From Candidatus Thorarchaeota archaeon (GTDB lineage: Archaea > Asgardarchaeota > Thorarchaeia > Thorarchaeales > Thorarchaeaceae), in assembly GCA_003345595.1 (NCBI GenBank), contig PRDI01000058.1, positions 15,983 to 79,982 of the forward strand: a stretch of 64,000 nucleotides of DNA, written 5' to 3'. The notes beneath the pieces are model-generated. The model was not told where the DNA came from. It made no database searches and was given only the letters and a program-made list of their open reading frames with translations. Numbering within the stretch: position 1 is the stretch's first letter; the number at the start of each line of letters is the position of its first letter. The translations under genes and the position numbers were made by a program. Below are positions 1 through 64,000 of the stretch, piece by piece.

Positions 1-52
1 TCGTTCCAACTTCTTTGGCCGAGCTTTCGCTGGATGAAGATTGAGTCGCCAT
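1..52 (-). CDS. 5' end of a gene running off the window, probably the second permease of the ABC operon
   Basis: ATG at 52 with a GGTGGT SD-like motif upstream, 10 nt after the stop of 63..1007. Frame MATQSSSSESSAKEVGT is open to the window edge. Product inferred from operon logic only. Confidence 0.4.
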   Translation of the reverse strand, partial: MATQSSSSESSAKEVGT

Positions 53-62
53 CTTTGACCAC

Positions 63-1007
63 CTACGCTACAAGGAATTCGAAGAGTCGCTCAACGCTCT
101 CCGAAACCGTGTCAACATCAACAATAGGCGCACGCTTTTCCACCGAGATGCGGACCAGCTCACGGTAGAACTGCTCAAGCTGTGGTGTGACAACTCGGCA
201 CTCCAAAAGACCTGAGCCCGCTTCAGCAAACGACATCGACCTAACGATTCCATCGAGCTGAACAAGACCACTCGCAACTGACTTGAGGTTGTCTGGCTTC
301 GAGTGGAACACTACTTCGTGAGGGTATTGGTAAAGAAGGCTTCGAATCTTGTCAGGGTCTCCTTCTGCCACAGCCTGACCGCGGTGTATCAACGTGATCC
401 TGTTGACAAGTTGCTCCAGTTCCTCCAATATGTGACTCGAAATTAGGACCGTCACTCCCCGATCTCGATTCAGCCTTTTCAGCAGATCCATCATATGCCT
501 GCGTCCAAGTGGGTCGAGTCCCCCCAGAGGCTCGTCAAGAATCAGCAAGTCAGGGTCGTGCGCAAGAGCTGCCGCAATCTTGGTCCTCTGTTTCATGCCC
601 TTGGATAGCGCAGCAACTTTTCGGTCTGCAAACTTGGCCATGCCAACATCATTGATTGCCTTATCGACAATTGAGTTGATGTCCTTCGCCCAAGGCAAAT
701 TGATGCGTGTCAGTTGCCTCACAGATGATCTCACTGTAGCCCAAGAGTAGAGGTCATCATGTTCGGAGACGTAGCCCATACGCCTCTTGATGGCGACGTT
801 GTCGTAGGGGTCCTCTCCGAACACTGTCGCCTTGCCGGTATCTGGGCGAGTGAGGCCAGTGATAATCCGTATGGATGTAGACTTCCCTGCCCCATTGGGT
901 CCAACGAAGCCCGTGAGGGTTCCCTGCGTCACACCCATGTTGAACCTGCTGAGAGCGATGACCTCACCATACTGCTTGGAAACCTCATTGAGATGAATCG
1001 CAGGCAC
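63..1007 (-). CDS. ABC transporter ATP-binding protein (ABC-2 exporter type)
   Basis: Walker A GPNGAGKS, signature LSKGMKQR, Walker B LLILDEP, H-loop SSH. Confidence 0.95.
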   Translation of the reverse strand: MPAIHLNEVSKQYGEVIALSRFNMGVTQGTLTGFVGPNGAGKSTSIRIITGLTRPDTGKATVFGEDPYDNVAIKRRMGYVSEHDDLYSWATVRSSVRQLTRINLPWAKDINSIVDKAINDVGMAKFADRKVAALSKGMKQRTKIAAALAHDPDLLILDEPLGGLDPLGRRHMMDLLKRLNRDRGVTVLISSHILEELEQLVNRITLIHRGQAVAEGDPDKIRSLLYQYPHEVVFHSKPDNLKSVASGLVQLDGIVRSMSFAEAGSGLLECRVVTPQLEQFYRELVRISVEKRAPIVDVDTVSESVERLFEFLVA

Positions 1008-1996
1008 TATGTATCCCTCCTGAGAAGATTCACGAACAATATCAGAATCCCGATGAGAAAGACCGCTCCGACGACAGCCACAACCATGTAACCTTCGAGC
1101 CCTGTTCCATTATAGAAGTCAACGACGGCACCATTGACCGTGATATTGCTGCGGCCGAGCATCATTGTTCCGAGCATTGCGATGGAACCCATGAAGTCGA
1201 CGAGGAGTAAGGGCGAGTCACTCGTGGCAAATGAAACAAACGCGCTGGGCAGGCTTGACATGATGATCGCGAATATGAAGAACACCAAAGTGGCTATTCC
1301 TCTCCGTTTCGTCAAGCTCGAGATCGAGAGCATCAAAAGGCTGACAGCGACTGCTGCCATCGTAGTGAAACCCAGGGCCCAAAACAACAGGTCGGCATTA
1401 GCTGCGAAGCTGGTGTTTAGCCCCATTGTCAGCAACAAGTACTGAAGAGCTGCTGGTGCTGTGATTACAAACGTCGAGAAAATAACAAGACTGAGCAGCT
1501 TTCCCGTCAAATACTCAAAGTGGGAAACCCTAGAGTAGTAGGCCTCTGTTGTTTTGAAAAGCTTGTCATCGGCGACTAGACCTCCACCTATGATCGAAAG
1601 GAGTAGGAGCCACATCAAGCTAGTCCCTACAGAAGTAAAGCTGAAAACGGAGAAACCCGGCATGTAGTTGACACCGATTCGGTTTGTCAGGGAGACCATC
1701 CCGAGAACAGATTCAGTGAACGCTCCACGGAATATGTCATTGGCAGTGATTCCTAGAGACTCTAGGTATCCGAGTGGAAGAAACCTGACTAATACTATTG
1801 GCAGGACATCTTGGATAATGAGACTTATCACCATCATGAAAAGAAGGAACTTGGTGAAGCCCGACCTCCTGACTGATTCGACAAGGTTGAACCAACCTAT
1901 AGTGAACACGCGGTACAGTCTGCCCCTACGTGATCCCGAGAAAGGCCTGAAGCTGAACTTCCTCACATACGTTTCGTGTTCGGATTGGTCACTCAC
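1007..1996 (-). CDS. ABC-2 type transporter permease
   Basis: About 6 hydrophobic segments. The YYSRVSHFEYLTGKLL motif is typical of ABC-2 permeases. Overlaps both flanking ATPase genes. Confidence 0.85.
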   Translation of the reverse strand: MSDQSEHETYVRKFSFRPFSGSRRGRLYRVFTIGWFNLVESVRRSGFTKFLLFMMVISLIIQDVLPIVLVRFLPLGYLESLGITANDIFRGAFTESVLGMVSLTNRIGVNYMPGFSVFSFTSVGTSLMWLLLLSIIGGGLVADDKLFKTTEAYYSRVSHFEYLTGKLLSLVIFSTFVITAPAALQYLLLTMGLNTSFAANADLLFWALGFTTMAAVAVSLLMLSISSLTKRRGIATLVFFIFAIIMSSLPSAFVSFATSDSPLLLVDFMGSIAMLGTMMLGRSNITVNGAVVDFYNGTGLEGYMVVAVVGAVFLIGILILFVNLLRRDT

Positions 1997-2922
1997 TCCA
2001 TATCACTCCTCCCTTCAACAAGTGCCATGAATGCATCCTCAAGACTACGAGTCCTGCGTCCAAGGTAGCGTAGGATCAGACTTGGCTCCTTGTTTATCTC
2101 CTCAAGGATGATCATCTCGACGTCGTCCGTTCTTTGGACGTCCAAATTGGATCCATCGAGTTGGCCCTCAAGTCCCCTGGACCTGAGCCTGTCTAGCAGC
2201 TTCTGGGGATCACCTGACACCTTGACCCTCACCATGCCCGAGGTGTCAGTGAGCATCTGTGACACCTCTCCATTCGCGATTACTTTCCCCTGACCCAGGA
2301 CGACAACCCAGTCGCAAACGCGCTCTACGTCGAACAGCAAGTGCGATGATAGTAGGATGCTTTTGCCTTCCTCTTGGTAGAGTCTCTTGATGAGTTCAAG
2401 CATCTGGTGCCGTCCGTTGGGGTCTAATCCATCTGTCGGCTCGTCAAGTATCACGAGTTCGGGGTCGTGAATGAGGGCTGCCGCGAGCTTGCACTTCTGC
2501 ATCATTCCTGTGCTGAACTCTCTGAGGCGTCTATACCGCTCCTCAGCAAGGCCTACATAGTGCAGAGTGTCATGCGCCCTCTGAGCCGCTTCAACTGGAT
2601 CCAGACCGGAGAGCCTTCCCATGAAGGTCACATACTTCTGTGCACTGACATCAGGCATTGTGGGAGAGAACTCCGGTGAGTAACCAATGTGGTCGCGGAT
2701 TTCCCGGATAGACTCTGGCATCTTTCGACCTAGCACAGTCGCGGACCCAGAGGAGTATCGGATGATCCCCATCAGAATCCGGATGAGAGTAGTCTTGCCT
2801 GCGCCATTCGGACCCAGGAGACCAACGGCCCTCTTGGGTGCCCCTACTGTTACACCATCCAGAGCCAGTGTCTTCCCATACAGCTTCGACAGAGCGTTTG
2901 TGCTGAAAGCGTCAGAACTCAC
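1993..2922 (-). CDS. ABC transporter ATP-binding protein
   Basis: Walker A GPNGAGKT, signature FSTGMMQK, Walker B VILDEP, SSH. Confidence 0.95.
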   Translation of the reverse strand: MSSDAFSTNALSKLYGKTLALDGVTVGAPKRAVGLLGPNGAGKTTLIRILMGIIRYSSGSATVLGRKMPESIREIRDHIGYSPEFSPTMPDVSAQKYVTFMGRLSGLDPVEAAQRAHDTLHYVGLAEERYRRLREFSTGMMQKCKLAAALIHDPELVILDEPTDGLDPNGRHQMLELIKRLYQEEGKSILLSSHLLFDVERVCDWVVVLGQGKVIANGEVSQMLTDTSGMVRVKVSGDPQKLLDRLRSRGLEGQLDGSNLDVQRTDDVEMIILEEINKEPSLILRYLGRRTRSLEDAFMALVEGRSDME

Positions 2923-2999
2923 ATCTCAACCCAACGCGACAGATTGGGTTCTGCTATATTAGTCTGTGTGTCGCTGAAATGCTCATGCGTACGAGAAGC

Positions 3000-3317
3000 T
3001 TAGCTATGCGTCATTGTGACTAGGATGAACTCGTCCTGAGGCGCAATACGTATTCCCCCCATGGACGTCTGGACTTGGATAAACAGGAGGTCGCCTCCCC
3101 TCAGCATCTGGCCCATTACCTCTTTAGTCTTGCCAATCAATGCTCCGAGAAGGGCAGAAACCTCTTCGCATCTCTCCGGGCTGAGTCCCCAGCTGTTTAT
3201 GGTGAAACCTTCAGGGCTGATGAACAAAGCGGCATAAACATCAGGGAACTTGCTCGTGATGTTCTGGATAATCCTCTCGAAGATCTCGCGCTTTGGCATT
3301 GCGGGCATAGTGTGCAC
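3000..3317 (-). CDS. Roadblock/LC7 (LAMTOR2/MglB-like) domain protein
   Basis: About 100 aa with the pattern helix - VYAALFISPEGFTI - helix (EEVSALLGALI) - three beta strands ending FILVTM. Confidence 0.85.
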   Translation of the reverse strand: MHTMPAMPKREIFERIIQNITSKFPDVYAALFISPEGFTINSWGLSPERCEEVSALLGALIGKTKEVMGQMLRGGDLLFIQVQTSMGGIRIAPQDEFILVTMTHS

Positions 3318-3418
3318 ATCCGTGAGAGGTCAGTAGACTCCTCTTATCGCAGACTTGCGCATGTACAATATAACCATTGTGCGAATGTGGGGCGAGCCTT
3401 CAGTTCTAGGAAGCACTC

Positions 3419-4138
3419 TTGGTCAAAAGCAAGTACTTGCTCCTTAGGGCACCGATTGAGGGACAAAGGATAAAGCGCACCTTCTTACGGCACGAGGTAA
3501 GGTCGGTGCTTCCGCTGAAATACTACGACGAAACGCTTGGGCTCACAGGTAGACGCGTCTTGTTGGCCCGTGTCATCTCCCGGGTCGTACCTGCTCCGTT
3601 CGTCAATCTCTACGTGACAGTCATAATGTCCTACTTCCCTCCCAAATCCCTCGGACCGTACCTCAGTCCCCTATCTATCGTGCTCGTATGTCTGGTTTTC
3701 ATGGTGGTTCTGCCGCTCTCCCCGATAGTGTTTCAGGCGTGGCGTGGCAAGGTCGACCTTGATGTGTCAGCCAGAGAGATGAGACTGAGATTCTTCGTGT
3801 TCTCTCTTGTGTGCTATACGTTCGCTTACGTCATCTATTGGCTGTTTCAGTGTAGCCTGATGAGTGTCTTGGCTGCTGCCTACTTTGGAGTCACTCTTGC
3901 AGTGATGATATCTACGCTTCGCACAAAGGTTTCGGTGCACGCGGCAGGCGTAGGTGGTCCAGGCACCGCTTTGCTGTACGTTTATGGCATGTTGGCCGTG
4001 CCGGTGCTAGTCCTCTGGGTTGCCGTTGTGTGGGCGCGGGCCTACCTGAAGCAACACACGCTCGTTCAGTCTGTGGCTGGCTTGGCCATTGGTGCAATCG
4101 TGACATACTTTGTCTATGCCTTTCTCTACACGAGCTGA
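3419..4138 (+). CDS. PAP2-like integral membrane phosphatase family protein
   Basis: Multi-TM protein with KVSVHAAG and WARAYLKQHTLVQSVAG, resembling PAP2 motifs 2 and 3. True start uncertain. Confidence 0.6.
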   Translation: MVKSKYLLLRAPIEGQRIKRTFLRHEVRSVLPLKYYDETLGLTGRRVLLARVISRVVPAPFVNLYVTVIMSYFPPKSLGPYLSPLSIVLVCLVFMVVLPLSPIVFQAWRGKVDLDVSAREMRLRFFVFSLVCYTFAYVIYWLFQCSLMSVLAAAYFGVTLAVMISTLRTKVSVHAAGVGGPGTALLYVYGMLAVPVLVLWVAVVWARAYLKQHTLVQSVAGLAIGAIVTYFVYAFLYTS

Positions 4139-4356
4139 GCTCTCAGATGGAGCCATTCATTATCGGATTTCGGAGTGATTCCTCTGAGCTCAAGAACAGT
4201 CGCACCTGATCTGTCGATATGTTCCTCCAGTATTCCTGTCTTTGTACTCTGCCGACAAATACCTATTACGGGTCGAGGGTGCCTCCTAGCGTGGTCAGGT
4301 CTGATGTTGCCCACACACAAAAAGCATTCATATTGTCACGAATGCCACTTGCTTGC

Positions 4357-5724
4357 ATGGGTGGCGAGCTCAAGTTGCAGGATCAACCCGTCTGTCCGAA
4401 GTGTGGTTCCCGCCTAGGCAAGGGCTCCACACATTGTTTCCATTGTGGCTACAAGCTGAGCGAGACTCTTGGCCCAGACGGAATCATCGTGGGCGCACAA
4501 GAAGAGACAGTCCCTCCAGTAGAAGGCACCAAAGGTCCGAATCTCTCCAATCTTGAGGAACGGATGCTGGGCATGCTGGGGGGTGAAGAGGAGCCCCAAG
4601 CCAAAGAGACTGGTCGACGAGAAGATGGAGAACTTGTGACTCTCCCAGAACTCGATGAATCGGAACTCGAGGAGCTCGAGGTCGACAGCAAAGAGGTTCG
4701 GGTTGGCCCCGTAGAGGCCGCGAAGCCCCAAACACCCGTTTCGGATGAAGCCTTCCTTCCCCCACTGGATGCGGAAGCAGAAACTAGGGCGACAGAGTCC
4801 TCGGCAACCCCCCCTCCAGAAGAAGCACGCGCTTCGGCACGAAGTGAATCCTTGCGTGTTGACGAGAAACCAGAGCCCGCTCTCACGTGGGAATACTCTG
4901 ATCGAATCCCAGAAATGGAACCCGAGGATGTGAAGGAGGGTAACCCCTTCCAAGAGATTGAGCCTCCTAGGGTCGTGTCCGAAGAGGGTGCACCTCGACC
5001 AGCTCCTGGGATGGAGGAAGCGTCCTCTGGCACGGAAGATGAACCCACAAGACGAGCTGTAGCACACCTGTTCCCGCAAGGACGAGGGGTAACGTCCCGA
5101 CAGTTCATCGATGCTGTTGTCGGAAAACCTTCGAGGATTGGGGCTGGTCTCACAGTCGTCGAGATGGAGGCTCCAACTTGCCCTCAGTGTGGTGCTGCAG
5201 TGACTCAGGATGGATTCGACTACCCTCCATATGTCTATGAAGCGATGGGCAAGGCCAGATTGGATAATGGGTCCAGCAAAATAAAGGATAATGAGTACGA
5301 GAAGGCCATTGAGTCATTCGAGATTGCGAAGAAGCTGTTCGAAAGAGCAGGCAATACCAAGATGGTGGAGGAAAGCACAAGAAGAGCGAATGAGGGCTAT
5401 GACGCTATGGCTGAATCGCATATTGTTCAGGGCGAGCGTCATCTGAAGTCTGGCCAATTCGAGTGGGCAGTTGTGCAGTTCAAGAAGGCTCGTGAGTTGT
5501 ACATGTTCAGCACCGATCCGAGGAAGAGAGCAAGATGTGCTGAGAAGGCGCGCGAGAGTTACAGTGCGTGGGGAAGAGAGCTGGAGTCCGAGGGTGACGC
5601 ATTGGTGAAAAGCGGACAGAGCAGAGAGGCGCTCACTAAATACAAAGAGGCCGCTGAGAAGTTCAGAGAGGGCGAGGACTCAAAGCGATTGGCAGGTCTT
5701 GAGAAGAAAATCAGAAAGGCTTAG
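4357..5724 (+). CDS. Zinc-ribbon / acidic disordered linker / TPR-like helical repeat protein
   Basis: CPKCG...CFHCG at the N-terminus, long E/P-rich region, CPQCG, then helical repeats (YEKAIESFEIAKKLF; FEWAVVQFKKARELY; REALTKYKEAAEKF). Start moved to ATG 4357 from ORF-track 4219. Confidence 0.75.
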   Translation: MGGELKLQDQPVCPKCGSRLGKGSTHCFHCGYKLSETLGPDGIIVGAQEETVPPVEGTKGPNLSNLEERMLGMLGGEEEPQAKETGRREDGELVTLPELDESELEELEVDSKEVRVGPVEAAKPQTPVSDEAFLPPLDAEAETRATESSATPPPEEARASARSESLRVDEKPEPALTWEYSDRIPEMEPEDVKEGNPFQEIEPPRVVSEEGAPRPAPGMEEASSGTEDEPTRRAVAHLFPQGRGVTSRQFIDAVVGKPSRIGAGLTVVEMEAPTCPQCGAAVTQDGFDYPPYVYEAMGKARLDNGSSKIKDNEYEKAIESFEIAKKLFERAGNTKMVEESTRRANEGYDAMAESHIVQGERHLKSGQFEWAVVQFKKARELYMFSTDPRKRARCAEKARESYSAWGRELESEGDALVKSGQSREALTKYKEAAEKFREGEDSKRLAGLEKKIRKA

Positions 5725-5848
5725 CCTGCCCCCAAATAGAGTTTCAGCTTCGCAGCCACTCTGGAAACATACGACAATGAATCGGGGTCAAAACGGACGA
5801 CTCATGGCGACCCATCCAGACATGCCCACAACTTTACCCGGCGCATGC

Positions 5849-7975
5849 TCATATCCAGTCGCCGGTTTCGAGTTTGCGTGGAATGTATTGGTCCGTCAGG
5901 TACTCGAAGCCGTGACTTGCGAACGCTTGAATCTCTGCCTTCTCTTTGATGCGGAGCATCAGTTCCAGATCCTGAACCCAGGGGCCGTTCTTCTGCACAA
6001 AGGGCTCCTTAAGCATCTCCTTCACTCGCTTGATATCTGCTGGCATCATGGGGATACGAACGCTCTTCGGAATCTTGAATTCATCCAAGTCTCTGCTGAG
6101 CACTCCGAGGAGTTTGAGCTCAGGCGTTGCGATGAATGGTGACTCATAGCTGAGTCGCTTGCTGCCTCGCAGAAAAACGGAATAGATGTAGTGCCCGTAT
6201 GGGTCAGAGTCCATGAGTGCGAAAGCTGGTATCTCCAGTTCCTTGACCATGATCTTCAGGAAGGCTCTCGTGGCCATGTCACCAGAGCCTTTTCCTGTGA
6301 GCACAATGCACGGCTGTCTGTTCCAGTACTTTGCCTCTGCCAGCCGCATCACTGCTGCGTCCTTCTCTGACAGTAGAATGAACTCGGCATCACTCTCGAC
6401 TATCTCGACTTCGTCAAGGAATGGCGTGATAGCCCAACCACCTGTGCCCATCTGAGTGAGATCAATCCTGTCGCCAGCATCCCGTATGACGACACGTCCC
6501 ATCGCCGACCCACGGGCAGCGGCCACAACGTGTACGCTGTCACGGGTCGTCTGCAGCATTGATGAAACGTCCTCGAGTATCTTGTCACTATACTTCTGGT
6601 CACGAAAGAGGTTGACATCCGAATAGTAAATCTCTCTCTTCGTCGCATGAAGGCTCGACTTCAGGAGTTCATATACTATCTCCATCACTCTTGCAGTGCG
6701 AGTGGCATCCACAACAGACGCTAGGGAGTGGTAGGGACGAGAGATAGTCCTCATACCCAGCAGAAGAAGATCCCTTACTTCATCCCACACTATGTTGTCG
6801 GCGGACCTGCTCGGTATCTCAAACGATGGACGCCCGGTGGTCATTGTTTCGTTCAGAACCTCGATTGCAGCCTCGACCAACCTCTCGACGGTTTCATCTG
6901 CAGTCAGGTTCGCCACAGGAACTGTGCCCGGTGACGTGGCCCCATCCTTCGAAACCGGTTCTTTTTCTGCGGTGCGCCACTGCGCTCTCATCTGCTCGGC
7001 GAGGTCAATGATAGGTTGCGGGACAGGCAACCCTGACGACTTGCGAACCGGTCTTACTCGCGTCAATGGGACCTTTATGGGCTTGGGCTTTCTGTGTACA
7101 GTAACGACAGTTTCCTCCACCTTCGGCTTCTTCTTCGCCTTCTTGCTTGTCTTCTTCTCGCCGGCTACCTCTGGTGCCTTCGGATCGGGAGTAGAAATCG
7201 CTGTTACGGGTTCGCCAGAAACTTGAGCGAGCTGCCTTGACGTCATGGCCTCCTTCGCAGCCGCCACGAGTGACTTTGCATGGCCCACGCTTAAGCCGTC
7301 GACCGTACGTGCCAGACTCTCTGGACGTGTCCTCGACAATCTAGCTACGGAGTCATACCCAGCTGAAACGAGTCTTTGTGCCAGCTTGGAGCCCACACCG
7401 TCAAGATCAGTGAGTTCAGGCTCAGGACCAGAAACCTCTGCACTCGGCTCGGCTTCTGCAGACGAGGTCTGGGTTTCCTCCAAGTCAATTGACGAAGTTC
7501 TTAGATATTCGGCTGCAGCCTTGATTAGCTTCTTCGCAGAGTCGACTGTCATTCCTTCAACTCGCCGCGACACGGCGTCCGCCTTTGCGTTTGATAGCTG
7601 CTCGACAGAGTCGTACCCTGCTTCGGTCAGTTTCTCTTCTAGCTTTTTGCCCACTCCAGCCAAGAGTCCGAGTGAGGTTGTTGTAGACGGCTCTTCTTCC
7701 TGAACGGTTTCTGGGATTTTGGATGTCCCCCTGCTCTCAGGTTTCTTCTCTTTCTTTGGACTAGCTTTCTTGCTGGCACGTTTGGGCTGTGACGTTCTCT
7801 TCTCGGGCTTAGCCTTCTTCTCCTTTCGTTTCTTGTCAGGCGCCTTGCTCTCCTTCTTCCGAGAGAGTCTGTCCCTGAGAGACTTCATCTTTGAGTCTTT
7901 CACCTTCTTTCGATCGACCAGATTCCCTAAGGTGGTCTGGACACCCTCCTTGTTGTCAGTCCGTTTGGCTGCCAC
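5849..7975 (-). CDS. top6A: DNA topoisomerase VI subunit A (Spo11 family) with ~350-aa N-terminal extension containing two HhH modules
   Basis: TKREIYY catalytic-Tyr motif, Toprim EKDA and DSDPYG, and KAEIQA. The GTG start overlaps the top6B stop (TAGTG). Confidence 0.95.
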   Translation of the reverse strand: MAAKRTDNKEGVQTTLGNLVDRKKVKDSKMKSLRDRLSRKKESKAPDKKRKEKKAKPEKRTSQPKRASKKASPKKEKKPESRGTSKIPETVQEEEPSTTTSLGLLAGVGKKLEEKLTEAGYDSVEQLSNAKADAVSRRVEGMTVDSAKKLIKAAAEYLRTSSIDLEETQTSSAEAEPSAEVSGPEPELTDLDGVGSKLAQRLVSAGYDSVARLSRTRPESLARTVDGLSVGHAKSLVAAAKEAMTSRQLAQVSGEPVTAISTPDPKAPEVAGEKKTSKKAKKKPKVEETVVTVHRKPKPIKVPLTRVRPVRKSSGLPVPQPIIDLAEQMRAQWRTAEKEPVSKDGATSPGTVPVANLTADETVERLVEAAIEVLNETMTTGRPSFEIPSRSADNIVWDEVRDLLLLGMRTISRPYHSLASVVDATRTARVMEIVYELLKSSLHATKREIYYSDVNLFRDQKYSDKILEDVSSMLQTTRDSVHVVAAARGSAMGRVVIRDAGDRIDLTQMGTGGWAITPFLDEVEIVESDAEFILLSEKDAAVMRLAEAKYWNRQPCIVLTGKGSGDMATRAFLKIMVKELEIPAFALMDSDPYGHYIYSVFLRGSKRLSYESPFIATPELKLLGVLSRDLDEFKIPKSVRIPMMPADIKRVKEMLKEPFVQKNGPWVQDLELMLRIKEKAEIQAFASHGFEYLTDQYIPRKLETGDWI

Positions 7976-10257
7976 TAGTCATCCCCACCTGAAGAGGTGC
8001 CAACGTCATCCTCCTCGCTATCTCCAAGCGGAATATCCGCAAGCAGATCCGCACTGAGCACGTCGCCTTCAATCTCCTCTTCGTCCGCCTCCATCTCAAA
8101 ACCGGATATGGCATCTCGCAGTCTGGATGCGATTGTTTCAGCATCGAACAGCTTCTTGCGCTTGCTATCATTGGCTATCGCAACGAGGCTGTGAGCGAAC
8201 TGATCAGCGTACATGGCAAGAATGCCTGCCCTCTTGGCCTTCTTCTTTGCAGTTTCACGACGGGTTATGAACAACCTGAACTTCCGTCCTGCATCCTCAA
8301 GTGCGAGCTTAATCTCTCTTATGAGAACCTCATCTTCTGCCAGAGCCTGCTTGCTTTGGCCCTTGAACATGACATGAACGTATGCCCCGCACACATGTAT
8401 GAAGAGCATAACTGGTCCTCTTGGCACGCCGTTGTCGAAGGAATCCAGCTTGTAATTCCTCCAGTTCACAGAGGTTGTTGCCTTCCAAGTCGCACAGTCA
8501 CTGTTGTCTCGGAGCTTCGGCACTCGATTGACAAATCTCCACAATACCGCGTTCGCTGAACCTGCAGGTTTGATATCGCCGCCATATGCAATGCAGACCT
8601 CGACCGCAAAGGATAGTCCCTTTCCTGACGTGGGCTTCCTGGTTATTGCTGTGACGAACTCGGGGTTGTAGGCCTGCTTTATCGTCTTCTCGAAGATTTC
8701 CTCTCCGACTGGTACAACTGTGTCCGTGGGTGGAGCAATGTATTCTTCGCTCGAGAACGCCTTGTAGAGATACTCCACCTCAGTCTTCGACAACGAGTCT
8801 GTCGGAGTCCTTGGACCTATCGTGGGGAGCTTCCGAATCCTCAGTTCTTTGTTGGTGTTGTCTATAATCGTACTCGCCTTGTTTCCGCTTAGTCTGCAAA
8901 AGCCCCTTGTGAGAAAACCATGAAGGTCTCGTTCTGATGTTTCTCGAAGCAGGTCCTGAAACTCACCTATTCTTATGCTGGCTGGGTGCGCTTGGGCGTA
9001 CTTCGGTTCTTCTGGGAAAGTGTTTACTCGTCGAGGATAGATATGCACTTCCCCATAGGGGTCTATGAACACAAGGGTGATGTGAGGGTCCAGCAGGGAG
9101 GTCATCTGAGCGTAGACATCCGCATATCCTCGTTTGTACTGAATGTTGAGGTAGTAGAGTCTGATGTAAGTGCCGTGGTCGAAGGGTAGATCCATTTCGA
9201 GTGGGCCGTTGACATACTCCTTCGTGTTTGCGGTTGTCGTGTAGTACTCCGCCACGGTCGCCTTTTCTGATGTAAACTTCTTTGTGACTGCGAATATTGG
9301 CTTTCCCGTCGTGTTCTGAGCGTCACTGAAAGCTGACGGAGCTCCAAATCCTTGGCTTCCTCTGGTCTGTTTCAGTTTCTCTGACTTGCTGGATGCCAAG
9401 TAGATGCCAAACTTCTCGAGGTCTGCCGGGACCATTCCGACACCGGTGTCAAAGCAGATGAACTCATAGACTTTGAAGCCTTCCTCACTGACCACTGGGA
9501 CCAAGTCTGGCATGAGGAGCTCGGTCACCTGTATGACAACTAGGGGTTCGTGCTTCGTGATGAATCCTCGGAATGGAACAAGGAACTTCCTGAATCTCGC
9601 GAGGTGTGTTTCCAGGTTATCTTTGGGTCGCGGCGGGATATCCACCTGTTTTCCATCACGTATGTCCTTCTCAATCTTCTTGCTGAGGGCAATCGTGTCT
9701 TCCAGCTGGTCCTTGAACTTCTCCCTGACTTCCTCGACAAGCTTCGGATCAAGCTGGTCGCTTAGGCGAGGCTTCCTGTCTGTCTTCCACCACCAGCTCT
9801 CCAGTGCGTCAATTGCATTGTCGATAAACTCAATGGAATACTGCGTATGCTTGTTTAGACCAGTTTCGAAACCAACAAGCTGCGTCCTCTTTCGCATGAA
9901 CTTAGCAATTGTGCCTTGCTTGATGTCTCCAGACTCCTCAAGAGGGGCTTCGACTGCGGGCTCACTTCCCTTTGGAGTGTCCTTCTTCTTGTCCCTTCTC
10001 TTGATCCTCTTTTCAGAAACGGATTCTTTCTTGGCTTTCTTTTCGACAGTCTTCTTCGGAACGGCCTGTTTCCTACTCTTGCTTTCGGCGCTCTTCTTTG
10101 GGGCAGACTTCTTGCTCTTGGCGCTCTTCTCTACAGTGCTCTTCTTACTGTCCTTCTTCTCCGGACTCAATGGGCTCACCTCAAATAGGCCGTGCTGTTC
10201 ATTCAACATGCTTCGCAACAGGCAGGGACAACTAGCTCGTTGGCTCGTTTCTGTCAT
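7975..10257 (-). CDS. top6B: DNA topoisomerase VI subunit B
   Basis: GHKL motifs EFIDNAIDA, DTGVGM and RGSQGFGA; H2TH region; transducer RFVNRVP. Lys-rich N-terminus and acidic tail. Exact start uncertain. Confidence 0.95.
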   Translation of the reverse strand: MTETSQRASCPCLLRSMLNEQHGLFEVSPLSPEKKDSKKSTVEKSAKSKKSAPKKSAESKSRKQAVPKKTVEKKAKKESVSEKRIKRRDKKKDTPKGSEPAVEAPLEESGDIKQGTIAKFMRKRTQLVGFETGLNKHTQYSIEFIDNAIDALESWWWKTDRKPRLSDQLDPKLVEEVREKFKDQLEDTIALSKKIEKDIRDGKQVDIPPRPKDNLETHLARFRKFLVPFRGFITKHEPLVVIQVTELLMPDLVPVVSEEGFKVYEFICFDTGVGMVPADLEKFGIYLASSKSEKLKQTRGSQGFGAPSAFSDAQNTTGKPIFAVTKKFTSEKATVAEYYTTTANTKEYVNGPLEMDLPFDHGTYIRLYYLNIQYKRGYADVYAQMTSLLDPHITLVFIDPYGEVHIYPRRVNTFPEEPKYAQAHPASIRIGEFQDLLRETSERDLHGFLTRGFCRLSGNKASTIIDNTNKELRIRKLPTIGPRTPTDSLSKTEVEYLYKAFSSEEYIAPPTDTVVPVGEEIFEKTIKQAYNPEFVTAITRKPTSGKGLSFAVEVCIAYGGDIKPAGSANAVLWRFVNRVPKLRDNSDCATWKATTSVNWRNYKLDSFDNGVPRGPVMLFIHVCGAYVHVMFKGQSKQALAEDEVLIREIKLALEDAGRKFRLFITRRETAKKKAKRAGILAMYADQFAHSLVAIANDSKRKKLFDAETIASRLRDAISGFEMEADEEEIEGDVLSADLLADIPLGDSEEDDVGTSSGGDD

Positions 10258-10444
10258 CTAGTATCCATTTATTGTTTTCCCGTTGTGCCTCCCCACAGCC
10301 TTTCATAGGGCGCGTTTGGGTCGGAACGGGCTGTTTCGAACGACTTCGATGGCCCATACGGGACTCCAAAATCGCATACTTCGGAGTTCGAGTGACCATC
10401 GGCAGGCTTTTACTGTTGCCATAGGGAGCGTCCACGAGTGTCGG

Positions 10445-11206
10445 ATGTTGCCCAGCCCTCGGATTCAAGTTATCGCAGTCGAAGGCATCCCAGTGATAGA
10501 TGGTCCGTCGGACCTCCCTGAAATCATCTTGAGAGCACTAGGGAGGTCTGGCGAGAAGCTTGTTGACGGTGACGTGATAGTCGTAGCCCAGAAGATAGTT
10601 TCCAAGTCGGAAGGAAGGGTTGTCCGTCAGAGCGATGTCCAAGTGTCTGAGCATGCCCAAGGCATTGCGAAACGCAATGGGTTTGATCCATGGCAAGTTC
10701 AGCTGGCTCTTGATGAGAGCCGAGAGGTGCTTAGGAGTGAGCGTGTCTTTATCACTGAAACACGAAACGGCATAGTGTGCAACTTCAGTGGCGTTGACAG
10801 ATCGAATGCACCAAGAGGTTCGTACATTCTCCTTCCCGAAAACCCTGATGCAAGTGCAGAACACATCATGCGTGTAGTGATCGAGCGAACAGGTCTAAGC
10901 AGGCTTGCAGTCATAGTGTCGGATACTCAGGGTCGGCCATGGCGGGTGGGTTCCGTGAACTTGGCCATAGGTTGTGCGGGCATAAACGCGTTCAAGTACA
11001 ACAGGGGCAAACAGGACCTCTATGGGAGAGTCCTTGAGCATTCGACTGTCTGCCAAATCGATGAACTCGCCGCAGCAGCAGAGCATGCAATGGGGCAGGC
11101 TGGAGAGGGTGTACCAGTTGTAATAGTAAGGGGGTACCCATACTCTGACGGCCCTGAGCATGGTAGCAACGTGCCGAGACCAAAATCCGAAGATCTGTTC
11201 AGGTAG
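10445..11206 (+). CDS. cofE: Coenzyme F420-0:L-glutamate ligase
   Basis: DGDVIVVAQKIVSKSEGR, SGVDRSN, LLPENPDAS, SDTQGRPWR, DELAAAA, PVVIVRG. Start moved to ATG 10445. Confidence 0.93.
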   Translation: MLPSPRIQVIAVEGIPVIDGPSDLPEIILRALGRSGEKLVDGDVIVVAQKIVSKSEGRVVRQSDVQVSEHAQGIAKRNGFDPWQVQLALDESREVLRSERVFITETRNGIVCNFSGVDRSNAPRGSYILLPENPDASAEHIMRVVIERTGLSRLAVIVSDTQGRPWRVGSVNLAIGCAGINAFKYNRGKQDLYGRVLEHSTVCQIDELAAAAEHAMGQAGEGVPVVIVRGYPYSDGPEHGSNVPRPKSEDLFR

Positions 11207-11294
11207 TCTAGCACAGAGTAAACTGCTGGATTCCTATTGTGCAACAAAAGAAAGAGTACGGGCAAGGCATAGCCCTGCCTCGTATGTCCATTGA

Positions 11295-12098
11295 CTATCC
11301 TACTTTCTGCCCACAGTTGTTGCAGAACTTCGCCCCCGCAGGAAGAGGCTGGCCACAGTTCGAGCAGAAACCGCCGCGGCCGCCACCGCCGCCTGTAGTC
11401 TTGAATGTGATAGTTGAGCGGTCAGGCTGTCCTCCACGTCCCGATCCGGTGCTAGTGATCGTGAAAGATCCCTGTCCTTCGTCGCCGCCCCCGGTCACCG
11501 TGACTGTTTCATCCCCACTGGATCCTCTCTGCGCACCACCGCCGCCACCTCCTTGTAGAATGGCTCCACATTGAGCACATGAAGATCTTCCGCCTGATGG
11601 AGCGCCGCAGTATGGGCACTTGCCTTGGTCTTGGGCCGCTGAGATATTTGCTATGATCGCAGAGATCACCTTAGGCTGCTTGAACTCGAATCTCATATCT
11701 CCTCCTGACTTCAGGGGAAGTATCAGTCTGTTCCCAGACATCTGCGCCTGCGAAACCGCAACTATAGGGATGGCCATACTCTCGGCGTTGCCTTTGGCAT
11801 CCTTGTTGATGAACGAGTCGTGTGTCCATGAGGAGATGGCAGTATACACGGCTGCAGCACCAACACCGCGCCCTACACTCTTGATTGCGTGTCCCCCAAT
11901 GCCTCCCACACGTGAACCGACTCCTTCGAGCAAGGCTGCGCCAGCGACTGCGCCGGCAAAGGCACCAAACTTCTTGAGGCCTCCGCTCTTGCTGGGTTTC
12001 TTATACCAGACGAGCCTCACATCAGTCAGCTCGAGGATTCCATCTTGTCCCTCGAACTTGACATCGTCTTCACGGATCATTTTCTTCTCATAACCCAT
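11295..12098 (-). CDS. Hypothetical protein: PH/GRAM-like N-terminal domain with Gly/Ala-rich insert and two zinc ribbons
   Basis: GILELTDVRLVWY resembles the GRAM/PH GxLxLTxxRLxF strand pair. CPYCG..CAQCG and CSNCG..CNNCG ribbons are separated by a Gly-rich linker. Confidence 0.65.
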   Translation of the reverse strand: MGYEKKMIREDDVKFEGQDGILELTDVRLVWYKKPSKSGGLKKFGAFAGAVAGAALLEGVGSRVGGIGGHAIKSVGRGVGAAAVYTAISSWTHDSFINKDAKGNAESMAIPIVAVSQAQMSGNRLILPLKSGGDMRFEFKQPKVISAIIANISAAQDQGKCPYCGAPSGGRSSCAQCGAILQGGGGGGAQRGSSGDETVTVTGGGDEGQGSFTITSTGSGRGGQPDRSTITFKTTGGGGGRGGFCSNCGQPLPAGAKFCNNCGQKVG

Positions 12099-12252
12099 GG
12101 TCGAAAGTCCAGAGTCAGAGAATGAAACGCTCATGAAACCTGGTCGCTCTGACAGATGATATCACCACAGAGGCGGTCAGTACGTAGCAATAATAAGCTT
12201 GCTAGCTGGCAGCCTCTGTCGGCCTGCAATCTTGGTGCGTGCTTGACTGACT

Positions 12253-13737
12253 TCAGTCGCCGGTTTTTTCTCTCATTGCTGGTCCGATTGCAGTTTCGGT
12301 AGGCTGAGATACTTGTGGCTGGCGTCGCACAAGAGCTTCGTCACCCGTCACTGGGAGCGGGTACTTGAGGCCTTTCGATATCATGATCACGCCCATGAGG
12401 GATACAATCCCACAAGACACAAGGGTCAACGGGAAGCCCCAGCGTGGGATGAGCCAACCAAAGAGCGCAATCTGCGGCATCGCTATGATTGTTCCCAAGG
12501 CAGGCTGCAACGAGTACATGCTGTTCCTGATTCGGTTGGGGATAGCGTCAATCAGGATGCGCTGAGTCAGGATTTCAGCGAACCCTCCGAAGAAGCCTGT
12601 CACTGTGAAGGTAATGAACATGAATGCTACGGGAAGTACAGTGCTTGGTGGCAGCCTCAGTATCACCAGCTGAGTGAACGGGAAGAAGATATCGATGGTC
12701 GGCGTCCCTACGGCGGCCGGTGGAAGCAGATACATGATTGCGGCGAACAGGAGGAAGAAGACAGTTCCGCACATCTGAACAAGCCTGAAACGCGGGATCC
12801 ACTTTTTGGGCTCGAACTTCCTTGACCAAATCCCAGACCGTTCCTGGGAGGCAACCCCTGGAATGAACAACAGAGTCCTGAATAGAGCAACGGCTACGTC
12901 AGTCGCCAAATAGGCGTAGTACATGGGAAAAAGTATCAGATTTCCCCACACGAGGATGCTGCTCGCTGTGACCATCGTGCCTATCATCACATACTTCACA
13001 AACGGCTCGCTGAAGATGTAGCTGACGCCTGCCTTTAGAAGCGAGCCATATTCCCCGAACGATGGTCTCTTCTGTCGGCTGGCTTTGACCTCTGGCAAGT
13101 CCTGTACTAGAACGAGGACGGAGGCCGCTATCAAGACGCACAGAATTGCTTGCAGCTGAAAAACCCAAGATCTACCGAACATGACCGCCATAAGAGAGCC
13201 AGGCAGAAGAGCCACAGTCGAAACAATCTGGAAGAGCATCCCGATCCTTCCCTGCATGACTCCGTACTGTTTCCTGTCCACATCGTTCGGCATGGCAACT
13301 CTGTAGTTGTTGTCAAACCAAGCTCCCCAAGCTCCGCTCTGTTGGGCATCGGCAGCGCCGTTTATTGCGTAAATGAGAACCAAGAGCAAGTATGGCGTAG
13401 TAACGTTGACCAGTGAAACAAGGTAGAACGTCAGGCCGTATAGCGCGAATGAGAGTGAGATGATGTATCTCTGGCCGATCCAGTCTCCCACTGCTCCTGT
13501 CGGATAGTCGAGCACTGTCTGTACGGCCATCTGTATCACGATCAACGTCCCGATGAGAGCCATTCCTTGGATGTAGTCCCCTCCGCCCAAAGCTGTCGCT
13601 ATGAAGATGACATAGAATGTTGTCGAGAAGGTGACAGTTGCTGCAATCAGAGGGAGGAAGATGGACATGACTCTGGCCATTCTCAATATTGAGTCAGGTG
13701 CATCTCTTAGTCCAAAGAACCTCGAGTTGCCGGTCAT
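12253..13737 (-). CDS. MFS transporter
   Basis: About 12 TM segments; motif-A-like GAVGDWIGQRY. Confidence 0.85.
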   Translation of the reverse strand: MTGNSRFFGLRDAPDSILRMARVMSIFLPLIAATVTFSTTFYVIFIATALGGGDYIQGMALIGTLIVIQMAVQTVLDYPTGAVGDWIGQRYIISLSFALYGLTFYLVSLVNVTTPYLLLVLIYAINGAADAQQSGAWGAWFDNNYRVAMPNDVDRKQYGVMQGRIGMLFQIVSTVALLPGSLMAVMFGRSWVFQLQAILCVLIAASVLVLVQDLPEVKASRQKRPSFGEYGSLLKAGVSYIFSEPFVKYVMIGTMVTASSILVWGNLILFPMYYAYLATDVAVALFRTLLFIPGVASQERSGIWSRKFEPKKWIPRFRLVQMCGTVFFLLFAAIMYLLPPAAVGTPTIDIFFPFTQLVILRLPPSTVLPVAFMFITFTVTGFFGGFAEILTQRILIDAIPNRIRNSMYSLQPALGTIIAMPQIALFGWLIPRWGFPLTLVSCGIVSLMGVIMISKGLKYPLPVTGDEALVRRQPQVSQPTETAIGPAMREKTGD

Positions 13738-14046
13738 TCTGTATTCAGTCCCCCAATCATGCTTCGGAAGGCCGAGTCATGCTGCAAGAACCGTGAATCA
13801 AAGCGTGCCAGTTTCGCATGTGTCATCATTCAGGTGTTCTCCTAGTTCGACTTCGCGATCTCTCGGGGTGCGGCCCCCGCAATCACACTGCAGGGACCGC
13901 TGCTGAGAGAGTAGGTATGTTTAGCCGTCCATCGGTTACCATGGTTGTCGAGAGGCTCTGCTTCTTGCCGAGTGTCAGGGCTTCCAGCGGTTTCATCGAA
14001 CCGGTCAGCCGGGAATCGGAAGAGTGCGCCGAGTCTACTCAACCAT

Positions 14047-14158
14047 GTCACCTTGTTTTGGTTTGGACTGGTCACTTGATATGCTACTGATGGTCTACAG
14101 TGCTCATTCAAGTGACCACTTGTGGTCACTCTAATACAAGTCGTGTGGTCAAGGTGAC
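14047..14158. repeat. Nested/competing inverted repeats built on a GTCAC/GTGAC core
   Basis: GTCACCTTG 14047-14055 / CAAGGTGAC 14150-14158; GGTCACTTGA 14070-14079 / TCAAGTGACC 14108-14117; AGTGACCAC 14111-14119 / GTGGTCACT 14122-14130. Confidence 0.7.
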
Positions 14159-14612
14159 CTGCTGAAGAGGCTGGCTCGCCTTTGCGCCCCACGCGGTAGT
14201 TGTTGGAACAAACCATGCTCACTGCTTCGTTGTTCACAGCCTCTACCTCATGGTGGCATAATGGTTTGGTGCTGACACCATTTAAATACTACACTGTTGA
14301 CGCAATAAACCATTGATGATGGGACCTTCGCACACAGGTGCACATCCAACGGACTAGGATTGACGAACTGAAGGTGAGATACCTGCTGAGTCCTTGCGTC
14401 GGGAATACTTAACGATAAAGCGACACCGTAGCCTTTCACAAGAATTTCATCATTGGTACCAATAAAAAGCGCAGCCACATCATGGGGTCACGTGTTGAGG
14501 TCGCTTCATGTTACCGGTCACGCAGGCAGGGGTGTAGGTGTGCGACAGTCAAAGATATTACGAAGCTGATTCAGAACCTGCAGTATCAACTAACGACAGG
14601 AGACAGGTCAGG

Positions 14613-15494
14613 ATGGATATCAAGAAGATTGCCGTGCTTGGCGCAGGCCAGATGGGCAACGGTATAGCTCATGTCTGTGCTCAGTCAGGCTATGAAGTCA
14701 AGATGCGAGATATAGAGCAACAGTTCCTCGACAAGGGCCTTGCAACGATAAAGGGAAACCTAGACCGCATGCTGAAGAAGAGCAAGATTACTCAGGTGGA
14801 CGCGGATGCAACATTGCGTCGCATAAAGTGCGTTCTCGACCTTAAGGAGGCCGTGAAGGACGCTGATCTGGTCATTGAGGCGATTCCCGAAATAGTCAAG
14901 CTGAAGTTGGACACTTGGAAGGACGTGGACGCTGCCGCCCCTGCCAGCGCCATATTGGCGTCGAACACTTCGAGCATCAGTATCACCCAAATGGCGGCTG
15001 TAACAAAGCGGCCTCAGAAGTTCATAGGCATGCACTTCTTCAACCCAGTGCCTGTCATGGGACTTGTTGAAATCATTAAAGGGCAAGCCACCGACGACGC
15101 AACTGTCGATGTGATAAAGGCTGTCGCGACTAAGGTCGGCAAGCAGACAGTCGTTGTTAAGGAAGCGCCAGGGTTCGCAGTCAATCGATTGCTGGTGCCC
15201 GCTTTGAATGAGGCTGTCTTTGCGATTCAGGAAGGCATCACGACAGTTGAAGACATGGACCTAGCCATCAAGCTCGGGTTGAACTGGCCAATGGGTCCGC
15301 TGACACTTCTTGACTTCGTGGGTCTAGACACGGCATTGTACATCGCCGATTATTTCGTGGACGAGTTCAAGGACAGCAAGTACAGGGCACCTGCCTTGTT
15401 GCGCAAGATGGTGCGTGCAGGATGGCTGGGCAGGAAGTCCGGAAGGGGCTTCTATGACTACTCAACCAATCCTCCCAAGCCGGGTAGGTTCTAA
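14613..15494 (+). CDS. hbd: 3-hydroxybutyryl/3-hydroxyacyl-CoA dehydrogenase
   Basis: GAGQMG NAD-binding motif, ASNTSS, GMHFFNPVP, PGFAVNRL, PMGPLTLLDFVGLD, GRKSGRGFY. Start moved to ATG 14613. Confidence 0.95.
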   Translation: MDIKKIAVLGAGQMGNGIAHVCAQSGYEVKMRDIEQQFLDKGLATIKGNLDRMLKKSKITQVDADATLRRIKCVLDLKEAVKDADLVIEAIPEIVKLKLDTWKDVDAAAPASAILASNTSSISITQMAAVTKRPQKFIGMHFFNPVPVMGLVEIIKGQATDDATVDVIKAVATKVGKQTVVVKEAPGFAVNRLLVPALNEAVFAIQEGITTVEDMDLAIKLGLNWPMGPLTLLDFVGLDTALYIADYFVDEFKDSKYRAPALLRKMVRAGWLGRKSGRGFYDYSTNPPKPGRF

Positions 15495-15502
15495 GAGTAA
15501 TC

Positions 15503-15534
15503 TGGGGCGGCCAAGCTAGCGAGGTTCGCCCCTC
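15503..15534 (+). terminator. GC-rich hairpin 9 nt after the hbd stop (copy 1 of a repeated element)
   Basis: TGGGGCGGCC...CGCCCCTC; GGGGCG/CGCCCC stem. Both arms recur at 53085-53121. Confidence 0.4.
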
Positions 15535-15971
15535 CTAGCTCCAGCTGGAGTTGAAGCTCTGGATACTTGCGGCTGTTTCTCTTCACTTACTCGAACTTCA
15601 ATCATATGCTGACACACATGACATATGAACTCATCAGAACTTGTCCATTGTATATCCTCCGGGGTAATTGGTTCACTGCAATAAGACCAAATCACGAAGG
15701 AAGATTTTGATCTAGTTCTCGAACGCGCTTGGGAATCAATGTCTTTCCCACCTGCTCCATCAATCCCATCCCTTCTAGGCTGACATTGGCGCCTCATGAG
15801 AATCAGCAACACAAGTAGCTACATTCCCAACATGACACGCCAAAGCACGAAAAACGGTTGCAGTAGAGGTATCATTCAGACAGCGGAGAGGATTGGAAAC
15901 ACAAGGAGCAATACGAGAGTCAATGCAACGATCACCGAATCAACTGTCTTGCTTCCTGCTTGCTCTCCCAA
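15516..15971 (-). pseudogene. Decayed 2-TM plus zinc-finger membrane protein
   Basis: One frame from TTG 15971 reads LGEQAG...VIVALTLVLLLVFPILSAV*MIPLLQPFFVLWRVMLGM*LLVLLILMRR...IWSYCSEPI...FICHVC. It has two in-frame stops (TGA 15878-15876, TAG 15821-15819) and Trp at the first expected Cys. Confidence 0.5.
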
Positions 15972-16119
15972 CTCACCTAACTGAAGACCCTTTCATTCGA
16001 AACGTAATAGGCCTGCGTTCTTCTGTTTTGTCTATTCATGCACAACCGTCATGAAACAGAATTGAACACTTGCACACATCCATCGTGAAAGGTGTTAGAC
16101 ACTGCGACAGATGTCTGTT

Positions 16120-19100
16120 TCATTTCGTGAGCTCTTCTTCTCTGAGCTTCTTCTTGAAGAGTTTCATTGCCACAGTCAGAGGCAGCTCATCTCTGAATTC
16201 TACCCATTTTGGCACGGCATATGGCTTCACTCTCTCCTTCAGGTATTCGATGATATCCTGCTCTGAAACTTTACCTCTATATTCAGGTTTCAGCTGGACA
16301 AAAGCCTTCACCCTTTCACTTCCAGGTCTTTCAGAATCAGGAACCCCTATCACACCTGCAACATCGACGGCTTCGTGTGTGTGAAGGATGTCATCAATGA
16401 CCCTACTGTACACCTTGTTACCCGAAACATTGATCATGTCTTTTAGCCGGTCTACTATTCTGAAGTAGCCGTCACTATCCATCTCGACAATATCGCCCAT
16501 AGGCAACCATCCGCCCTCTCTTAGTCCACTTCCAGGAGTTGGGAAGTACCCCTTCATGACCTGCGGTCCACGGATCCAGATTTCTCCTCGCTCGTTAAGC
16601 GGAAGCTCTTTTCCAGTTTCGGGATCGACGATTTTGACCTCTGTATCAGGTATGGGAATGCCGATGCCCCTCTTTGTTTCGGTCATGAAACCAGTGACCT
16701 TCGAGAGCGCTGACACGTTGATTGTTACGATTGCTGATGACTCTGTTGCGCCATAGCCTTCGCCCATGGGCACTCCCGTCTTCTTCTCAAACTCCGCAGC
16801 AAGATCGGCAGGGAGTGCCGCTGCACCTGAGTAATAGAATATCTGTCCCTTCTTCAGGTCCATCTTGCTCAGCATTGTATAGTGAGCTGGGACTGCGAAT
16901 ACAACGAAAGGACGTTGCTTGTTGATTATATCTGCAATCCTCGAGATGTCACGCGGGTCAACCAGGAATATCTTCATACCCCATGACACGCATGCATGCA
17001 CGGCCCAATGGCCGTACGCGTGGAAGATGGGCACACATATCAGACCTGCGCTCTTTCCGATGATTCCCTCCTTCAGAGGGTCCATCATCCATTGAATTGA
17101 CTGTATGACGGCACTTGTCAGATTGTAGTGTGTCAACAAGGTCCCTTTTGGAAGCCCTGTGGTGCCTCCCGTGAAGGGCAGCAGGGCGATATCCTCCTTC
17201 GGGTAGATTTCGACAACACCTTCATGCGGCTCGTGCTGTTCTATCAAATCATTGAGAAGGAAGTAGTTGTCATCATCAATCTGCTCTGTGTCAGGATATT
17301 CATAGTCTGGGAATACCCTTGTAGGGGTGTAGATAACGATTCTCACGCTCGTTTCGGGTTTGACTCGATTGATTCTTTCAAGACGTCTGGATGAGCATAC
17401 CACGATCTCAGCTCTACTCTCTTTGAGTTCATACAGCAAATCGTCGTCCTTGTGCATAATGCTTAGAGGTACATGAATCGCTCCAATCTTCATTGCTGCA
17501 TAGTCAGCTATTATGAATTCAGGACATGATGGAAGTACAGTGGCAATTGCGTCCCCCTTCTTCACACCAAGGGCTACGAAAGCTGATGCAAGCTTGTCAA
17601 CCTTCATTTTCAGCTCATGATATGTCAAATGCTCATCCAAGTACTCACATGCTTCAATATCAGGGAAATTCGTTGCAGAGTCCTCTAGAAACTTGTAGAC
17701 ATTTATCTCAGGATACGGAGCCATCGAATGCTTGAGTTTGAAAGGACCAATTTGGTAGCCACTCAACCACGGCTTGTCACCAAAGATTTCTGCCGATGTT
17801 CTAGATACTGCTGATGCCATCTCCTTTTCAGAAGTAGCCATCTGTTTTGTTTGTGCCCCCGTAGTTCCTCTCCCAAGATCCCCATATTCAGGGATCGAAT
17901 CAGCAACCCATGCAAGATCAAGTTCCTTTAGTTTTTCTCTCGAGGGTCTTCCTTGATGATCCCATCCGCGATACTTGTAGTATGCATCTAGGAGAACATC
18001 CAGTTTCACAACATGCCCCTTCGCTGGCCCTTCGGGCATTGGATCCTCTAGTAGTCGCGGAGGTAGACTGTCATCTCTTCGTCCAAACCCCTCCCTCAAA
18101 ATGTATGCCCTCTCCAGGTTATAGATTCTCTCACCTGTCTTGCGAAAGTCATCTGCAGAGAACTCATAGCCCATCAGTGTGGAAATCAGTTTCGCCCAGT
18201 CTTCGGCAGTGAGCACCATCCCCATGAACTTGCAGCCACCAATGGCGTCAAAGATGCCGAATGCATCCTCGAAGTTCTTGACGACTAATGCTATCTCTGG
18301 GATTTCCATTAGTGGATCGCCCACATCCGCATTCTCAACGATCATGAAAGGCATGGAGAGAAAAGCAGGTCCCTCAATATACGCTGTTATGTGATCTCCG
18401 CCTCGATTCGCAACAGCATAGGCAAGTCCCGTTATCTTGGCCGCTCTGCTGTCATAACCCGGGAGCTCTAGTCCCTTCACATGCATCGCGAATCTCTCAG
18501 ACCCATTACCTAGTTTCTCAGCCATCCTCATGGTCCCTTCAGCAAGGAGATTCCCTATTCCCTCACGTTTTCCAATCTTGTGAACAATGTCAACGATAAG
18601 TTGCGCATTTCCCCAGGAGAAGTCCATGCCACCAATGTCGTCGTCTTTCAGGATGCCGCGTTGTCTGCATTCCATGGCAAAGCCAACGCTATTGCCCGCA
18701 GAGATTGTGTCAATGCCATACTCATTGCACAGGAAGTGCGCGAGGGTGATGGCTTCTAGGCTGTCCACACCGCACATAGTCCCAAATGAGCTAATAGTTT
18801 CGTATTCCGGGCCCTCTCCCTTGCTCTTGAAAGGTCCCTCCTTGATTTCGGCAATCCTCCCGCAATGGATGGGACAAGCAAAGCAGGGCTTTCGTCTTAC
18901 TAGGATGCTATCATTGATTGCCTGCCCGTTGATTTTTTCTGCGTTCTCAAAAACGCCGGTCTGCCAGTTTCTGGTCGGGATGCCTCCCTTGACATTGACC
19001 AGGTCAACCATTGTAGCTGTGCCATAAACCTCTAGGGTCATCTTCAGAAGGCTTTGATTCACCCAGTCGAACCTTTGCTTTGCCTCCTGTCTGTATGCGT

Positions 19101-19755
19101 CTGGGTCTGCAATGGCGATTTCCAGAGTCCCCTTTGATGCTATTGCCTTCAGATTCTTTGAGCCCATGACCGCGCCAACGCCGCACCGTCCCGCTGCGCG
19201 ACCCCAGTTCTCCTCATCGCAGTCGTTCATGATTGCAGCGTACTTTACCAGATTCTCCCCTGCGATACCTATGCAAGCGACATTGAATTTGGGTCCGTGC
19301 CTCTCTCTGAGGATTCTAGTGGTTTCGGAGGTGTTCTTTCCCCATATCTTCCCTGCATCGAACAGCTCCGCCTTTCCATCTTCAGTGAGGAGGTAGACCG
19401 GACTTGGCGCTCTTCCTTCGAATATTGCACCATCAAAGCCGGAGCGTTTGAAATCTCTCCCCCAGAATCCTGCGGAATTTGCCTGGCCCCATCCATTCGT
19501 GAGGGGTGACTTTGTTACCACACTGTATCGTCCTGTGCTGGGCGAACTGGTGCCTGTAAGAGGGCCGGTCATGAAGATGAGCTTGTTCTCAGGACCAAGG
19601 GGGTCAATGCCTTTTTCAGTTTCCTCAAGTAGGATCTTGGTAGCTAGTCCGGCACCACCGAGGTATTTTCGTAAGGTTTCTTCATCAGGGAATTCCTCCG
19701 TTATTGTAGATGTAGTCAGATTGATGCGCAGGATCTTTCCCATGTAGCCATACAT
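16120..19755 (-). CDS. Fusion protein: tungsten aldehyde:ferredoxin oxidoreductase (N-terminal) + long-chain acyl-CoA ligase/AMP-binding enzyme (C-terminal)
   Basis: AOR motifs: AAGRCGVGAVMGSKNLKAI, CFACPIHCG, EYET, DTIS, RGGDH, DAIGGCKF. Adenylate-forming motifs: FTGGTTGLPKG, EGYGATE, RGPQVMKGY, GDI..D.DGYF.IVDRLKDMI, PLTVAMK. Single uninterrupted 1211-aa frame. Confidence 0.92.
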   Translation of the reverse strand: MYGYMGKILRINLTTSTITEEFPDEETLRKYLGGAGLATKILLEETEKGIDPLGPENKLIFMTGPLTGTSSPSTGRYSVVTKSPLTNGWGQANSAGFWGRDFKRSGFDGAIFEGRAPSPVYLLTEDGKAELFDAGKIWGKNTSETTRILRERHGPKFNVACIGIAGENLVKYAAIMNDCDEENWGRAAGRCGVGAVMGSKNLKAIASKGTLEIAIADPDAYRQEAKQRFDWVNQSLLKMTLEVYGTATMVDLVNVKGGIPTRNWQTGVFENAEKINGQAINDSILVRRKPCFACPIHCGRIAEIKEGPFKSKGEGPEYETISSFGTMCGVDSLEAITLAHFLCNEYGIDTISAGNSVGFAMECRQRGILKDDDIGGMDFSWGNAQLIVDIVHKIGKREGIGNLLAEGTMRMAEKLGNGSERFAMHVKGLELPGYDSRAAKITGLAYAVANRGGDHITAYIEGPAFLSMPFMIVENADVGDPLMEIPEIALVVKNFEDAFGIFDAIGGCKFMGMVLTAEDWAKLISTLMGYEFSADDFRKTGERIYNLERAYILREGFGRRDDSLPPRLLEDPMPEGPAKGHVVKLDVLLDAYYKYRGWDHQGRPSREKLKELDLAWVADSIPEYGDLGRGTTGAQTKQMATSEKEMASAVSRTSAEIFGDKPWLSGYQIGPFKLKHSMAPYPEINVYKFLEDSATNFPDIEACEYLDEHLTYHELKMKVDKLASAFVALGVKKGDAIATVLPSCPEFIIADYAAMKIGAIHVPLSIMHKDDDLLYELKESRAEIVVCSSRRLERINRVKPETSVRIVIYTPTRVFPDYEYPDTEQIDDDNYFLLNDLIEQHEPHEGVVEIYPKEDIALLPFTGGTTGLPKGTLLTHYNLTSAVIQSIQWMMDPLKEGIIGKSAGLICVPIFHAYGHWAVHACVSWGMKIFLVDPRDISRIADIINKQRPFVVFAVPAHYTMLSKMDLKKGQIFYYSGAAALPADLAAEFEKKTGVPMGEGYGATESSAIVTINVSALSKVTGFMTETKRGIGIPIPDTEVKIVDPETGKELPLNERGEIWIRGPQVMKGYFPTPGSGLREGGWLPMGDIVEMDSDGYFRIVDRLKDMINVSGNKVYSRVIDDILHTHEAVDVAGVIGVPDSERPGSERVKAFVQLKPEYRGKVSEQDIIEYLKERVKPYAVPKWVEFRDELPLTVAMKLFKKKLREEELTK

Positions 19756-19840
19756 GATGAAGTGGACCTCTTGCTATCTACGAAACGGGGTCATGCGCTT
19801 TTAAAAGCCTGATGTTCATCAAGGCGGGTGAGGCGCCCGG

Positions 19841-20125
19841 ATGAAGGTGAAAGTGAAATTCTTCGCGCATCTCAGTGAGCTCACAGGTAAGAAACCAGTA
19901 TTCGAGGTCGATGTTGAGGAGGGCGCCACCGTTTCCATGCTCTTGGACAGTCTACTCGTCGACCGGAGGATCAGGGATGCCCTGCTGGACGAGAACCAAG
20001 AGATCAGGTCCAATATAACTGTCCTCAAGAATGGCAGAGAGATAAAACTCCTGGCGGGAATGGAAACCAAGCTGAGTCATGGTGACGAGCTAGCTGTGTT
20101 TCCCATGCTTGTCGGAGGTCGATAA
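19841..20125 (+). CDS. moaD: MoaD/ThiS/SAMP family ubiquitin-like sulfur carrier
   Basis: MKVKVKFFAHLSELTG...ITVLKNGREI...GDELAVFPMLVGGR*. Divergent from the AOR fusion gene. Confidence 0.85.
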   Translation: MKVKVKFFAHLSELTGKKPVFEVDVEEGATVSMLLDSLLVDRRIRDALLDENQEIRSNITVLKNGREIKLLAGMETKLSHGDELAVFPMLVGGR

Positions 20126-20240
20126 GTGGTGCATCGAATACCCTAGACCCCTTCAAGCTCAATTTATCAGTAGGACATTCCTGTTACAAGAGCATTCAAT
20201 CGAATTACGATGACCAGTGCTATTCGAAGGATTGATCACT

Positions 20241-20690
20241 ATGCCGAGATTCATGTCAGCTGAATGGCTGAATCTATACAAGAATGCGCTCAACAGCAAC
20301 GATGCCTATGCAAGGGCTGCTTCGTGGTGGACTGGCGACTTCATTTTCGTTGTCAGGGCAAGCGGCAAGTTGGACCATGATATTTTTGCTTTCATCGGGT
20401 TGACTCACGGTAAGTGCACCGGTGTGAAGCCAATAAAGGGAGAAGACGAATACCAAGTTGTGAAACCTGGTGAGGGTGCGAGCAGTAAGGACAAGGTTGC
20501 CGTAGAGTATGTCTATGAGGCCAAGTATGATGCTTGGCTGAGAATCCTGAGAGGCGAGTTGGATCCTGTCCGCGGGCTTCTCAGCGGCCAAGCAAGAATC
20601 GTTGGAGATATGGCCAAGATTCTCAAGGCTACGGACGCTGCGAAGGAGCTAGTACGAACATCCACCCTGATCGACACGGAATTCTACTAA
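20241..20690 (+). CDS. SCP2 sterol/lipid-binding domain protein
   Basis: FMSAEW..Y...LN; WLRILRGELDPVRGLLSGQARIVGDMAKIL is a typical SCP2 C-terminal signature. Start moved to ATG 20241. Confidence 0.8.
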   Translation: MPRFMSAEWLNLYKNALNSNDAYARAASWWTGDFIFVVRASGKLDHDIFAFIGLTHGKCTGVKPIKGEDEYQVVKPGEGASSKDKVAVEYVYEAKYDAWLRILRGELDPVRGLLSGQARIVGDMAKILKATDAAKELVRTSTLIDTEFY

Positions 20691-20710
20691 AGACAACAAG
20701 GTGAAGTGTA

Positions 20711-21121
20711 ATGGATGAAGCAGCGCGGGAAATCCTCTTCCATACATTCAAGGCCGTAATAGAAGATGTCATTGCTGACAAGCGGAAGAATCCCAAGAAC
20801 ACCACGACTCTTGACGAATATCGAGCCAGGATAAACATAGGTCTGCATGTGGAAGAGGAATTCATATTGTGGGTGAATCTTGTTGCTGAAGGCGGCAAGT
20901 ATGTCGTCAACAAAGGAAAGCTTGATGACTACGATCTACAACTCATATCAGACCCCGAGGATATGATGTACTTCACTAACAGGAAATACTCAACGCTGAA
21001 GATGATGTTCACAAAGAACAGATTCGGAGAGAGAAGGCTGCTTTTCAGTGGAGGAACGTCTGGCAGAAACTACGGGAAACTGTTGAAGCTCCCCAAGGTG
21101 CTAGTCTTGGATGGCAAATAG
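20711..21121 (+). CDS. Divergent SCP2-like protein
   Basis: Helix, then beta sheet (WVNLVAEGGKYVVNKG..DYDLQLISDPEDM), then a helical tail matching SCP2 topology. Co-oriented with the SCP2 gene. Confidence 0.45.
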   Translation: MDEAAREILFHTFKAVIEDVIADKRKNPKNTTTLDEYRARINIGLHVEEEFILWVNLVAEGGKYVVNKGKLDDYDLQLISDPEDMMYFTNRKYSTLKMMFTKNRFGERRLLFSGGTSGRNYGKLLKLPKVLVLDGK

Positions 21122-21323
21122 GTGAAAAAGCCCTGTATAGAACCATAAACCCTCATAATGAGTAGTTGATTCGGCTGCAGGAGTTCTTGGAACCAACTCT
21201 GACTATCGCTGTGAGAACGACGTTTAGTTGGACGTGATGGGCCGACAAAACACAATACTAGGTGTCGAATACGAGAGTTGCATGCAAGAGTACTGGAGAT
21301 TCTCATGCTAACACACGGCATTC

Positions 21324-21570
21324 ATGGGAAGGTGGGGGACCTGTGGGCACATGCACAATGCTCACGTCAGGAACTGTTTACCTGCCGACGTGTCTGTCAG
21401 ACTCCTGAAGAAGATGGGAGCGGACATCACGTTCGTCTGCGGATCAGACACTCATGTTACTCTTCTCCTGACTGTAACAGAGGCCGCTGGTGTTAGTCAC
21501 AGAGAACTCTATGTAGAGTACCACGAGCACTACCTGGAGATCGTAGCCAGTTTCCCAATCTTAATAGCAG
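21324..21570 (+). pseudogene. Degenerate N-terminal fragment of methionyl-tRNA synthetase
   Basis: GHMHNAHVRNCLPADVSVRLLKKMGADITFVCGSDTHVT...GVSHRELYVEYHE follows the archaeal MetRS pattern G.xHxGH...YLPAD..xR.L...G.DV.F.CG.DEHGT...G.SP.E....YHE. Similarity ends after about 80 codons. Confidence 0.7.
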
Positions 21571-21579
21571 TGTTGCATC

Positions 21580-22443
21580 ATGTCCGGTCATGTGGTGCAG
21601 ATGAGGTACGAAGAGAGCAGCTACACAGGATACGATGGCATGCAGATGTTCATGTCGGTATGGACTCCCGACGACGAACGGCCCCGTGCTCTCATGGTAG
21701 CTATTCACGGGCTTGGAAGTCATGGGTCTGCTCTGACTAACGTCGGCGTCTATCTCAGTGAGCGGGGCATTGCAGTGTTCGCCCCTGACATGAGGGGCTT
21801 TGGTCACTATTCGGGACTGAAGGGGCACGTGATGAACTTCGATGAATACATCGAGGACATCGATAGCGTGGTGACTCAGGTCAAGATGATGCACCCGTCC
21901 AAGCTGACCTTCCTGTTTGGCCACTCGCTGGGGGGTCTTGAAGCGATAAGATATGTCACTACGTATCCCGGCGATGTCGATGGTCTGATTCTATCCTGCC
22001 CTGCGGTTTCTGAACATGTCGAGATCGGGAAGGCAACCAGAGTGGCGGGCTCATTCCTTTCACTACTAAACATTAAGCGATACTTCGGCTGGCCTACCCA
22101 GTTCCAGTACGCCTCACATGACCCAGACGTCGTTCAGGAGCATGAGAACGACGTGCTTAGGTTTGACAAGGTGACACCCCGACTTGGAATGTCTGCACTG
22201 AAAGCTACCCGCAAAGCGTTCGAGTCTGCATCCGGAATAGTGCTCCCAGTCCTTGTGCAGCAGGCGGGTGACGATGTCTTCGTTATACCTGAGAAGACCA
22301 AGTTGTTCTTCGACAGCATTGGTGGATGTGACAAGAGCTGGAAATTGTATGAGGGTCTCTATCACGAACTTCACAATGAAAATGCGAGGGAGCAGGTACT
22401 TGGCGACATGTACGCATGGCTTGAGAAGCGCCTGACGGGATAG
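21580..22443 (+). CDS. Alpha/beta hydrolase (monoacylglycerol lipase / lysophospholipase family)
   Basis: IHGLGSH, DMRGFG, nucleophile elbow GHSLGG, acid GDD, catalytic His YHELHNE. Confidence 0.92.
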   Translation: MSGHVVQMRYEESSYTGYDGMQMFMSVWTPDDERPRALMVAIHGLGSHGSALTNVGVYLSERGIAVFAPDMRGFGHYSGLKGHVMNFDEYIEDIDSVVTQVKMMHPSKLTFLFGHSLGGLEAIRYVTTYPGDVDGLILSCPAVSEHVEIGKATRVAGSFLSLLNIKRYFGWPTQFQYASHDPDVVQEHENDVLRFDKVTPRLGMSALKATRKAFESASGIVLPVLVQQAGDDVFVIPEKTKLFFDSIGGCDKSWKLYEGLYHELHNENAREQVLGDMYAWLEKRLTG

Positions 22444-22500
22444 TGAGAAATGGGATCCGAAGGTTTTGACAATCTAGTTCGGTCCAAAGAAAGGACGGCT

Positions 22501-25254
22501 CTAGCCTCTGCCGACCATGACCGGACGACTGTCATTCATGAATCCTTGTCTTCTCATGACGAGCTTTATGGCTTCTATTGAAAGGAAGGTAAACGCGCAG
22601 ACACCAAAGACTACTTCCACGCCAAGCAACCCGATTGGCACTAGTCCGAATGCGTTGGCTACAGCTGGGATGCTGAACAGCCCTATGGTGAGGGCTGCAT
22701 TCCCAAATACGGCCAGCCATAGCAGACGGTGCGGCCTCACTTCGAATACTGATCGCCTCAAGGAACGACATGTGATTGCCATCACAAGTTCAATGAATAC
22801 GAACAAGTAGAAGAGCACACTTCTCGCTTCAAGCAACTGAGGGCTGTTCTCCGGCGTGCCCAAGGGCACCATACTGGCGAAGATAAACAGGAAGAGAGGG
22901 CTTTGGACCAGAACGGAGATCAGATAGAACAGCTTCATATCCTTTGTGAATATGCTCTCCTTGGGACTTCTTGGAGGTCTTTCCATTATGTCGGGGTCTG
23001 CCGGGCTCAACCCAAGAGCGATTGCAGGGAATCCATCGGTGACGAGGTTTATGTAGAGAAGCTGAGCCGGCTCCAGCGGAAGCGGGTACCCCGCTAATAT
23101 GGCAACTGAGAGCACTATAATCTCAATCAGATTTGTCTGCAGTAGATATGCAAGGTACTTCTTGATGTTGTCGTAGATCCACCTTCCTAACTCAATGGCC
23201 TTTTCGATTGTTGCGAAGTTGTCATCTGCAAGTACGAGGTCGGCAGCCTCTTTCGTGACATCGGTCCCTGTGATTCCCATGGCAATACCGATGTCTGCCT
23301 GTTTTAGAGCTGGAGCGTCATTGACGCCATCGCCGGTCATCGCCACGACCTTTCCACGCTTCTTCCATGCTTTTACGATCTTCAGTTTGCGTATCGGCGA
23401 AACCCGCGCATAAACGGAAACATCCTCGACGATCTGTTCAAAGTCTTGATCGTCGATGCGCTCCATATCAGAATCCGTTAGGAACTTGTCACCCTCATTA
23501 TAGATGCCAACTTCGCGTGCTATGGCCACAGCAGTCAAAGCATGATCGCCAGTTATCATGATGGGCCTGATTCCCACAGATTTGCATACACTAATCGCCT
23601 TGACAGCTTCGGCGCGGGGCGGATCTATCATGCCAGCCAAACCCAGAAAGACTAGGTCCTTCTCAAGTGTTTCTTCACTCGAGTCATCGATCTGCGGCCC
23701 CTCTCGGTATGCCACAGCCAAGACTCTCAAGGCGCGCCTTGCCATCATCTCATTGGCTTGCAAGATTCTGCCTCTGGAATCGCTTCCCATGTCTTGAATT
23801 CCGCCAGATGCAAATTCCTTGGTGCAACGGTCAAGCACAACCTCCGGTGCTCCCTTGACGAAGACAAGCTTGCCGCCCTTCTCGCTATAATGCATTGTTG
23901 TCATGCGTTTTCTCTCGGAGCTGAAGGGAACCTCCCCTATCCTGGGGAAGGCACTTCTGATTTCGTGCACTTTGTGCCCAGACTTCTCGGCGAGAACAAT
24001 CAATGCTCCCTCTGTCGGGTCTCCCCTGATTCTCCATTTTCCATTCTCAATGACGAGGTCTGCATCATTGCACAGAACGCATCCCATGACAAACAACCTG
24101 AAACTATCACTGTTCAGGACACCGTCCGGGGCCAGAAGTCTGCCTGTGGGCTCATACCCTTCGCCCTCGACCGCCACCGTCGAGTCTGCAGCGTAAACCT
24201 CTCTAACAGTCATTTCTCCTTTCGTGATTGTCCCTGTCTTGTCAGAGCAGATGACAGTGGTGCACCCTAGGGTTTCCACAGCTGACATTCTGCGTACGAG
24301 CGCATTGGCATGCGCCATTCTATGCATACCTATTGCGAGACTTCCCGTCACGACTGCCGGCAGTGCTTCAGGAACGGCTGCCACTGCAAGAGCTATTCCG
24401 AAGAGTATCATTTCGAGGGCAAAGGCCGGACGGAACAGGCCGTACACTATGAAGTCCCTAAGTAGTCCCACGGCTATTACTGCAACGCATACACCCAGCG
24501 AGAGTGCACCAAGCCACTTGCCAATCTCCTTAGTCCGTTTCTCAAGAGGTGTTTCCTCTTTGTCCACGGTTGTTACTTGGCGCGCGATCTTGCCAAATTC
24601 AGTATTCATCCCAGTGGCAGTTACTACAGCAAGTCCCTTCCCATATGTCACTTCCGTGCCTGAAAGAACCAGATTCTTCCTGTCAGGGAGGGGGGTGTCA
24701 GGCTCAATCGTCTCTTCAGTCTTGGATACGGGCAACGACTCGCCAGTGATTGCTGCCTCGTTCACCTTGATGTTACAGACCTCAATGAGGCGCCCGTCCG
24801 CAGGAATCTTGTCCCCCTCTTTGAGCATGAGGATGTCACCAGGCACAACCTCCTTGGTAGGCACCTCGAGTGCTTGATTGTCACGTAGGACTGTTGTGCA
24901 AGGTGTAAGCATCTTCTGCAGTGCCAAGAGAGCCCTCTCCGCCCTGTATTCTTGCGTGAAGCCCAAGATTGCAGAGATGATAACGATCACCAGAATCAGT
25001 AAAGCATCTACGATCTCGCCGACAAGAAACGAGATCCCAACCGCAATGAGAAGTATGACAACGAGAGTTTCGGTGAACTGTCTGAGAAGTATCCTTAAGG
25101 GGCTCTCAGTTTCGGCTCTCATTAGCTCGTTTGGTCCATACTCTTGCAGTCTTTCAATAGCATCAGCGCGACCAAGACCTGCCCGGCTCGTACTCAGCTT
25201 CATCAAGACGGTCTGTGAATCTTGAGAGTGCCAAGCCTCTTCCGTTGATGTCAT
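22501..25254 (-). CDS. Cation-transporting P-type ATPase (type IIA, Ca2+-ATPase-like)
   Basis: TGES, PEAL, DKTGT, KGAPE, TGDGVND, NLVTD. Confidence 0.95.
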
Positions 25255-25532
25255 TGCCTCTCACCGGGCCGGCAGCGCGACGTCGGTCACCATGTGGCTT
25301 GCCTTGACATTCGAGCGACCCGACCCTAATGGATCCGGGTGATGTCAAGACGTAGACTTATGGCCGAATGTTGCCAGACGCAGCCTACGGGTTGTCGTGC
25401 TGGCACCTGAGCCGACAAACAGACGAGATAACTGTTTCGTCAGCGGTACTTCTGGGAGATAGTATCCTATGTCGAAAGCATTAAGACCACACTGCGGTTA
25501 GTGCTCTGCAGAACACCCGGAAGCACAACACC

Positions 25533-26144
25533 ATGTCTGAGAAGCCCAAGTACAGCTTCAAGTGTCTGGAGAATGAATGTCCACAGCGAGCCTGCTGTAC
25601 ACGCGAACCGGTGACTGTGACTCTAGGCGACATTGTTCGATGGAATGAGCAAGATTACCTGTCTCACATTGTTCCCGGAGTGGTCATTCAGATGCCTGAA
25701 TCAGATACGGATGCTTTGATACTTGTGACGGCGCGACGCCAACTGAAGAAAGACGCGAGCAAGACTGCGTGCGTCTTCTATCACGAGGAGTCAAATGCCT
25801 GTTCAATCAGATATGCTCGCCCAATCTCTTGCAGGACATTTCCTCTTCAGTTCGCAGGTGAAAATTTCGTTCTCAGCAACAAAGAGTGTTCTGGCATCGG
25901 GAAGGGCGAAGTCGCACGCGACGCCCTGAAAGAAGCCAGAAACACTGCGGAACTCGAGTTCAAAGAGCGACTGGAAACGGAGAAGACATTGCCCGGCCTC
26001 TACACCGTATTCATGAGCCTCATGTTGCGTCAATCAGCCGAAGCCATGAAGGATCTCTCTGATGAAGATAGGAAACGCATTGACGAGATAATGTCTCGCA
26101 GGTCTTCGAGCGAAGAGGGTCAAGGCGCTGAGAGCGGCGACTAG
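25533..26144 (+). CDS. YkgJ family cysteine-cluster protein
   Basis: C...C...CC, CVFY, CSIRYARPISCRTFP, CSGIGKG. Confidence 0.85.
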   Translation: MSEKPKYSFKCLENECPQRACCTREPVTVTLGDIVRWNEQDYLSHIVPGVVIQMPESDTDALILVTARRQLKKDASKTACVFYHEESNACSIRYARPISCRTFPLQFAGENFVLSNKECSGIGKGEVARDALKEARNTAELEFKERLETEKTLPGLYTVFMSLMLRQSAEAMKDLSDEDRKRIDEIMSRRSSSEEGQGAESGD

Positions 26145-27271
26145 ACATCCATCCTAAACAGTTCTCTTGGAGACCGCGTCAGAGCATCGCACCCTGTTTC
26201 CGTGACACTGACCAGGTCCTCTATCCTTATTCCGAATCTGCCTTCTAGGTAGATTCCAGGCTCAACACTGTGTGTCATACCAGGTTTCAGCTGAAGTGCG
26301 TTGCCTTTCACCAAGTATGGTGGTTCGTGAACTTGAAGCCCTACTCCATGACCAAGCCTGTGAGTGAAGTACTGCCCGTAGCCGTTTTCCTCGATCAAGC
26401 GGCGGGCAATCCCGTCTGCATCGCTGCAGGTCAAGCCAGGTGAGATTCGATTCAATGCTGCTTGCTCAGCTTGCAGGACAACAGAATAGACATTCTCCTG
26501 CTCACTCGTTGGCTCTCCGGCGACAGCCATTCTGGTGATGTCCGTGTTGTAGCCTCCAACAGAACAGCCGCAGTCAAACAAGACCATATCGCCCCTATGG
26601 AGCGTACGATCTCCGGACTCGGCGTGTGGGAGGGCTGTGTTCTCGCCGAACTGGACCGTGGTGAAAGTCGGGACTGCCCTGCTCTGAACATCCTCATTGA
26701 TGACCAGCTGGCTCAGCTCCAGTTCTGTCATTCCGGCCTGTGCTTGGCTCATAGCCCTAGCAACCGATCCATCTATGATCCTGCTGGCCTCCTTCATAGC
26801 AGCTATCTCGTTTCGGTCCTTGATGATACGCATTGAGTCCAGCTCGCGGGTGAGCGAAGTCCTCTTCGTGACCTTGCCGAGGGCCCTCTCAAGCGACCAA
26901 TACACTCCCATCGGAAGGCTGTCGTCGAAGAGCAGCGAGTATCCAGCCTTCCTCGGTCCCGCAATCTTGGCAACCAGCGAGTAAGGGTCATCTGTTTCGT
27001 CCCAAGGATGGAACCTCTTGACCCATGTCAACCGGGACAGGTTCGAGATCTCAAAGCTTGGCGCCACGATTTGTGGCGGCCCGTCTGCCGTAATAACGAG
27101 GGCGATGAGACGCTCACGCATTTCATAGTGGATGCCAGTCAGATACTGGAAGTTAGGGGAGGGAGTCAAGAAAGCGAAGTCCGCCTTTGAATCACGAGTG
27201 ACGTCCTGTACTCTATTCATTCTCTTGGCATACGGAGCCATTGACATGTTCTCTGTGAGCAGATGGCGCAC
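26141..27271 (-). CDS. pepQ: Xaa-Pro peptidase (M24B, prolidase/aminopeptidase P)
   Basis: DCG...YNTDITR, HRLGHGVGLQVHEPP, SVEPGIY, GIRIED. Confidence 0.9.
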   Translation of the reverse strand: MRHLLTENMSMAPYAKRMNRVQDVTRDSKADFAFLTPSPNFQYLTGIHYEMRERLIALVITADGPPQIVAPSFEISNLSRLTWVKRFHPWDETDDPYSLVAKIAGPRKAGYSLLFDDSLPMGVYWSLERALGKVTKRTSLTRELDSMRIIKDRNEIAAMKEASRIIDGSVARAMSQAQAGMTELELSQLVINEDVQSRAVPTFTTVQFGENTALPHAESGDRTLHRGDMVLFDCGCSVGGYNTDITRMAVAGEPTSEQENVYSVVLQAEQAALNRISPGLTCSDADGIARRLIEENGYGQYFTHRLGHGVGLQVHEPPYLVKGNALQLKPGMTHSVEPGIYLEGRFGIRIEDLVSVTETGCDALTRSPRELFRMDV

Positions 27272-27369
27272 CGATAACTTGTTCGGTGGCGCAGGCGCAC
27301 CTGACGCTAGCAGAATCAGAGTTATATAGAGTCAGAAGTCGGCTCGTCTTCAGGACTGCAGGTGACTGA

Positions 27370-28722
27370 ATGTCTGAGCTAGAACCGCCATGTGAGATGC
27401 AGAAGCTTCCTGCTAGTGTCTATGCGGTCGGCTCGCTCACAATGTTCGCTCAGGGACTCTATGGGCCTTTTCTGAATACCTACATTCTCGATATGGGCGC
27501 AAACTACGCGGAGCTGGGTGTCTTCCGGAGCGTCGGCAACATCAGTCCCGCCATACTGCAACCTGCATGGGGCGCCGCGTCAGACAAGCTAGGACACACA
27601 AAGGCTTTCGTGGCTTTTGGGACCATAACCGGGCTGTTCATGGTCTATCTGTTTCTCTGGGCTTGGACGCCGCTAGACATGATAGTGCTCTACGCAATCC
27701 AGTGCATCCTGTTCAGTGTCCAGATTCCTACTTGGTTGTCTCTTGTCGGATGTCTCATGCACGAGTCCAAGAGAGGTTCGGAGCTCGGTCGACTTGGGAT
27801 GGTGACGAACCTAGCTTCTCTCGTGGCGACGCTGGTGGCCGGGGCAATAATGGTCTATCCATCAGTAATCCCTGTCTTCAAATCGTTCTGGGGCACCTTC
27901 GGAAATGTTCTCTTTCCTTCAGGACAAGTCTGGAGAGAAGTCTACATAGTTCCATTCTACATGACGGCCATGATAGGGATTGTGGCATCAATCCTTTCAC
28001 TGAAGATAAATGAGCGACCTCGGATGAATGGTGAGAGGCGAGGTTTTCCCCCCGTTCTCAAGCTACTTACGCGGCCCGGGGACTTCCGCAAATTCTGCTT
28101 CACTGCTACGTTCTTTTCATTTGCAATGTCGATGGCTTGGCCATTCTTCATAGTCGTGCAGCGAGAATGGTTGGGCAATACTCTTTTCGAGATTGCCGTA
28201 GCATCGGCAATATCGACGGTAATGACAGTGGCTATGACCATTCCCTTTGGGCGGCTTAGCGACCGAGTAGGGCGGCGTCCCCTGATTTTCACAGGGAGGT
28301 TTCTCTTGTTCTTTGTCCCATTGTTATATCTCATGGCTACCGATACGTTTCTGATATACGTGTCAAACGCTATTGCAGGCATAGCCACTGCGGCTTCTGT
28401 GAATGCGAACACCGCCTACATCTATGATGTCGCTCCGGAGGGAGAGAGAGGGTCGCATGTTGCGGTCTACAATACCTTCACAGGTATAGTGTTCCTCTTT
28501 GGCTCACTAATATCCGGGATAATGGGACAGTTGTTCATAGATACCGGGCTTCTCGGGGCCCACCAATCGGTTTTCACGATGCTTGGGATAAGCACCGTCC
28601 TTCGGTTCATAGCCTCGTTCGTCTACTTGGATTTGAAAGAGCCACGTGTCTATCATTCGACCATCTGGGCTGAGTTCCGGGCTTTGGTCCATAGGCGACG
28701 CCATGACTCCGAAACGCCGTGA
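27370..28722 (+). CDS. MFS transporter
   Basis: About 12 TMs; motif A GAASDKLG and GRLSDRVGRRP. Confidence 0.9.
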   Translation: MSELEPPCEMQKLPASVYAVGSLTMFAQGLYGPFLNTYILDMGANYAELGVFRSVGNISPAILQPAWGAASDKLGHTKAFVAFGTITGLFMVYLFLWAWTPLDMIVLYAIQCILFSVQIPTWLSLVGCLMHESKRGSELGRLGMVTNLASLVATLVAGAIMVYPSVIPVFKSFWGTFGNVLFPSGQVWREVYIVPFYMTAMIGIVASILSLKINERPRMNGERRGFPPVLKLLTRPGDFRKFCFTATFFSFAMSMAWPFFIVVQREWLGNTLFEIAVASAISTVMTVAMTIPFGRLSDRVGRRPLIFTGRFLLFFVPLLYLMATDTFLIYVSNAIAGIATAASVNANTAYIYDVAPEGERGSHVAVYNTFTGIVFLFGSLISGIMGQLFIDTGLLGAHQSVFTMLGISTVLRFIASFVYLDLKEPRVYHSTIWAEFRALVHRRRHDSETP

Positions 28723-28795
28723 TTCTTCTGTTATAGACAGGCTTAAGGATGCGGTCCCATTCACCTGAGTCTGCACTCTGAGAGGACTGCAATTC

Positions 28796-29149
28796 TTGAG
28801 GAATGATCCGAGCTTCGAGGAAGGCTGGAAAATCGAGATGAGAAGAGGCCTCCTGGAGTATGCGGTCCTCGCAATAGTGAAGCGGCATCAAGAGGGTATA
28901 CACGGTTATGGCATTGCAAGGGAACTTGAGGAGAAGACGGATGGGCTGCTTGAAGTGAAGGAGGGAACGCTCTACCCCATTCTGCACAGGTTACGAGAGG
29001 ACAGACTTCTCAACGTTAGGGCTGAGAGGTCGGACACAGGACCGAGTCGAAAAGTGTATGTGCTTACGGGTGAGGGTGACCGCGTCTATCGTGAGCTCTC
29101 TTTCATGCTTGCTAGGATGTATGAGAAGCTGGAGGCATTGTCTCGATGA
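28796..29149 (+). CDS. PadR family transcriptional regulator
   Basis: RRGLLEYAVL, HGYGI, EGTLYPILHRL, GPSRKVYVLT. Confidence 0.93.
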   Translation: MRNDPSFEEGWKIEMRRGLLEYAVLAIVKRHQEGIHGYGIARELEEKTDGLLEVKEGTLYPILHRLREDRLLNVRAERSDTGPSRKVYVLTGEGDRVYRELSFMLARMYEKLEALSR

Positions 29150-29604
29150 GCGAGCGAAACGTCGAAGACGTGATAGGCGACTATGTGAAGAGAACCCGGA
29201 AGGTCTTGCCCAAGGGGCGAGAAGCCGAAGATTTACTGGATGATCTCAGGAATCACATTCTCGATTCACTCGCCGACAAGAGTGAACAGAAACCCGGAGT
29301 CAGCCAGCTGGAATTGGTTGGAGAGGTCCTGAAAGAACTTGGCGATCCGGAGGACATAGCTCGTGAGTTCGAGTCGACACACCCGGAGGAACCGGCTACG
29401 AGAAGACGCAAGACGATCAGGCTCGTTGCGAGACTAGTGTTTGCAATAGCGGTCGTAATTGTCGCTGCAGCTGTGGTTTCCAGTGTTCCACTTGGACAGC
29501 AGGAAGAGCCCTCAGTGGACTTCTTCACTGCCTTTATCGTTCTAATGGTGTTTGCGGTTGCAGAGTGGTATGTCAGAGCGTGGCAGACTAGATCTGTAGA
29601 TTAG
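29146..29604 (+). CDS. PadR-associated membrane protein (helical N-terminal domain + 2 TM)
   Basis: DLLDDLRNHILD and LGDPEDIAREF are typical of the permease-prefix/HAAS-type domain. ATGA overlap with PadR. Confidence 0.75.
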   Translation: MSERNVEDVIGDYVKRTRKVLPKGREAEDLLDDLRNHILDSLADKSEQKPGVSQLELVGEVLKELGDPEDIAREFESTHPEEPATRRRKTIRLVARLVFAIAVVIVAAAVVSSVPLGQQEEPSVDFFTAFIVLMVFAVAEWYVRAWQTRSVD

Positions 29605-29712
29605 CCCTTTGCACTGTGCTTTCACACCTTGGCTCTCTGCAAGCCACGCACCACTCTGTGTCAAGCCTGTAACACACACAAACAAATGCTTGCTGTGACC
29701 TCGTCGCAGAGC

Positions 29713-29810
29713 GAGTGGAGGCTTCACTAGGGATTCACTAGTTCTAGAGCACCCTCAGTAACTCCTCGACACCCCTCCCTACCTATTTTGACAGCGTGAA
29801 ACCTCCACTC
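29713..29810 (-). other. Candidate structured RNA / inverted-repeat element between convergent genes
   Basis: 15-bp inverted repeat 29713-29727 / 29796-29810 whose only mismatch is a U-G wobble on the minus strand. Stacked 6-bp helix 29728-29733 / 29776-29781. Confidence 0.45.
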
Positions 29811-29900
29811 CTCCTTTACTCACAACCGAGCTGATTGGGCACAAACACCTTGGTCATGGCAGGCAGTCCTGCGCGGCTGGATCAAGGTGTCGTGAGAGTA

Positions 29901-30500
29901 TCAGAACTCGACCGTGTGTATCTGGTAGAAGTCCTTAGGATGATCACATGCAGGACACTTCTCGGGCGGACTAGTTCCTTCGTGGATGTAGCCACAGTTC
30001 GAACACCGCCACTTAACCTTGGTTTCACGCTTGAACACGCGACCTTTGGCTATGTTGTCAGCCAGCATCGTGTAGCGCTGCTCATGCCATGACTCCGCTT
30101 TCGCAATAGCCTTCCATACTGCGGCAATCTGCGTGAACCCTTCTTTCTCCGCAGTTTCCGCAAAATTGGGATAGATTTGCGAGGTTTCCAAATGCTCTCC
30201 TGCGGCGGCAGCCCGAAGGTTCTGCTCGGTCGTACCGAGCGGCCCTGTCGGGTACTCCGCTTCAATCTTGACCATAGCGCCAGTCTTGTTGTCTTGAAGC
30301 AGCTTGAAGAATCGGGACGCATGCTCTCTCTCTTGGCCCGCTGTTTCCTCGAAGATGGCCGATATCTGGATGAACCCCTCCTTCTTCGCTGTGCTTGCAT
30401 AGTAAGTGTAGCGGTTCCGAGCCTGCGACTCGCCAGCGAAAGAAGCTAGGAGATTCTTCTCAGTCTTTGATCCTTTCAGTTCCACTTTGATTGCCTCCAT
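29901..30500 (-). CDS. rbr: Rubrerythrin
   Basis: FAGESQARNRY, EREHA, ESWHEQRY diiron motifs; C-terminal CSNC...CPAC rubredoxin-like site. Confidence 0.96.
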   Translation of the reverse strand: MEAIKVELKGSKTEKNLLASFAGESQARNRYTYYASTAKKEGFIQISAIFEETAGQEREHASRFFKLLQDNKTGAMVKIEAEYPTGPLGTTEQNLRAAAAGEHLETSQIYPNFAETAEKEGFTQIAAVWKAIAKAESWHEQRYTMLADNIAKGRVFKRETKVKWRCSNCGYIHEGTSPPEKCPACDHPKDFYQIHTVEF

Positions 30501-30630
30501 TCGTCCCCCAACAAACGTACTCGCCAGCTGTGAATGCGTGTTTTCGGGGACAGAATGCGGCCGGCTGACAAACGTTCGCTATTAAGTATGACCGTACAGC
30601 ACAATCGCAATCCTAGAAAGTGCGAGCCTG

Positions 30631-31827
30631 TTATAGGCGAACCTTTGCAGCGATGGTTTCCGCAAGACGCTTGCAGTCTTCCAGTTCTTGACTTGTAGGC
30701 CTACCATGCACGTCGATTGTGGGCTCCAGAACCTCGAACTTTAGGTCTTCGAACTTGTCTTTCAGCCGCTTAACACCGCCGCCTCCCCATCCGAAGGTGC
30801 CGAACAGACCAATCGGTCTTTTGGCAAATCTCTTTCCTTCCATCTCGTCAACGAAAGCCCAGACTCTCGGAAATGGATACGCATCATAGGTTGGAGTGCC
30901 GATGGCTATGACGCCCGCCCGCAAGCTATCGGTGACGACCTTGCTCATGTCTGAGTAGGAGAGGTTATGGATCTTGACCGGGACTGAAAGATTCTCAAGT
31001 TCTCTCTTGAGTGTCATGGCAACCCTCTGAGTAAAACCATACATTGTTCCGTATATGATCGTGCATCCCTTCTCAAGATCGGGTGAACTCCACTCTGAAT
31101 ACCGATTGATGATCCACGTCGGATCCCTGCGGTACACCGGGCCGTGACTAGGAGCGACCATCTTCAGATCAATGCCCAGTCCAGTGACCTTGGCAATAGC
31201 TTGCTGTATGAACTTGAGGTAACTAGTGATTATCACTGAGAGATACCTCCTGCTCTCGGACTCCACCATACGCATGTCGATTTCGTCGTCAAAGTGGTTT
31301 CCATTCAGTGCACCGAACGAACCGAACGCGTCACAGGAGAACAGAATATGGTCTTGCATGTCGTAGGTCATCATGGTTTCAGGCCAGTGTAGAAACTGGG
31401 TGTGCAAAAACTTCAAGGTACGCTTACCGAGGGATAGTTCCTCCAGATCGGTGACTGTCTTCTCCCTCAGTCTGACATCGTAGAATGACTTCTGCATATC
31501 TGATGCCTTGGGCGTGTAGATCATGGTCGCGTTTTCCGCAAGCTTGGCGATGTGAGGAAGCGCACCAGTGTGGTCTGGCTCCATGTGATTCATGATGATG
31601 TAGTCAATCTTGGCTGGGTCCACTACCTCTCTTATGTTGCCGATCCATTCGTCTGCCCAAGGTTCCTTGACGCACTCAATCAAGGCTATCTTGTCATCGA
31701 CGATTAGGTAGCTATTGTATGATACGCCGTGAGGGAGTGCCCAAAGGTTCTCGAAAAGAACTGTGTGGTGGTCATCTACGCCAACATAGTATACACCTTT
31801 GACAATCTCTCGATTCACATGATTCAC
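30631..31827 (-). CDS. fprA: Flavodiiron protein (FprA family)
   Basis: HMEPDH, LHWPETM, SCDAFG, PSHG, then flavodoxin-like YGTMYGFT and GTFGWGG. Confidence 0.95.
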   Translation of the reverse strand: MNHVNREIVKGVYYVGVDDHHTVLFENLWALPHGVSYNSYLIVDDKIALIECVKEPWADEWIGNIREVVDPAKIDYIIMNHMEPDHTGALPHIAKLAENATMIYTPKASDMQKSFYDVRLREKTVTDLEELSLGKRTLKFLHTQFLHWPETMMTYDMQDHILFSCDAFGSFGALNGNHFDDEIDMRMVESESRRYLSVIITSYLKFIQQAIAKVTGLGIDLKMVAPSHGPVYRRDPTWIINRYSEWSSPDLEKGCTIIYGTMYGFTQRVAMTLKRELENLSVPVKIHNLSYSDMSKVVTDSLRAGVIAIGTPTYDAYPFPRVWAFVDEMEGKRFAKRPIGLFGTFGWGGGGVKRLKDKFEDLKFEVLEPTIDVHGRPTSQELEDCKRLAETIAAKVRL

Positions 31828-31958
31828 CTACGAGTAAGTCACGGTCTGAATCCCTCATAAAAGCTACACGGCGTGGCAAAGAGAGCCAGGAACAGTGAGG
31901 GCCGGGTCGTGCCGCAGTCCAATAAGGGATAAGTGCATGCGTTGCTTGTCAGTGTCAC

Positions 31959-32555
31959 TTGTCGGAGCTGTGCGCATTGAACAAACGCTCCATTGCTGCC
32001 GTCATGATTCTAGCTGCTGCGATGGCAGCGTCCACACTACTCTCTGTCAGCAGCTTGGGTGTACTACCCTTCGACGCAGCTGACTTTTGGATGGAACCCT
32101 TTTCCTCGCGCACCTCGTATGCAGACTGCAATGCCGGGGACGTGCTTCATGGGACGTTTGAAGTCATACAGGATGGCGACCTCTTCCCGGGCGATCAGAC
32201 CAAGTACGATATTTGGCTGATTGAGGGTGTTGACTTCTTCATCTTTGATGAGTCAAACTATAATCTTTGGCTCGAGGGAAGCTATGCCATAGCCGCCTAT
32301 GCGAATGAACGAGTGTCTGCGCTATCCTGGAGCGTCCGGGTTCCGGAGTCCGGGCGCTGGTATGTTGTATATTCCAACGGGGCAGTATTCAGGAAACATG
32401 TGACGGCAATGAGTTCACGTTCAGGAAGTGCGTGGTTGGCCTTTCTTGTTGTTCCGTCTGTGTCAGTAGGCTGCTTCCTGTTGGGCTTCTTCTTGCTGGG
32501 CCGATTCTGGAGTGGCAGACAGTCGGTGGTTCCGACTGGGGAAATCCGACACTGA
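31959..32555 (+). CDS. Membrane-anchored beta-sandwich protein, p24/GOLD-like
   Basis: N-terminal signal-like segment, beta-rich domain ending GRWYVVYSNGAVFRKHV, single C-terminal TM, short tail. Confidence 0.55.
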   Translation: MSELCALNKRSIAAVMILAAAMAASTLLSVSSLGVLPFDAADFWMEPFSSRTSYADCNAGDVLHGTFEVIQDGDLFPGDQTKYDIWLIEGVDFFIFDESNYNLWLEGSYAIAAYANERVSALSWSVRVPESGRWYVVYSNGAVFRKHVTAMSSRSGSAWLAFLVVPSVSVGCFLLGFFLLGRFWSGRQSVVPTGEIRH

Positions 32556-32603
32556 TGGTGTGAGTAGCTGGAAACTCAGTCTGGTCCAGCTTTCTCACAA
32601 GAT

Positions 32604-33032
32604 TCAGGTGGTCTGTTGCTGGGGTGCACTTTCCTTGGCAGGCTCATGCAGCGCCTCATCGATGAGCTGTACTGCGTTTCTTCCGAGCAATCCACCAAAG
32701 CCTCCTAGCAGAGCTCCCAACAACACACTGATGACTATCACGAGCATTCCCATTCCACTTAGTCCCAAAAGACCGATGAAGAAATCAGCTATTTCCAGTG
32801 CAGATGCTGAAAACGAGAGGTATGCAAACAATAGGGTCCAAGCGATAGCCACTCCGACGAAACCAACCAAAAAAGCACGCTTGGAAGTCCGCGTGAACAG
32901 CGACCCGAGTATCCCGGCGATCAGCATGGTCACCCACGATCCACTCAGCTCGAGCACAATGGCGAAGATGGTCGCGATGATGATTGCGGGAACAAGTTTC
33001 AAAGATGGGAATATGTCGTCAATCTTACGCAT
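32604..33032 (-). CDS. Small Gly-rich multi-pass membrane protein
   Basis: About 4 hydrophobic segments with a GGFGGLLG motif. Co-oriented 11 nt after the acylase stop. Confidence 0.7.
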   Translation of the reverse strand: MRKIDDIFPSLKLVPAIIIATIFAIVLELSGSWVTMLIAGILGSLFTRTSKRAFLVGFVGVAIAWTLLFAYLSFSASALEIADFFIGLLGLSGMGMLVIVISVLLGALLGGFGGLLGRNAVQLIDEALHEPAKESAPQQQTT

Positions 33033-33043
33033 TATGTCACCTC

Positions 33044-35620
33044 CTACGGAACAAACGTCACAGTCCTCTCAATCATCGTGTTCGTTGTGTCTGCCGCGCG
33101 AAATGCTTCAGCTGTATTATAGAAATACAAGAGGTTGTAGCCGTACTGCTGAGTTGCTTCGTCAAAAGCATACCACAAGTCGAAGAGATCGTCCCAGTGA
33201 GGACTGAAGAGATTGCCACTCTGTCCTGCTGGAATCACACCATAAGACATCTGAATGTTGCTCAGGTCTGCGACCATCCTCCATGAAGGTCCGTGTGTCA
33301 CTCTCCAGCCGCCTGCCGCGTTCAAGGTGTTCTGCCCTCGGTGGGGTCCACCACCGATGTACGTAAAATCGGCAAGATGGTCAACGAAGACTCTGTGGTG
33401 GACGCCGTAGACCCAATTGGCTGGATCATTGCCGAAGTCTCCAATCATATCATTGAGAGCACGATGAAGAGCCCTGACAAGTATTTGATTCCGGGTTTCA
33501 ACAGTCCCATTTGTCGTGTGGTCATCAAGATAGTATGCATTGTTATCCTTGATGATCTTCTCGATTATGGGTGTTCGAGACAGCGGAAGCGCGGAGTCAA
33601 TCGATCTGACCTCATCAAGGATCTCATAGTGAATTGCATCGCGGAGGTACATCCAGAAAGTGGGAGCGACTATGTCGGTATCCATGACGTAGTCCCAGTC
33701 GTCCAACCAGTTCACAGCCTGCTCGATACTGGTGTTGACATCTCCTGCACTAACCCAGGCGTACGTTACATAGGGCACGATCTCCTCAGCTCTGACTTCG
33801 AGTGAGTCTGCTTGGTACTGCTTCATATCATCGACGGTCACATTGTTGTTGGTTGCTAGGAGGTGGTCGATGCGACGTCCCCTGTAGCCGTCGTCAAAGG
33901 GTCCCAATAGCTTGAATCCGTAGGAACCGAAATCGATCGATTTCTGGTTTGCGGACTGCAAATAGCCCTGTGACGGGTTCACAGATCGAGGAATCAGGGC
34001 ATAGGGGATGTTGCTCACCATGCCTATCGAGTCGTTCAGTGCGGTGACCGGGTACTCACCTGTGTATCCCGATCTGATAGGGAACCTGCCACACACGGTT
34101 ATCGCTATGTTGCCCGCGTCATCGGCATAGATTATGTTTTGGGGTGGACTGTCCCACCAGTAGAGCGCATCATAGTATCCTTGGAGGTCGTTGGCTCTGT
34201 TTAGCTTGCTGATGGCAAGCAACGCAGTGGAAACATCACTTCCCGTCCAGTTCATTGCTATGTTGGACCCTGTGTCGGAGTCGAGCCCATATGTGTCCAC
34301 GACAGAATCGATGAGCGGTCCATGAACAGAGATCTTCACATCAAACGGGACATCGGATCCTCCTTTCACTCTGATCGTTTCGTCCACGACCTGGAATGCT
34401 CTGTACTGACCATTGTACATGTACGTGCTCGAGTTAGCGGGATTGAGCTGCTCAACAAACACATCGAGCACATCCGCGCCAACATTAGTGAAGCCCCAAG
34501 CGATATGGGCCGTGTGTCCCAGAATGACTCCTGGTAATCCGGGCAAAGTGACTCCAGTAACGTCTATCTCTCCGGGCACGACAATATGAGCCTCGTACCA
34601 GAGCGATGGGGCTTGTAGCCCTAGATGCGGGTCATTGGCCAGGATGGGCTCCCCGGTAGCCGACCTCAATCCGCTGACCGCCCAGTTGTTGCTGCCCAGC
34701 ATCTCCTCTTCGAACGGTCTGATGACGTCTTCGATGACTGCCATCAGAGCGTCCAGCTTCTCATTCGGTATGATAGCTTTGTCAACCATTGTCTGGCTGA
34801 CTAGACCCTCTGGGTTCGGGGTAGCAGGTTTTCCGCCAGGCGCATCGGGATATGTCGCCAAACTCAGGTTTGTTTGCTCGGGCACTATCGGCACATCGAA
34901 GGGCATGACATCAGGGAAGAGTTCATCATACATTGTGTCGTTGTCAATGGTTTCTCTCACCCACTGGCGATAGAAGTCCTCGAAGCCACCCGACAAGCCC
35001 CACGCCATCATCTCTGACCATATGAAGATGTCCAATCGAGTCCAGTGTACGGGTGTGAACCCGAGGATCTTGAACTCAATGGGTGTCATCGCGCTTGACA
35101 TGGAGTCGATGAATGCGTTTACCCCTTGGACCTCCGCGTCAACCACACTAAGGGAATATGCGATATCAGGATTGGCTTGGTGAGCTATACACCAGTCGAG
35201 GGTATTCTGAGCGGACCTTGCCAGTCCAATAGTACGGTAGAATTTGTCGCTACTGACGCCACGAGAACCGACGATTTCACTAATCCGCCCTGAGGCAAGG
35301 TAGTTCTGCAACACCATCTGGAACAACCTGTCCTTGGCATGAAGGTACCCCAAGGCCATGTAAGCATCTTCGGCTGTGTCACCGTATATGTGAGGGATAC
35401 CCCACTGGTCGATAATCACATCGACCTGCGCCGTGAGACCCGGCAGTTTCACTGTTTGCGCGGCAGGGTTCCTAGCCCCAAATCCCACATCAAAAATCCC
35501 GCCAATAGGCTGTATGATGCCCAGACCACCTGCCAGCGGTCCAATGGGCATGGTCAGAAGCACTATCAATACCGCAGGACCGACAAGCGACAGGCAAAAG
35601 CTGATGATTCTCTTCTTCAT
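33044..35620 (-). CDS. Penicillin acylase family Ntn hydrolase (S45; penicillin/AHL acylase-like), membrane anchored
   Basis: DQWGIPHIY, DRLFQM, catalytic GSNNW, ANDPHL, SANQ, GQSGN. N-terminal TM. Start moved to ATG 35620. Confidence 0.92.
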   Translation of the reverse strand: MKKRIISFCLSLVGPAVLIVLLTMPIGPLAGGLGIIQPIGGIFDVGFGARNPAAQTVKLPGLTAQVDVIIDQWGIPHIYGDTAEDAYMALGYLHAKDRLFQMVLQNYLASGRISEIVGSRGVSSDKFYRTIGLARSAQNTLDWCIAHQANPDIAYSLSVVDAEVQGVNAFIDSMSSAMTPIEFKILGFTPVHWTRLDIFIWSEMMAWGLSGGFEDFYRQWVRETIDNDTMYDELFPDVMPFDVPIVPEQTNLSLATYPDAPGGKPATPNPEGLVSQTMVDKAIIPNEKLDALMAVIEDVIRPFEEEMLGSNNWAVSGLRSATGEPILANDPHLGLQAPSLWYEAHIVVPGEIDVTGVTLPGLPGVILGHTAHIAWGFTNVGADVLDVFVEQLNPANSSTYMYNGQYRAFQVVDETIRVKGGSDVPFDVKISVHGPLIDSVVDTYGLDSDTGSNIAMNWTGSDVSTALLAISKLNRANDLQGYYDALYWWDSPPQNIIYADDAGNIAITVCGRFPIRSGYTGEYPVTALNDSIGMVSNIPYALIPRSVNPSQGYLQSANQKSIDFGSYGFKLLGPFDDGYRGRRIDHLLATNNNVTVDDMKQYQADSLEVRAEEIVPYVTYAWVSAGDVNTSIEQAVNWLDDWDYVMDTDIVAPTFWMYLRDAIHYEILDEVRSIDSALPLSRTPIIEKIIKDNNAYYLDDHTTNGTVETRNQILVRALHRALNDMIGDFGNDPANWVYGVHHRVFVDHLADFTYIGGGPHRGQNTLNAAGGWRVTHGPSWRMVADLSNIQMSYGVIPAGQSGNLFSPHWDDLFDLWYAFDEATQQYGYNLLYFYNTAEAFRAADTTNTMIERTVTFVP

Positions 35621-35820
35621 GCATCTCACCTTGAGCCCCGAAGTGTGGTCTAGAAGAGTGTGGTTCGCAACTGATAAGTCTTGGTGAAGGCAAATCTCGG
35701 GGGCATGTCCTGTTTTATGCAGAGGTACCCGAATTATCCAGTGCAATGGGCTGGTTCTCCATGTTTGTTGACAAGCTTTTTCAGTAAGATAGATGGCCGG
35801 TAACGAGGTCGTGAATCACC

Positions 35821-36867
35821 ATGGTAAAGACCGACGGATTTAGAGGTAGAGATTTCATAACTCTACGAGAGTACACAAAGGAAGAAGTCGAAACGATTCT
35901 GGAGGTCGCACTAGACCTCAAGAAGAAGTTTGCAGTAGGGGAGCCGCACAAGCTTCTCGACTCAAAGACGCTGTTCATGATATTCTATAACCAGAGCCTT
36001 CGGACACGCAACTCGTTCGAAGCAGGGATGACGCAGCTCGGAGGACATGCCCACTTCTTGGACCCTGACAAGATATACGCTCCAGCGTTGGAGGGTGATG
36101 AGAAGGCGTACTCTACCGAGAGAGTGGCCGATGTTGCTAGGGTTCTTTCGAGAATGGGACATGGGATATCGATTCGCTGCTATGGTGACCCGGTAGGCTG
36201 GGTATATGGTCGGGCAAACGAGATAATCAGGAACTTCGCCCATTGGTCCAGCATTCCGGTCATCAACATGGAAGATGACAAGTACCATCCATGTCAGGCA
36301 CTGGCTGACATATTGACTGTCAAGGAGAAGTTCCACACTTTCAAGGGCGTCCGATTCGTGATGTCTTGGGCCTACTCCCCATCCGTCCACAAACCGCTGG
36401 CTGTACCGCAGAGTGCGATAATTGCAGCGACCAAGATGGGCATGGACACAGTGCTGGCTCATCCTAAAGGCATGGAACTTGATGACGACATCATCAAGCA
36501 ATGCAAGGTCTATGCTCAGGAGAACAACAGCAGCTTTGAGATCATGAATGATATGGATGAGGCATTCAAAGGTGCTGATGTGGTTTACCCGAAGTCTTGG
36601 ACATGCAAGCAATTCATACCACCTTTCAACGCCAAGCCAGAGCTTGACAAGGCAAAGCTCGTTTTTGACAAGAACAAGAGCTGGATTTGCGATGACGCGA
36701 AGATGAAGATTGCTGGACCCAAGGCTCTCTACATGCATTGCCTGCCATGTGACCGCGGTTTCGAGGTTGCGAACTCAGTGATTGATGGCCCTCAATCCAT
36801 CGTCTGGGATCAGGCCGAGAACAGACTGCATGCACAGAAGGCTGTCATGGCGCTGACCATGCGCTAG
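35821..36867 (+). CDS. Carbamoyltransferase, YgeW/N-acetylornithine-type (knotted) rather than canonical OTCase
   Basis: SLRTRNSF, HPCQ, WAYSPSVHKPLAVPQS, YPKSW, HCLP. Lacks the SMG motif. Confidence 0.85.
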   Translation: MVKTDGFRGRDFITLREYTKEEVETILEVALDLKKKFAVGEPHKLLDSKTLFMIFYNQSLRTRNSFEAGMTQLGGHAHFLDPDKIYAPALEGDEKAYSTERVADVARVLSRMGHGISIRCYGDPVGWVYGRANEIIRNFAHWSSIPVINMEDDKYHPCQALADILTVKEKFHTFKGVRFVMSWAYSPSVHKPLAVPQSAIIAATKMGMDTVLAHPKGMELDDDIIKQCKVYAQENNSSFEIMNDMDEAFKGADVVYPKSWTCKQFIPPFNAKPELDKAKLVFDKNKSWICDDAKMKIAGPKALYMHCLPCDRGFEVANSVIDGPQSIVWDQAENRLHAQKAVMALTMR

Positions 36868-36980
36868 AAGCGATAGTCTTACACAGCATCGGGGTCACGT
36901 GCGGCGGCCGGAGTCGACCAATGTCGTGACCTCCGATACACCTTAAAACGCCACGTTCTTCTTCACTTTGCAGTGATTCT

Positions 36981-38012
36981 ATGAAGAGTCTTTTTGGACG
37001 CGACCTAATAACAACGCAGGAATGGAGTGTTGATGAGCTCGAACGAACCTTGGCTCTCGCTTTCGAGTTCAAGGCTCGCCGCTTCGACCACCCATTAAGG
37101 GACTGTCTTGACCGCAGGACGTTCATGATGTTCTTCTTCAATCCTAGCGTAAGAACTCGACAGAGCTTCGAGTGTGCGGCCACGGAACTTGGCGGGCATG
37201 CGCAGTTCCTCGAACCCAAGACGATGAGGCTCAAGACGGAAACGAGTGCAGGCGAAACAGTCCAAGATGCCGCGAATGTGATGAGTCGCTATGCCTGTGG
37301 GATTGGCATCCGGACTCTTGAAACCGCAGTTGACCGCTACGGTGAAGGTGACGATCTTCTCCGGGAGTATGCTAAATGGGCCAGCGTGCCTGTCATCAGT
37401 ATGGCGCATGACAAGTTTCACCCTTGTCAGGGATTGGCCGATGTCATGGGCATGAGAATGCACGGAGGCAAGAACCTGAAGCGCAAGAAACTTCTACAGG
37501 TATGGGGAAAGGGAGCTCTGGTAAGATCTTGGTGTTCAGTGCAGGAGAGTATTCTGATCAACACCCGGCTCGGACTTGACGTGACCTTGGCTTATCCCGA
37601 AGGATACGACTTGGATCCACAAGTCACCAAATGGTGCGAGGACAACGCTGCCGCATCAGGCGGCCGATTCGAAATAGTTCACGACCTAGAGGAAGGGTAC
37701 AAGGGAGCTGACTTCGTCTACAGTCGCAACTGGCAGAGTCCCGCTTTCTATGGAGACATGAAGAAAGTGGGTGCCGACGCGGCCAAGAAGAAAGAGATCG
37801 AGATGGCGGCCAGGTATGATGACTGGATCTGCAGTAGGGAGTGGATGTCGAGAACGAACAACGCGTTCTTCATGCACTGCGGACCTGTAGACCGCGGGGC
37901 AGAGGTTACAGACGAGGTCTGCGATGGACCGCGATCCATAGTGTATGATATAGCAGAGAACCGGCTGCATGTTCAGAAAGCAATAATGGCCCTGACGATG
38001 GCTCGCACCTAG
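36981..38012 (+). CDS. Second, divergent carbamoyltransferase
   Basis: SVRTRQSF, HPCQ, YSRNW, HCGP (instead of HCLP), AENRLH. Confidence 0.85.
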   Translation: MKSLFGRDLITTQEWSVDELERTLALAFEFKARRFDHPLRDCLDRRTFMMFFFNPSVRTRQSFECAATELGGHAQFLEPKTMRLKTETSAGETVQDAANVMSRYACGIGIRTLETAVDRYGEGDDLLREYAKWASVPVISMAHDKFHPCQGLADVMGMRMHGGKNLKRKKLLQVWGKGALVRSWCSVQESILINTRLGLDVTLAYPEGYDLDPQVTKWCEDNAAASGGRFEIVHDLEEGYKGADFVYSRNWQSPAFYGDMKKVGADAAKKKEIEMAARYDDWICSREWMSRTNNAFFMHCGPVDRGAEVTDEVCDGPRSIVYDIAENRLHVQKAIMALTMART

Positions 38013-38147
38013 CATGGTTAGGACGTCCTTGGAGCCGCAAGGGCTGAGAACCGGTCACGTGGCAAAACACGCGACTGATAGTCACAGGGCATTCTAGTCC
38101 TGACACCGTGGCGAATCAGGATGACGGGACCTACCGGCCACCACAGG

Positions 38148-38432
38148 CTACCATCCGCCCTCGGTCGTATCAAACATCTTCAATATGAAGTAAGCAATGA
38201 CACCTACAATCAATATTACCGCAAAGAATGCAACCACGAATGATGGACCTGATAATTCATTAAACCAGACGAGCGGCCCAAAGATCTCCCTAAAGTGGAC
38301 TACACCGGTAAGATCTCCTATCACTATCAGAATGAGAGGCATTCCAACGAGCATTGCTATTGCCATCGCCATGTATCCTGCTCTTCTGACCCAGGCGCGC
38401 TTCGAATCAAGCTGTTGTCCGTCCGCCATCAC
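38148..38432 (-). CDS. Small 2-TM membrane protein, paralog of the C-terminal module of 38475..39422
   Basis: W..RAGY...DLTG...F.EIFGP...FNELS...F..VI......FILK.F...EG.W is shared with the upstream gene. Confidence 0.8.
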   Translation of the reverse strand: MMADGQQLDSKRAWVRRAGYMAMAIAMLVGMPLILIVIGDLTGVVHFREIFGPLVWFNELSGPSFVVAFFAVILIVGVIAYFILKMFDTTEGGW

Positions 38433-38474
38433 GCTCTGCTCCTGAGATGACTATGAGAATCGTCAAGGAATCGT

Positions 38475-39422
38475 CTACCAAGTACCTTCTTTCGCGCTAA
38501 AAGCTTTGAGGATGAAGAACATCATGGCTGCTGTAAGAATAATGACAGCAAGGAAGCCTGCTAGAAAGGCGTTTGACGACAACTCATTGAAGAATACATA
38601 AGGACCGAAAATCTCACTGAAGGTATTTGCACCTGTCAGGTCTGCGACCATGACTAGGAAAAATGGTGCCGAAACAAACACAAGTGCTGCGATGGAAAGG
38701 TACCCTGCACGCTTAAGCCAGAGAGATGTGGAATCGCGCGGCAGGGGTTCCGCCGGCGCAGTAACATGTGTTTGAGCTACGGGTTCTGCTGCCTTCGTCC
38801 CTCTCTTGAGCAACCTGTCGCGTAACGAGTCGTACCTGCTCCGCCAGTAAACCTTGAATCCAACCTTGCTGATGTCCTCCGTTCTTCCAAGCAGAACCTT
38901 GAGCACAAGGGCTGTAACAATCCCGGCAATCACCGCTGGTGTGAATGCAGCCAAGTTTCCGTAGAAGAGGAGGATGTTATATGCCGCAGCTCCTATGCGG
39001 AAACCAACTAGGGCGGCAAGCCAGTTGATGCGATTCCCGAAGATGCGAGAGCGAGTATGAAGATAGTAGGATCCCGCAATCATGGCAAAAAGCGAGAACG
39101 AAACTATATCAATTATGAACCATAGAACCCACCACTCTGTGTTGAGGGCATAACGAACAAGGGGATTGAACTCAAAGGCTGCACCCAGGTCGTGCCAGAG
39201 GAGGACCGTGTAGACAGCATCCACCAGACCAATCGGGGCAAGTGAGAAAACAAGATAACGAACCCATTTCTCTTGCCACCAGAGAGAGAACATCACTCTC
39301 GGTGTCATCGTGGATAGGTCCTTTTTTCTCTTAGCCATTTGCACCCTTTTGGCACCCAAATCCCTGTACATCGCTAGTCGTATAAAAGCTTCCAACTGTG
39401 CTGTTCTCAGCTGTGACTGCAC
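38475..39422 (-). CDS. Membrane protein with DUF5658-like N-terminal domain and duplicated C-terminal 2-TM module
   Basis: DAVYT...FEFNPL motif; multiple TMs. Confidence 0.7.
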   Translation of the reverse strand: MQSQLRTAQLEAFIRLAMYRDLGAKRVQMAKRKKDLSTMTPRVMFSLWWQEKWVRYLVFSLAPIGLVDAVYTVLLWHDLGAAFEFNPLVRYALNTEWWVLWFIIDIVSFSLFAMIAGSYYLHTRSRIFGNRINWLAALVGFRIGAAAYNILLFYGNLAAFTPAVIAGIVTALVLKVLLGRTEDISKVGFKVYWRSRYDSLRDRLLKRGTKAAEPVAQTHVTAPAEPLPRDSTSLWLKRAGYLSIAALVFVSAPFFLVMVADLTGANTFSEIFGPYVFFNELSSNAFLAGFLAVIILTAAMMFFILKAFSAKEGTW

Positions 39423-39585
39423 GACTGCGCGACCGGCAAGTTGCTAAACTCAAGGTGGGAGAATTCTCTAAGGGTCTAGTCGCTGTATCAGACATATACA
39501 ATGTCATTCCGAACCTACCGAGCAACGAAAAAGAAGATTGGGCAGAGGATTGCGTCCTCTGCCTATACACTAGTTACCTGTTCCG

Positions 39586-41466
39586 CTACAACGTAAACCC
39601 TGTGGGGTAGGCCTTCCACATGTGGTAGAAGTACGGACCCGAGAGCATTGCGTTGTACACGTAACCGTTCATGTAGACGGCTTCAACATGGAAGTTCGTA
39701 GACTGGTATACCCATATGTAGGCAGCCTGGTCCACGATGGCCTTCTGGATCTTGCCGTAGAGAGTTATGCGGTCGGCTGGAACCAAGCTCTGAGCAGCGG
39801 TATTGATCCAGCCATCGACGAGAGTCGAGTTCCATCCTGCAGAGATGCCAAGACCGATTCTTCCAGCGTAGAGAGACGTGCTCTTCACGAAGGGAGAAGC
39901 GTAGTTGTCCGGATCAGCGTAGTCTGGTGCCCAACCAAGGAAGAAGAATGGTAGCTGCTTGTTGTTGAGCTGGTACAGATAGCTGGGCCATGAGAGCGCC
40001 TGCACTGTTACGGTGATAGGACTGGCAGGATCAGTTGCCGCGGGATCTGCCAAGATCTTCATGATGCCATCCTTCATGAGCAAACAGCCTTGCTCACGAA
40101 CAGTGTTGCCTACGTTGTAGTACAGCTCGATGCTGTAGGACATGTTGGCAAGAATAGCAGGCAAGCCTTCAGTCATGGCTTGGTTCCATTTCAGTACTGC
40201 TTGGTCTATGTCGTACTGATACATGTACAGACTGTCGTTGTGGCCGAACATGCCGGTCGGGATTGGTCCCTGGCACTGAATGCCAAAGCCGCTTATGATC
40301 GTGTCAATGAAGGTTTGGTAGTCAAATGCGTAGGAGAATGACTCCCTCAGAGACTTGATAGTGAATGGGCTCTGCACGATGCTGCCAGACTTGTTCAAGG
40401 TCGGATTCATGTTGAATCCGATGAACATCACGTTATACCCGGGCTCTCCGCACCATACCTTGAGCTTGCGGTTGAGGGATTTCAGAGTGCCGTCGCCGCT
40501 GTCACTAGTAACTCCGTTCCAGATGTAGCTGGCGTGGGTTGTCGGCCATAGGCCTACGTCGGTCGAGTTGGCCAACAGGTTCAGGATTCTGCTGCTGACA
40601 TCATTGTTCGTCTTGATCACTATGGTGTCGAGTGTGCCCGCCTCCGGGACGTCAGCTATCGCCGCGGTGGCTCTCCAGTAGTTGCTGACCTTGCTGAGCT
40701 GTATCACTTCTTCCGGTACCCAACTAGTGACATTGTACGGACCAGTGCCACAAGTGTGCGTATCGATGTACGTGTTGTGTGCCCCATAGGCAACTCCACC
40801 GTGCTTTGCAACCCATGTCGGGCTCATCTGGGCACCGACAAAGTAGGTAATCGCTGCAAGGAACGGGGCGAACTTGTAAGCGAGTCTCATCCTGATTACG
40901 TAGTTGCTCATAACGATGAGCGAACTAGAGTTCGCTACCCAGTTGTCATATGCTGCTGCGAACTCTGGGCTAGCACCGCCGTGGTCATAGAGAGCTGCCT
41001 CAACATCCCCGCCGCCCAGGATGGGTTCTGCAAACATCCAAACTGGTCCATCGGGGTCAAAGATCTTCATGGCCCTCTCGAAGTTCCACTTCACGCATGA
41101 TGCATTGAACGGGGTGCCGTCCTGGAATGTGACTCCCTGCCGTAGGGTAAACGTGTAGTTCAGACCATCGGCTGAGGTCACATAACTCTCAGCGAGCAGT
41201 GGTACAACAGGTTCCGTGTTATCGGTGTGCCATTCATATGTGTACAACGTCTCATAGCAATTGTAGGCTATCCATGAGCCGAAGGTTTCGTAGTCAACGT
41301 GTGGATCCAAGTACTGAGGCGTGCTGATTGTTTCCCAGATGAGTGTACCCTCCCTTGGAGGTGTGGGCGTCACGCCTGCAGGGCCCTTGGGCCATAGTAC
41401 GTATGCTCCTGCAGCACCGACTATGACAACCACCACTACGATGGCGAGTATCTGATTCTTGTTCAT
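39586..41466 (-). CDS. Family 5 ABC substrate-binding protein (peptide/nickel), canonical domain order
   Basis: N-terminal TM anchor, LDPHVDYE, PLLAESY, YTFTLRQGVTFQDGTPFNA, GTGPY, GWAPDYADP. Start moved to ATG 41466. Confidence 0.93.
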   Translation of the reverse strand: MNKNQILAIVVVVVIVGAAGAYVLWPKGPAGVTPTPPREGTLIWETISTPQYLDPHVDYETFGSWIAYNCYETLYTYEWHTDNTEPVVPLLAESYVTSADGLNYTFTLRQGVTFQDGTPFNASCVKWNFERAMKIFDPDGPVWMFAEPILGGGDVEAALYDHGGASPEFAAAYDNWVANSSSLIVMSNYVIRMRLAYKFAPFLAAITYFVGAQMSPTWVAKHGGVAYGAHNTYIDTHTCGTGPYNVTSWVPEEVIQLSKVSNYWRATAAIADVPEAGTLDTIVIKTNNDVSSRILNLLANSTDVGLWPTTHASYIWNGVTSDSGDGTLKSLNRKLKVWCGEPGYNVMFIGFNMNPTLNKSGSIVQSPFTIKSLRESFSYAFDYQTFIDTIISGFGIQCQGPIPTGMFGHNDSLYMYQYDIDQAVLKWNQAMTEGLPAILANMSYSIELYYNVGNTVREQGCLLMKDGIMKILADPAATDPASPITVTVQALSWPSYLYQLNNKQLPFFFLGWAPDYADPDNYASPFVKSTSLYAGRIGLGISAGWNSTLVDGWINTAAQSLVPADRITLYGKIQKAIVDQAAYIWVYQSTNFHVEAVYMNGYVYNAMLSGPYFYHMWKAYPTGFTL

Positions 41467-41645
41467 GTCTTCCTCCTTCTTTTGTGTTGTGTAGCACAGA
41501 TGTCCTTGCGGACCAAGTAGGTCGCATGTTGGAACCCTAGGGGTCCCCGGTGAAATATGGACCTCCGTGCTCCAAACAACAAGCACCTTTACTCGTCATG
41601 CGTCTAATATAGCTTACTACTCCCCAGATGACCAGAATGGCGCAC

Positions 41646-41731
41646 CCTGCAATCTTGCAGGAGTCAAAAGCTATTATAGATGTGCAAGAGCATGCACATC
41701 ATAGGCCGGGTTCAACCAAATACTTAAGTAT
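41646..41731. promoter_or_regulatory. Palindrome cluster in the divergent SBP/dpp promoter
   Basis: CCTGCAA-TC-TTGCAGG 41646-41661; GATGTGCA-N6-TGCACATC 41679-41700; ATACTTAAGTAT 41720-41731 (TATA-like). Confidence 0.45.
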
Positions 41732-41809
41732 CCTGCAAAACCCGCCTCACTAGCTCACAAAGTCTAGAGATTCGGCCCCCGGAATCAACAGGTGCCTGAG
41801 GTCTAACAG

Positions 41810-42874
41810 ATGAAGCTAAGGGATTTCATCCTGAGGAGAGTTCTACTTGCTATACCAGTTATCTTTGGCGTACTTACGATAACTTGGTTCTTGTCTTATG
41901 TTGTGGGAGACCCGTTGGCCATGTTCATAACAGAACGGACCAATCCGGCGGCCATCCCCGGAATAATCCAGGATCATGGGTTTAACGAGCCTCTGGTCAT
42001 TCAATACTTCCTGTACTTGAGAACCCTGCTGGCTGGCGACTGGGGCGTGAGCTACTCAACGGGTGGTGATCTGCCAGTTCTTACTGTCATCGCACGCAAG
42101 TTTCCGGCTACAATCGAGCTTGCCATTGTCGCCATGGTCTTTGCGGTAATTCTTGGCGTTCCTCTCGGCATACTCTCGGCCACAAGGAAGGACAAGCCGA
42201 TTGATCACTTCACGCGAGTCTTCTCCCTAGCTGGCGTTTCAATGCCAATTTTCTGGTTCGCTCTCCTGCTGAAGTATGTCTTATTCTATCAGTTCTCTGT
42301 TTGGGGCCTACCCTACCTACCCTCGGGCGATAGAGTGGACAATGAGTTGTGGAAGACTGTTCTCCATAATGGAGTCGGCTACGATTTCACCAGCAGCATA
42401 ACTGGGTTTGTTCTTGTCGATTCCTTGCTGTATGGCCAGCCCATCCTGTTTGGGGATGCCGTGCTGCATCTTATTATGCCAGGTTTCTGCTTGGGCTATC
42501 TGACGCTTGCTATCATCACGAGAATGATGCGTTCAAGTATGCTAGAGGTCATGAAGGAAGACTATATCACGTTAGCACGGTCCAAGGGGCTCACCGAACG
42601 CATTGTGATATACAGGCACGCTTTGAGAAATGCACTGATTCCGACGGTGACAGTCATTGGCTTGGCATTTGGAGGTCTTATGTCAGGTGCTGTATTGACG
42701 GAAACTATCTTCAACTGGCCTGGTCTGGGCCGATGGGCGACGCAGGCAATTCTAGTTTCAGACATGGCTGCGATCAACGGCTTCGTGCTCCTAGTGGCCT
42801 TCATCTTCGTAAGCGCGAATCTGATAGTCGACTTGACATATGGAGCGCTTGATCCTCGCATAAGGTACGGATAG
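41810..42874 (+). CDS. dppB: Peptide ABC transporter permease (DppB/OppB)
   Basis: FPATIELA, RMMRSSMLEV, YITLARSKGL (EAA loop), HALRNA, TETIFNWPGLG, DPRIR. Confidence 0.95.
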   Translation: MKLRDFILRRVLLAIPVIFGVLTITWFLSYVVGDPLAMFITERTNPAAIPGIIQDHGFNEPLVIQYFLYLRTLLAGDWGVSYSTGGDLPVLTVIARKFPATIELAIVAMVFAVILGVPLGILSATRKDKPIDHFTRVFSLAGVSMPIFWFALLLKYVLFYQFSVWGLPYLPSGDRVDNELWKTVLHNGVGYDFTSSITGFVLVDSLLYGQPILFGDAVLHLIMPGFCLGYLTLAIITRMMRSSMLEVMKEDYITLARSKGLTERIVIYRHALRNALIPTVTVIGLAFGGLMSGAVLTETIFNWPGLGRWATQAILVSDMAAINGFVLLVAFIFVSANLIVDLTYGALDPRIRYG

Positions 42875-42886
42875 GAGAAGAGATCG

Positions 42887-44632
42887 ATGACCGTCAGAGG
42901 AGACAATGGCAACGATCAAGGAGAACAAGAATCAATCGTTGTGCCGGGACTGGTTCACAGAGTCTTTCCGTCCCTCCATATTGTTCTGTGCCTCGCAGCG
43001 ATATCTCTTGGTGCTGCGTACTTAGTAGGCAATTTCGTTGCCTGGTTCGCGAACTCGTTCATGCATGAACTGGGGTTCCAGCTTCCATCGCTGCTGATTG
43101 GCTGGCCACTTCAGGCATTGCTGCTTGTCGTGATTGGCTACATGAACCTGAAATCTGGCAGAGCGATTTCTAGAGGGGACGCTTGGGCATATTCATCGTC
43201 GCTCTACATGAATGCCGTCACTGGCGTGATTCTGCTTACCATAGGACCATTGGGGCTGCTACCTGCGGTTGGCGTCTTCGCACTGGTGCTTGCGTTGTTT
43301 GCGCCCAGTGTGAAGTCCTACTGGTACAGGGAGTTCCGGGAAGACATGGGACCTCGCGGCAAGGAGTTGAGATTCAGTTTCCACCTTCTTCGCAGAAGCC
43401 CCCTTGTCATCGTTGGGATTCTGATTGTAGCCGGGTATATTAGCGTCGCATTTCTAGCCCCGTGGATCACACCCTACGGGCCAGAGGAACGTATCTGGAA
43501 CGATGCGAATCTGGCTCCCGGCACGCCCGCAGGAGAAGCGAAGGCCAATTCTCTGATACTGTTCAGTAACTACTCAGCAGACATCAGCATTTACCCCGAG
43601 TATACGAGGGGAGAGGTTCAGGTCGGTCCAGAAGAAGTGACCACTTCGTTACCTCCGATTATCGCGTTTTCTGGCTACGTTCGTGACACGGGTAACGACA
43701 ATCTGACTAATGTCCTAGTACACACCGCAGTCTACAAACTGAACTTGACAACTTTCGATTCTCTTAGTCCGAGCCTGCGAGAATTGTACCTCGTCAAGTC
43801 AGTAGAAAAGGCCATGCTATCGCGTCCGAACATAGAAGTGAACAATTCGCCTTCGACCTATGTCTGGGTTGTCTGGTTCGTCGCCAGCAACAAGACTGTG
43901 CCGTGGATTGTGGACACGGTTGTCACCTTGGACTACAATCGGTACTACCCCATTCACTACTGGGGGACAGACAACTCAGGTGGCGACATATACAGTCGCA
44001 TTATATGGGCTGCTCAGGTCGACTTGAGAGTATCTCTCAGTGTTGTGCTTGTGGCGTTGGCATCAGGTGCTCTAATCGGAGCTGCATCGGGCTACTTTGG
44101 CGGCAAGCTGGATGAAATGGTGATGAGAATCACTGACATATTCTTCGCCTTCCCCGGCTTGATTCTAGCCATGGCCATTGTAATGGCCTTGGGCACTCGT
44201 AATCTTGAGAACATATCTTATGCACTGATGATCACTTGGTGGCCAGTCTACGCAAGAGTAGTACGTGGGCAGGTTCTTTCGGAAAGGGAGAAGCTTTATG
44301 TCGAAGCTGCTCGTTCAATTGGAGCAAGTGATAGCCGGATCCTGCTTTCTCACATAATTCCCAATACTATCCAACCATTGATTGTGCAGGCCACAATGGA
44401 TACTGGCGGTGTCCTCCTGACAGCCGCAGGACTCTCCTTCATAGGGTTCGGTTCCGCCGCTGGCACTGCAGAATGGGGCCTGATGATCTCGCAGGGGCAA
44501 TATTACCTGCTCAATTATCCATGGGAGTGCATGTTTCCGGGGGTGGCCATACTCATGATAGCATTGGCTCTGAATCTCGTTGGTGATGGGATTCGTGACA
44601 TCCTCGATCCCAAGCTAAGGCGGAGAGGGTGA
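42887..44632 (+). CDS. dppC: Peptide ABC transporter permease (DppC/OppC) with N-terminal TM extension and large loop insertion
   Basis: HYWGTDNSGGDIYSR, YVEAARSIGAS, HIIPN, LSFIGFG, DILDPK. Confidence 0.92.
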   Translation: MTVRGDNGNDQGEQESIVVPGLVHRVFPSLHIVLCLAAISLGAAYLVGNFVAWFANSFMHELGFQLPSLLIGWPLQALLLVVIGYMNLKSGRAISRGDAWAYSSSLYMNAVTGVILLTIGPLGLLPAVGVFALVLALFAPSVKSYWYREFREDMGPRGKELRFSFHLLRRSPLVIVGILIVAGYISVAFLAPWITPYGPEERIWNDANLAPGTPAGEAKANSLILFSNYSADISIYPEYTRGEVQVGPEEVTTSLPPIIAFSGYVRDTGNDNLTNVLVHTAVYKLNLTTFDSLSPSLRELYLVKSVEKAMLSRPNIEVNNSPSTYVWVVWFVASNKTVPWIVDTVVTLDYNRYYPIHYWGTDNSGGDIYSRIIWAAQVDLRVSLSVVLVALASGALIGAASGYFGGKLDEMVMRITDIFFAFPGLILAMAIVMALGTRNLENISYALMITWWPVYARVVRGQVLSEREKLYVEAARSIGASDSRILLSHIIPNTIQPLIVQATMDTGGVLLTAAGLSFIGFGSAAGTAEWGLMISQGQYYLLNYPWECMFPGVAILMIALALNLVGDGIRDILDPKLRRRG

Positions 44633-44638
44633 GCATAA

Positions 44639-45799
44639 ATGTCTCAGTCTCAAGACCTTGTGCTTTCCATAAAAGGCCTGACGACGAATTTCTACACCTA
44701 CGAAGGTGTCGTCAAAGCACTCGATGGCATCGAGCTCAGCCTCAAGCGGGGTGACACCATGGGCGTAGTCGGTGAAACCGGTTGCGGCAAGTCAGTCACC
44801 GCCAAGTGCGTTCTTAGGCTTATTGAGCCGCCAGGTCGCATTGACGGGGGTCAGATCCTTTTCTATGACCGGGACCCCAAGACGGGTGAAACCCAAGAGA
44901 CTGACATCGTCCAGCTTACTCCTCTGGAGATGCTGAGCATACGTGGAAACAGGATTGCAATCGTCTTCCAGGATCCCGCGACTTATCCAAACCCTGTCTT
45001 CAGGATCGGTGCACAGATAGCAGAGGTTGTGACGTTGCACCAGGACCTGGGAAGAGAGGCCCTGGAAGTGAGGATTAAGGAGCTGGAGGAGTCTCTCAAG
45101 AACTCCCCTTCGCCCGAACATCAAGCCAAAATCAGAGAGCAGATTGAACACTACGTGTCGATGCTGGAGAACCCGCCCAAGCCAGATCGCAAATACGCGC
45201 GAAAAGCCGCTTGGGCCAAGGCTGTCGATATGCTTAGACTCGTAAGGATGCCTTCTCCCGATCAGATCGCCAACCAGTATCCACATGAGCTTTCTGGGGG
45301 CATGAGGCAACGAGCACTCATCGCGATGGCGCTGGCCTGCAATCCATCCATTCTCATTTGTGACGAGGCAACGACGGCCTTGGACGTTACTGTTCAGGCC
45401 CAAGTTCTCAATCTTCTGAACATACTCAAGAAGGAGATAGGCGCTTCAATCTTGATAATCACGCATGACCTTGGTGTTGTTGCTGAAACGTGCAACTCGG
45501 TCACTGTGATGTATGCAGGGACGACAGTGGAGTCAGCTGGTACGAAACAGTTGTTTGAGAATCCGGTGCATCCATACACAATTGGTCTTCTCACTGCGAT
45601 TCCAAAGCTCCATGAGAACAAGGAGCGGCTGGATCAAATACCGGGTACGGTTCCGAACTTGATCAATCCGCCAACAGGCTGCAGATTCCATCCGAGATGT
45701 GCGTTCGCGACAGACATATGCGTGAGTGATAGACCTTCTCTTGAGGAAGTCCTGCCCGGGCACTACGTAGCCTGCCATCATCCGCAAGGGAATCTATGA
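44639..45799 (+). CDS. dppD: Peptide ABC transporter ATP-binding protein (DppD/OppD)
   Basis: GETGCGKS, FQDP, YPHELSGGMRQR, CDEATTALD, HPYT, GCRFHPRC, VACH. Confidence 0.95.
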   Translation: MSQSQDLVLSIKGLTTNFYTYEGVVKALDGIELSLKRGDTMGVVGETGCGKSVTAKCVLRLIEPPGRIDGGQILFYDRDPKTGETQETDIVQLTPLEMLSIRGNRIAIVFQDPATYPNPVFRIGAQIAEVVTLHQDLGREALEVRIKELEESLKNSPSPEHQAKIREQIEHYVSMLENPPKPDRKYARKAAWAKAVDMLRLVRMPSPDQIANQYPHELSGGMRQRALIAMALACNPSILICDEATTALDVTVQAQVLNLLNILKKEIGASILIITHDLGVVAETCNSVTVMYAGTTVESAGTKQLFENPVHPYTIGLLTAIPKLHENKERLDQIPGTVPNLINPPTGCRFHPRCAFATDICVSDRPSLEEVLPGHYVACHHPQGNL

Positions 45800-45812
45800 G
45801 GAGGAGCAAAGC

Positions 45813-46847
45813 ATGTCAGATTCGAGAGTTCTACTCAGCATTGAGAACCTCAAGAAATACTTCCCGCTGACAGGAGGAGTATTCAGAAAGGTCATAGGTA
45901 TGGTACACGCTGTCGATGATGTTACTTTGGACATATATCGCGGGGAAACCATAGGCGTGGTCGGTGAGTCGGGATGTGGAAAGACGACACTGGGCAGGAC
46001 AATCCTTAGACTGCTTGATGCGACCGCCGGGAAGATTACTTTCATGGGCAGAGACATAACGCATGTCAAAGGGTCCGATCTTCGCGCAATAAGACGTGAG
46101 ATGCAGATAGTCTTCCAAGACCCGATGGCCTCTCTTGATCCTCGAGTAACAATAAAGAACAGTGTTGGGGAACCTCTGCTGATAAATGGCGTTGCTCGAG
46201 GACCGAGGATGCGGGCCATGGTCCTGGATTTGCTTCAAAAGGTTGGTCTGACTGAAGACCATCTCAATCGGTTCCCACACGAGTTCAGCGGTGGTCAGAG
46301 ACAGAGGATATGCATAGCCCGTACTCTGGCACTGAATCCAAAGTTCGTCGTGATGGATGAGCCCACGTCGAGCACAGACGTATCCGTGCAGGCCCAGACA
46401 CTCAACCTCATGAAGGACCTTCAGGACGAGTTTGGTCTCACGTACATGTTCATCAGCCACAATCTGAGCGTCGTGAAGCACATGAGTGACCGACTTGCGG
46501 TCATGTACTTGGGGAAGATTGTCGAGCTGACTCCAGAAGACATCTTCCGGAAACCGCTGCATCCCTACACGTTCGCATTGGTGTCTGCGGTTCCAGTCCC
46601 AGACCCTCGATTCTCCGGCAGAGCAGTGATACTGAGCGGCGAGGTCCCCAGCCCTATCAACCCGCCGACAGGCTGCCGCTTCCATCCAAGATGCATCTTC
46701 GCGCAGGAAATCTGTAGCTCGGAGGAGCCGCTACTGAGAGATATGGGCGACGGCCATCTTGTTGCCTGCCACTTTGCCGGAGAGTTGGACTTCGGCAGAA
46801 GTGCTCAAATGGAGTATGCTCGGGCCGCAGAGGCAGAGGCCAGCTAG
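45813..46847 (+). CDS. dppF: Peptide ABC transporter ATP-binding protein (DppF/OppF)
   Basis: GESGCGKT, FPHEFSGGQRQR, MDEPTS, GCRFHPRC, VACH. Confidence 0.95.
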   Translation: MSDSRVLLSIENLKKYFPLTGGVFRKVIGMVHAVDDVTLDIYRGETIGVVGESGCGKTTLGRTILRLLDATAGKITFMGRDITHVKGSDLRAIRREMQIVFQDPMASLDPRVTIKNSVGEPLLINGVARGPRMRAMVLDLLQKVGLTEDHLNRFPHEFSGGQRQRICIARTLALNPKFVVMDEPTSSTDVSVQAQTLNLMKDLQDEFGLTYMFISHNLSVVKHMSDRLAVMYLGKIVELTPEDIFRKPLHPYTFALVSAVPVPDPRFSGRAVILSGEVPSPINPPTGCRFHPRCIFAQEICSSEEPLLRDMGDGHLVACHFAGELDFGRSAQMEYARAAEAEAS

Positions 46848-46899
46848 TTGTTGCGAACTGTTCTCGTCAACAGCTCGGATGGCTTTACGACAAAAGTGA

Positions 46900-47136
46900 G
46901 TGCTTAACATGAGCGAAGAAACCAGACCAGACCACGAGGAGCCCGTAAGCTCAGACGATGCTGATGTAGACTGGAAAGGCATTGCCTTTCGGCAAGAGTC
47001 TGGAACTGAGTACGCGCACCTTGACGCCAAGGACTACGTAGCTTTGTTCATCGCCTCATTGGAAACTATTTTCCTGCCGCTTGTCATCCTTGCCATCCTG
47101 CTCCTCGTTCTTGGAGCAGTCTTCATCTTCATATGA
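46900..47136 (+). CDS. Small membrane protein at the end of the dpp operon
   Basis: Acidic N-terminus then LDAKDYVALFIASLETIFLPLVIL hydrophobic hairpin. Confidence 0.65.
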   Translation: MLNMSEETRPDHEEPVSSDDADVDWKGIAFRQESGTEYAHLDAKDYVALFIASLETIFLPLVILAILLLVLGAVFIFI

Positions 47137-47160
47137 TCCGGAGAATCTGGTGGTGGCTTA

Positions 47161-47505
47161 TTGCCCGGGCGATATCAGTTCATTCTTGAGGCCATAGCGA
47201 TATCTTCAGTCATTGTCGTGGTTGACTTGCTCTTCGCCCTCTTGATACTAATCGGCCTTGCGGGAGCGTCACTGTTTCTCGTGGTTTCTAATGCTCTCAC
47301 GATTGAATTCGGTGCCATGCTTATTATCGGAGGCTGCCTGATGGCTCGACAACCGCTCGTGGACGAAAAGCGTTACGACAGTGCTGGCAAGCCTACTGCA
47401 GCTTGGAGATTTGCCTTGTTGGGCAAGCAGGTGCTGTTGTCTTCCATCTTCCTGCTCTTGTTTGGTCTCTTGTTTGCGCTGGCTCAGGTCGGTCTTGGAA
47501 TATGA
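47161..47505 (+). CDS. Hypothetical membrane protein (about 3 TM)
   Basis: Three hydrophobic segments; co-oriented with the operon. Confidence 0.65.
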   Translation: MPGRYQFILEAIAISSVIVVVDLLFALLILIGLAGASLFLVVSNALTIEFGAMLIIGGCLMARQPLVDEKRYDSAGKPTAAWRFALLGKQVLLSSIFLLLFGLLFALAQVGLGI

Positions 47506-47662
47506 CTTGAGGAAGAAGCGATAGCCTGTGTCAGGTGTCTTCGGATCTTATGGATTGCAGTCGAGCTTAGGTTTTGGCAGCAGGTCTCTGATTGCATCAG
47601 TGTTCCCTGCAGTGCTTTCTCCTCTTCTTGCCTTCTCTACTTACTATGTTCGGGTTTCTTGG

Positions 47663-48433
47663 TCAGCTCTCTTTGGGCTCAGGCTCACGTCTTCTTTTGA
47701 GAGCTGATATCAGCGTTTTGGGGAATACGTAGAAGATGAGGGATGCGACAAGGGCTACATACAGAAAAGCAAGAAGAAGGGAAGCGTCTGCGATCGCAGT
47801 GGCGGGATAAAGAATCAGATACGCTGTTAGGATGGCAACGACGGCAGCAATGCCTTGAAACAACATGTCACCGAAGGGAGCCACGATTATGAACAGAAAC
47901 CCTGCAGTCAGTGAAACCAGTGTCCATCTCGTTACACTCGCGTTTGCCAGTCGAACGCATGCGTAGTCCTCTCGAGTGAGAGCCCGAAGCTCCTGTTTCT
48001 CCACAGCCGTAAGAAGGGCTTCCGACGTACGTGGTTCGTCTGGTCCGACAGCTACTAGCATAGCGGCAAGAAACACAAGTACTGCTCCGCCGAACGCGGC
48101 AATAGAAAAGACAAAGAATGCACTGGTCGCAAGCGTAGTGAGTGTAAGAGCAAGACCCAGTAGAATTACAGTCTGAAGCGTGTTGTCTGCAAGCCGCTGT
48201 TGTAGAACAGCGCCAAGCCTACTGTGGCTACGCATGACCAAGTTGTCAATCAGCCACGTTCTTGAGTAGCACGCCGCTGTAACGGATGTGGTCGACGTCT
48301 TCTGTTCGCTGGCGTCAAAGGTGTACGTCATTCTGTCTTCAAGGACCCTGTACTTCTGAGTGCGCTTAGCACGCCAAACGGACAACGCTACAATGGACAG
48401 TCCAGATGCGAATAATGCCAGGATCGTTTCCAA
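47663..48433 (-). CDS. Hypothetical multi-pass membrane protein
   Basis: Long ORF with 5-6 hydrophobic segments. Confidence 0.7.
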   Translation of the reverse strand: METILALFASGLSIVALSVWRAKRTQKYRVLEDRMTYTFDASEQKTSTTSVTAACYSRTWLIDNLVMRSHSRLGAVLQQRLADNTLQTVILLGLALTLTTLATSAFFVFSIAAFGGAVLVFLAAMLVAVGPDEPRTSEALLTAVEKQELRALTREDYACVRLANASVTRWTLVSLTAGFLFIIVAPFGDMLFQGIAAVVAILTAYLILYPATAIADASLLLAFLYVALVASLIFYVFPKTLISALKRRREPEPKES

Positions 48434-48476
48434 AGTTGCTCATCCACCATATGCTTCAATGCCGTGATATGCCTCG

Positions 48477-49394
48477 TCAAAGACTCGCAACAGGTCGAGG
48501 GCCTCCTCCCATTAGTTCTACGCATTCCTTGATACTATTCAGCCACACATGGAAGGCAAGTACATCCGACGAAACTGAATCTTCCGGGAAGGGTTTGCCC
48601 AAGAAGATCCTGACATGCCCTCGGAGGGCCAGCTTCCTTCTGTTCCCAACCTTAAGCAGTACGCTAGCACCGTCTGCCTCCAGTCTGAGGCCATGTTCAT
48701 AGAACACCTTGGGACTCTCTGAGAACGAGTAGTCCAGAGTCTTTTCCGGGACCGGATACAAGTGACAATCTGATTCATTGGTCGCCATCTTGATGGAGAG
48801 CTCCTGCAGCTCATACTGCGGAACTCTATTTGTGTCTCCTAGGGTTCCTGGGATAAGTATTGGTCTCATGCCGGCAAGCCTCCGGACTATGCGTGCTTCG
48901 ACCAAGCCGCAGTAGTTTCCTCCTTGTCCTGAGAGAAACATCGTGGATTCTCTCTCGTCGACAGAAAGGCCACTAATGTCACCTTCGGCCCGACGAGCGC
49001 CCAAAGGGTTCGCCTTGGAGATTGCCGCTGGCTCCCAGTGGAACCATGGTATAGTCGCCATCGGAAGCATTCTATCAGCATAGTCCGATTTCTTCTGCAT
49101 GAGTTTCCATGTTTCATCGTTGAGAACGAAGAGCGACATCGAGATTGGCTGGAAGTGCTTTGTGCGCTCCTTCACGTACTCAAACAGTCGACTGCGATCA
49201 GGCAACAAATCGTGAACCACGTCAGAGATCTGTGCAACAAGGAGAGATACCCTTGACTCTGTTTCCAGCTGCGTTTCTTGTTGCCTATTGAGTCTGATCT
49301 GTGCTCCAGTCTCTTTCTCAAAGGACTTGATGGCCTGTTTGTGAAACGCGTATCTTGTCGACACAGTTGATGCCAGTTCTCCTTCATCCTGCAA
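48477..49394 (-). CDS. Hypothetical soluble protein
   Basis: 305-aa ORF with normal globular composition; no motif recognised. Confidence 0.65.
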   Translation of the reverse strand: MQDEGELASTVSTRYAFHKQAIKSFEKETGAQIRLNRQQETQLETESRVSLLVAQISDVVHDLLPDRSRLFEYVKERTKHFQPISMSLFVLNDETWKLMQKKSDYADRMLPMATIPWFHWEPAAISKANPLGARRAEGDISGLSVDERESTMFLSGQGGNYCGLVEARIVRRLAGMRPILIPGTLGDTNRVPQYELQELSIKMATNESDCHLYPVPEKTLDYSFSESPKVFYEHGLRLEADGASVLLKVGNRRKLALRGHVRIFLGKPFPEDSVSSDVLAFHVWLNSIKECVELMGGGPRPVASL

Positions 49395-49487
49395 CCCAAC
49401 ACAGTGTCCGGCTCGTCTTTAGGTTGAAAGAGGCGGCTCGACTGTGTCTAGACCCACTTCAAGGCCATATCGGGATAGCTTGAAAAA

Positions 49488-50411
49488 GTGTTTGCAGCCT
49501 GCAAAGCTGAATCACTCTTGACAAAGTCTCTTGTTCTGAAACTGAATGATGAACGCCTTGACGACTGGGTACGAGTCTTGAACGCAAGCTCACGGAAGCA
49601 CCAAGCCCACACACAGTTGTCCGTGCTCGATGTACGGAGGATCATCCACTCGGGCTTGATCGATATAGGGAGCATGTATTTGGAGCTTGAGCGAGCACTT
49701 CCTACTGCCACGGTCAGACTTCAAATCGTCGACGGCAAAAGAGCGATGCTGAATGATTTGAAGACTCTTCCGGGACGTGACGAAGCCGGCTACCTGTTAC
49801 TTGATCATATCCTGACGACCTGTAGGGAGGCGGGAGTACTCTCGGTCGTCGCTTGGGTTTCTCAAGATGATGCACACCTATCTGATATGCTTGCATCATA
49901 CACGTTTGTTCCAAGATATATTAGAACAAGAATGAGGCTTCTGTTGGCAGTCCCACCAGAGGACGTCGAGCTCGACTCGACCTACGTGGTGAAAGAAGAC
50001 TATCAGCTTCAACAAGGCGAGATCCTTCGCTGGGGCTTGGGACCCAGAGCCTACGGAGAAGGCCTGGCAGAGCTGACAGACATGCTCGAGAGGAGATGGA
50101 GGCCATCGGTCACTGCACGATGGAAAGGGCAGGATGAGCCGGCTCTTGTTGGCTGTGTGTCAGATTCAAATACAAAACTGGGCTGGGTACAGGTGAAAGA
50201 ACATCGTATGTCGCATGCCGTTCATTCCTTGCCATCCGTGGAAATGGTGAAACGTTTACTCCTCATCATGTATGAGCAAGGAGTTCGCGAAGTCTTGTGC
50301 GAAACCGATGCGGCTGTCAGTTCCCAGGGTCCCTTCACCAAGATTGGGTTTCATACAGACACGCTGTACTTCGAGTTCCTGTTGTCGATGGCGCACGATC
50401 ACTCATCGTGA
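49488..50411 (+). CDS. GNAT-fold protein, probably tandem GNAT
   Basis: GNAT-like elements: GYLLLDHILTTCREAGVLSVVAWV; GVREVLCET...FTKIGF. Confidence 0.6.
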   Translation: MFAACKAESLLTKSLVLKLNDERLDDWVRVLNASSRKHQAHTQLSVLDVRRIIHSGLIDIGSMYLELERALPTATVRLQIVDGKRAMLNDLKTLPGRDEAGYLLLDHILTTCREAGVLSVVAWVSQDDAHLSDMLASYTFVPRYIRTRMRLLLAVPPEDVELDSTYVVKEDYQLQQGEILRWGLGPRAYGEGLAELTDMLERRWRPSVTARWKGQDEPALVGCVSDSNTKLGWVQVKEHRMSHAVHSLPSVEMVKRLLLIMYEQGVREVLCETDAAVSSQGPFTKIGFHTDTLYFEFLLSMAHDHSS

Positions 50412-50672
50412 TTGGCGGCGAAGTCTGATTGGCGCCAACGAGAAACTGCGGACTCATTCCCTAGAAGCTCTATATGCTCGCCTGCGGCCCATCACATGCT
50501 CCAGGCCGGGAGGATGAGACACCGGAGCAGCAACAGACAAACCGTACGTATCCAAATCGAGAACATTGACCCGGTGACCTCTCCATTATCACGGACGGTG
50601 CGGAGTCCCTATCAATCCGTGACATGATAGGCGGAAACGGATGCTCGAATACTCACAGGATCGATGTTCTAC

Positions 50673-50694
50673 GTGAGCGCCACTTGGCGCTCAC
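50673..50694 (-). terminator. Perfect 10-bp palindrome 3 nt after the ABC ATPase stop
   Basis: GTGAGCGCCA-CT-TGGCGCTCAC. Confidence 0.5.
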
Positions 50695-50697
50695 ACC

Positions 50698-51813
50698 TTA
50701 TTCCTGCTCTATCTCACCCCATCGGTGGCACCGAATCCAGTGTTCGGGTTCGACCTCTCTGTATTCGGGGATTTCGCTGCGGCATCTGTCAACCACGAAG
50801 TCGCATCTGGGATGGAAAGGGCAGCCTCTGGGGACATCTGAGAGATCGGGCGGGTATCCTCTTATCCCCCGCAGCACAGGTCTCTTGCCTCCGGCCTTCA
50901 TTCGCATCATGGCGATTGTAGGGAAGGAAGCCATCAACCCTTTGGTGTACGGGTGGTCCGGGTGGTGGAACATCTGGACTGCAGTCCCGAATTCCATGAT
51001 TCTGCCTGCGTACATCACAGCGACCCGATCTGCAAGCTCGGCAACGACTCCCGCGTCATGGCTGATTACAAACAGCGCAACATCGAACTCGTCCCTGATC
51101 ATTCTCAGAACATTGAGTATCTGGCGCTGAATTGTTACATCTAGCGCAGACGTTGGCTCATCGGCTATCACCAGGTACGGTCCAGAGATGAGTGACATGG
51201 CTATCAGAATACGCTGTGCCTCGCCACCGCTGAAACTGCCAGGATCCATTACGAATCGAGTACCCGCATCTGCCAGGCTGACCAATCCAAGGTACTCCAG
51301 TACCTTCCTCTTGAGCTGTATCAGGCGGACGTGCTCATCATGTATCTCAACAGGTTCTCCAGTCTGCATGCCTATGCTATACATGGGGTTTAGTGCATGC
51401 CCCAAGCCTTGCGGAATCATTGACAGCTCTCTGCCCCTCAGCTTGACGAACTCCTCTTCAGGCAGCTTCGTCAGGTCCACTCCTCTGAAATAGACGCTCC
51501 CCTGAACACCTGGCCTATCTGGAGTTACGCCTTTCATACCCTTGTCGAATTCCTTCCGAAGAGTCGGGTCACCGGACGTGCCCGCAGCGTAGCGAGCAAC
51601 TCTTTCGAAGAACCCCATTATTGCTAGCGCTAGGCTTGTCTTGCCGCAGCCACTTTCCCCAAGCAGACCGACGCATTCTCCCTCTCGAACCATGAAGCTG
51701 ACATCGTCTACGGCTCTGACTAACCCCTTCTTTGAGGCATAGTATGCTTTGAGGTTCCTGACTGCGAGGATTTCGGCTTTCGGCAAAGACGCCACAATGC
51801 CTTCGGGCTTCAC
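50698..51813 (-). CDS. Orphan oligopeptide ABC transporter ATP-binding protein
   Basis: GESGCGKT, FSGGEAQR, ADEPTSALD, HPYT, GCPFHPRC, IRCH. Confidence 0.92.
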   Translation of the reverse strand: MKPEGIVASLPKAEILAVRNLKAYYASKKGLVRAVDDVSFMVREGECVGLLGESGCGKTSLALAIMGFFERVARYAAGTSGDPTLRKEFDKGMKGVTPDRPGVQGSVYFRGVDLTKLPEEEFVKLRGRELSMIPQGLGHALNPMYSIGMQTGEPVEIHDEHVRLIQLKRKVLEYLGLVSLADAGTRFVMDPGSFSGGEAQRILIAMSLISGPYLVIADEPTSALDVTIQRQILNVLRMIRDEFDVALFVISHDAGVVAELADRVAVMYAGRIMEFGTAVQMFHHPDHPYTKGLMASFPTIAMMRMKAGGKRPVLRGIRGYPPDLSDVPRGCPFHPRCDFVVDRCRSEIPEYREVEPEHWIRCHRWGEIEQE

Positions 51814-51959
51814 ACACGCGTATTAAACCCTACCACAAGAGCACACAGACCCATCGTCTTGCCTTCGTCAGGCTGTCAACCTATGACTGGAGTAGCGGTT
51901 TCGCTAGGCCGAGGTGCATGCGAACATGTTTTCTAGACTGCGCTTCTCAACGTCAAGAC

Positions 51960-52063
51960 TTAAAACGAGGTTGCTTCGCGCTCAGGGTGTCGGTCGAGGC
52001 ACCGCTGTGGGAAGCTGGCCAGTCAATCACTTGACGGCTTCACAGGGGCCTGCCAAAGCAGGT
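51960..52063 (+). promoter_or_regulatory. TATA-like box and structured 5' leader of tdh
   Basis: TTAAAA near 51960. Hairpins at 51986-52003, 52005-52045 and 52048-52063. Confidence 0.45.
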
Positions 52064-52113
52064 CTATCTCGGTGGATCTCGGTAGGCAGTTCGTGTATCA
52101 GGGGAAGTACAAA

Positions 52114-53070
52114 ATGAAACGCGTTCTAGTGACTGGCGCCTACGGCCAGATTGGAACTGAGCTTGTTGAAGCACTAAGGAATCGATACGGCGGTGAGAAT
52201 GTAATTGCCACAGGACGCAGGAAGCCGCCTGCGGTATTGACCAAGGATGGCCCCTACTACAGGCTAGACGCCCTTGATATGAATGACCTTCAGAGATTGC
52301 TCGTTGACTACAACATCGACATACTCATTCACAACGTGTCAATCCTCTCGGCCGCAGGGGAGCAGAACCCACAATTGGCGTGGGAAACAAACGTGCAAAC
52401 CTCGTATAACGTTCTTGAGGCCGCGCGTATCATCGGGCTTGACAAGGTCATGATTCCCAGTTCCATAGCCGCCTTCGGCCCTAGCACACCTAGAGAGAAC
52501 ACGCCTAATGATGTCATTATGAGACCCACCACGATTTACGGTGTGACGAAGGTCGCGATTGAGCTTCTTGGGGAGTACTACGCTCGCAAGTTCAATGTAG
52601 ACTTTCGATCTTTGCGGTATCCAGGAATCATAAGCTCAGAAGCCCTGCCCGGGGGTGGGACCACAGACTATGCTGTTGCCATCTTCTACGAGGCAATCCG
52701 GAACAAGCACTACACTAGCTTCTTAGCTAAGGACACCCGCCTGCCCATGATGTACATGCCAGACTGCCTCAAGTCAACGATCGACCTTATTGAAGCAGAC
52801 TCGAAGAAGCTTGTGCACAGGTGCTTTAATGTCACTGCAGTGAGCTTCACTCCCGAGGAACTGGCTGCCGAGATCAAGAAGGTGATTCCTGATTTTGTCT
52901 GCGACTACAAGCCTGATTTCCATCAGGCCATAGCTGACTCATGGCCGAAGTCAATAGATGACAGTGTTGCGAGGAAGGAGTGGGGATGGAAACCGGAGTA
53001 TGATCTCCCGGCTATGACCAAGGACATGATCAAGAAGCTGAAACAGAAACTGAGCATTCCCGGGAAGTAG
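52114..53070 (+). CDS. tdh: L-threonine 3-dehydrogenase (SDR/NAD-epimerase type)
   Basis: TGAYGQIG, PSSIAAFG, RPTTIYGVTK, RYPGIIS, GGGTTDYAV, LPMMYMPD. Start moved to ATG 52114. Confidence 0.9.
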   Translation: MKRVLVTGAYGQIGTELVEALRNRYGGENVIATGRRKPPAVLTKDGPYYRLDALDMNDLQRLLVDYNIDILIHNVSILSAAGEQNPQLAWETNVQTSYNVLEAARIIGLDKVMIPSSIAAFGPSTPRENTPNDVIMRPTTIYGVTKVAIELLGEYYARKFNVDFRSLRYPGIISSEALPGGGTTDYAVAIFYEAIRNKHYTSFLAKDTRLPMMYMPDCLKSTIDLIEADSKKLVHRCFNVTAVSFTPEELAAEIKKVIPDFVCDYKPDFHQAIADSWPKSIDDSVARKEWGWKPEYDLPAMTKDMIKKLKQKLSIPGK

Positions 53071-53084
53071 GTCACTGACGAGAT

Positions 53085-53121
53085 TGGGGCGGCCGTACGG
53101 TACGGCAGGCTGGCGCCCCTC
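53085..53121 (+). terminator. GC-rich hairpin after the tdh stop (copy 2 of the repeated element)
   Basis: TGGGGCGGCC...CGCCCCTC enclosing GCCGTAC-G-GTACGGC. Confidence 0.4.
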
Positions 53122-53179
53122 TCTTACGGTTTCGACATAGTTCCTCAGGGGTCATTGTCAGGAAGTCGGTCTTGAGTTT

Positions 53180-54322
53180 CTAGAAGACTTTCTTCTTGAT
53201 CTCGACGCCGCGAGCACGCATAGCATCGATGAATGGAGCCGGAGGAATTGCTTTCTCCGGTGGTAGAACACCTCTCTCATCTATCGTGCCGTCCGCCAAC
53301 ATGACGGCCGTCGCCGCAGCAGGAAAAGCAGTCGTTCTCATCATCGAGGTGAGGTCCGTCTTGTCATCATATGTGTCAATGACCTCGTACTCGATTGTCC
53401 GCGACTCCGTCCCTTTCCATCCCTCCACAGTGACGCGAATCAGTGTCGCGTCCTTTCCCGAAGCCGGTAGATTCTTCTCAAGGAGCTTCTCAAGAACTTT
53501 CCTTGGAGCTAGCTTAACGCCACCAAACTCCTGCTCACTGCTATCCATGAACCCGAGCTTATACAAGCACCACATCTTGTGTCCGTGACCGGGATATCTG
53601 AGCGTCTTGTAGTCAAGATCCTTGATTTTTCCCTGATATGTCAGTGGCAGCGTTGATGTCCCACCACTAGTGTTGAACGCTTCGAGCATCCCGAATGGTT
53701 CTGGGAACTGCACCTGTTCAAAGCCAACAAGTGGATCCTCGTATGCAATCTTCCCATTTCTGAGAACCATGCAAGGCTCAACGTATTCATTGATTAGCCC
53801 CTCAACGGAGAAGACTATGGAGTAGTTGAGTGGAGGTTGGGGTTTCTGTTGGAGCCCTCCCACCCTGATCTTGACCCGGTCAGTCCTGCTCAAGTAGTCA
53901 ACTCCATCACGGACTAGCACGTTTGTCATCCCAGGCGCGACTCCACAATCGGGAACCACCGTTATTCCCGCGGTCTTCGCCTTGTCATGAAGCTCCAACT
54001 GCTTCTCGACCACTCTGAAGTTGCCACCAAGATCACAGAGATGAACATGTGTTTCGATTGCGACCTCCGTGTGGAGCAGGTTCACAGAGTAGCTCACGCA
54101 GCTGACCACTGAGTCGACCTTGGAAAAGGCCTTGATAAGCTGGCCTCTGTCCCTCGCGTCCAGCTTCTCCGGCACAGCCTTGGGACCCACCGCCTTTGCG
54201 AGGGCTTCCGCATGTTGAAAGTCGATGTCTGCCACATGCACCTGTTCGACTTTGGGGCTTCGCACAAGGTCGTGTGCTGCTCCTTTTCCCATGAGACCAG
54301 AGCCCAAGACGAGGACCTTCAA
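53180..54322 (-). CDS. Saccharopine dehydrogenase family protein (lysine 6-dehydrogenase-like)
   Basis: VLGSGLMG, DCGVAPG, YKTLRYPGH, MMRTTAFP. Start moved to TTG 54322. Confidence 0.88.
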   Translation of the reverse strand: MKVLVLGSGLMGKGAAHDLVRSPKVEQVHVADIDFQHAEALAKAVGPKAVPEKLDARDRGQLIKAFSKVDSVVSCVSYSVNLLHTEVAIETHVHLCDLGGNFRVVEKQLELHDKAKTAGITVVPDCGVAPGMTNVLVRDGVDYLSRTDRVKIRVGGLQQKPQPPLNYSIVFSVEGLINEYVEPCMVLRNGKIAYEDPLVGFEQVQFPEPFGMLEAFNTSGGTSTLPLTYQGKIKDLDYKTLRYPGHGHKMWCLYKLGFMDSSEQEFGGVKLAPRKVLEKLLEKNLPASGKDATLIRVTVEGWKGTESRTIEYEVIDTYDDKTDLTSMMRTTAFPAAATAVMLADGTIDERGVLPPEKAIPPAPFIDAMRARGVEIKKKVF

Positions 54323-54578
54323 GTCGATCAATCCCTCGCGAATACTGCTATATATAATGGGACTCAGAGCAGAAAACAGTATCGACGGATGCATGTCGTA
54401 ATCAGGCTGGCCAGCGACATCAGTTCGTCAACGTGCCTCTCATGGGAAGATGCCGCTATCTGCCGTTTCAGTGTGTGAGCTTTGATGTGGCTCGTCAGGT
54501 TCATTATGCTGCTCATGGACCATAGTCGGAAGCCAAGACTGCTGAAGGACCAGCTGGCACTATTTGATGATGCAGGTG

Positions 54579-56465
54579 CTAGACTTCTCGTGAGAAGACT
54601 GGTTGCATCGACACGAGCTTAGGCATCAGCAGACGCTGCTTGGGAGCAAACGATGTCTTGTCGCCGATGGTCTTGACCAGCTCAGCGAGAGTCAAGGATA
54701 CTTGGTCTCGTTTCTCACGCCGACGGACAGATATCCGCCCGCTCTGCTTCTCCTGATCGCCGACCACACAGATGAATGGCACCCAAAGCTTCTCGGCCGC
54801 CCTCACCTTCTTCGCGACAGTCATCTCTCTGTCATCAATCTCATATCGGATACCTGACTTGTCCAGCTCGGTGCCGAGCTTCAGGCAATAGTCGAGATAG
54901 GCAGTGTCGACAGGCAAGAGCCTGACCTGCACAGGCGTCATCCACAAGGGTATGTGAGGAACGTTTCCTTCCTTGATGTCCTTGTACGCCTGCTCAAGAA
55001 CACCATACACGATTCTCTCGATTGAGCCCGAAGGAGAGGTATGCAGGATGAGTGGGTGCTTCTCGCTCCCGGCTTCATCAATGTATCTTATGTCGAACCT
55101 CTCTCCATTCTCCACATCGATCTGACAGGTGGCGAGGCAGGCTGCCTTCTTCTGGTCATCTACTACGTTCCACTCACCCTTGAAGATGAAATAGGCATAG
55201 CGCTGGTCAAAGACCTCGATCATGACAGGTTTCCCGATCTTTGCCACGACTCGCTCTATGAAGTCTTCGTTCTCTTCGTAGAAAGATCGAAGTACGCGGA
55301 ATGAAACCTCATATCTGACCTCAAGTTCGTGCATGAGCTTCTCAATGAACACAAGCTGTTTCTCGATTGACTTCTTGGCCATGTCGACATTTGCGACAAA
55401 CTCATGGATGTCAGGCATCGTGAAAGCTCGGGGTCGTCTCATGCCTGCCAACTCACCTGCCAGTTCTCTCCGATATGACGGAGCTATCTCAAAGAGCTTG
55501 AGAGGTAATTGCTTGTAGGAGACCTGAGCCTGCGATATGAGGAGGAACTGCCCGAAGCAGGCGGAGAATCTCGCAAAATAGTCGTGGTCACCAGAACGGA
55601 CCACATACTGACGAGAGGGGAATCTCTGCAAATACGACTTCAGCGACGGATGCGCGTAGTCGTATATCAGCGGCGTCTGAACGACAAATGCTCCGTAGTC
55701 AACCATTTCTGCAGTCACCCTCTCTTCGACAGCCCTCTTGAGTGTCAGGCCGCGTGGGGGCCACCTGAAGTTGCCTGGGTCAGAACCCGGTTCATAGTCG
55801 ACGAGCTCTAGATTCTTCATGATCTCGATATGCGGCGGGGGCTCATGGACGGTCCTGTCCTTTGCTGTTTCATACTTCACGTAGAGCCTGAGCTCCTCAA
55901 GCCCTGAGTAGTCGAACCTGTCCACATCGGTCAGTGTACCATCTGGCTGCATGATAGAGAAGTGGCTGGTGGCCTTCTGTTCAGCAGCCACTGCAGTAAG
56001 GTCCTCACCCCGTGTCACTTCTTTGTCTTTAGTTGCCTGAGTGGTGATGTCAAGCACTTTGGACCTCTCTGCCAGAGGATGACCCTTGCAGTGGATTGAG
56101 AACGCCTTGTACCACCCGAACGGGGCTCTTACGACCTCGTATCCCCTCGACATGAGAGCCTCAGCTACCTCCTTCAGAAGACTAAGAGCATTGGCAGGAC
56201 TCGCCGGCTTCTCACTGAGGTGCACCCAGGGGTAGACCACGACTCTCCGCTCTTTGACCTCATCTGCTGCACTCGCGATCATGTCGGCAGTGAGCCGCGC
56301 AGCAGTGCTGATATCCGTCTGGTCGGGGGTTTCTGCCGCGATGAAGTTCACAAGGCATGAGTCGTTCGTGGAGTATGACTTCTGTTCAACGTCTTCCGCT
56401 TCCTTGAGTGCCTTTCTCTTGACTTCATATGTAAAGCCGTCGGAGTGGATCTGTAGCATTCTCAT
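54579..56465 (-). CDS. thrS: Threonyl-tRNA synthetase, archaeal type with N-terminal editing domain
   Basis: MRMLQIHSD, YPWVHLS, APFGWYKAFSIHCKGHPLAERS, RFSACFG, FTMPDIH, HTSPSGSIER; anticodon-binding C-terminus. Confidence 0.96.
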   Translation of the reverse strand: MRMLQIHSDGFTYEVKRKALKEAEDVEQKSYSTNDSCLVNFIAAETPDQTDISTAARLTADMIASAADEVKERRVVVYPWVHLSEKPASPANALSLLKEVAEALMSRGYEVVRAPFGWYKAFSIHCKGHPLAERSKVLDITTQATKDKEVTRGEDLTAVAAEQKATSHFSIMQPDGTLTDVDRFDYSGLEELRLYVKYETAKDRTVHEPPPHIEIMKNLELVDYEPGSDPGNFRWPPRGLTLKRAVEERVTAEMVDYGAFVVQTPLIYDYAHPSLKSYLQRFPSRQYVVRSGDHDYFARFSACFGQFLLISQAQVSYKQLPLKLFEIAPSYRRELAGELAGMRRPRAFTMPDIHEFVANVDMAKKSIEKQLVFIEKLMHELEVRYEVSFRVLRSFYEENEDFIERVVAKIGKPVMIEVFDQRYAYFIFKGEWNVVDDQKKAACLATCQIDVENGERFDIRYIDEAGSEKHPLILHTSPSGSIERIVYGVLEQAYKDIKEGNVPHIPLWMTPVQVRLLPVDTAYLDYCLKLGTELDKSGIRYEIDDREMTVAKKVRAAEKLWVPFICVVGDQEKQSGRISVRRREKRDQVSLTLAELVKTIGDKTSFAPKQRLLMPKLVSMQPVFSREV

Positions 56466-56572
56466 TCTGGAGACCTACTACTACCCCTGCCTCATGCATC
56501 ACTTAACTTTGGCGCAGAAGCTCCTTCCGGTGCAACTGTGGCTACAGACGCGACAGTAAACCGACCGAATAC

Positions 56573-56857
56573 TCATGGAGGCTGGAATGTGACTTCGGTA
56601 TTCTCTGTAGCCTTGAGTTGCTGCAGATAAGTGGCATCAACAACATCTCCGATTATGTCGATTTCATTGTTAACCAACGCTAGGACCTGTTGGTCGTCAC
56701 TGCTAATCACATTGTAGACAATCTCGTCGACAAAGGGACCCGTGTTGGCCGGGAGATCATGATGCACCCGTGCCTGCCCGATAGGACAGTAGAATGGCAT
56801 CAGTGTTGCGAAGACAACGACCAGCAACACTGCCTTCGTCCATCTCTCCAATGACAT
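56573..56857 (-). pseudogene. Truncated N-terminal fragment of a family-5 SBP, paralog of 57679..59838
   Basis: Signal peptide + GPFVDEIVYNVISSDDQQVLALVNNEIDIIGD, matching GPLIDKLVYKVISGYDDQALALMNNDIDLIGD. Stops after 94 aa. Confidence 0.75.
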
Positions 56858-57678
56858 ACGAATCCGCTTCCTACTGCGAGAAAAGCAGTACCCGTGCCGC
56901 TACCGTCTATTGATCACTGTGAGATGCCAATGACTCGGACCGGCAATAGAAAGAGTAGCATGAGCAGACCCATCGAGTACTGGTCGCTGGGCCTGCTGAT
57001 GCCAGGGTGCTAGCAGCCAGATGAGCCGCTAGCTACCTTCCAGCCCTAGTTGCGAGCTGTGAGATCGGTGACCCTACTCACTATGCTCGTCTACTAGTTG
57101 ACTGGGTCCTCGTGGTTGAGCCTTGGGCATGAGCCGATTTGGCCGCAGTACTCTGCGTCACGGTCGGTTGCTCCTGGTTCTGACGGTTATGCTTGCCACC
57201 ACGAGTCCTGGTGGTGTGATTGTTTCGTTTGCCCACTATCTATCTCACCTCCATGGCATGATAGAAAGCGGACTGCTGTCGCAGTGCATTCTTGCCCGCA
57301 TGACCGGCTGACGCCTTGTGATGTAGATTATTACGACTCAGCAGTCAGACCAATACATGTCGGCAGGAATCCGCAGCTCTACCAGCTGCGAGATAGTGGG
57401 GCGTGTACCGACACGTCAGCGCATTGGGGAGATTGCTCCGTGAGATTGCGACACAATGTCGAACTCCGTGTTCCCCAATTCCAATGAAGTAGATTGCATT
57501 ACTCATGCTGAGGCAGTATCGCCTTCTGTTTTCCACTCATGCATCGAATGCTAATAAAGTTTTACCCGTTTGTTCACTGGAATCGGAGGCTTATCCAGCT
57601 CTCTTCGGTGGGAATTGGCTGGCATATGGCGGGTCGCAACGAAGACAAGATGGTCGTTCTGGGGCCACTGGGGGCAAT

Positions 57679-59838
57679 CTAATCGCCACGAGACGTGAGG
57701 ACTGTGTGTAGATGAGACGGATAAATGGCCGGTTTCTGCTGAAGAGTACTATGTATTCTTGCCGGGTGTCTTGCTTGGATTATCAACGCACTGAACACAA
57801 CAATGACCGCAACTCCAGCTCCAGTGATCAGAGTAGCCAACAGCATGGCAAGACTCTCCCCTTCAATACTTCTCACTATGACCCAGACTGTGTCAGTGGC
57901 ACGCGCTCCAAATGCATCAGTTACAACCAGAGTGTAGTTGTAAGCACTCACGGACAGCCCGTCCACTGTTATCGAAACCCACCGACTCGAATCGTTCAAG
58001 GGACCTGATTCGACTCGTGTGTTGTTGCATGTAATCTCGTAGTGAACAGGGTCTCCAGCAAGCAATGACCACGTTATCCTGTTGCCAGTTCGGCTCTCGG
58101 TATACGTGATGTCTGATGGATAGCTAATGATAGTCGGGGACACAGCAGAGCCGTGGAAGTAGTCGGGGTTCCGGGTGAGTTCAACGAACTCACCGGTCCC
58201 GTATCCGGATATGTTGAAGGGACCTGACGTCACCATGGGTTCTGTTGGTGGGTGCGGGGTCCAGGTGTCCCAGCCGGTGGCACCAATCTCCATGAATACG
58301 TGCTTCGGCATGATCGGCTTGTAGCCAATGGTGTGCAGATGCCAGTATGACTCTGAACCGAACTCAACAACGACCTGTGACTCGCTGGTCGCGTAGGCCG
58401 CTGTCATCTCGGTCAGATCACAACCGAACGGGTTGCCCGCCGCGTCACGATAGTAGTTCATTGTGAACGCCACATCATCAGCGCTCAAAGGCTGACCATC
58501 GGTCCACCTAGCAATCTGATGCAAACTGAATGTGAATCTTGTGTGACCTTCAGGAACTGATGGGTCGTCCTGGTGTGTTTCTGCCACATAGGATTCTGCG
58601 AGCCAAGGCACGTCCTCGCCGTCAGGGCCTCTGATGATCAGACTATCATACAGCTCCTGTAGAATATTCCATGAATAAGCAGAAGAAGAGGCCATGAAGT
58701 TGAAGGTGTCAAGTTCCAGTGAGTTGCTCCATCTAAGTGCACCGCCAAATGGACCGCCCTGCGACTCCTTCAAGTGCACATTGTAGTTGGTCCACCAGGA
58801 ATGTGCACCATCAGCGAAATCGTTGACGAAACCTTCGAACCTGTCATTCCTGTATGCCGAGAAGAGGAAGCTATCATAGCAGACGATCTCTGGACACTCG
58901 TAAACCCATATCTTCTGCATCTCAATAGCGGCCTCATAGACCTCGTCATAGTCTGCGGAGTGAAGGAGCTGCTCCCTCCAGGAATCGTATGACGCATTGC
59001 GAAAGCATGGGAAGTTCCAGTAGGGCTCGTCGGCATACTCCGACCAGAACTCATAGGCAAGCCAGTCGACATCAAAGCTGCTGAGGCTCGTGCCGAGGAA
59101 CATCATGTCGTAGTCAGTATGGTAAATCAGGGACAGGTAGCGGTCCCCCAAACAGTCTTCATACACGGTTGCGTCAACGTGAAGCGCATGGAGCGTGTCT
59201 CTGACGAGGGAGCCAACCTTGACTGCAATGGGTGACGACGTGAGAAGATCGATGGCGACATCAAAGTCCATTCCATTGGGGGCTTCCCTTGTACCGTCCA
59301 TATCTACATCAAAGAAACCTGCGCCGTTGAGCATCTGGTTTCCAAGGGTCAGGTTTCCCTCATAGTAGCTGTACGGCAGCTGGCCCTCGACGGAGAACGG
59401 ATTTCTCTTGGGTATGCATGAATCGAGCGGCTCTGAGAGATTCTCCCATATCACCCTTGATATTTCCCATTTGTCCAGTGCGAAGGCAAGGGCTCTTCTG
59501 AACCCGGTCACGTTGAATGGATACTTGTCGCACTTGATAGTCAGGTATCCGTATCCATTCCTTGGAGTCCTAGCGAATCCGACGTTTCCCGCTTCCTCTA
59601 GTTCTGGCAGGTAGTCTGGATCAACCATGTCTCCTATGAGATCGATGTCATTATTCATGAGTGCAAGGGCCTGATCATCGTACCCTGATATCACCTTGTA
59701 GACCAGTTTGTCGATTAGTGGCCCATGTCTTCTGTAGTCTTCAGCGATCGTTCCAACAGACCCTGATGGCAAGAAGCATGATGTCGAGAAGACAACGAAG
59801 AATGCCAGCATAAGCACTCCCGCCTTGTCAGTCCGCAT
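57679..59838 (-). CDS. Family 5 ABC substrate-binding protein, circularly permuted, with Ig-like repeat and C-terminal TM anchor
   Basis: YPFNVTGFRRALAFALDK precedes LYDSL...PWLAESY...WTDGQPLSADDVAFT...SGPF. Then YNYTLVVTDAFG..ATDTVWV and a TM. Confidence 0.9.
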   Translation of the reverse strand: MRTDKAGVLMLAFFVVFSTSCFLPSGSVGTIAEDYRRHGPLIDKLVYKVISGYDDQALALMNNDIDLIGDMVDPDYLPELEEAGNVGFARTPRNGYGYLTIKCDKYPFNVTGFRRALAFALDKWEISRVIWENLSEPLDSCIPKRNPFSVEGQLPYSYYEGNLTLGNQMLNGAGFFDVDMDGTREAPNGMDFDVAIDLLTSSPIAVKVGSLVRDTLHALHVDATVYEDCLGDRYLSLIYHTDYDMMFLGTSLSSFDVDWLAYEFWSEYADEPYWNFPCFRNASYDSWREQLLHSADYDEVYEAAIEMQKIWVYECPEIVCYDSFLFSAYRNDRFEGFVNDFADGAHSWWTNYNVHLKESQGGPFGGALRWSNSLELDTFNFMASSSAYSWNILQELYDSLIIRGPDGEDVPWLAESYVAETHQDDPSVPEGHTRFTFSLHQIARWTDGQPLSADDVAFTMNYYRDAAGNPFGCDLTEMTAAYATSESQVVVEFGSESYWHLHTIGYKPIMPKHVFMEIGATGWDTWTPHPPTEPMVTSGPFNISGYGTGEFVELTRNPDYFHGSAVSPTIISYPSDITYTESRTGNRITWSLLAGDPVHYEITCNNTRVESGPLNDSSRWVSITVDGLSVSAYNYTLVVTDAFGARATDTVWVIVRSIEGESLAMLLATLITGAGVAVIVVFSALIIQARHPARIHSTLQQKPAIYPSHLHTVLTSRGD

Positions 59839-59985
59839 GGCTCGACAGCTCCCTGCCTTGGTCGGCTAGCTGAGGACGTCAGACCTATTAACATTGTATG
59901 TGTTCTTCTTCCCACATTGTAGAAGGGTCCATGCTGCATCTACGGTGCAACACACCGCCGCACTTATTTCGTCTGAAGCTGACAG

Positions 59986-61422
59986 ATGGAACTCATGAAG
60001 AGATTCGACGTGCTTGTTCTTGGATCGGGTGCAGGTGCGAACGTTGCGGCAAATGCGTACGAGCGGGGAATGAACGTGGCCGTTGTCGACAACGACCGAT
60101 TTGGTGGCACCTGCCTCAACAGAGGCTGCATACCAACCAAGATTCTCACGTACGTTGCTGACCTCATTGTGGACATCGGCAAAGCGGAGAAGGTGAATCT
60201 GAGGGCGAGAGTCGAGGGAGTCGATTTCGAAGGTTTGATGAGTCGGATGCGAAGAGAAACGTGGGAGGAGTCAGAAAAGATAGAGAAGAATATCGCAGAG
60301 AGCAAGGGCTACGAGTTCTACAAGGGGACGGGCCAGTTTGTTGCGGACTACACGATGGATGTCAATGGAGAGAGAATCAGGGCAGATCATGTTGTCATAG
60401 CGTCGGGAGCTCGACCTTCCATTCCTCCAATCAATGGCATAGAGCACGTCCACTATCTCACGAACAAGACGGCCCTCGAGCTGAGCGAGAAGCCTGAGTC
60501 CATGATAATCATCGGAGGTGGCTACATTGCAGTTGAGTTCGGCCACTTCTTCTCTGCCATAGGTACAGACGTCACGATCCTTGAGCAGATGCCAAGGCTC
60601 CTGACGGCCGAGGATGAGGATGTTTCAGCTCTTCTTCAGAGGGAGCTCGCTACCCGCATGAGGGTCTTCACTAACCATGAAGTAGTTGGGGCAAGCGAAA
60701 GCAACGGCATGAAGACGGTGGTGGCAAGGGACAGACAGTCAGGGGCTGAGAGGGAGCTCACAGCAGAAGCTCTGCTGATTGCAGCAGGTAGAGTCTCGAA
60801 TGCGGACCTCTTCAAGCCAGAGAAGACCGGAGTCAAGACTGACCCCAAGGGTTGGATCGTAGTAGACGAGTTCCTCCGGACGACGAAGAAGAACATCTGG
60901 GCTCTTGGCGATGCACTTGGAAAGCATATGTTCAGACATGTCGCCAATGAACAGTCGGGAATAGTGTGGCACAACATTGCAGCTACAATTGAATCGAAAC
61001 GAGGCCAAGAGCCAGAGCTGCACAAGATGGACTATCATGCCATACCAAGAGCTGTGTTCTCGTACCCGCCGATTGCGACAGTGGGTATGACACTGCGGGA
61101 AGCCGCGGAGTCCGGTCGTGAACTCCTTGTGGGACAAACAGACTATGCCACGACTGCAAAGGGCGCAGCCATGGGCTATCCACCGGGCTTTGTCCGTGTG
61201 ATCTGTGATGGACGTGAGGGCACTGTACTGGGAGCCACGATAATCGGACCCGATGCGCCGACGCTAGTCCAGGAGATCACGAATCTGATGAACGCAGGAG
61301 ATCACGGATACGCGCCTATCTTCAAGTCTATTCATATCCATCCCGCATTGCCGGAGGTCGTGCAAGACGCATTCGGCAATCTTGCACCGTTGGGTCACGT
61401 GCATGACCATAGCCTTCACTGA
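59986..61422 (+). CDS. Class I pyridine nucleotide-disulfide oxidoreductase (dihydrolipoamide dehydrogenase/mycothione reductase-like)
   Basis: GSGAG, GGTCLNRGCIPTK redox disulfide, GGGYIAVE, ALGD, HIHPALPE. Confidence 0.92.
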   Translation: MELMKRFDVLVLGSGAGANVAANAYERGMNVAVVDNDRFGGTCLNRGCIPTKILTYVADLIVDIGKAEKVNLRARVEGVDFEGLMSRMRRETWEESEKIEKNIAESKGYEFYKGTGQFVADYTMDVNGERIRADHVVIASGARPSIPPINGIEHVHYLTNKTALELSEKPESMIIIGGGYIAVEFGHFFSAIGTDVTILEQMPRLLTAEDEDVSALLQRELATRMRVFTNHEVVGASESNGMKTVVARDRQSGAERELTAEALLIAAGRVSNADLFKPEKTGVKTDPKGWIVVDEFLRTTKKNIWALGDALGKHMFRHVANEQSGIVWHNIAATIESKRGQEPELHKMDYHAIPRAVFSYPPIATVGMTLREAAESGRELLVGQTDYATTAKGAAMGYPPGFVRVICDGREGTVLGATIIGPDAPTLVQEITNLMNAGDHGYAPIFKSIHIHPALPEVVQDAFGNLAPLGHVHDHSLH

Positions 61423-61446
61423 ATCGAATGTTCAAGTCATTGACGC

Positions 61447-63024
61447 TCAGAAAGATGAGCACACGCATTTCCTGAAATTGGTGCACAGACTGTTGGAGAT
61501 GTGGTCGCGGTCAGCGGTACCAGTGCCGCGATTGCGGATGATCAAGATTGAAAAGACCACGATTGTTATGACCGCGGCGGCAGTCACTATTTGCGTCATT
61601 TGATTCCAGTTCCATGGACTGCCTCCATCGGTAGTAATTGTCGACGAGGTCGAAGTTGCTTTGGATGGGAAGTGGTCAATGCTTCCTGCTGAGCCCGGGA
61701 TCTGATAATCTCCCCCGCCTGAGTAGTCGCTCCAGCTGTTTCCAAGCGCGTTTCCGTCGTCCCAGAGGTTATTGATCCCGTCATCCTGGGCATTGCACTC
61801 ATTGTTCCATCCGATAGTGTTTGCACAAACCAAGTTCCCAGTGCATTCGTACTCTAGTTCCAACCCTGTGACTGTGTTTTGACAGATGGTGTTGTTGATC
61901 AATATGCAGTCTCGGCAAAACTGCATGTCAACTCCGTGTCCATTCCCATGTATGTCGTTCCCAATGACCAACGCCTGTTGCAGATCTATGCAAACCAGTC
62001 CATCGGAGTTTTCACCAATTGTGCTATTCGCTATGTAGGATCTGTCGGACCCAATGCACCAGATTCCCCAGCCGCCGTTGCCTGAAAACAAGCAGTGGGC
62101 CAGCACGCTGCTGTACGAGTCATTCAACATGATCCCCCAAATCATGTTCGAATTGGCCGTTATCCCGTCAAGGAATGTCCTTTGTGACTTCGCGATTGTA
62201 GCTCCATATACACCGAAAGACAGTACACTGTCGTACACTGAGCAGTCCTCGCAGAGGGCCATTGTAATGCCTACCGTCGTGTCGCCAAGTTCGCCTCCAT
62301 GGATCTCGACTCTGCTGCAACCAGCAAGTACTATTTGTCCGTAGTCTACGCCTGGTACCATGAGGTCGTGAGCACTCAAGAAGTAACCCATGGCCTTCCC
62401 ATTGACCGTGTTGCCGACGACAGTGTGATTCCATTCATCTATTGTGTCACCCTCGACTATCAACCCGGTATGAACAAGCCTACTGTCCATTAGAGTGCAG
62501 TGCTTGGACCATGCGAAGTACACGCCATATTGAACTTCGATCACTGTGATATTCATGAGCTCGCAGTCCTCTGAGTTATGGACATCGATGCCCATATAGA
62601 AGCTGTCAAGCAAGCAAGAATCCACGACTCCATTGCGGGTCGATGAGAAGGTTATCGCCCTGCCTTCATAGCTCACATCCGTACTGAAGACTGAGTTTCT
62701 GATGACAAAGTGAGCGTTGACATTAGTTACCCATATACAATAGGCGTTACTGAGGATTGACAGGTTCTCTATAGCGAATGGGAAGTCGTATGAGCCGTTG
62801 CCTTTCCAGCCCTCGGATGCAGCTTGGGCCGCGAAGTCTGCGTCGCCATCTATCCATATTGGATCGTGGTTGCCGGTTGCCGTACTGTGAATTTCATGCG
62901 TTGTTCGGTGATTCGTCAGCCCAGTATCTGACTTGGCCGCGACAGAGGCGGTCAACACAAGGGCCGCTGTGAGCACAAGCAGAGCAATCCTATGCTTACA
63001 GGCATCCAATGGACAATCCTTCAT
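61447..63024 (-). CDS. Right-handed beta-helix (NosD-like) cell-surface protein
   Basis: Signal peptide, HDPIWIDGDADF, repeated GI.l..s..c.i..N units, GNSWSDY...Y.IPG....DHFP, C-terminal TM. Confidence 0.88.
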   Translation of the reverse strand: MKDCPLDACKHRIALLVLTAALVLTASVAAKSDTGLTNHRTTHEIHSTATGNHDPIWIDGDADFAAQAASEGWKGNGSYDFPFAIENLSILSNAYCIWVTNVNAHFVIRNSVFSTDVSYEGRAITFSSTRNGVVDSCLLDSFYMGIDVHNSEDCELMNITVIEVQYGVYFAWSKHCTLMDSRLVHTGLIVEGDTIDEWNHTVVGNTVNGKAMGYFLSAHDLMVPGVDYGQIVLAGCSRVEIHGGELGDTTVGITMALCEDCSVYDSVLSFGVYGATIAKSQRTFLDGITANSNMIWGIMLNDSYSSVLAHCLFSGNGGWGIWCIGSDRSYIANSTIGENSDGLVCIDLQQALVIGNDIHGNGHGVDMQFCRDCILINNTICQNTVTGLELEYECTGNLVCANTIGWNNECNAQDDGINNLWDDGNALGNSWSDYSGGGDYQIPGSAGSIDHFPSKATSTSSTITTDGGSPWNWNQMTQIVTAAAVITIVVFSILIIRNRGTGTADRDHISNSLCTNFRKCVCSSF

Positions 63025-63134
63025 CGCATAGTCCTACCGACTCCATGTGGGAGCCCGGAAATGCTTAAGGCTTTCGTCTAGAATGAAGGGTGCTGAGCCC
63101 GGGCCATGATTCAGCCGTTGCTCTTGTCTTCGGC

Positions 63135-63392
63135 TCAATCGTGCGATAGGACTCCTCCTCCGACGGGCGGGAAGAAGACAACAAGATCCCCTTCCGAGAG
63201 CTTCTGTCCTGTGTCGAAGGTGCGTATCCCGTTTACCATTATTATGCGCGCGTGGTCCTTCGGGAATCCGAGCTTCTCGATGATTTCCGATATGTTAGCC
63301 GTTTCTAGCTCGACTGGGAATGACTCGCCTATTGCTGTGCCCTTCGGTGCGAATGGTCGAAGTGTCGCATAGAGCTTGACATTGACGTGCAT
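63135..63392 (-). CDS. MoaD/ThiS family ubiquitin-like protein with C-terminal extension
   Basis: VNVKLYATLR...IIMVNG...LSEGDLVVFFPPVGGG-VLSHD*. GGTGAG SD before ATG 63392. Confidence 0.85.
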   Translation of the reverse strand: MHVNVKLYATLRPFAPKGTAIGESFPVELETANISEIIEKLGFPKDHARIIMVNGIRTFDTGQKLSEGDLVVFFPPVGGGVLSHD

Positions 63393-63401
63393 GCTTCTCA
63401 C

Positions 63402-63761
63402 CTAATAGTAGTCGACATCGAGCTCGCCTCGGGTGTAGCCATGACCTTTCAGATGCTGTCCTCCGCACAGTAGGACCATGTTGTACGGAAACAGTGCCAC
63501 TCTTGCTCCACTTGGTACGATATCTGACTTCTTTGCAAGAGTTCCGTCTATGAAGCAATCACCAAGCTGTTCAGGAGTGAGACCCATGCGGCTTGTAAGC
63601 TGTTCGAAAGTCTCGTTCATAACATGGGCGACCCACATCACTGTGTCTTCGTCGGGCCGGCTCCCCGGTACGAGGGACCTGAGCTCGCCGTACAGATGGA
63701 TCTCGATCCGTGGTGGGCCTTGCGCTGTTGCCTCATGCATGTGCTGCGCCAAATGAGTCAT
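63402..63761 (-). CDS. Beta-grasp (ThiS/MoaD-like) protein with internal GG and long tail
   Basis: IEIHLYGELR...CFIDG...IVPSGARVALFP followed by YNMVLLCGGQHLKGHGYTRGELDVDYY. Start moved to ATG 63761. Confidence 0.7.
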   Translation of the reverse strand: MTHLAQHMHEATAQGPPRIEIHLYGELRSLVPGSRPDEDTVMWVAHVMNETFEQLTSRMGLTPEQLGDCFIDGTLAKKSDIVPSGARVALFPYNMVLLCGGQHLKGHGYTRGELDVDYY

Positions 63762-63912
63762 CCCGAATTCATATGGGTCATCGACGGCTCGGGCGCCGTG
63801 CGCCACTTGCCGTGTTCCGTTACATGTAGTCCATCCGTAGGCAAAAGAAGCTTCCTGAAGGTGCTTGATACAAAAGGAGGTAGAGGGGAAAAGTATCCCC
63901 TCTAGAATTGGA

Positions 63913-64000
63913 CTAGAATCCCTTGAACACCGCATCGATGTCTGCGTCTGTGACATCGAAAGTGACGTTGTGCGGCGGGAGTTTCTCAGTGCGGAAGAAC
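63913..64000 (-). CDS. 3' end of a second aldehyde:ferredoxin oxidoreductase family gene (partial)
   Basis: FFRTEKLPPHNVTFDVTDADIDAVFKGF* matches the AOR-family C-terminal FFxxEKLPPHNxxFD motif. Followed by MoaD-like genes. Confidence 0.65.
   Translation of the reverse strand, partial: FFRTEKLPPHNVTFDVTDADIDAVFKGF

Follow-up and report, generated by a model that had tools for sequence, protein, structure and literature searches.

The anaerobic urate pathway, worked out only in 2025, has been described from bacteria, where one ureido group is cleaved by phosphorolysis and the other by hydrolysis. Escherichia coli YgeW (YTCase, PDB 3Q98), which belongs to a system with YqeA, YgeY and YgeX, is a knotted-type transferase tied to carbamate kinase (CK) in purine-breakdown clusters. 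Its substrate, called unresolved in an earlier note on the DNA analyzed here, was resolved in 2025, when two papers reported that YgeW, jointly with YqeA, acts in the reductive urate pathway by phosphorolysis of 2,3-diureidopropionate, yielding ATP (PMC12507026; bioRxiv 10.1101/2025.04.24.650524). Two other relatives are relevant for comparison, namely the AOTCase of Xanthomonas campestris (PDB 3KZC/3KZK) and an uncharacterized, compact YgeW-like transferase of 324-327 aa, denoted CTC below, that is paired with YgeY in clusters of Cloacimonadota and Asgard archaea.

The window, a 64-kb stretch of a Thorarchaeota genome, encodes two proteins of the aspartate/ornithine carbamoyltransferase superfamily in tandem on the forward strand. 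Gene 1 (positions 35821..36867; 348 aa), a member of family A, and gene 2 (positions 36981..38012; 343 aa), a member of family B, are both open ORFs separated by a spacer of 113 bp, read directly on the same strand (36868..36980). An A/T-rich 'ttaaaa' in this spacer, about 35 nt upstream of the gene 2 ATG, may be gene 2's own archaeal promoter. The two proteins are 39% identical to each other, and both match PF02729 (OTCace_N) and PF00185 (OTCace) with E-values of 1e-34 to 1e-40. The ORFs are intact and encode full-length carbamoyltransferases, and every motif quoted in the earlier note is found: gene 1 contains SLRT, HPCQ, WAYSPSVHKPLAVPQS, YPKSW and HCLP, gene 2 contains SVRT, HPCQ, WGKGALVRSWCSVQES, YSRNW and HCGP, and the DxxxSMG ornithine loop is absent from both. 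These genes encode two separate non-canonical enzymes, and not the arginine-synthesis enzymes of the public annotation; most likely, judging from the gene neighbourhoods of their families described below, they cleave ureido-type groups off a breakdown product for ATP.

That annotation, which many homologues carry, implies anabolic acyl-ornithine carbamoyltransferases, that is, variants of AOTCase or SOTCase involved in arginine biosynthesis, and the global similarities of the two proteins are in line with such a role. The AlphaFold (AF2) models of gene 1 and gene 2 (pLDDT 95.3 each) both have the knotted AOTCase 3kzk as the best fold match (TM 0.89 and 0.88, rmsd 1.9 and 2.2 Å, respectively), the extended 120s loop of AOTCase is present in both proteins, and, among the NCBIfam models, both score best with AOTCase NF003384. 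Both scores, however, fall under the curated cutoff of 288 bits, with gene 1 borderline at 284.4 and gene 2 at 261.0, and a true AOTCase (L084) reaches 402 bits. Neither protein passes the OTCase model TIGR00658 (256 bits for gene 1 and 212 for gene 2; cutoff 281), and both are far below the cutoffs of 500 and 453 for the YgeW models TIGR03316 and NF005538 (157/163 bits for gene 1 and 131/140 for gene 2). The specificity residues also speak against the anabolic role: the AOTCase signature W77/E92/N185/K302 (PMC4581275) is replaced in gene 1 by A87 (with Y86 alongside), T99, P192 (SOTCase-like) and Glu, and in gene 2 W77, E92 and K302 are replaced by L84, a gap and Glu, respectively. The position of SOTCase R278 (HCLPxxR) is occupied by Asp in both. 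Furthermore, the genome already encodes, on contig C106, a canonical OTCase in which STRT, DxxxSMG and HCLP are all present, and a scan of 16 neighbouring ORFs (27370-46847) turned up no arginine-pathway families.

Phylogenetic analysis places both proteins outside the clades of characterized anabolic enzymes. The AOTC/SOTC clade (SH-aLRT 100%) leaves out both A and B, as does the OTCase clade, and families A and B form clades of their own (SH-aLRT 96 and 99, respectively), so that the phylogeny suggested as a check in the earlier note groups neither enzyme with ordinary OTCases or AOTCases. Each of the four knotted-type clades is well supported, and the branching order among them is poorly supported. 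Family A groups with YgeW and CTC at an SH-aLRT of 94, but we refrain from calling it a YgeW offshoot because AU tests reject neither A+AOTC (p 0.64) nor A+B (p 0.53) as sister pairs; the former result leaves family A as a possible sister of AOTCase and SOTCase. Taken with the adjacency of CK in bacteria, which suits catabolism, an anabolic function of A and B appears highly improbable, and we rejected the arginine-pathway reading in view of the residues, the clade and the canonical OTCase in the genome. Both families span Asgard archaea and at least eight bacterial phyla, with 55-90% conservation within each.

Gene 1 retains all the carbamoyl-phosphate motifs (SLRTR, the beta4 Arg R119, HPCQ, HCLP and ENRLH), and its Pro-rich loop, together with K258, K191 and D311, resembles that of YgeW. 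Of the two loops characteristic of the knotted transcarbamylase group, the Pro-rich and the extended 120s loop, gene 1 thus has both. The similarity of this loop to the E. coli signature, claimed in the earlier note, is borne out by alignment with YgeW, where the counterpart is WAYSPSYGKPLSVPQG / YPKSW: the two enzymes have in common the Pro-rich loop (WAYSPS..KPL.VPQ) and YPKSW, and, of the putative acceptor residues of YgeW (Q160, K270, S200, K203, D334 and Q98), gene 1 keeps K270, K203, S200 and D334. Gene 1 also retains E144 and K252 of the X. campestris AOTCase. Nevertheless, identity to YgeW is only 32%, Q160 of YgeW is Glu in gene 1 (Ala in gene 2), the 80s loop differs, with its Gln lost, and the YgeW-specific insertions, namely the extra N- and C-terminal helices and the long 240s loop, are absent from both gene 1 and gene 2 in the alignment. 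CTC, which is 41-47% identical to family A, differs from it by a short YgeW-type 80s loop with Gln and by Gln at the E144 position.

Gene 2 likewise keeps the carbamoyl-phosphate motifs SVRTR, R111 (the beta4 Arg), HPCQ and ENRLH, and its acceptor pocket is rebuilt, with A142 in place of Glu/Gln and R249 in place of Lys. Its 80s loop is 8 residues shorter and includes the invariant M82-R83-L84, its 'Pro-rich' loop has the right length and zero prolines, and in HCGP the Leu of HCLP is replaced by Gly, with Met at this position in bacterial members. Among the putative acceptor residues of YgeW, gene 2 retains D334 only. This Asp, which follows HxxP, does not vary within A or B and also occurs in YgeW and CTC, but AOTCase has Arg here. 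Thus, residues, models and tree support two distinct non-canonical carbamoyltransferases of the AOTCase fold with different acceptor pockets, and to this extent the earlier note is upheld.

The gene neighbourhoods in other genomes point to the function of A and B. Among 22 bacterial loci in which B is flanked on both sides by 3 kb or more, CK is found near B in 21, A in 19 and a 490-aa PLP enzyme in 14, and A-B-CK is the commonest bacterial gene order. CK also adjoins B in an Asgard family (f22). Hence, the earlier statement that no CK or arg genes are adjacent stands for the window, which contains no CK, and for the arginine-pathway families in the scanned ORFs, but the absence of CK is a local feature, given that nearly all of these bacterial loci, and some Asgard genomes too, have it adjacent. 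The presence of CK alone is weak evidence because this enzyme is common in Asgard archaea (90 of 121 genomes), and for this reason we discarded it as a phylogenetic-profile partner. The 490-aa PLP enzyme, labelled in the Atlas merely as 'PLP-dependent enzyme', is cysteine-synthase-like (E 1e-15) and has a 46-residue stretch in common with YgeX and no more; a search for a characterized relative found none.

A and B are adjacent and on the same strand in 14 of the 22 loci, as they are here, and this tandem arrangement accords with the hetero-oligomer raised as one option in the earlier note. In such an assembly, made of mixed trimers or A3B3 and acting on one substrate, one subunit would lend its 80s loop to the active site of the other. 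In this superfamily, neighbouring subunits build the active sites jointly (PMC4581275), and each of the two families has its own distinct invariant 80s-loop residues. Such an assembly is not required, however: both A and B have the full set of catalytic residues, two genes intervene between them in Caldisericota, and in several genomes they lie 9-16 kb apart or on separate contigs. Three Thorarchaeota genomes that are 97-98% complete have B but no A orthologue, which makes an obligate hetero-oligomer unlikely; two Promethearchaeota (Loki-type) MAGs, with uninformative neighbours around B, show the same pattern. We accordingly give the hetero-oligomer a slim chance and treat A and B as separate enzymes.

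The richest contexts of A and B contain genes of purine breakdown. In Cloacimonadota, the A, B and CK trio is embedded in clusters of the form XDH-FeS-SsnA-YgfK ... CK-PLP-ThrC-like-XDH, in which YgfK scores 1468 bits, CK is above its equivalog cutoff and SsnA, at 342 bits, is below the cutoff of 444. An Asgard genome (L091) has an E. coli-like layout, with XdhD-like, YgeY (60% identical to that of E. coli), CTC, the PLP enzyme, hydantoinase, SsnA-like and DHO_dh/4Fe-4S reductase genes; here the 490-aa PLP enzyme occupies the slot expected for YgeX, a placement that points to a diaminopropionate-like product. CTC shares both clusters and PLP partner with A and B, but always has YgeY adjacent, whereas YgeY is missing from the A/B genomes that lack CTC. 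Specifically, YgeY is absent at E<=1e-20 from six genomes that encode A and B but no third transferase, and a CTC query found no orthologue in the five of these in which it was run; the same YgeY query detects YgeY in three CTC-carrying genomes. Calling the acceptors undescribed, as the earlier note does, is too strong; the conserved context suggests that they are ureido compounds along the reductive urate pathway, of the kind reported for YgeW in 2025.

From these sequence features, the fold, the phylogenetic separation, the neighbourhoods and the co-occurrence patterns, we infer the chemical steps and which ureido group is handled by A and which by B. Both transferases, probably catalytically competent and catabolic, would act phosphorolytically (R-NH-CO-NH2 + Pi -> R-NH2 + carbamoyl phosphate), and the carbamoyl phosphate would be converted by CK to ATP, as in the catabolic, ATP-yielding logic of the YgeW system. 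2,3-Diureidopropionate, which arises by ring opening in the reductive urate (2,8-dioxopurine) pathway, carries two ureido groups that differ chemically, and these groups, or the one left on its mono-ureido product, would be the likeliest substrates. Family A, with its YgeW-like pocket, would perform the step of E. coli YgeW; family B, with a rebuilt, more basic pocket, would substitute for the hydrolase YgeY; and the 490-aa PLP enzyme would act on diaminopropionate in place of the unrelated YgeX. Where the E. coli system employs one transferase together with YgeY and YgeX, both ureido groups would here yield carbamoyl phosphate, so that 2 ATP rather than 1 would be gained. On balance, and with moderate confidence, we favour this scheme, in which a diureido acid would lose one ureido group to A and the other to B, both by phosphorolysis, to give 2 carbamoyl phosphates and 2 ATP. 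Among the observations that count against it, certain Cloacimonadota clusters hold both YgeY and CTC and A and B, which looks redundant under a two-transferase scheme, and the PLP enzyme is missing from one Asgard family with an A-like/B-like pair. In our search of the literature, we found no paper on a two-transferase variant of the urate pathway or on carbamate kinase in Thorarchaeota.

The Thorarchaeota host encodes the predicted lower module, with its sole CK on contig C101 and the 490-aa PLP enzyme on contig C24. These proteins are 58% and 57% identical, respectively, to the Cloacimonadota operon copies, and B is at the same level. A xanthine-dehydrogenase-family (XDH-family) domain was found neither in the host genome nor in 20 other Thorarchaeota-family genomes, a YgfK orthologue is absent from the host, where there are only partial matches of 31-34%, and the SsnA-like gene in Thorarchaeota-family genomes is detected only below the cutoff, the Thorarchaeota copy on contig C64 having uninformative neighbours. 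These gaps weigh against the scheme, since they leave a purine-derived diureide without a recognized source here. With the lower module alone found, the ureide would therefore be imported or come from an unrecognized upstream route.

The same absences count in favour of another account, in which phosphorolysis is catabolic and feeds CK as well, but the substrates in Thorarchaeota are other imported ureido compounds, such as N-carbamoyl amino acids derived from hydantoins or pyrimidines, allantoate or ureidoglycine, or citrulline-type peptides. In the window, purine genes are absent from the neighbourhood, which instead holds a penicillin-amidase-family protein (33044-35746), a peptide-type ABC importer and an SBP5 protein (39586-41586), and the penicillin-amidase-family gene and an Opp/Dpp-type ABC importer are syntenic with B in several Thorarchaeota genera. 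Moreover, a true D-hydantoinase is encoded in 7 of 21 Thorarchaeota genomes, and some bacterial loci (L033 and L034) consist of PLP-A-B-CK-dihydropyrimidinase alone, purine-ring genes being absent from the surrounding 10 kb. Against this stand the SsnA/YgfK/XDH clusters and the PLP partner in the YgeX slot of a full urate-type cluster, and the Thorarchaeota neighbours are conserved in that lineage alone and may reflect plain synteny. We therefore regard substrates of this kind as rather unlikely and return to the diureide scheme.

If A and B do cleave ureido groups, thousands of database entries of these families are misnamed as ornithine or N-acetylornithine carbamoyltransferase, and an ATP-yielding step is overlooked when the metabolism of Asgard archaea and of many uncultured anaerobes is reconstructed. 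A two-transferase form of the urate pathway, if real, would double its energy yield and extend the pathway to archaea. We tentatively propose that family B represents a new carbamoyltransferase specificity that replaced YgeY, so that a purine-derived diureide would have its two ureido groups kept as carbamoyl phosphate and the substrate-level ATP yield would double, and that Thorarchaeota could run the lower module, without the purine-ring enzymes, on ureides from their neighbours. The rebuilt acceptor pocket of family B is also a case in which the evolution of specificity in this old superfamily can be studied.

The two transferases, A (348 aa; 35821-36867) and B (343 aa; 36981-38012), are encoded by intact ORFs on the plus strand, separated by 113 bp. 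The proteins share 39% identity, and each contains two carbamoyltransferase Pfam domains (E 1e-34 to 1e-40). They are two separate, probably catabolic, carbamoyltransferases from two uncharacterised families. The motifs quoted for them in the earlier note are all found in the sequences, and the ornithine loop DxxxSMG, described there as missing, is absent from both proteins. By the nearest matches to its proteins and loci, the window belongs to a metagenome-assembled Thorarchaeota (Asgard) genome. The same genome (assembly of 2.73 Mb, 83% complete) encodes a canonical OTCase, with STRT, HPCQ, DxxxSMG and HCLP, on contig C106, and an ATCase on contig C27. AlphaFold2 models built from alignments of 66 and 72 sequences (mean pLDDT 95.3) both superimpose best on the knotted AOTCase 3kzk, with TM 0.89 and rmsd 1.9 Å for the predicted A and TM 0.88 and rmsd 2.2 Å for the predicted B, over ~346 columns; OTCases superimpose with TM ~0.80 and rmsd of ~3 Å or more.

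The top NCBIfam model for both proteins is N-acetylornithine carbamoyltransferase, but neither A (284.4 bits) nor B (261.0 bits) reaches its cutoff of 288, and both fall still further short of the cutoffs of the OTCase, putrescine and YgeW models. Alignment to the Xanthomonas AOTCase, interpreted with the residues tabulated by Shi et al. 2015 (PMC4581275), shows that A retains E144 (as E151) and K252 (as K258) but carries Ala, Thr, Pro and Glu in place of W77, E92, N185 and K302. In B, the 80s loop is 8 residues shorter than in AOTCase and includes an invariant M82-R83-L84, whereas Ala142 and Arg249, both invariant among 72 homologues, replace E144 and K252. The HCLP motif reads HCGP in B and HPMP in its bacterial members, and the "proline-rich" loop of B has zero prolines. 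At the position of the succinyl-binding R278 of SOTCase, both A and B have Asp.

For phylogenetic analysis, a profile made from A, B and a third type, the compact YgeW-like transferase (CTC), was searched against 1.84 billion representatives; as references, the trees include three E. coli proteins (YgeW, ArgI, PyrB), the OTCase and ATCase encoded by this genome, and a true AOTCase that scores 402 bits. Four clades are recovered, namely, AOTCase/SOTCase (SH-aLRT 100), B (99), A (96) and YgeW + CTC (95), all separate from the OTCases; neither A nor B groups with ordinary OTCases or AOTCases, a grouping that would have refuted the earlier note. A groups with YgeW/CTC (SH-aLRT 94), but the branching order of the four clades is unsettled because AU tests reject neither A as sister to AOTC/SOTC (p 0.64) nor A as sister to B (p 0.53). 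A shares with E. coli YgeW the Pro-rich loop (WAYSPSVHKPLAVPQS versus WAYSPSYGKPLSVPQG), YPKSW (K270) and K203, whereas the overall identity is only 32%, and the extra helices and long 240s insertion of YgeW are missing. The Asp following HxxP in YgeW (D334) corresponds to D311 in A and D304 in B, invariant in each, and is also present in CTC, whereas AOTCase has Arg there. In CTC itself, the 80s loop is short as in YgeW (MQIAHGE), Gln takes the place of E144 and the HxxP motif reads HALP; the protein lacks all YgeW insertions and reaches no curated model cutoff.

Both families are 55-90% conserved throughout Thor-, Heimdall- and Lokiarchaeota and equally so in Chloroflexota, Caldisericota, Elusimicrobiota, WOR-3, Myxococcota, Cloacimonadota, Armatimonadota, Spirochaetota and others. 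We clustered all ORFs of 80 loci around B. Flanks of 3 kb or more on both sides of B are available for 22 bacterial loci, of which 21 encode carbamate kinase (CK), 19 encode A (adjoining B on the same strand in 14) and 14 encode an uncharacterised 490-aa PLP enzyme (PLP490). The median distance from CK to the nearest transferase gene is 19 bp. The Cloacimonadota cluster reads XDH-FeS-SsnA-YgfK-A-B-CK-PLP490-ThrC-like-XDH-FeS-FAD, with YgfK at 1468 bits, CK above its equivalog cutoff and SsnA at 342 bits, under the cutoff of 444; some of these clusters additionally contain YgeY (541 bits) followed by CTC. Two loci, from an unclassified bacterium and WOR-3, have the order PLP490-A-B-CK-dihydropyrimidinase (495 bits). 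A and B are predicted, with good confidence, to act phosphorolytically together with CK. CTC (324-327 aa) always directly follows YgeY (L048:6384-8591; L064, L067, L073, L075). PLP490 is cysteine-synthase-like, with N- and C-terminal extensions, and forms cluster 5 in 23 bacterial loci; it is also present in 15/17, 9/9 and 3/4 genomes of Asgard families f1, f5 and f22, respectively. Many CK matches in Asgard families, f5 and f12 among them, contain one in-frame TAA or TAG, probably where the match extends beyond the gene end.

The earlier note left the choice between two enzymes and a hetero-oligomer; the former is favoured, and an obligate A-B complex is unlikely given genomes that have B without an A orthologue (three Thorarchaeota of two genera, 97-98% complete, and two Loki-type Promethearchaeota MAGs) and those in which the genes are apart. 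In one Myxococcota, one Spirochaetes and another Thorarchaeota genome, A is 16 kb distant or on a different contig, and in Caldisericota the two genes are separated by CK and PLP490. Convergent B-like (50%) and A-like (56%) transferases occur in 13 genomes of a single genus from a different Asgard family (G096:C13, positions 8559-10653 of the locus); PLP490 was found in 0/17 genomes searched from that family.

The notion that the YgeW substrate is unresolved is outdated because two 2025 studies (PMC12507026; bioRxiv 10.1101/2025.04.24.650524), which solved the anaerobic reductive urate pathway, assign YgeW a step in it. Urate is reduced to 2,8-dioxopurine by XdhD or XdhAC, the six-membered ring is opened by YgfK and SsnA, and HyuA converts the hydantoin to 2,3-diureidopropionate; YgeW then phosphorolyses one ureido group to carbamoyl phosphate, from which YqeA makes ATP, YgeY hydrolyses the other, and YgeX converts diaminopropionate to pyruvate. 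Li et al. colour PF00185 genes as "YgeW" in SsnA neighbourhoods across phyla; we found no description of a two-transferase form of the pathway in the literature. In five genomes with A and B (4 Cloacimonadota, 1 Caldisericota), searches detected neither YgeY (E<=1e-20) nor a CTC orthologue, the closest matches to the CTC query being A (45-47%) and B (37-39%). The same YgeY query recovered YgeY at 79-100% identity in three CTC-carrying genomes and found none in the genome of locus L033. In an Asgard genome from a different family, complete on one contig, a full reductive-urate-type cluster with an E. coli-like layout (G079:C1:3163000-3182999, ~5457-20001 of the locus) encodes an XdhD-like protein (881 aa), YgeY (60% to E. 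coli), CTC, PLP490, hydantoinase, SsnA-like and ThrC-like proteins, a DHO_dh/4Fe-4S reductase like C. difficile UacX and a further XDH; a 2025 commentary describes the pathway as bacteria-only (PMC12990295). From these searches and this layout, we infer that PLP490 stands in the place of YgeX, and that CTC with YgeY is one solution and A with B, without YgeY, another. Comparison with YgeX rejected PLP490 as its orthologue, and no characterised relative of PLP490 was found.

In the window's genome, CK (C101) and PLP490 (C24:6179-7654) share 58% and 57% identity with their counterparts in the Cloacimonadota operons and are dispersed amid unrelated genes; searches there found neither an XDH-family protein nor an orthologue of YgeX, YgeY or YgfK. 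Of 21 genomes from the same Thorarchaeota family, 15 of them high-quality, none yielded the XDH hammerhead domain, all have an SsnA-like gene, always under the cutoff, and seven have a true D-hydantoinase, the window's genome not among them. Its own SsnA-like amidohydrolase (C64:13176-14483; L094:8153-9511) reaches 355 bits, short of the 444-bit cutoff, and its neighbours provide no functional clue. Divergent from A, 75 bp away, is a 900-aa penicillin-amidase (Ntn-hydrolase) family protein (33044-35746, minus strand); in 12 Thorarchaeota loci such a gene is a few kb or less from B, and none was seen to adjoin B in bacteria. Beyond B, 38475-46847 encodes a membrane protein (315 aa, function unassigned), an SBP_bac_5 binding protein and a four-gene Opp/Dpp-type ABC importer, which may be a substrate uptake route or plain synteny. 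All these neighbours are kept with B across Thorarchaeota genera and not in bacteria. The chief rival explanation, which we consider rather improbable, is that the phosphorolytic mechanism is unchanged and the Thorarchaeota substrate is a different ureide. We lean slightly towards the view that A and B take the two ureido groups of diureidopropionate: A, in the role of YgeW, would phosphorolyse one, and B would act on the other in place of YgeY.
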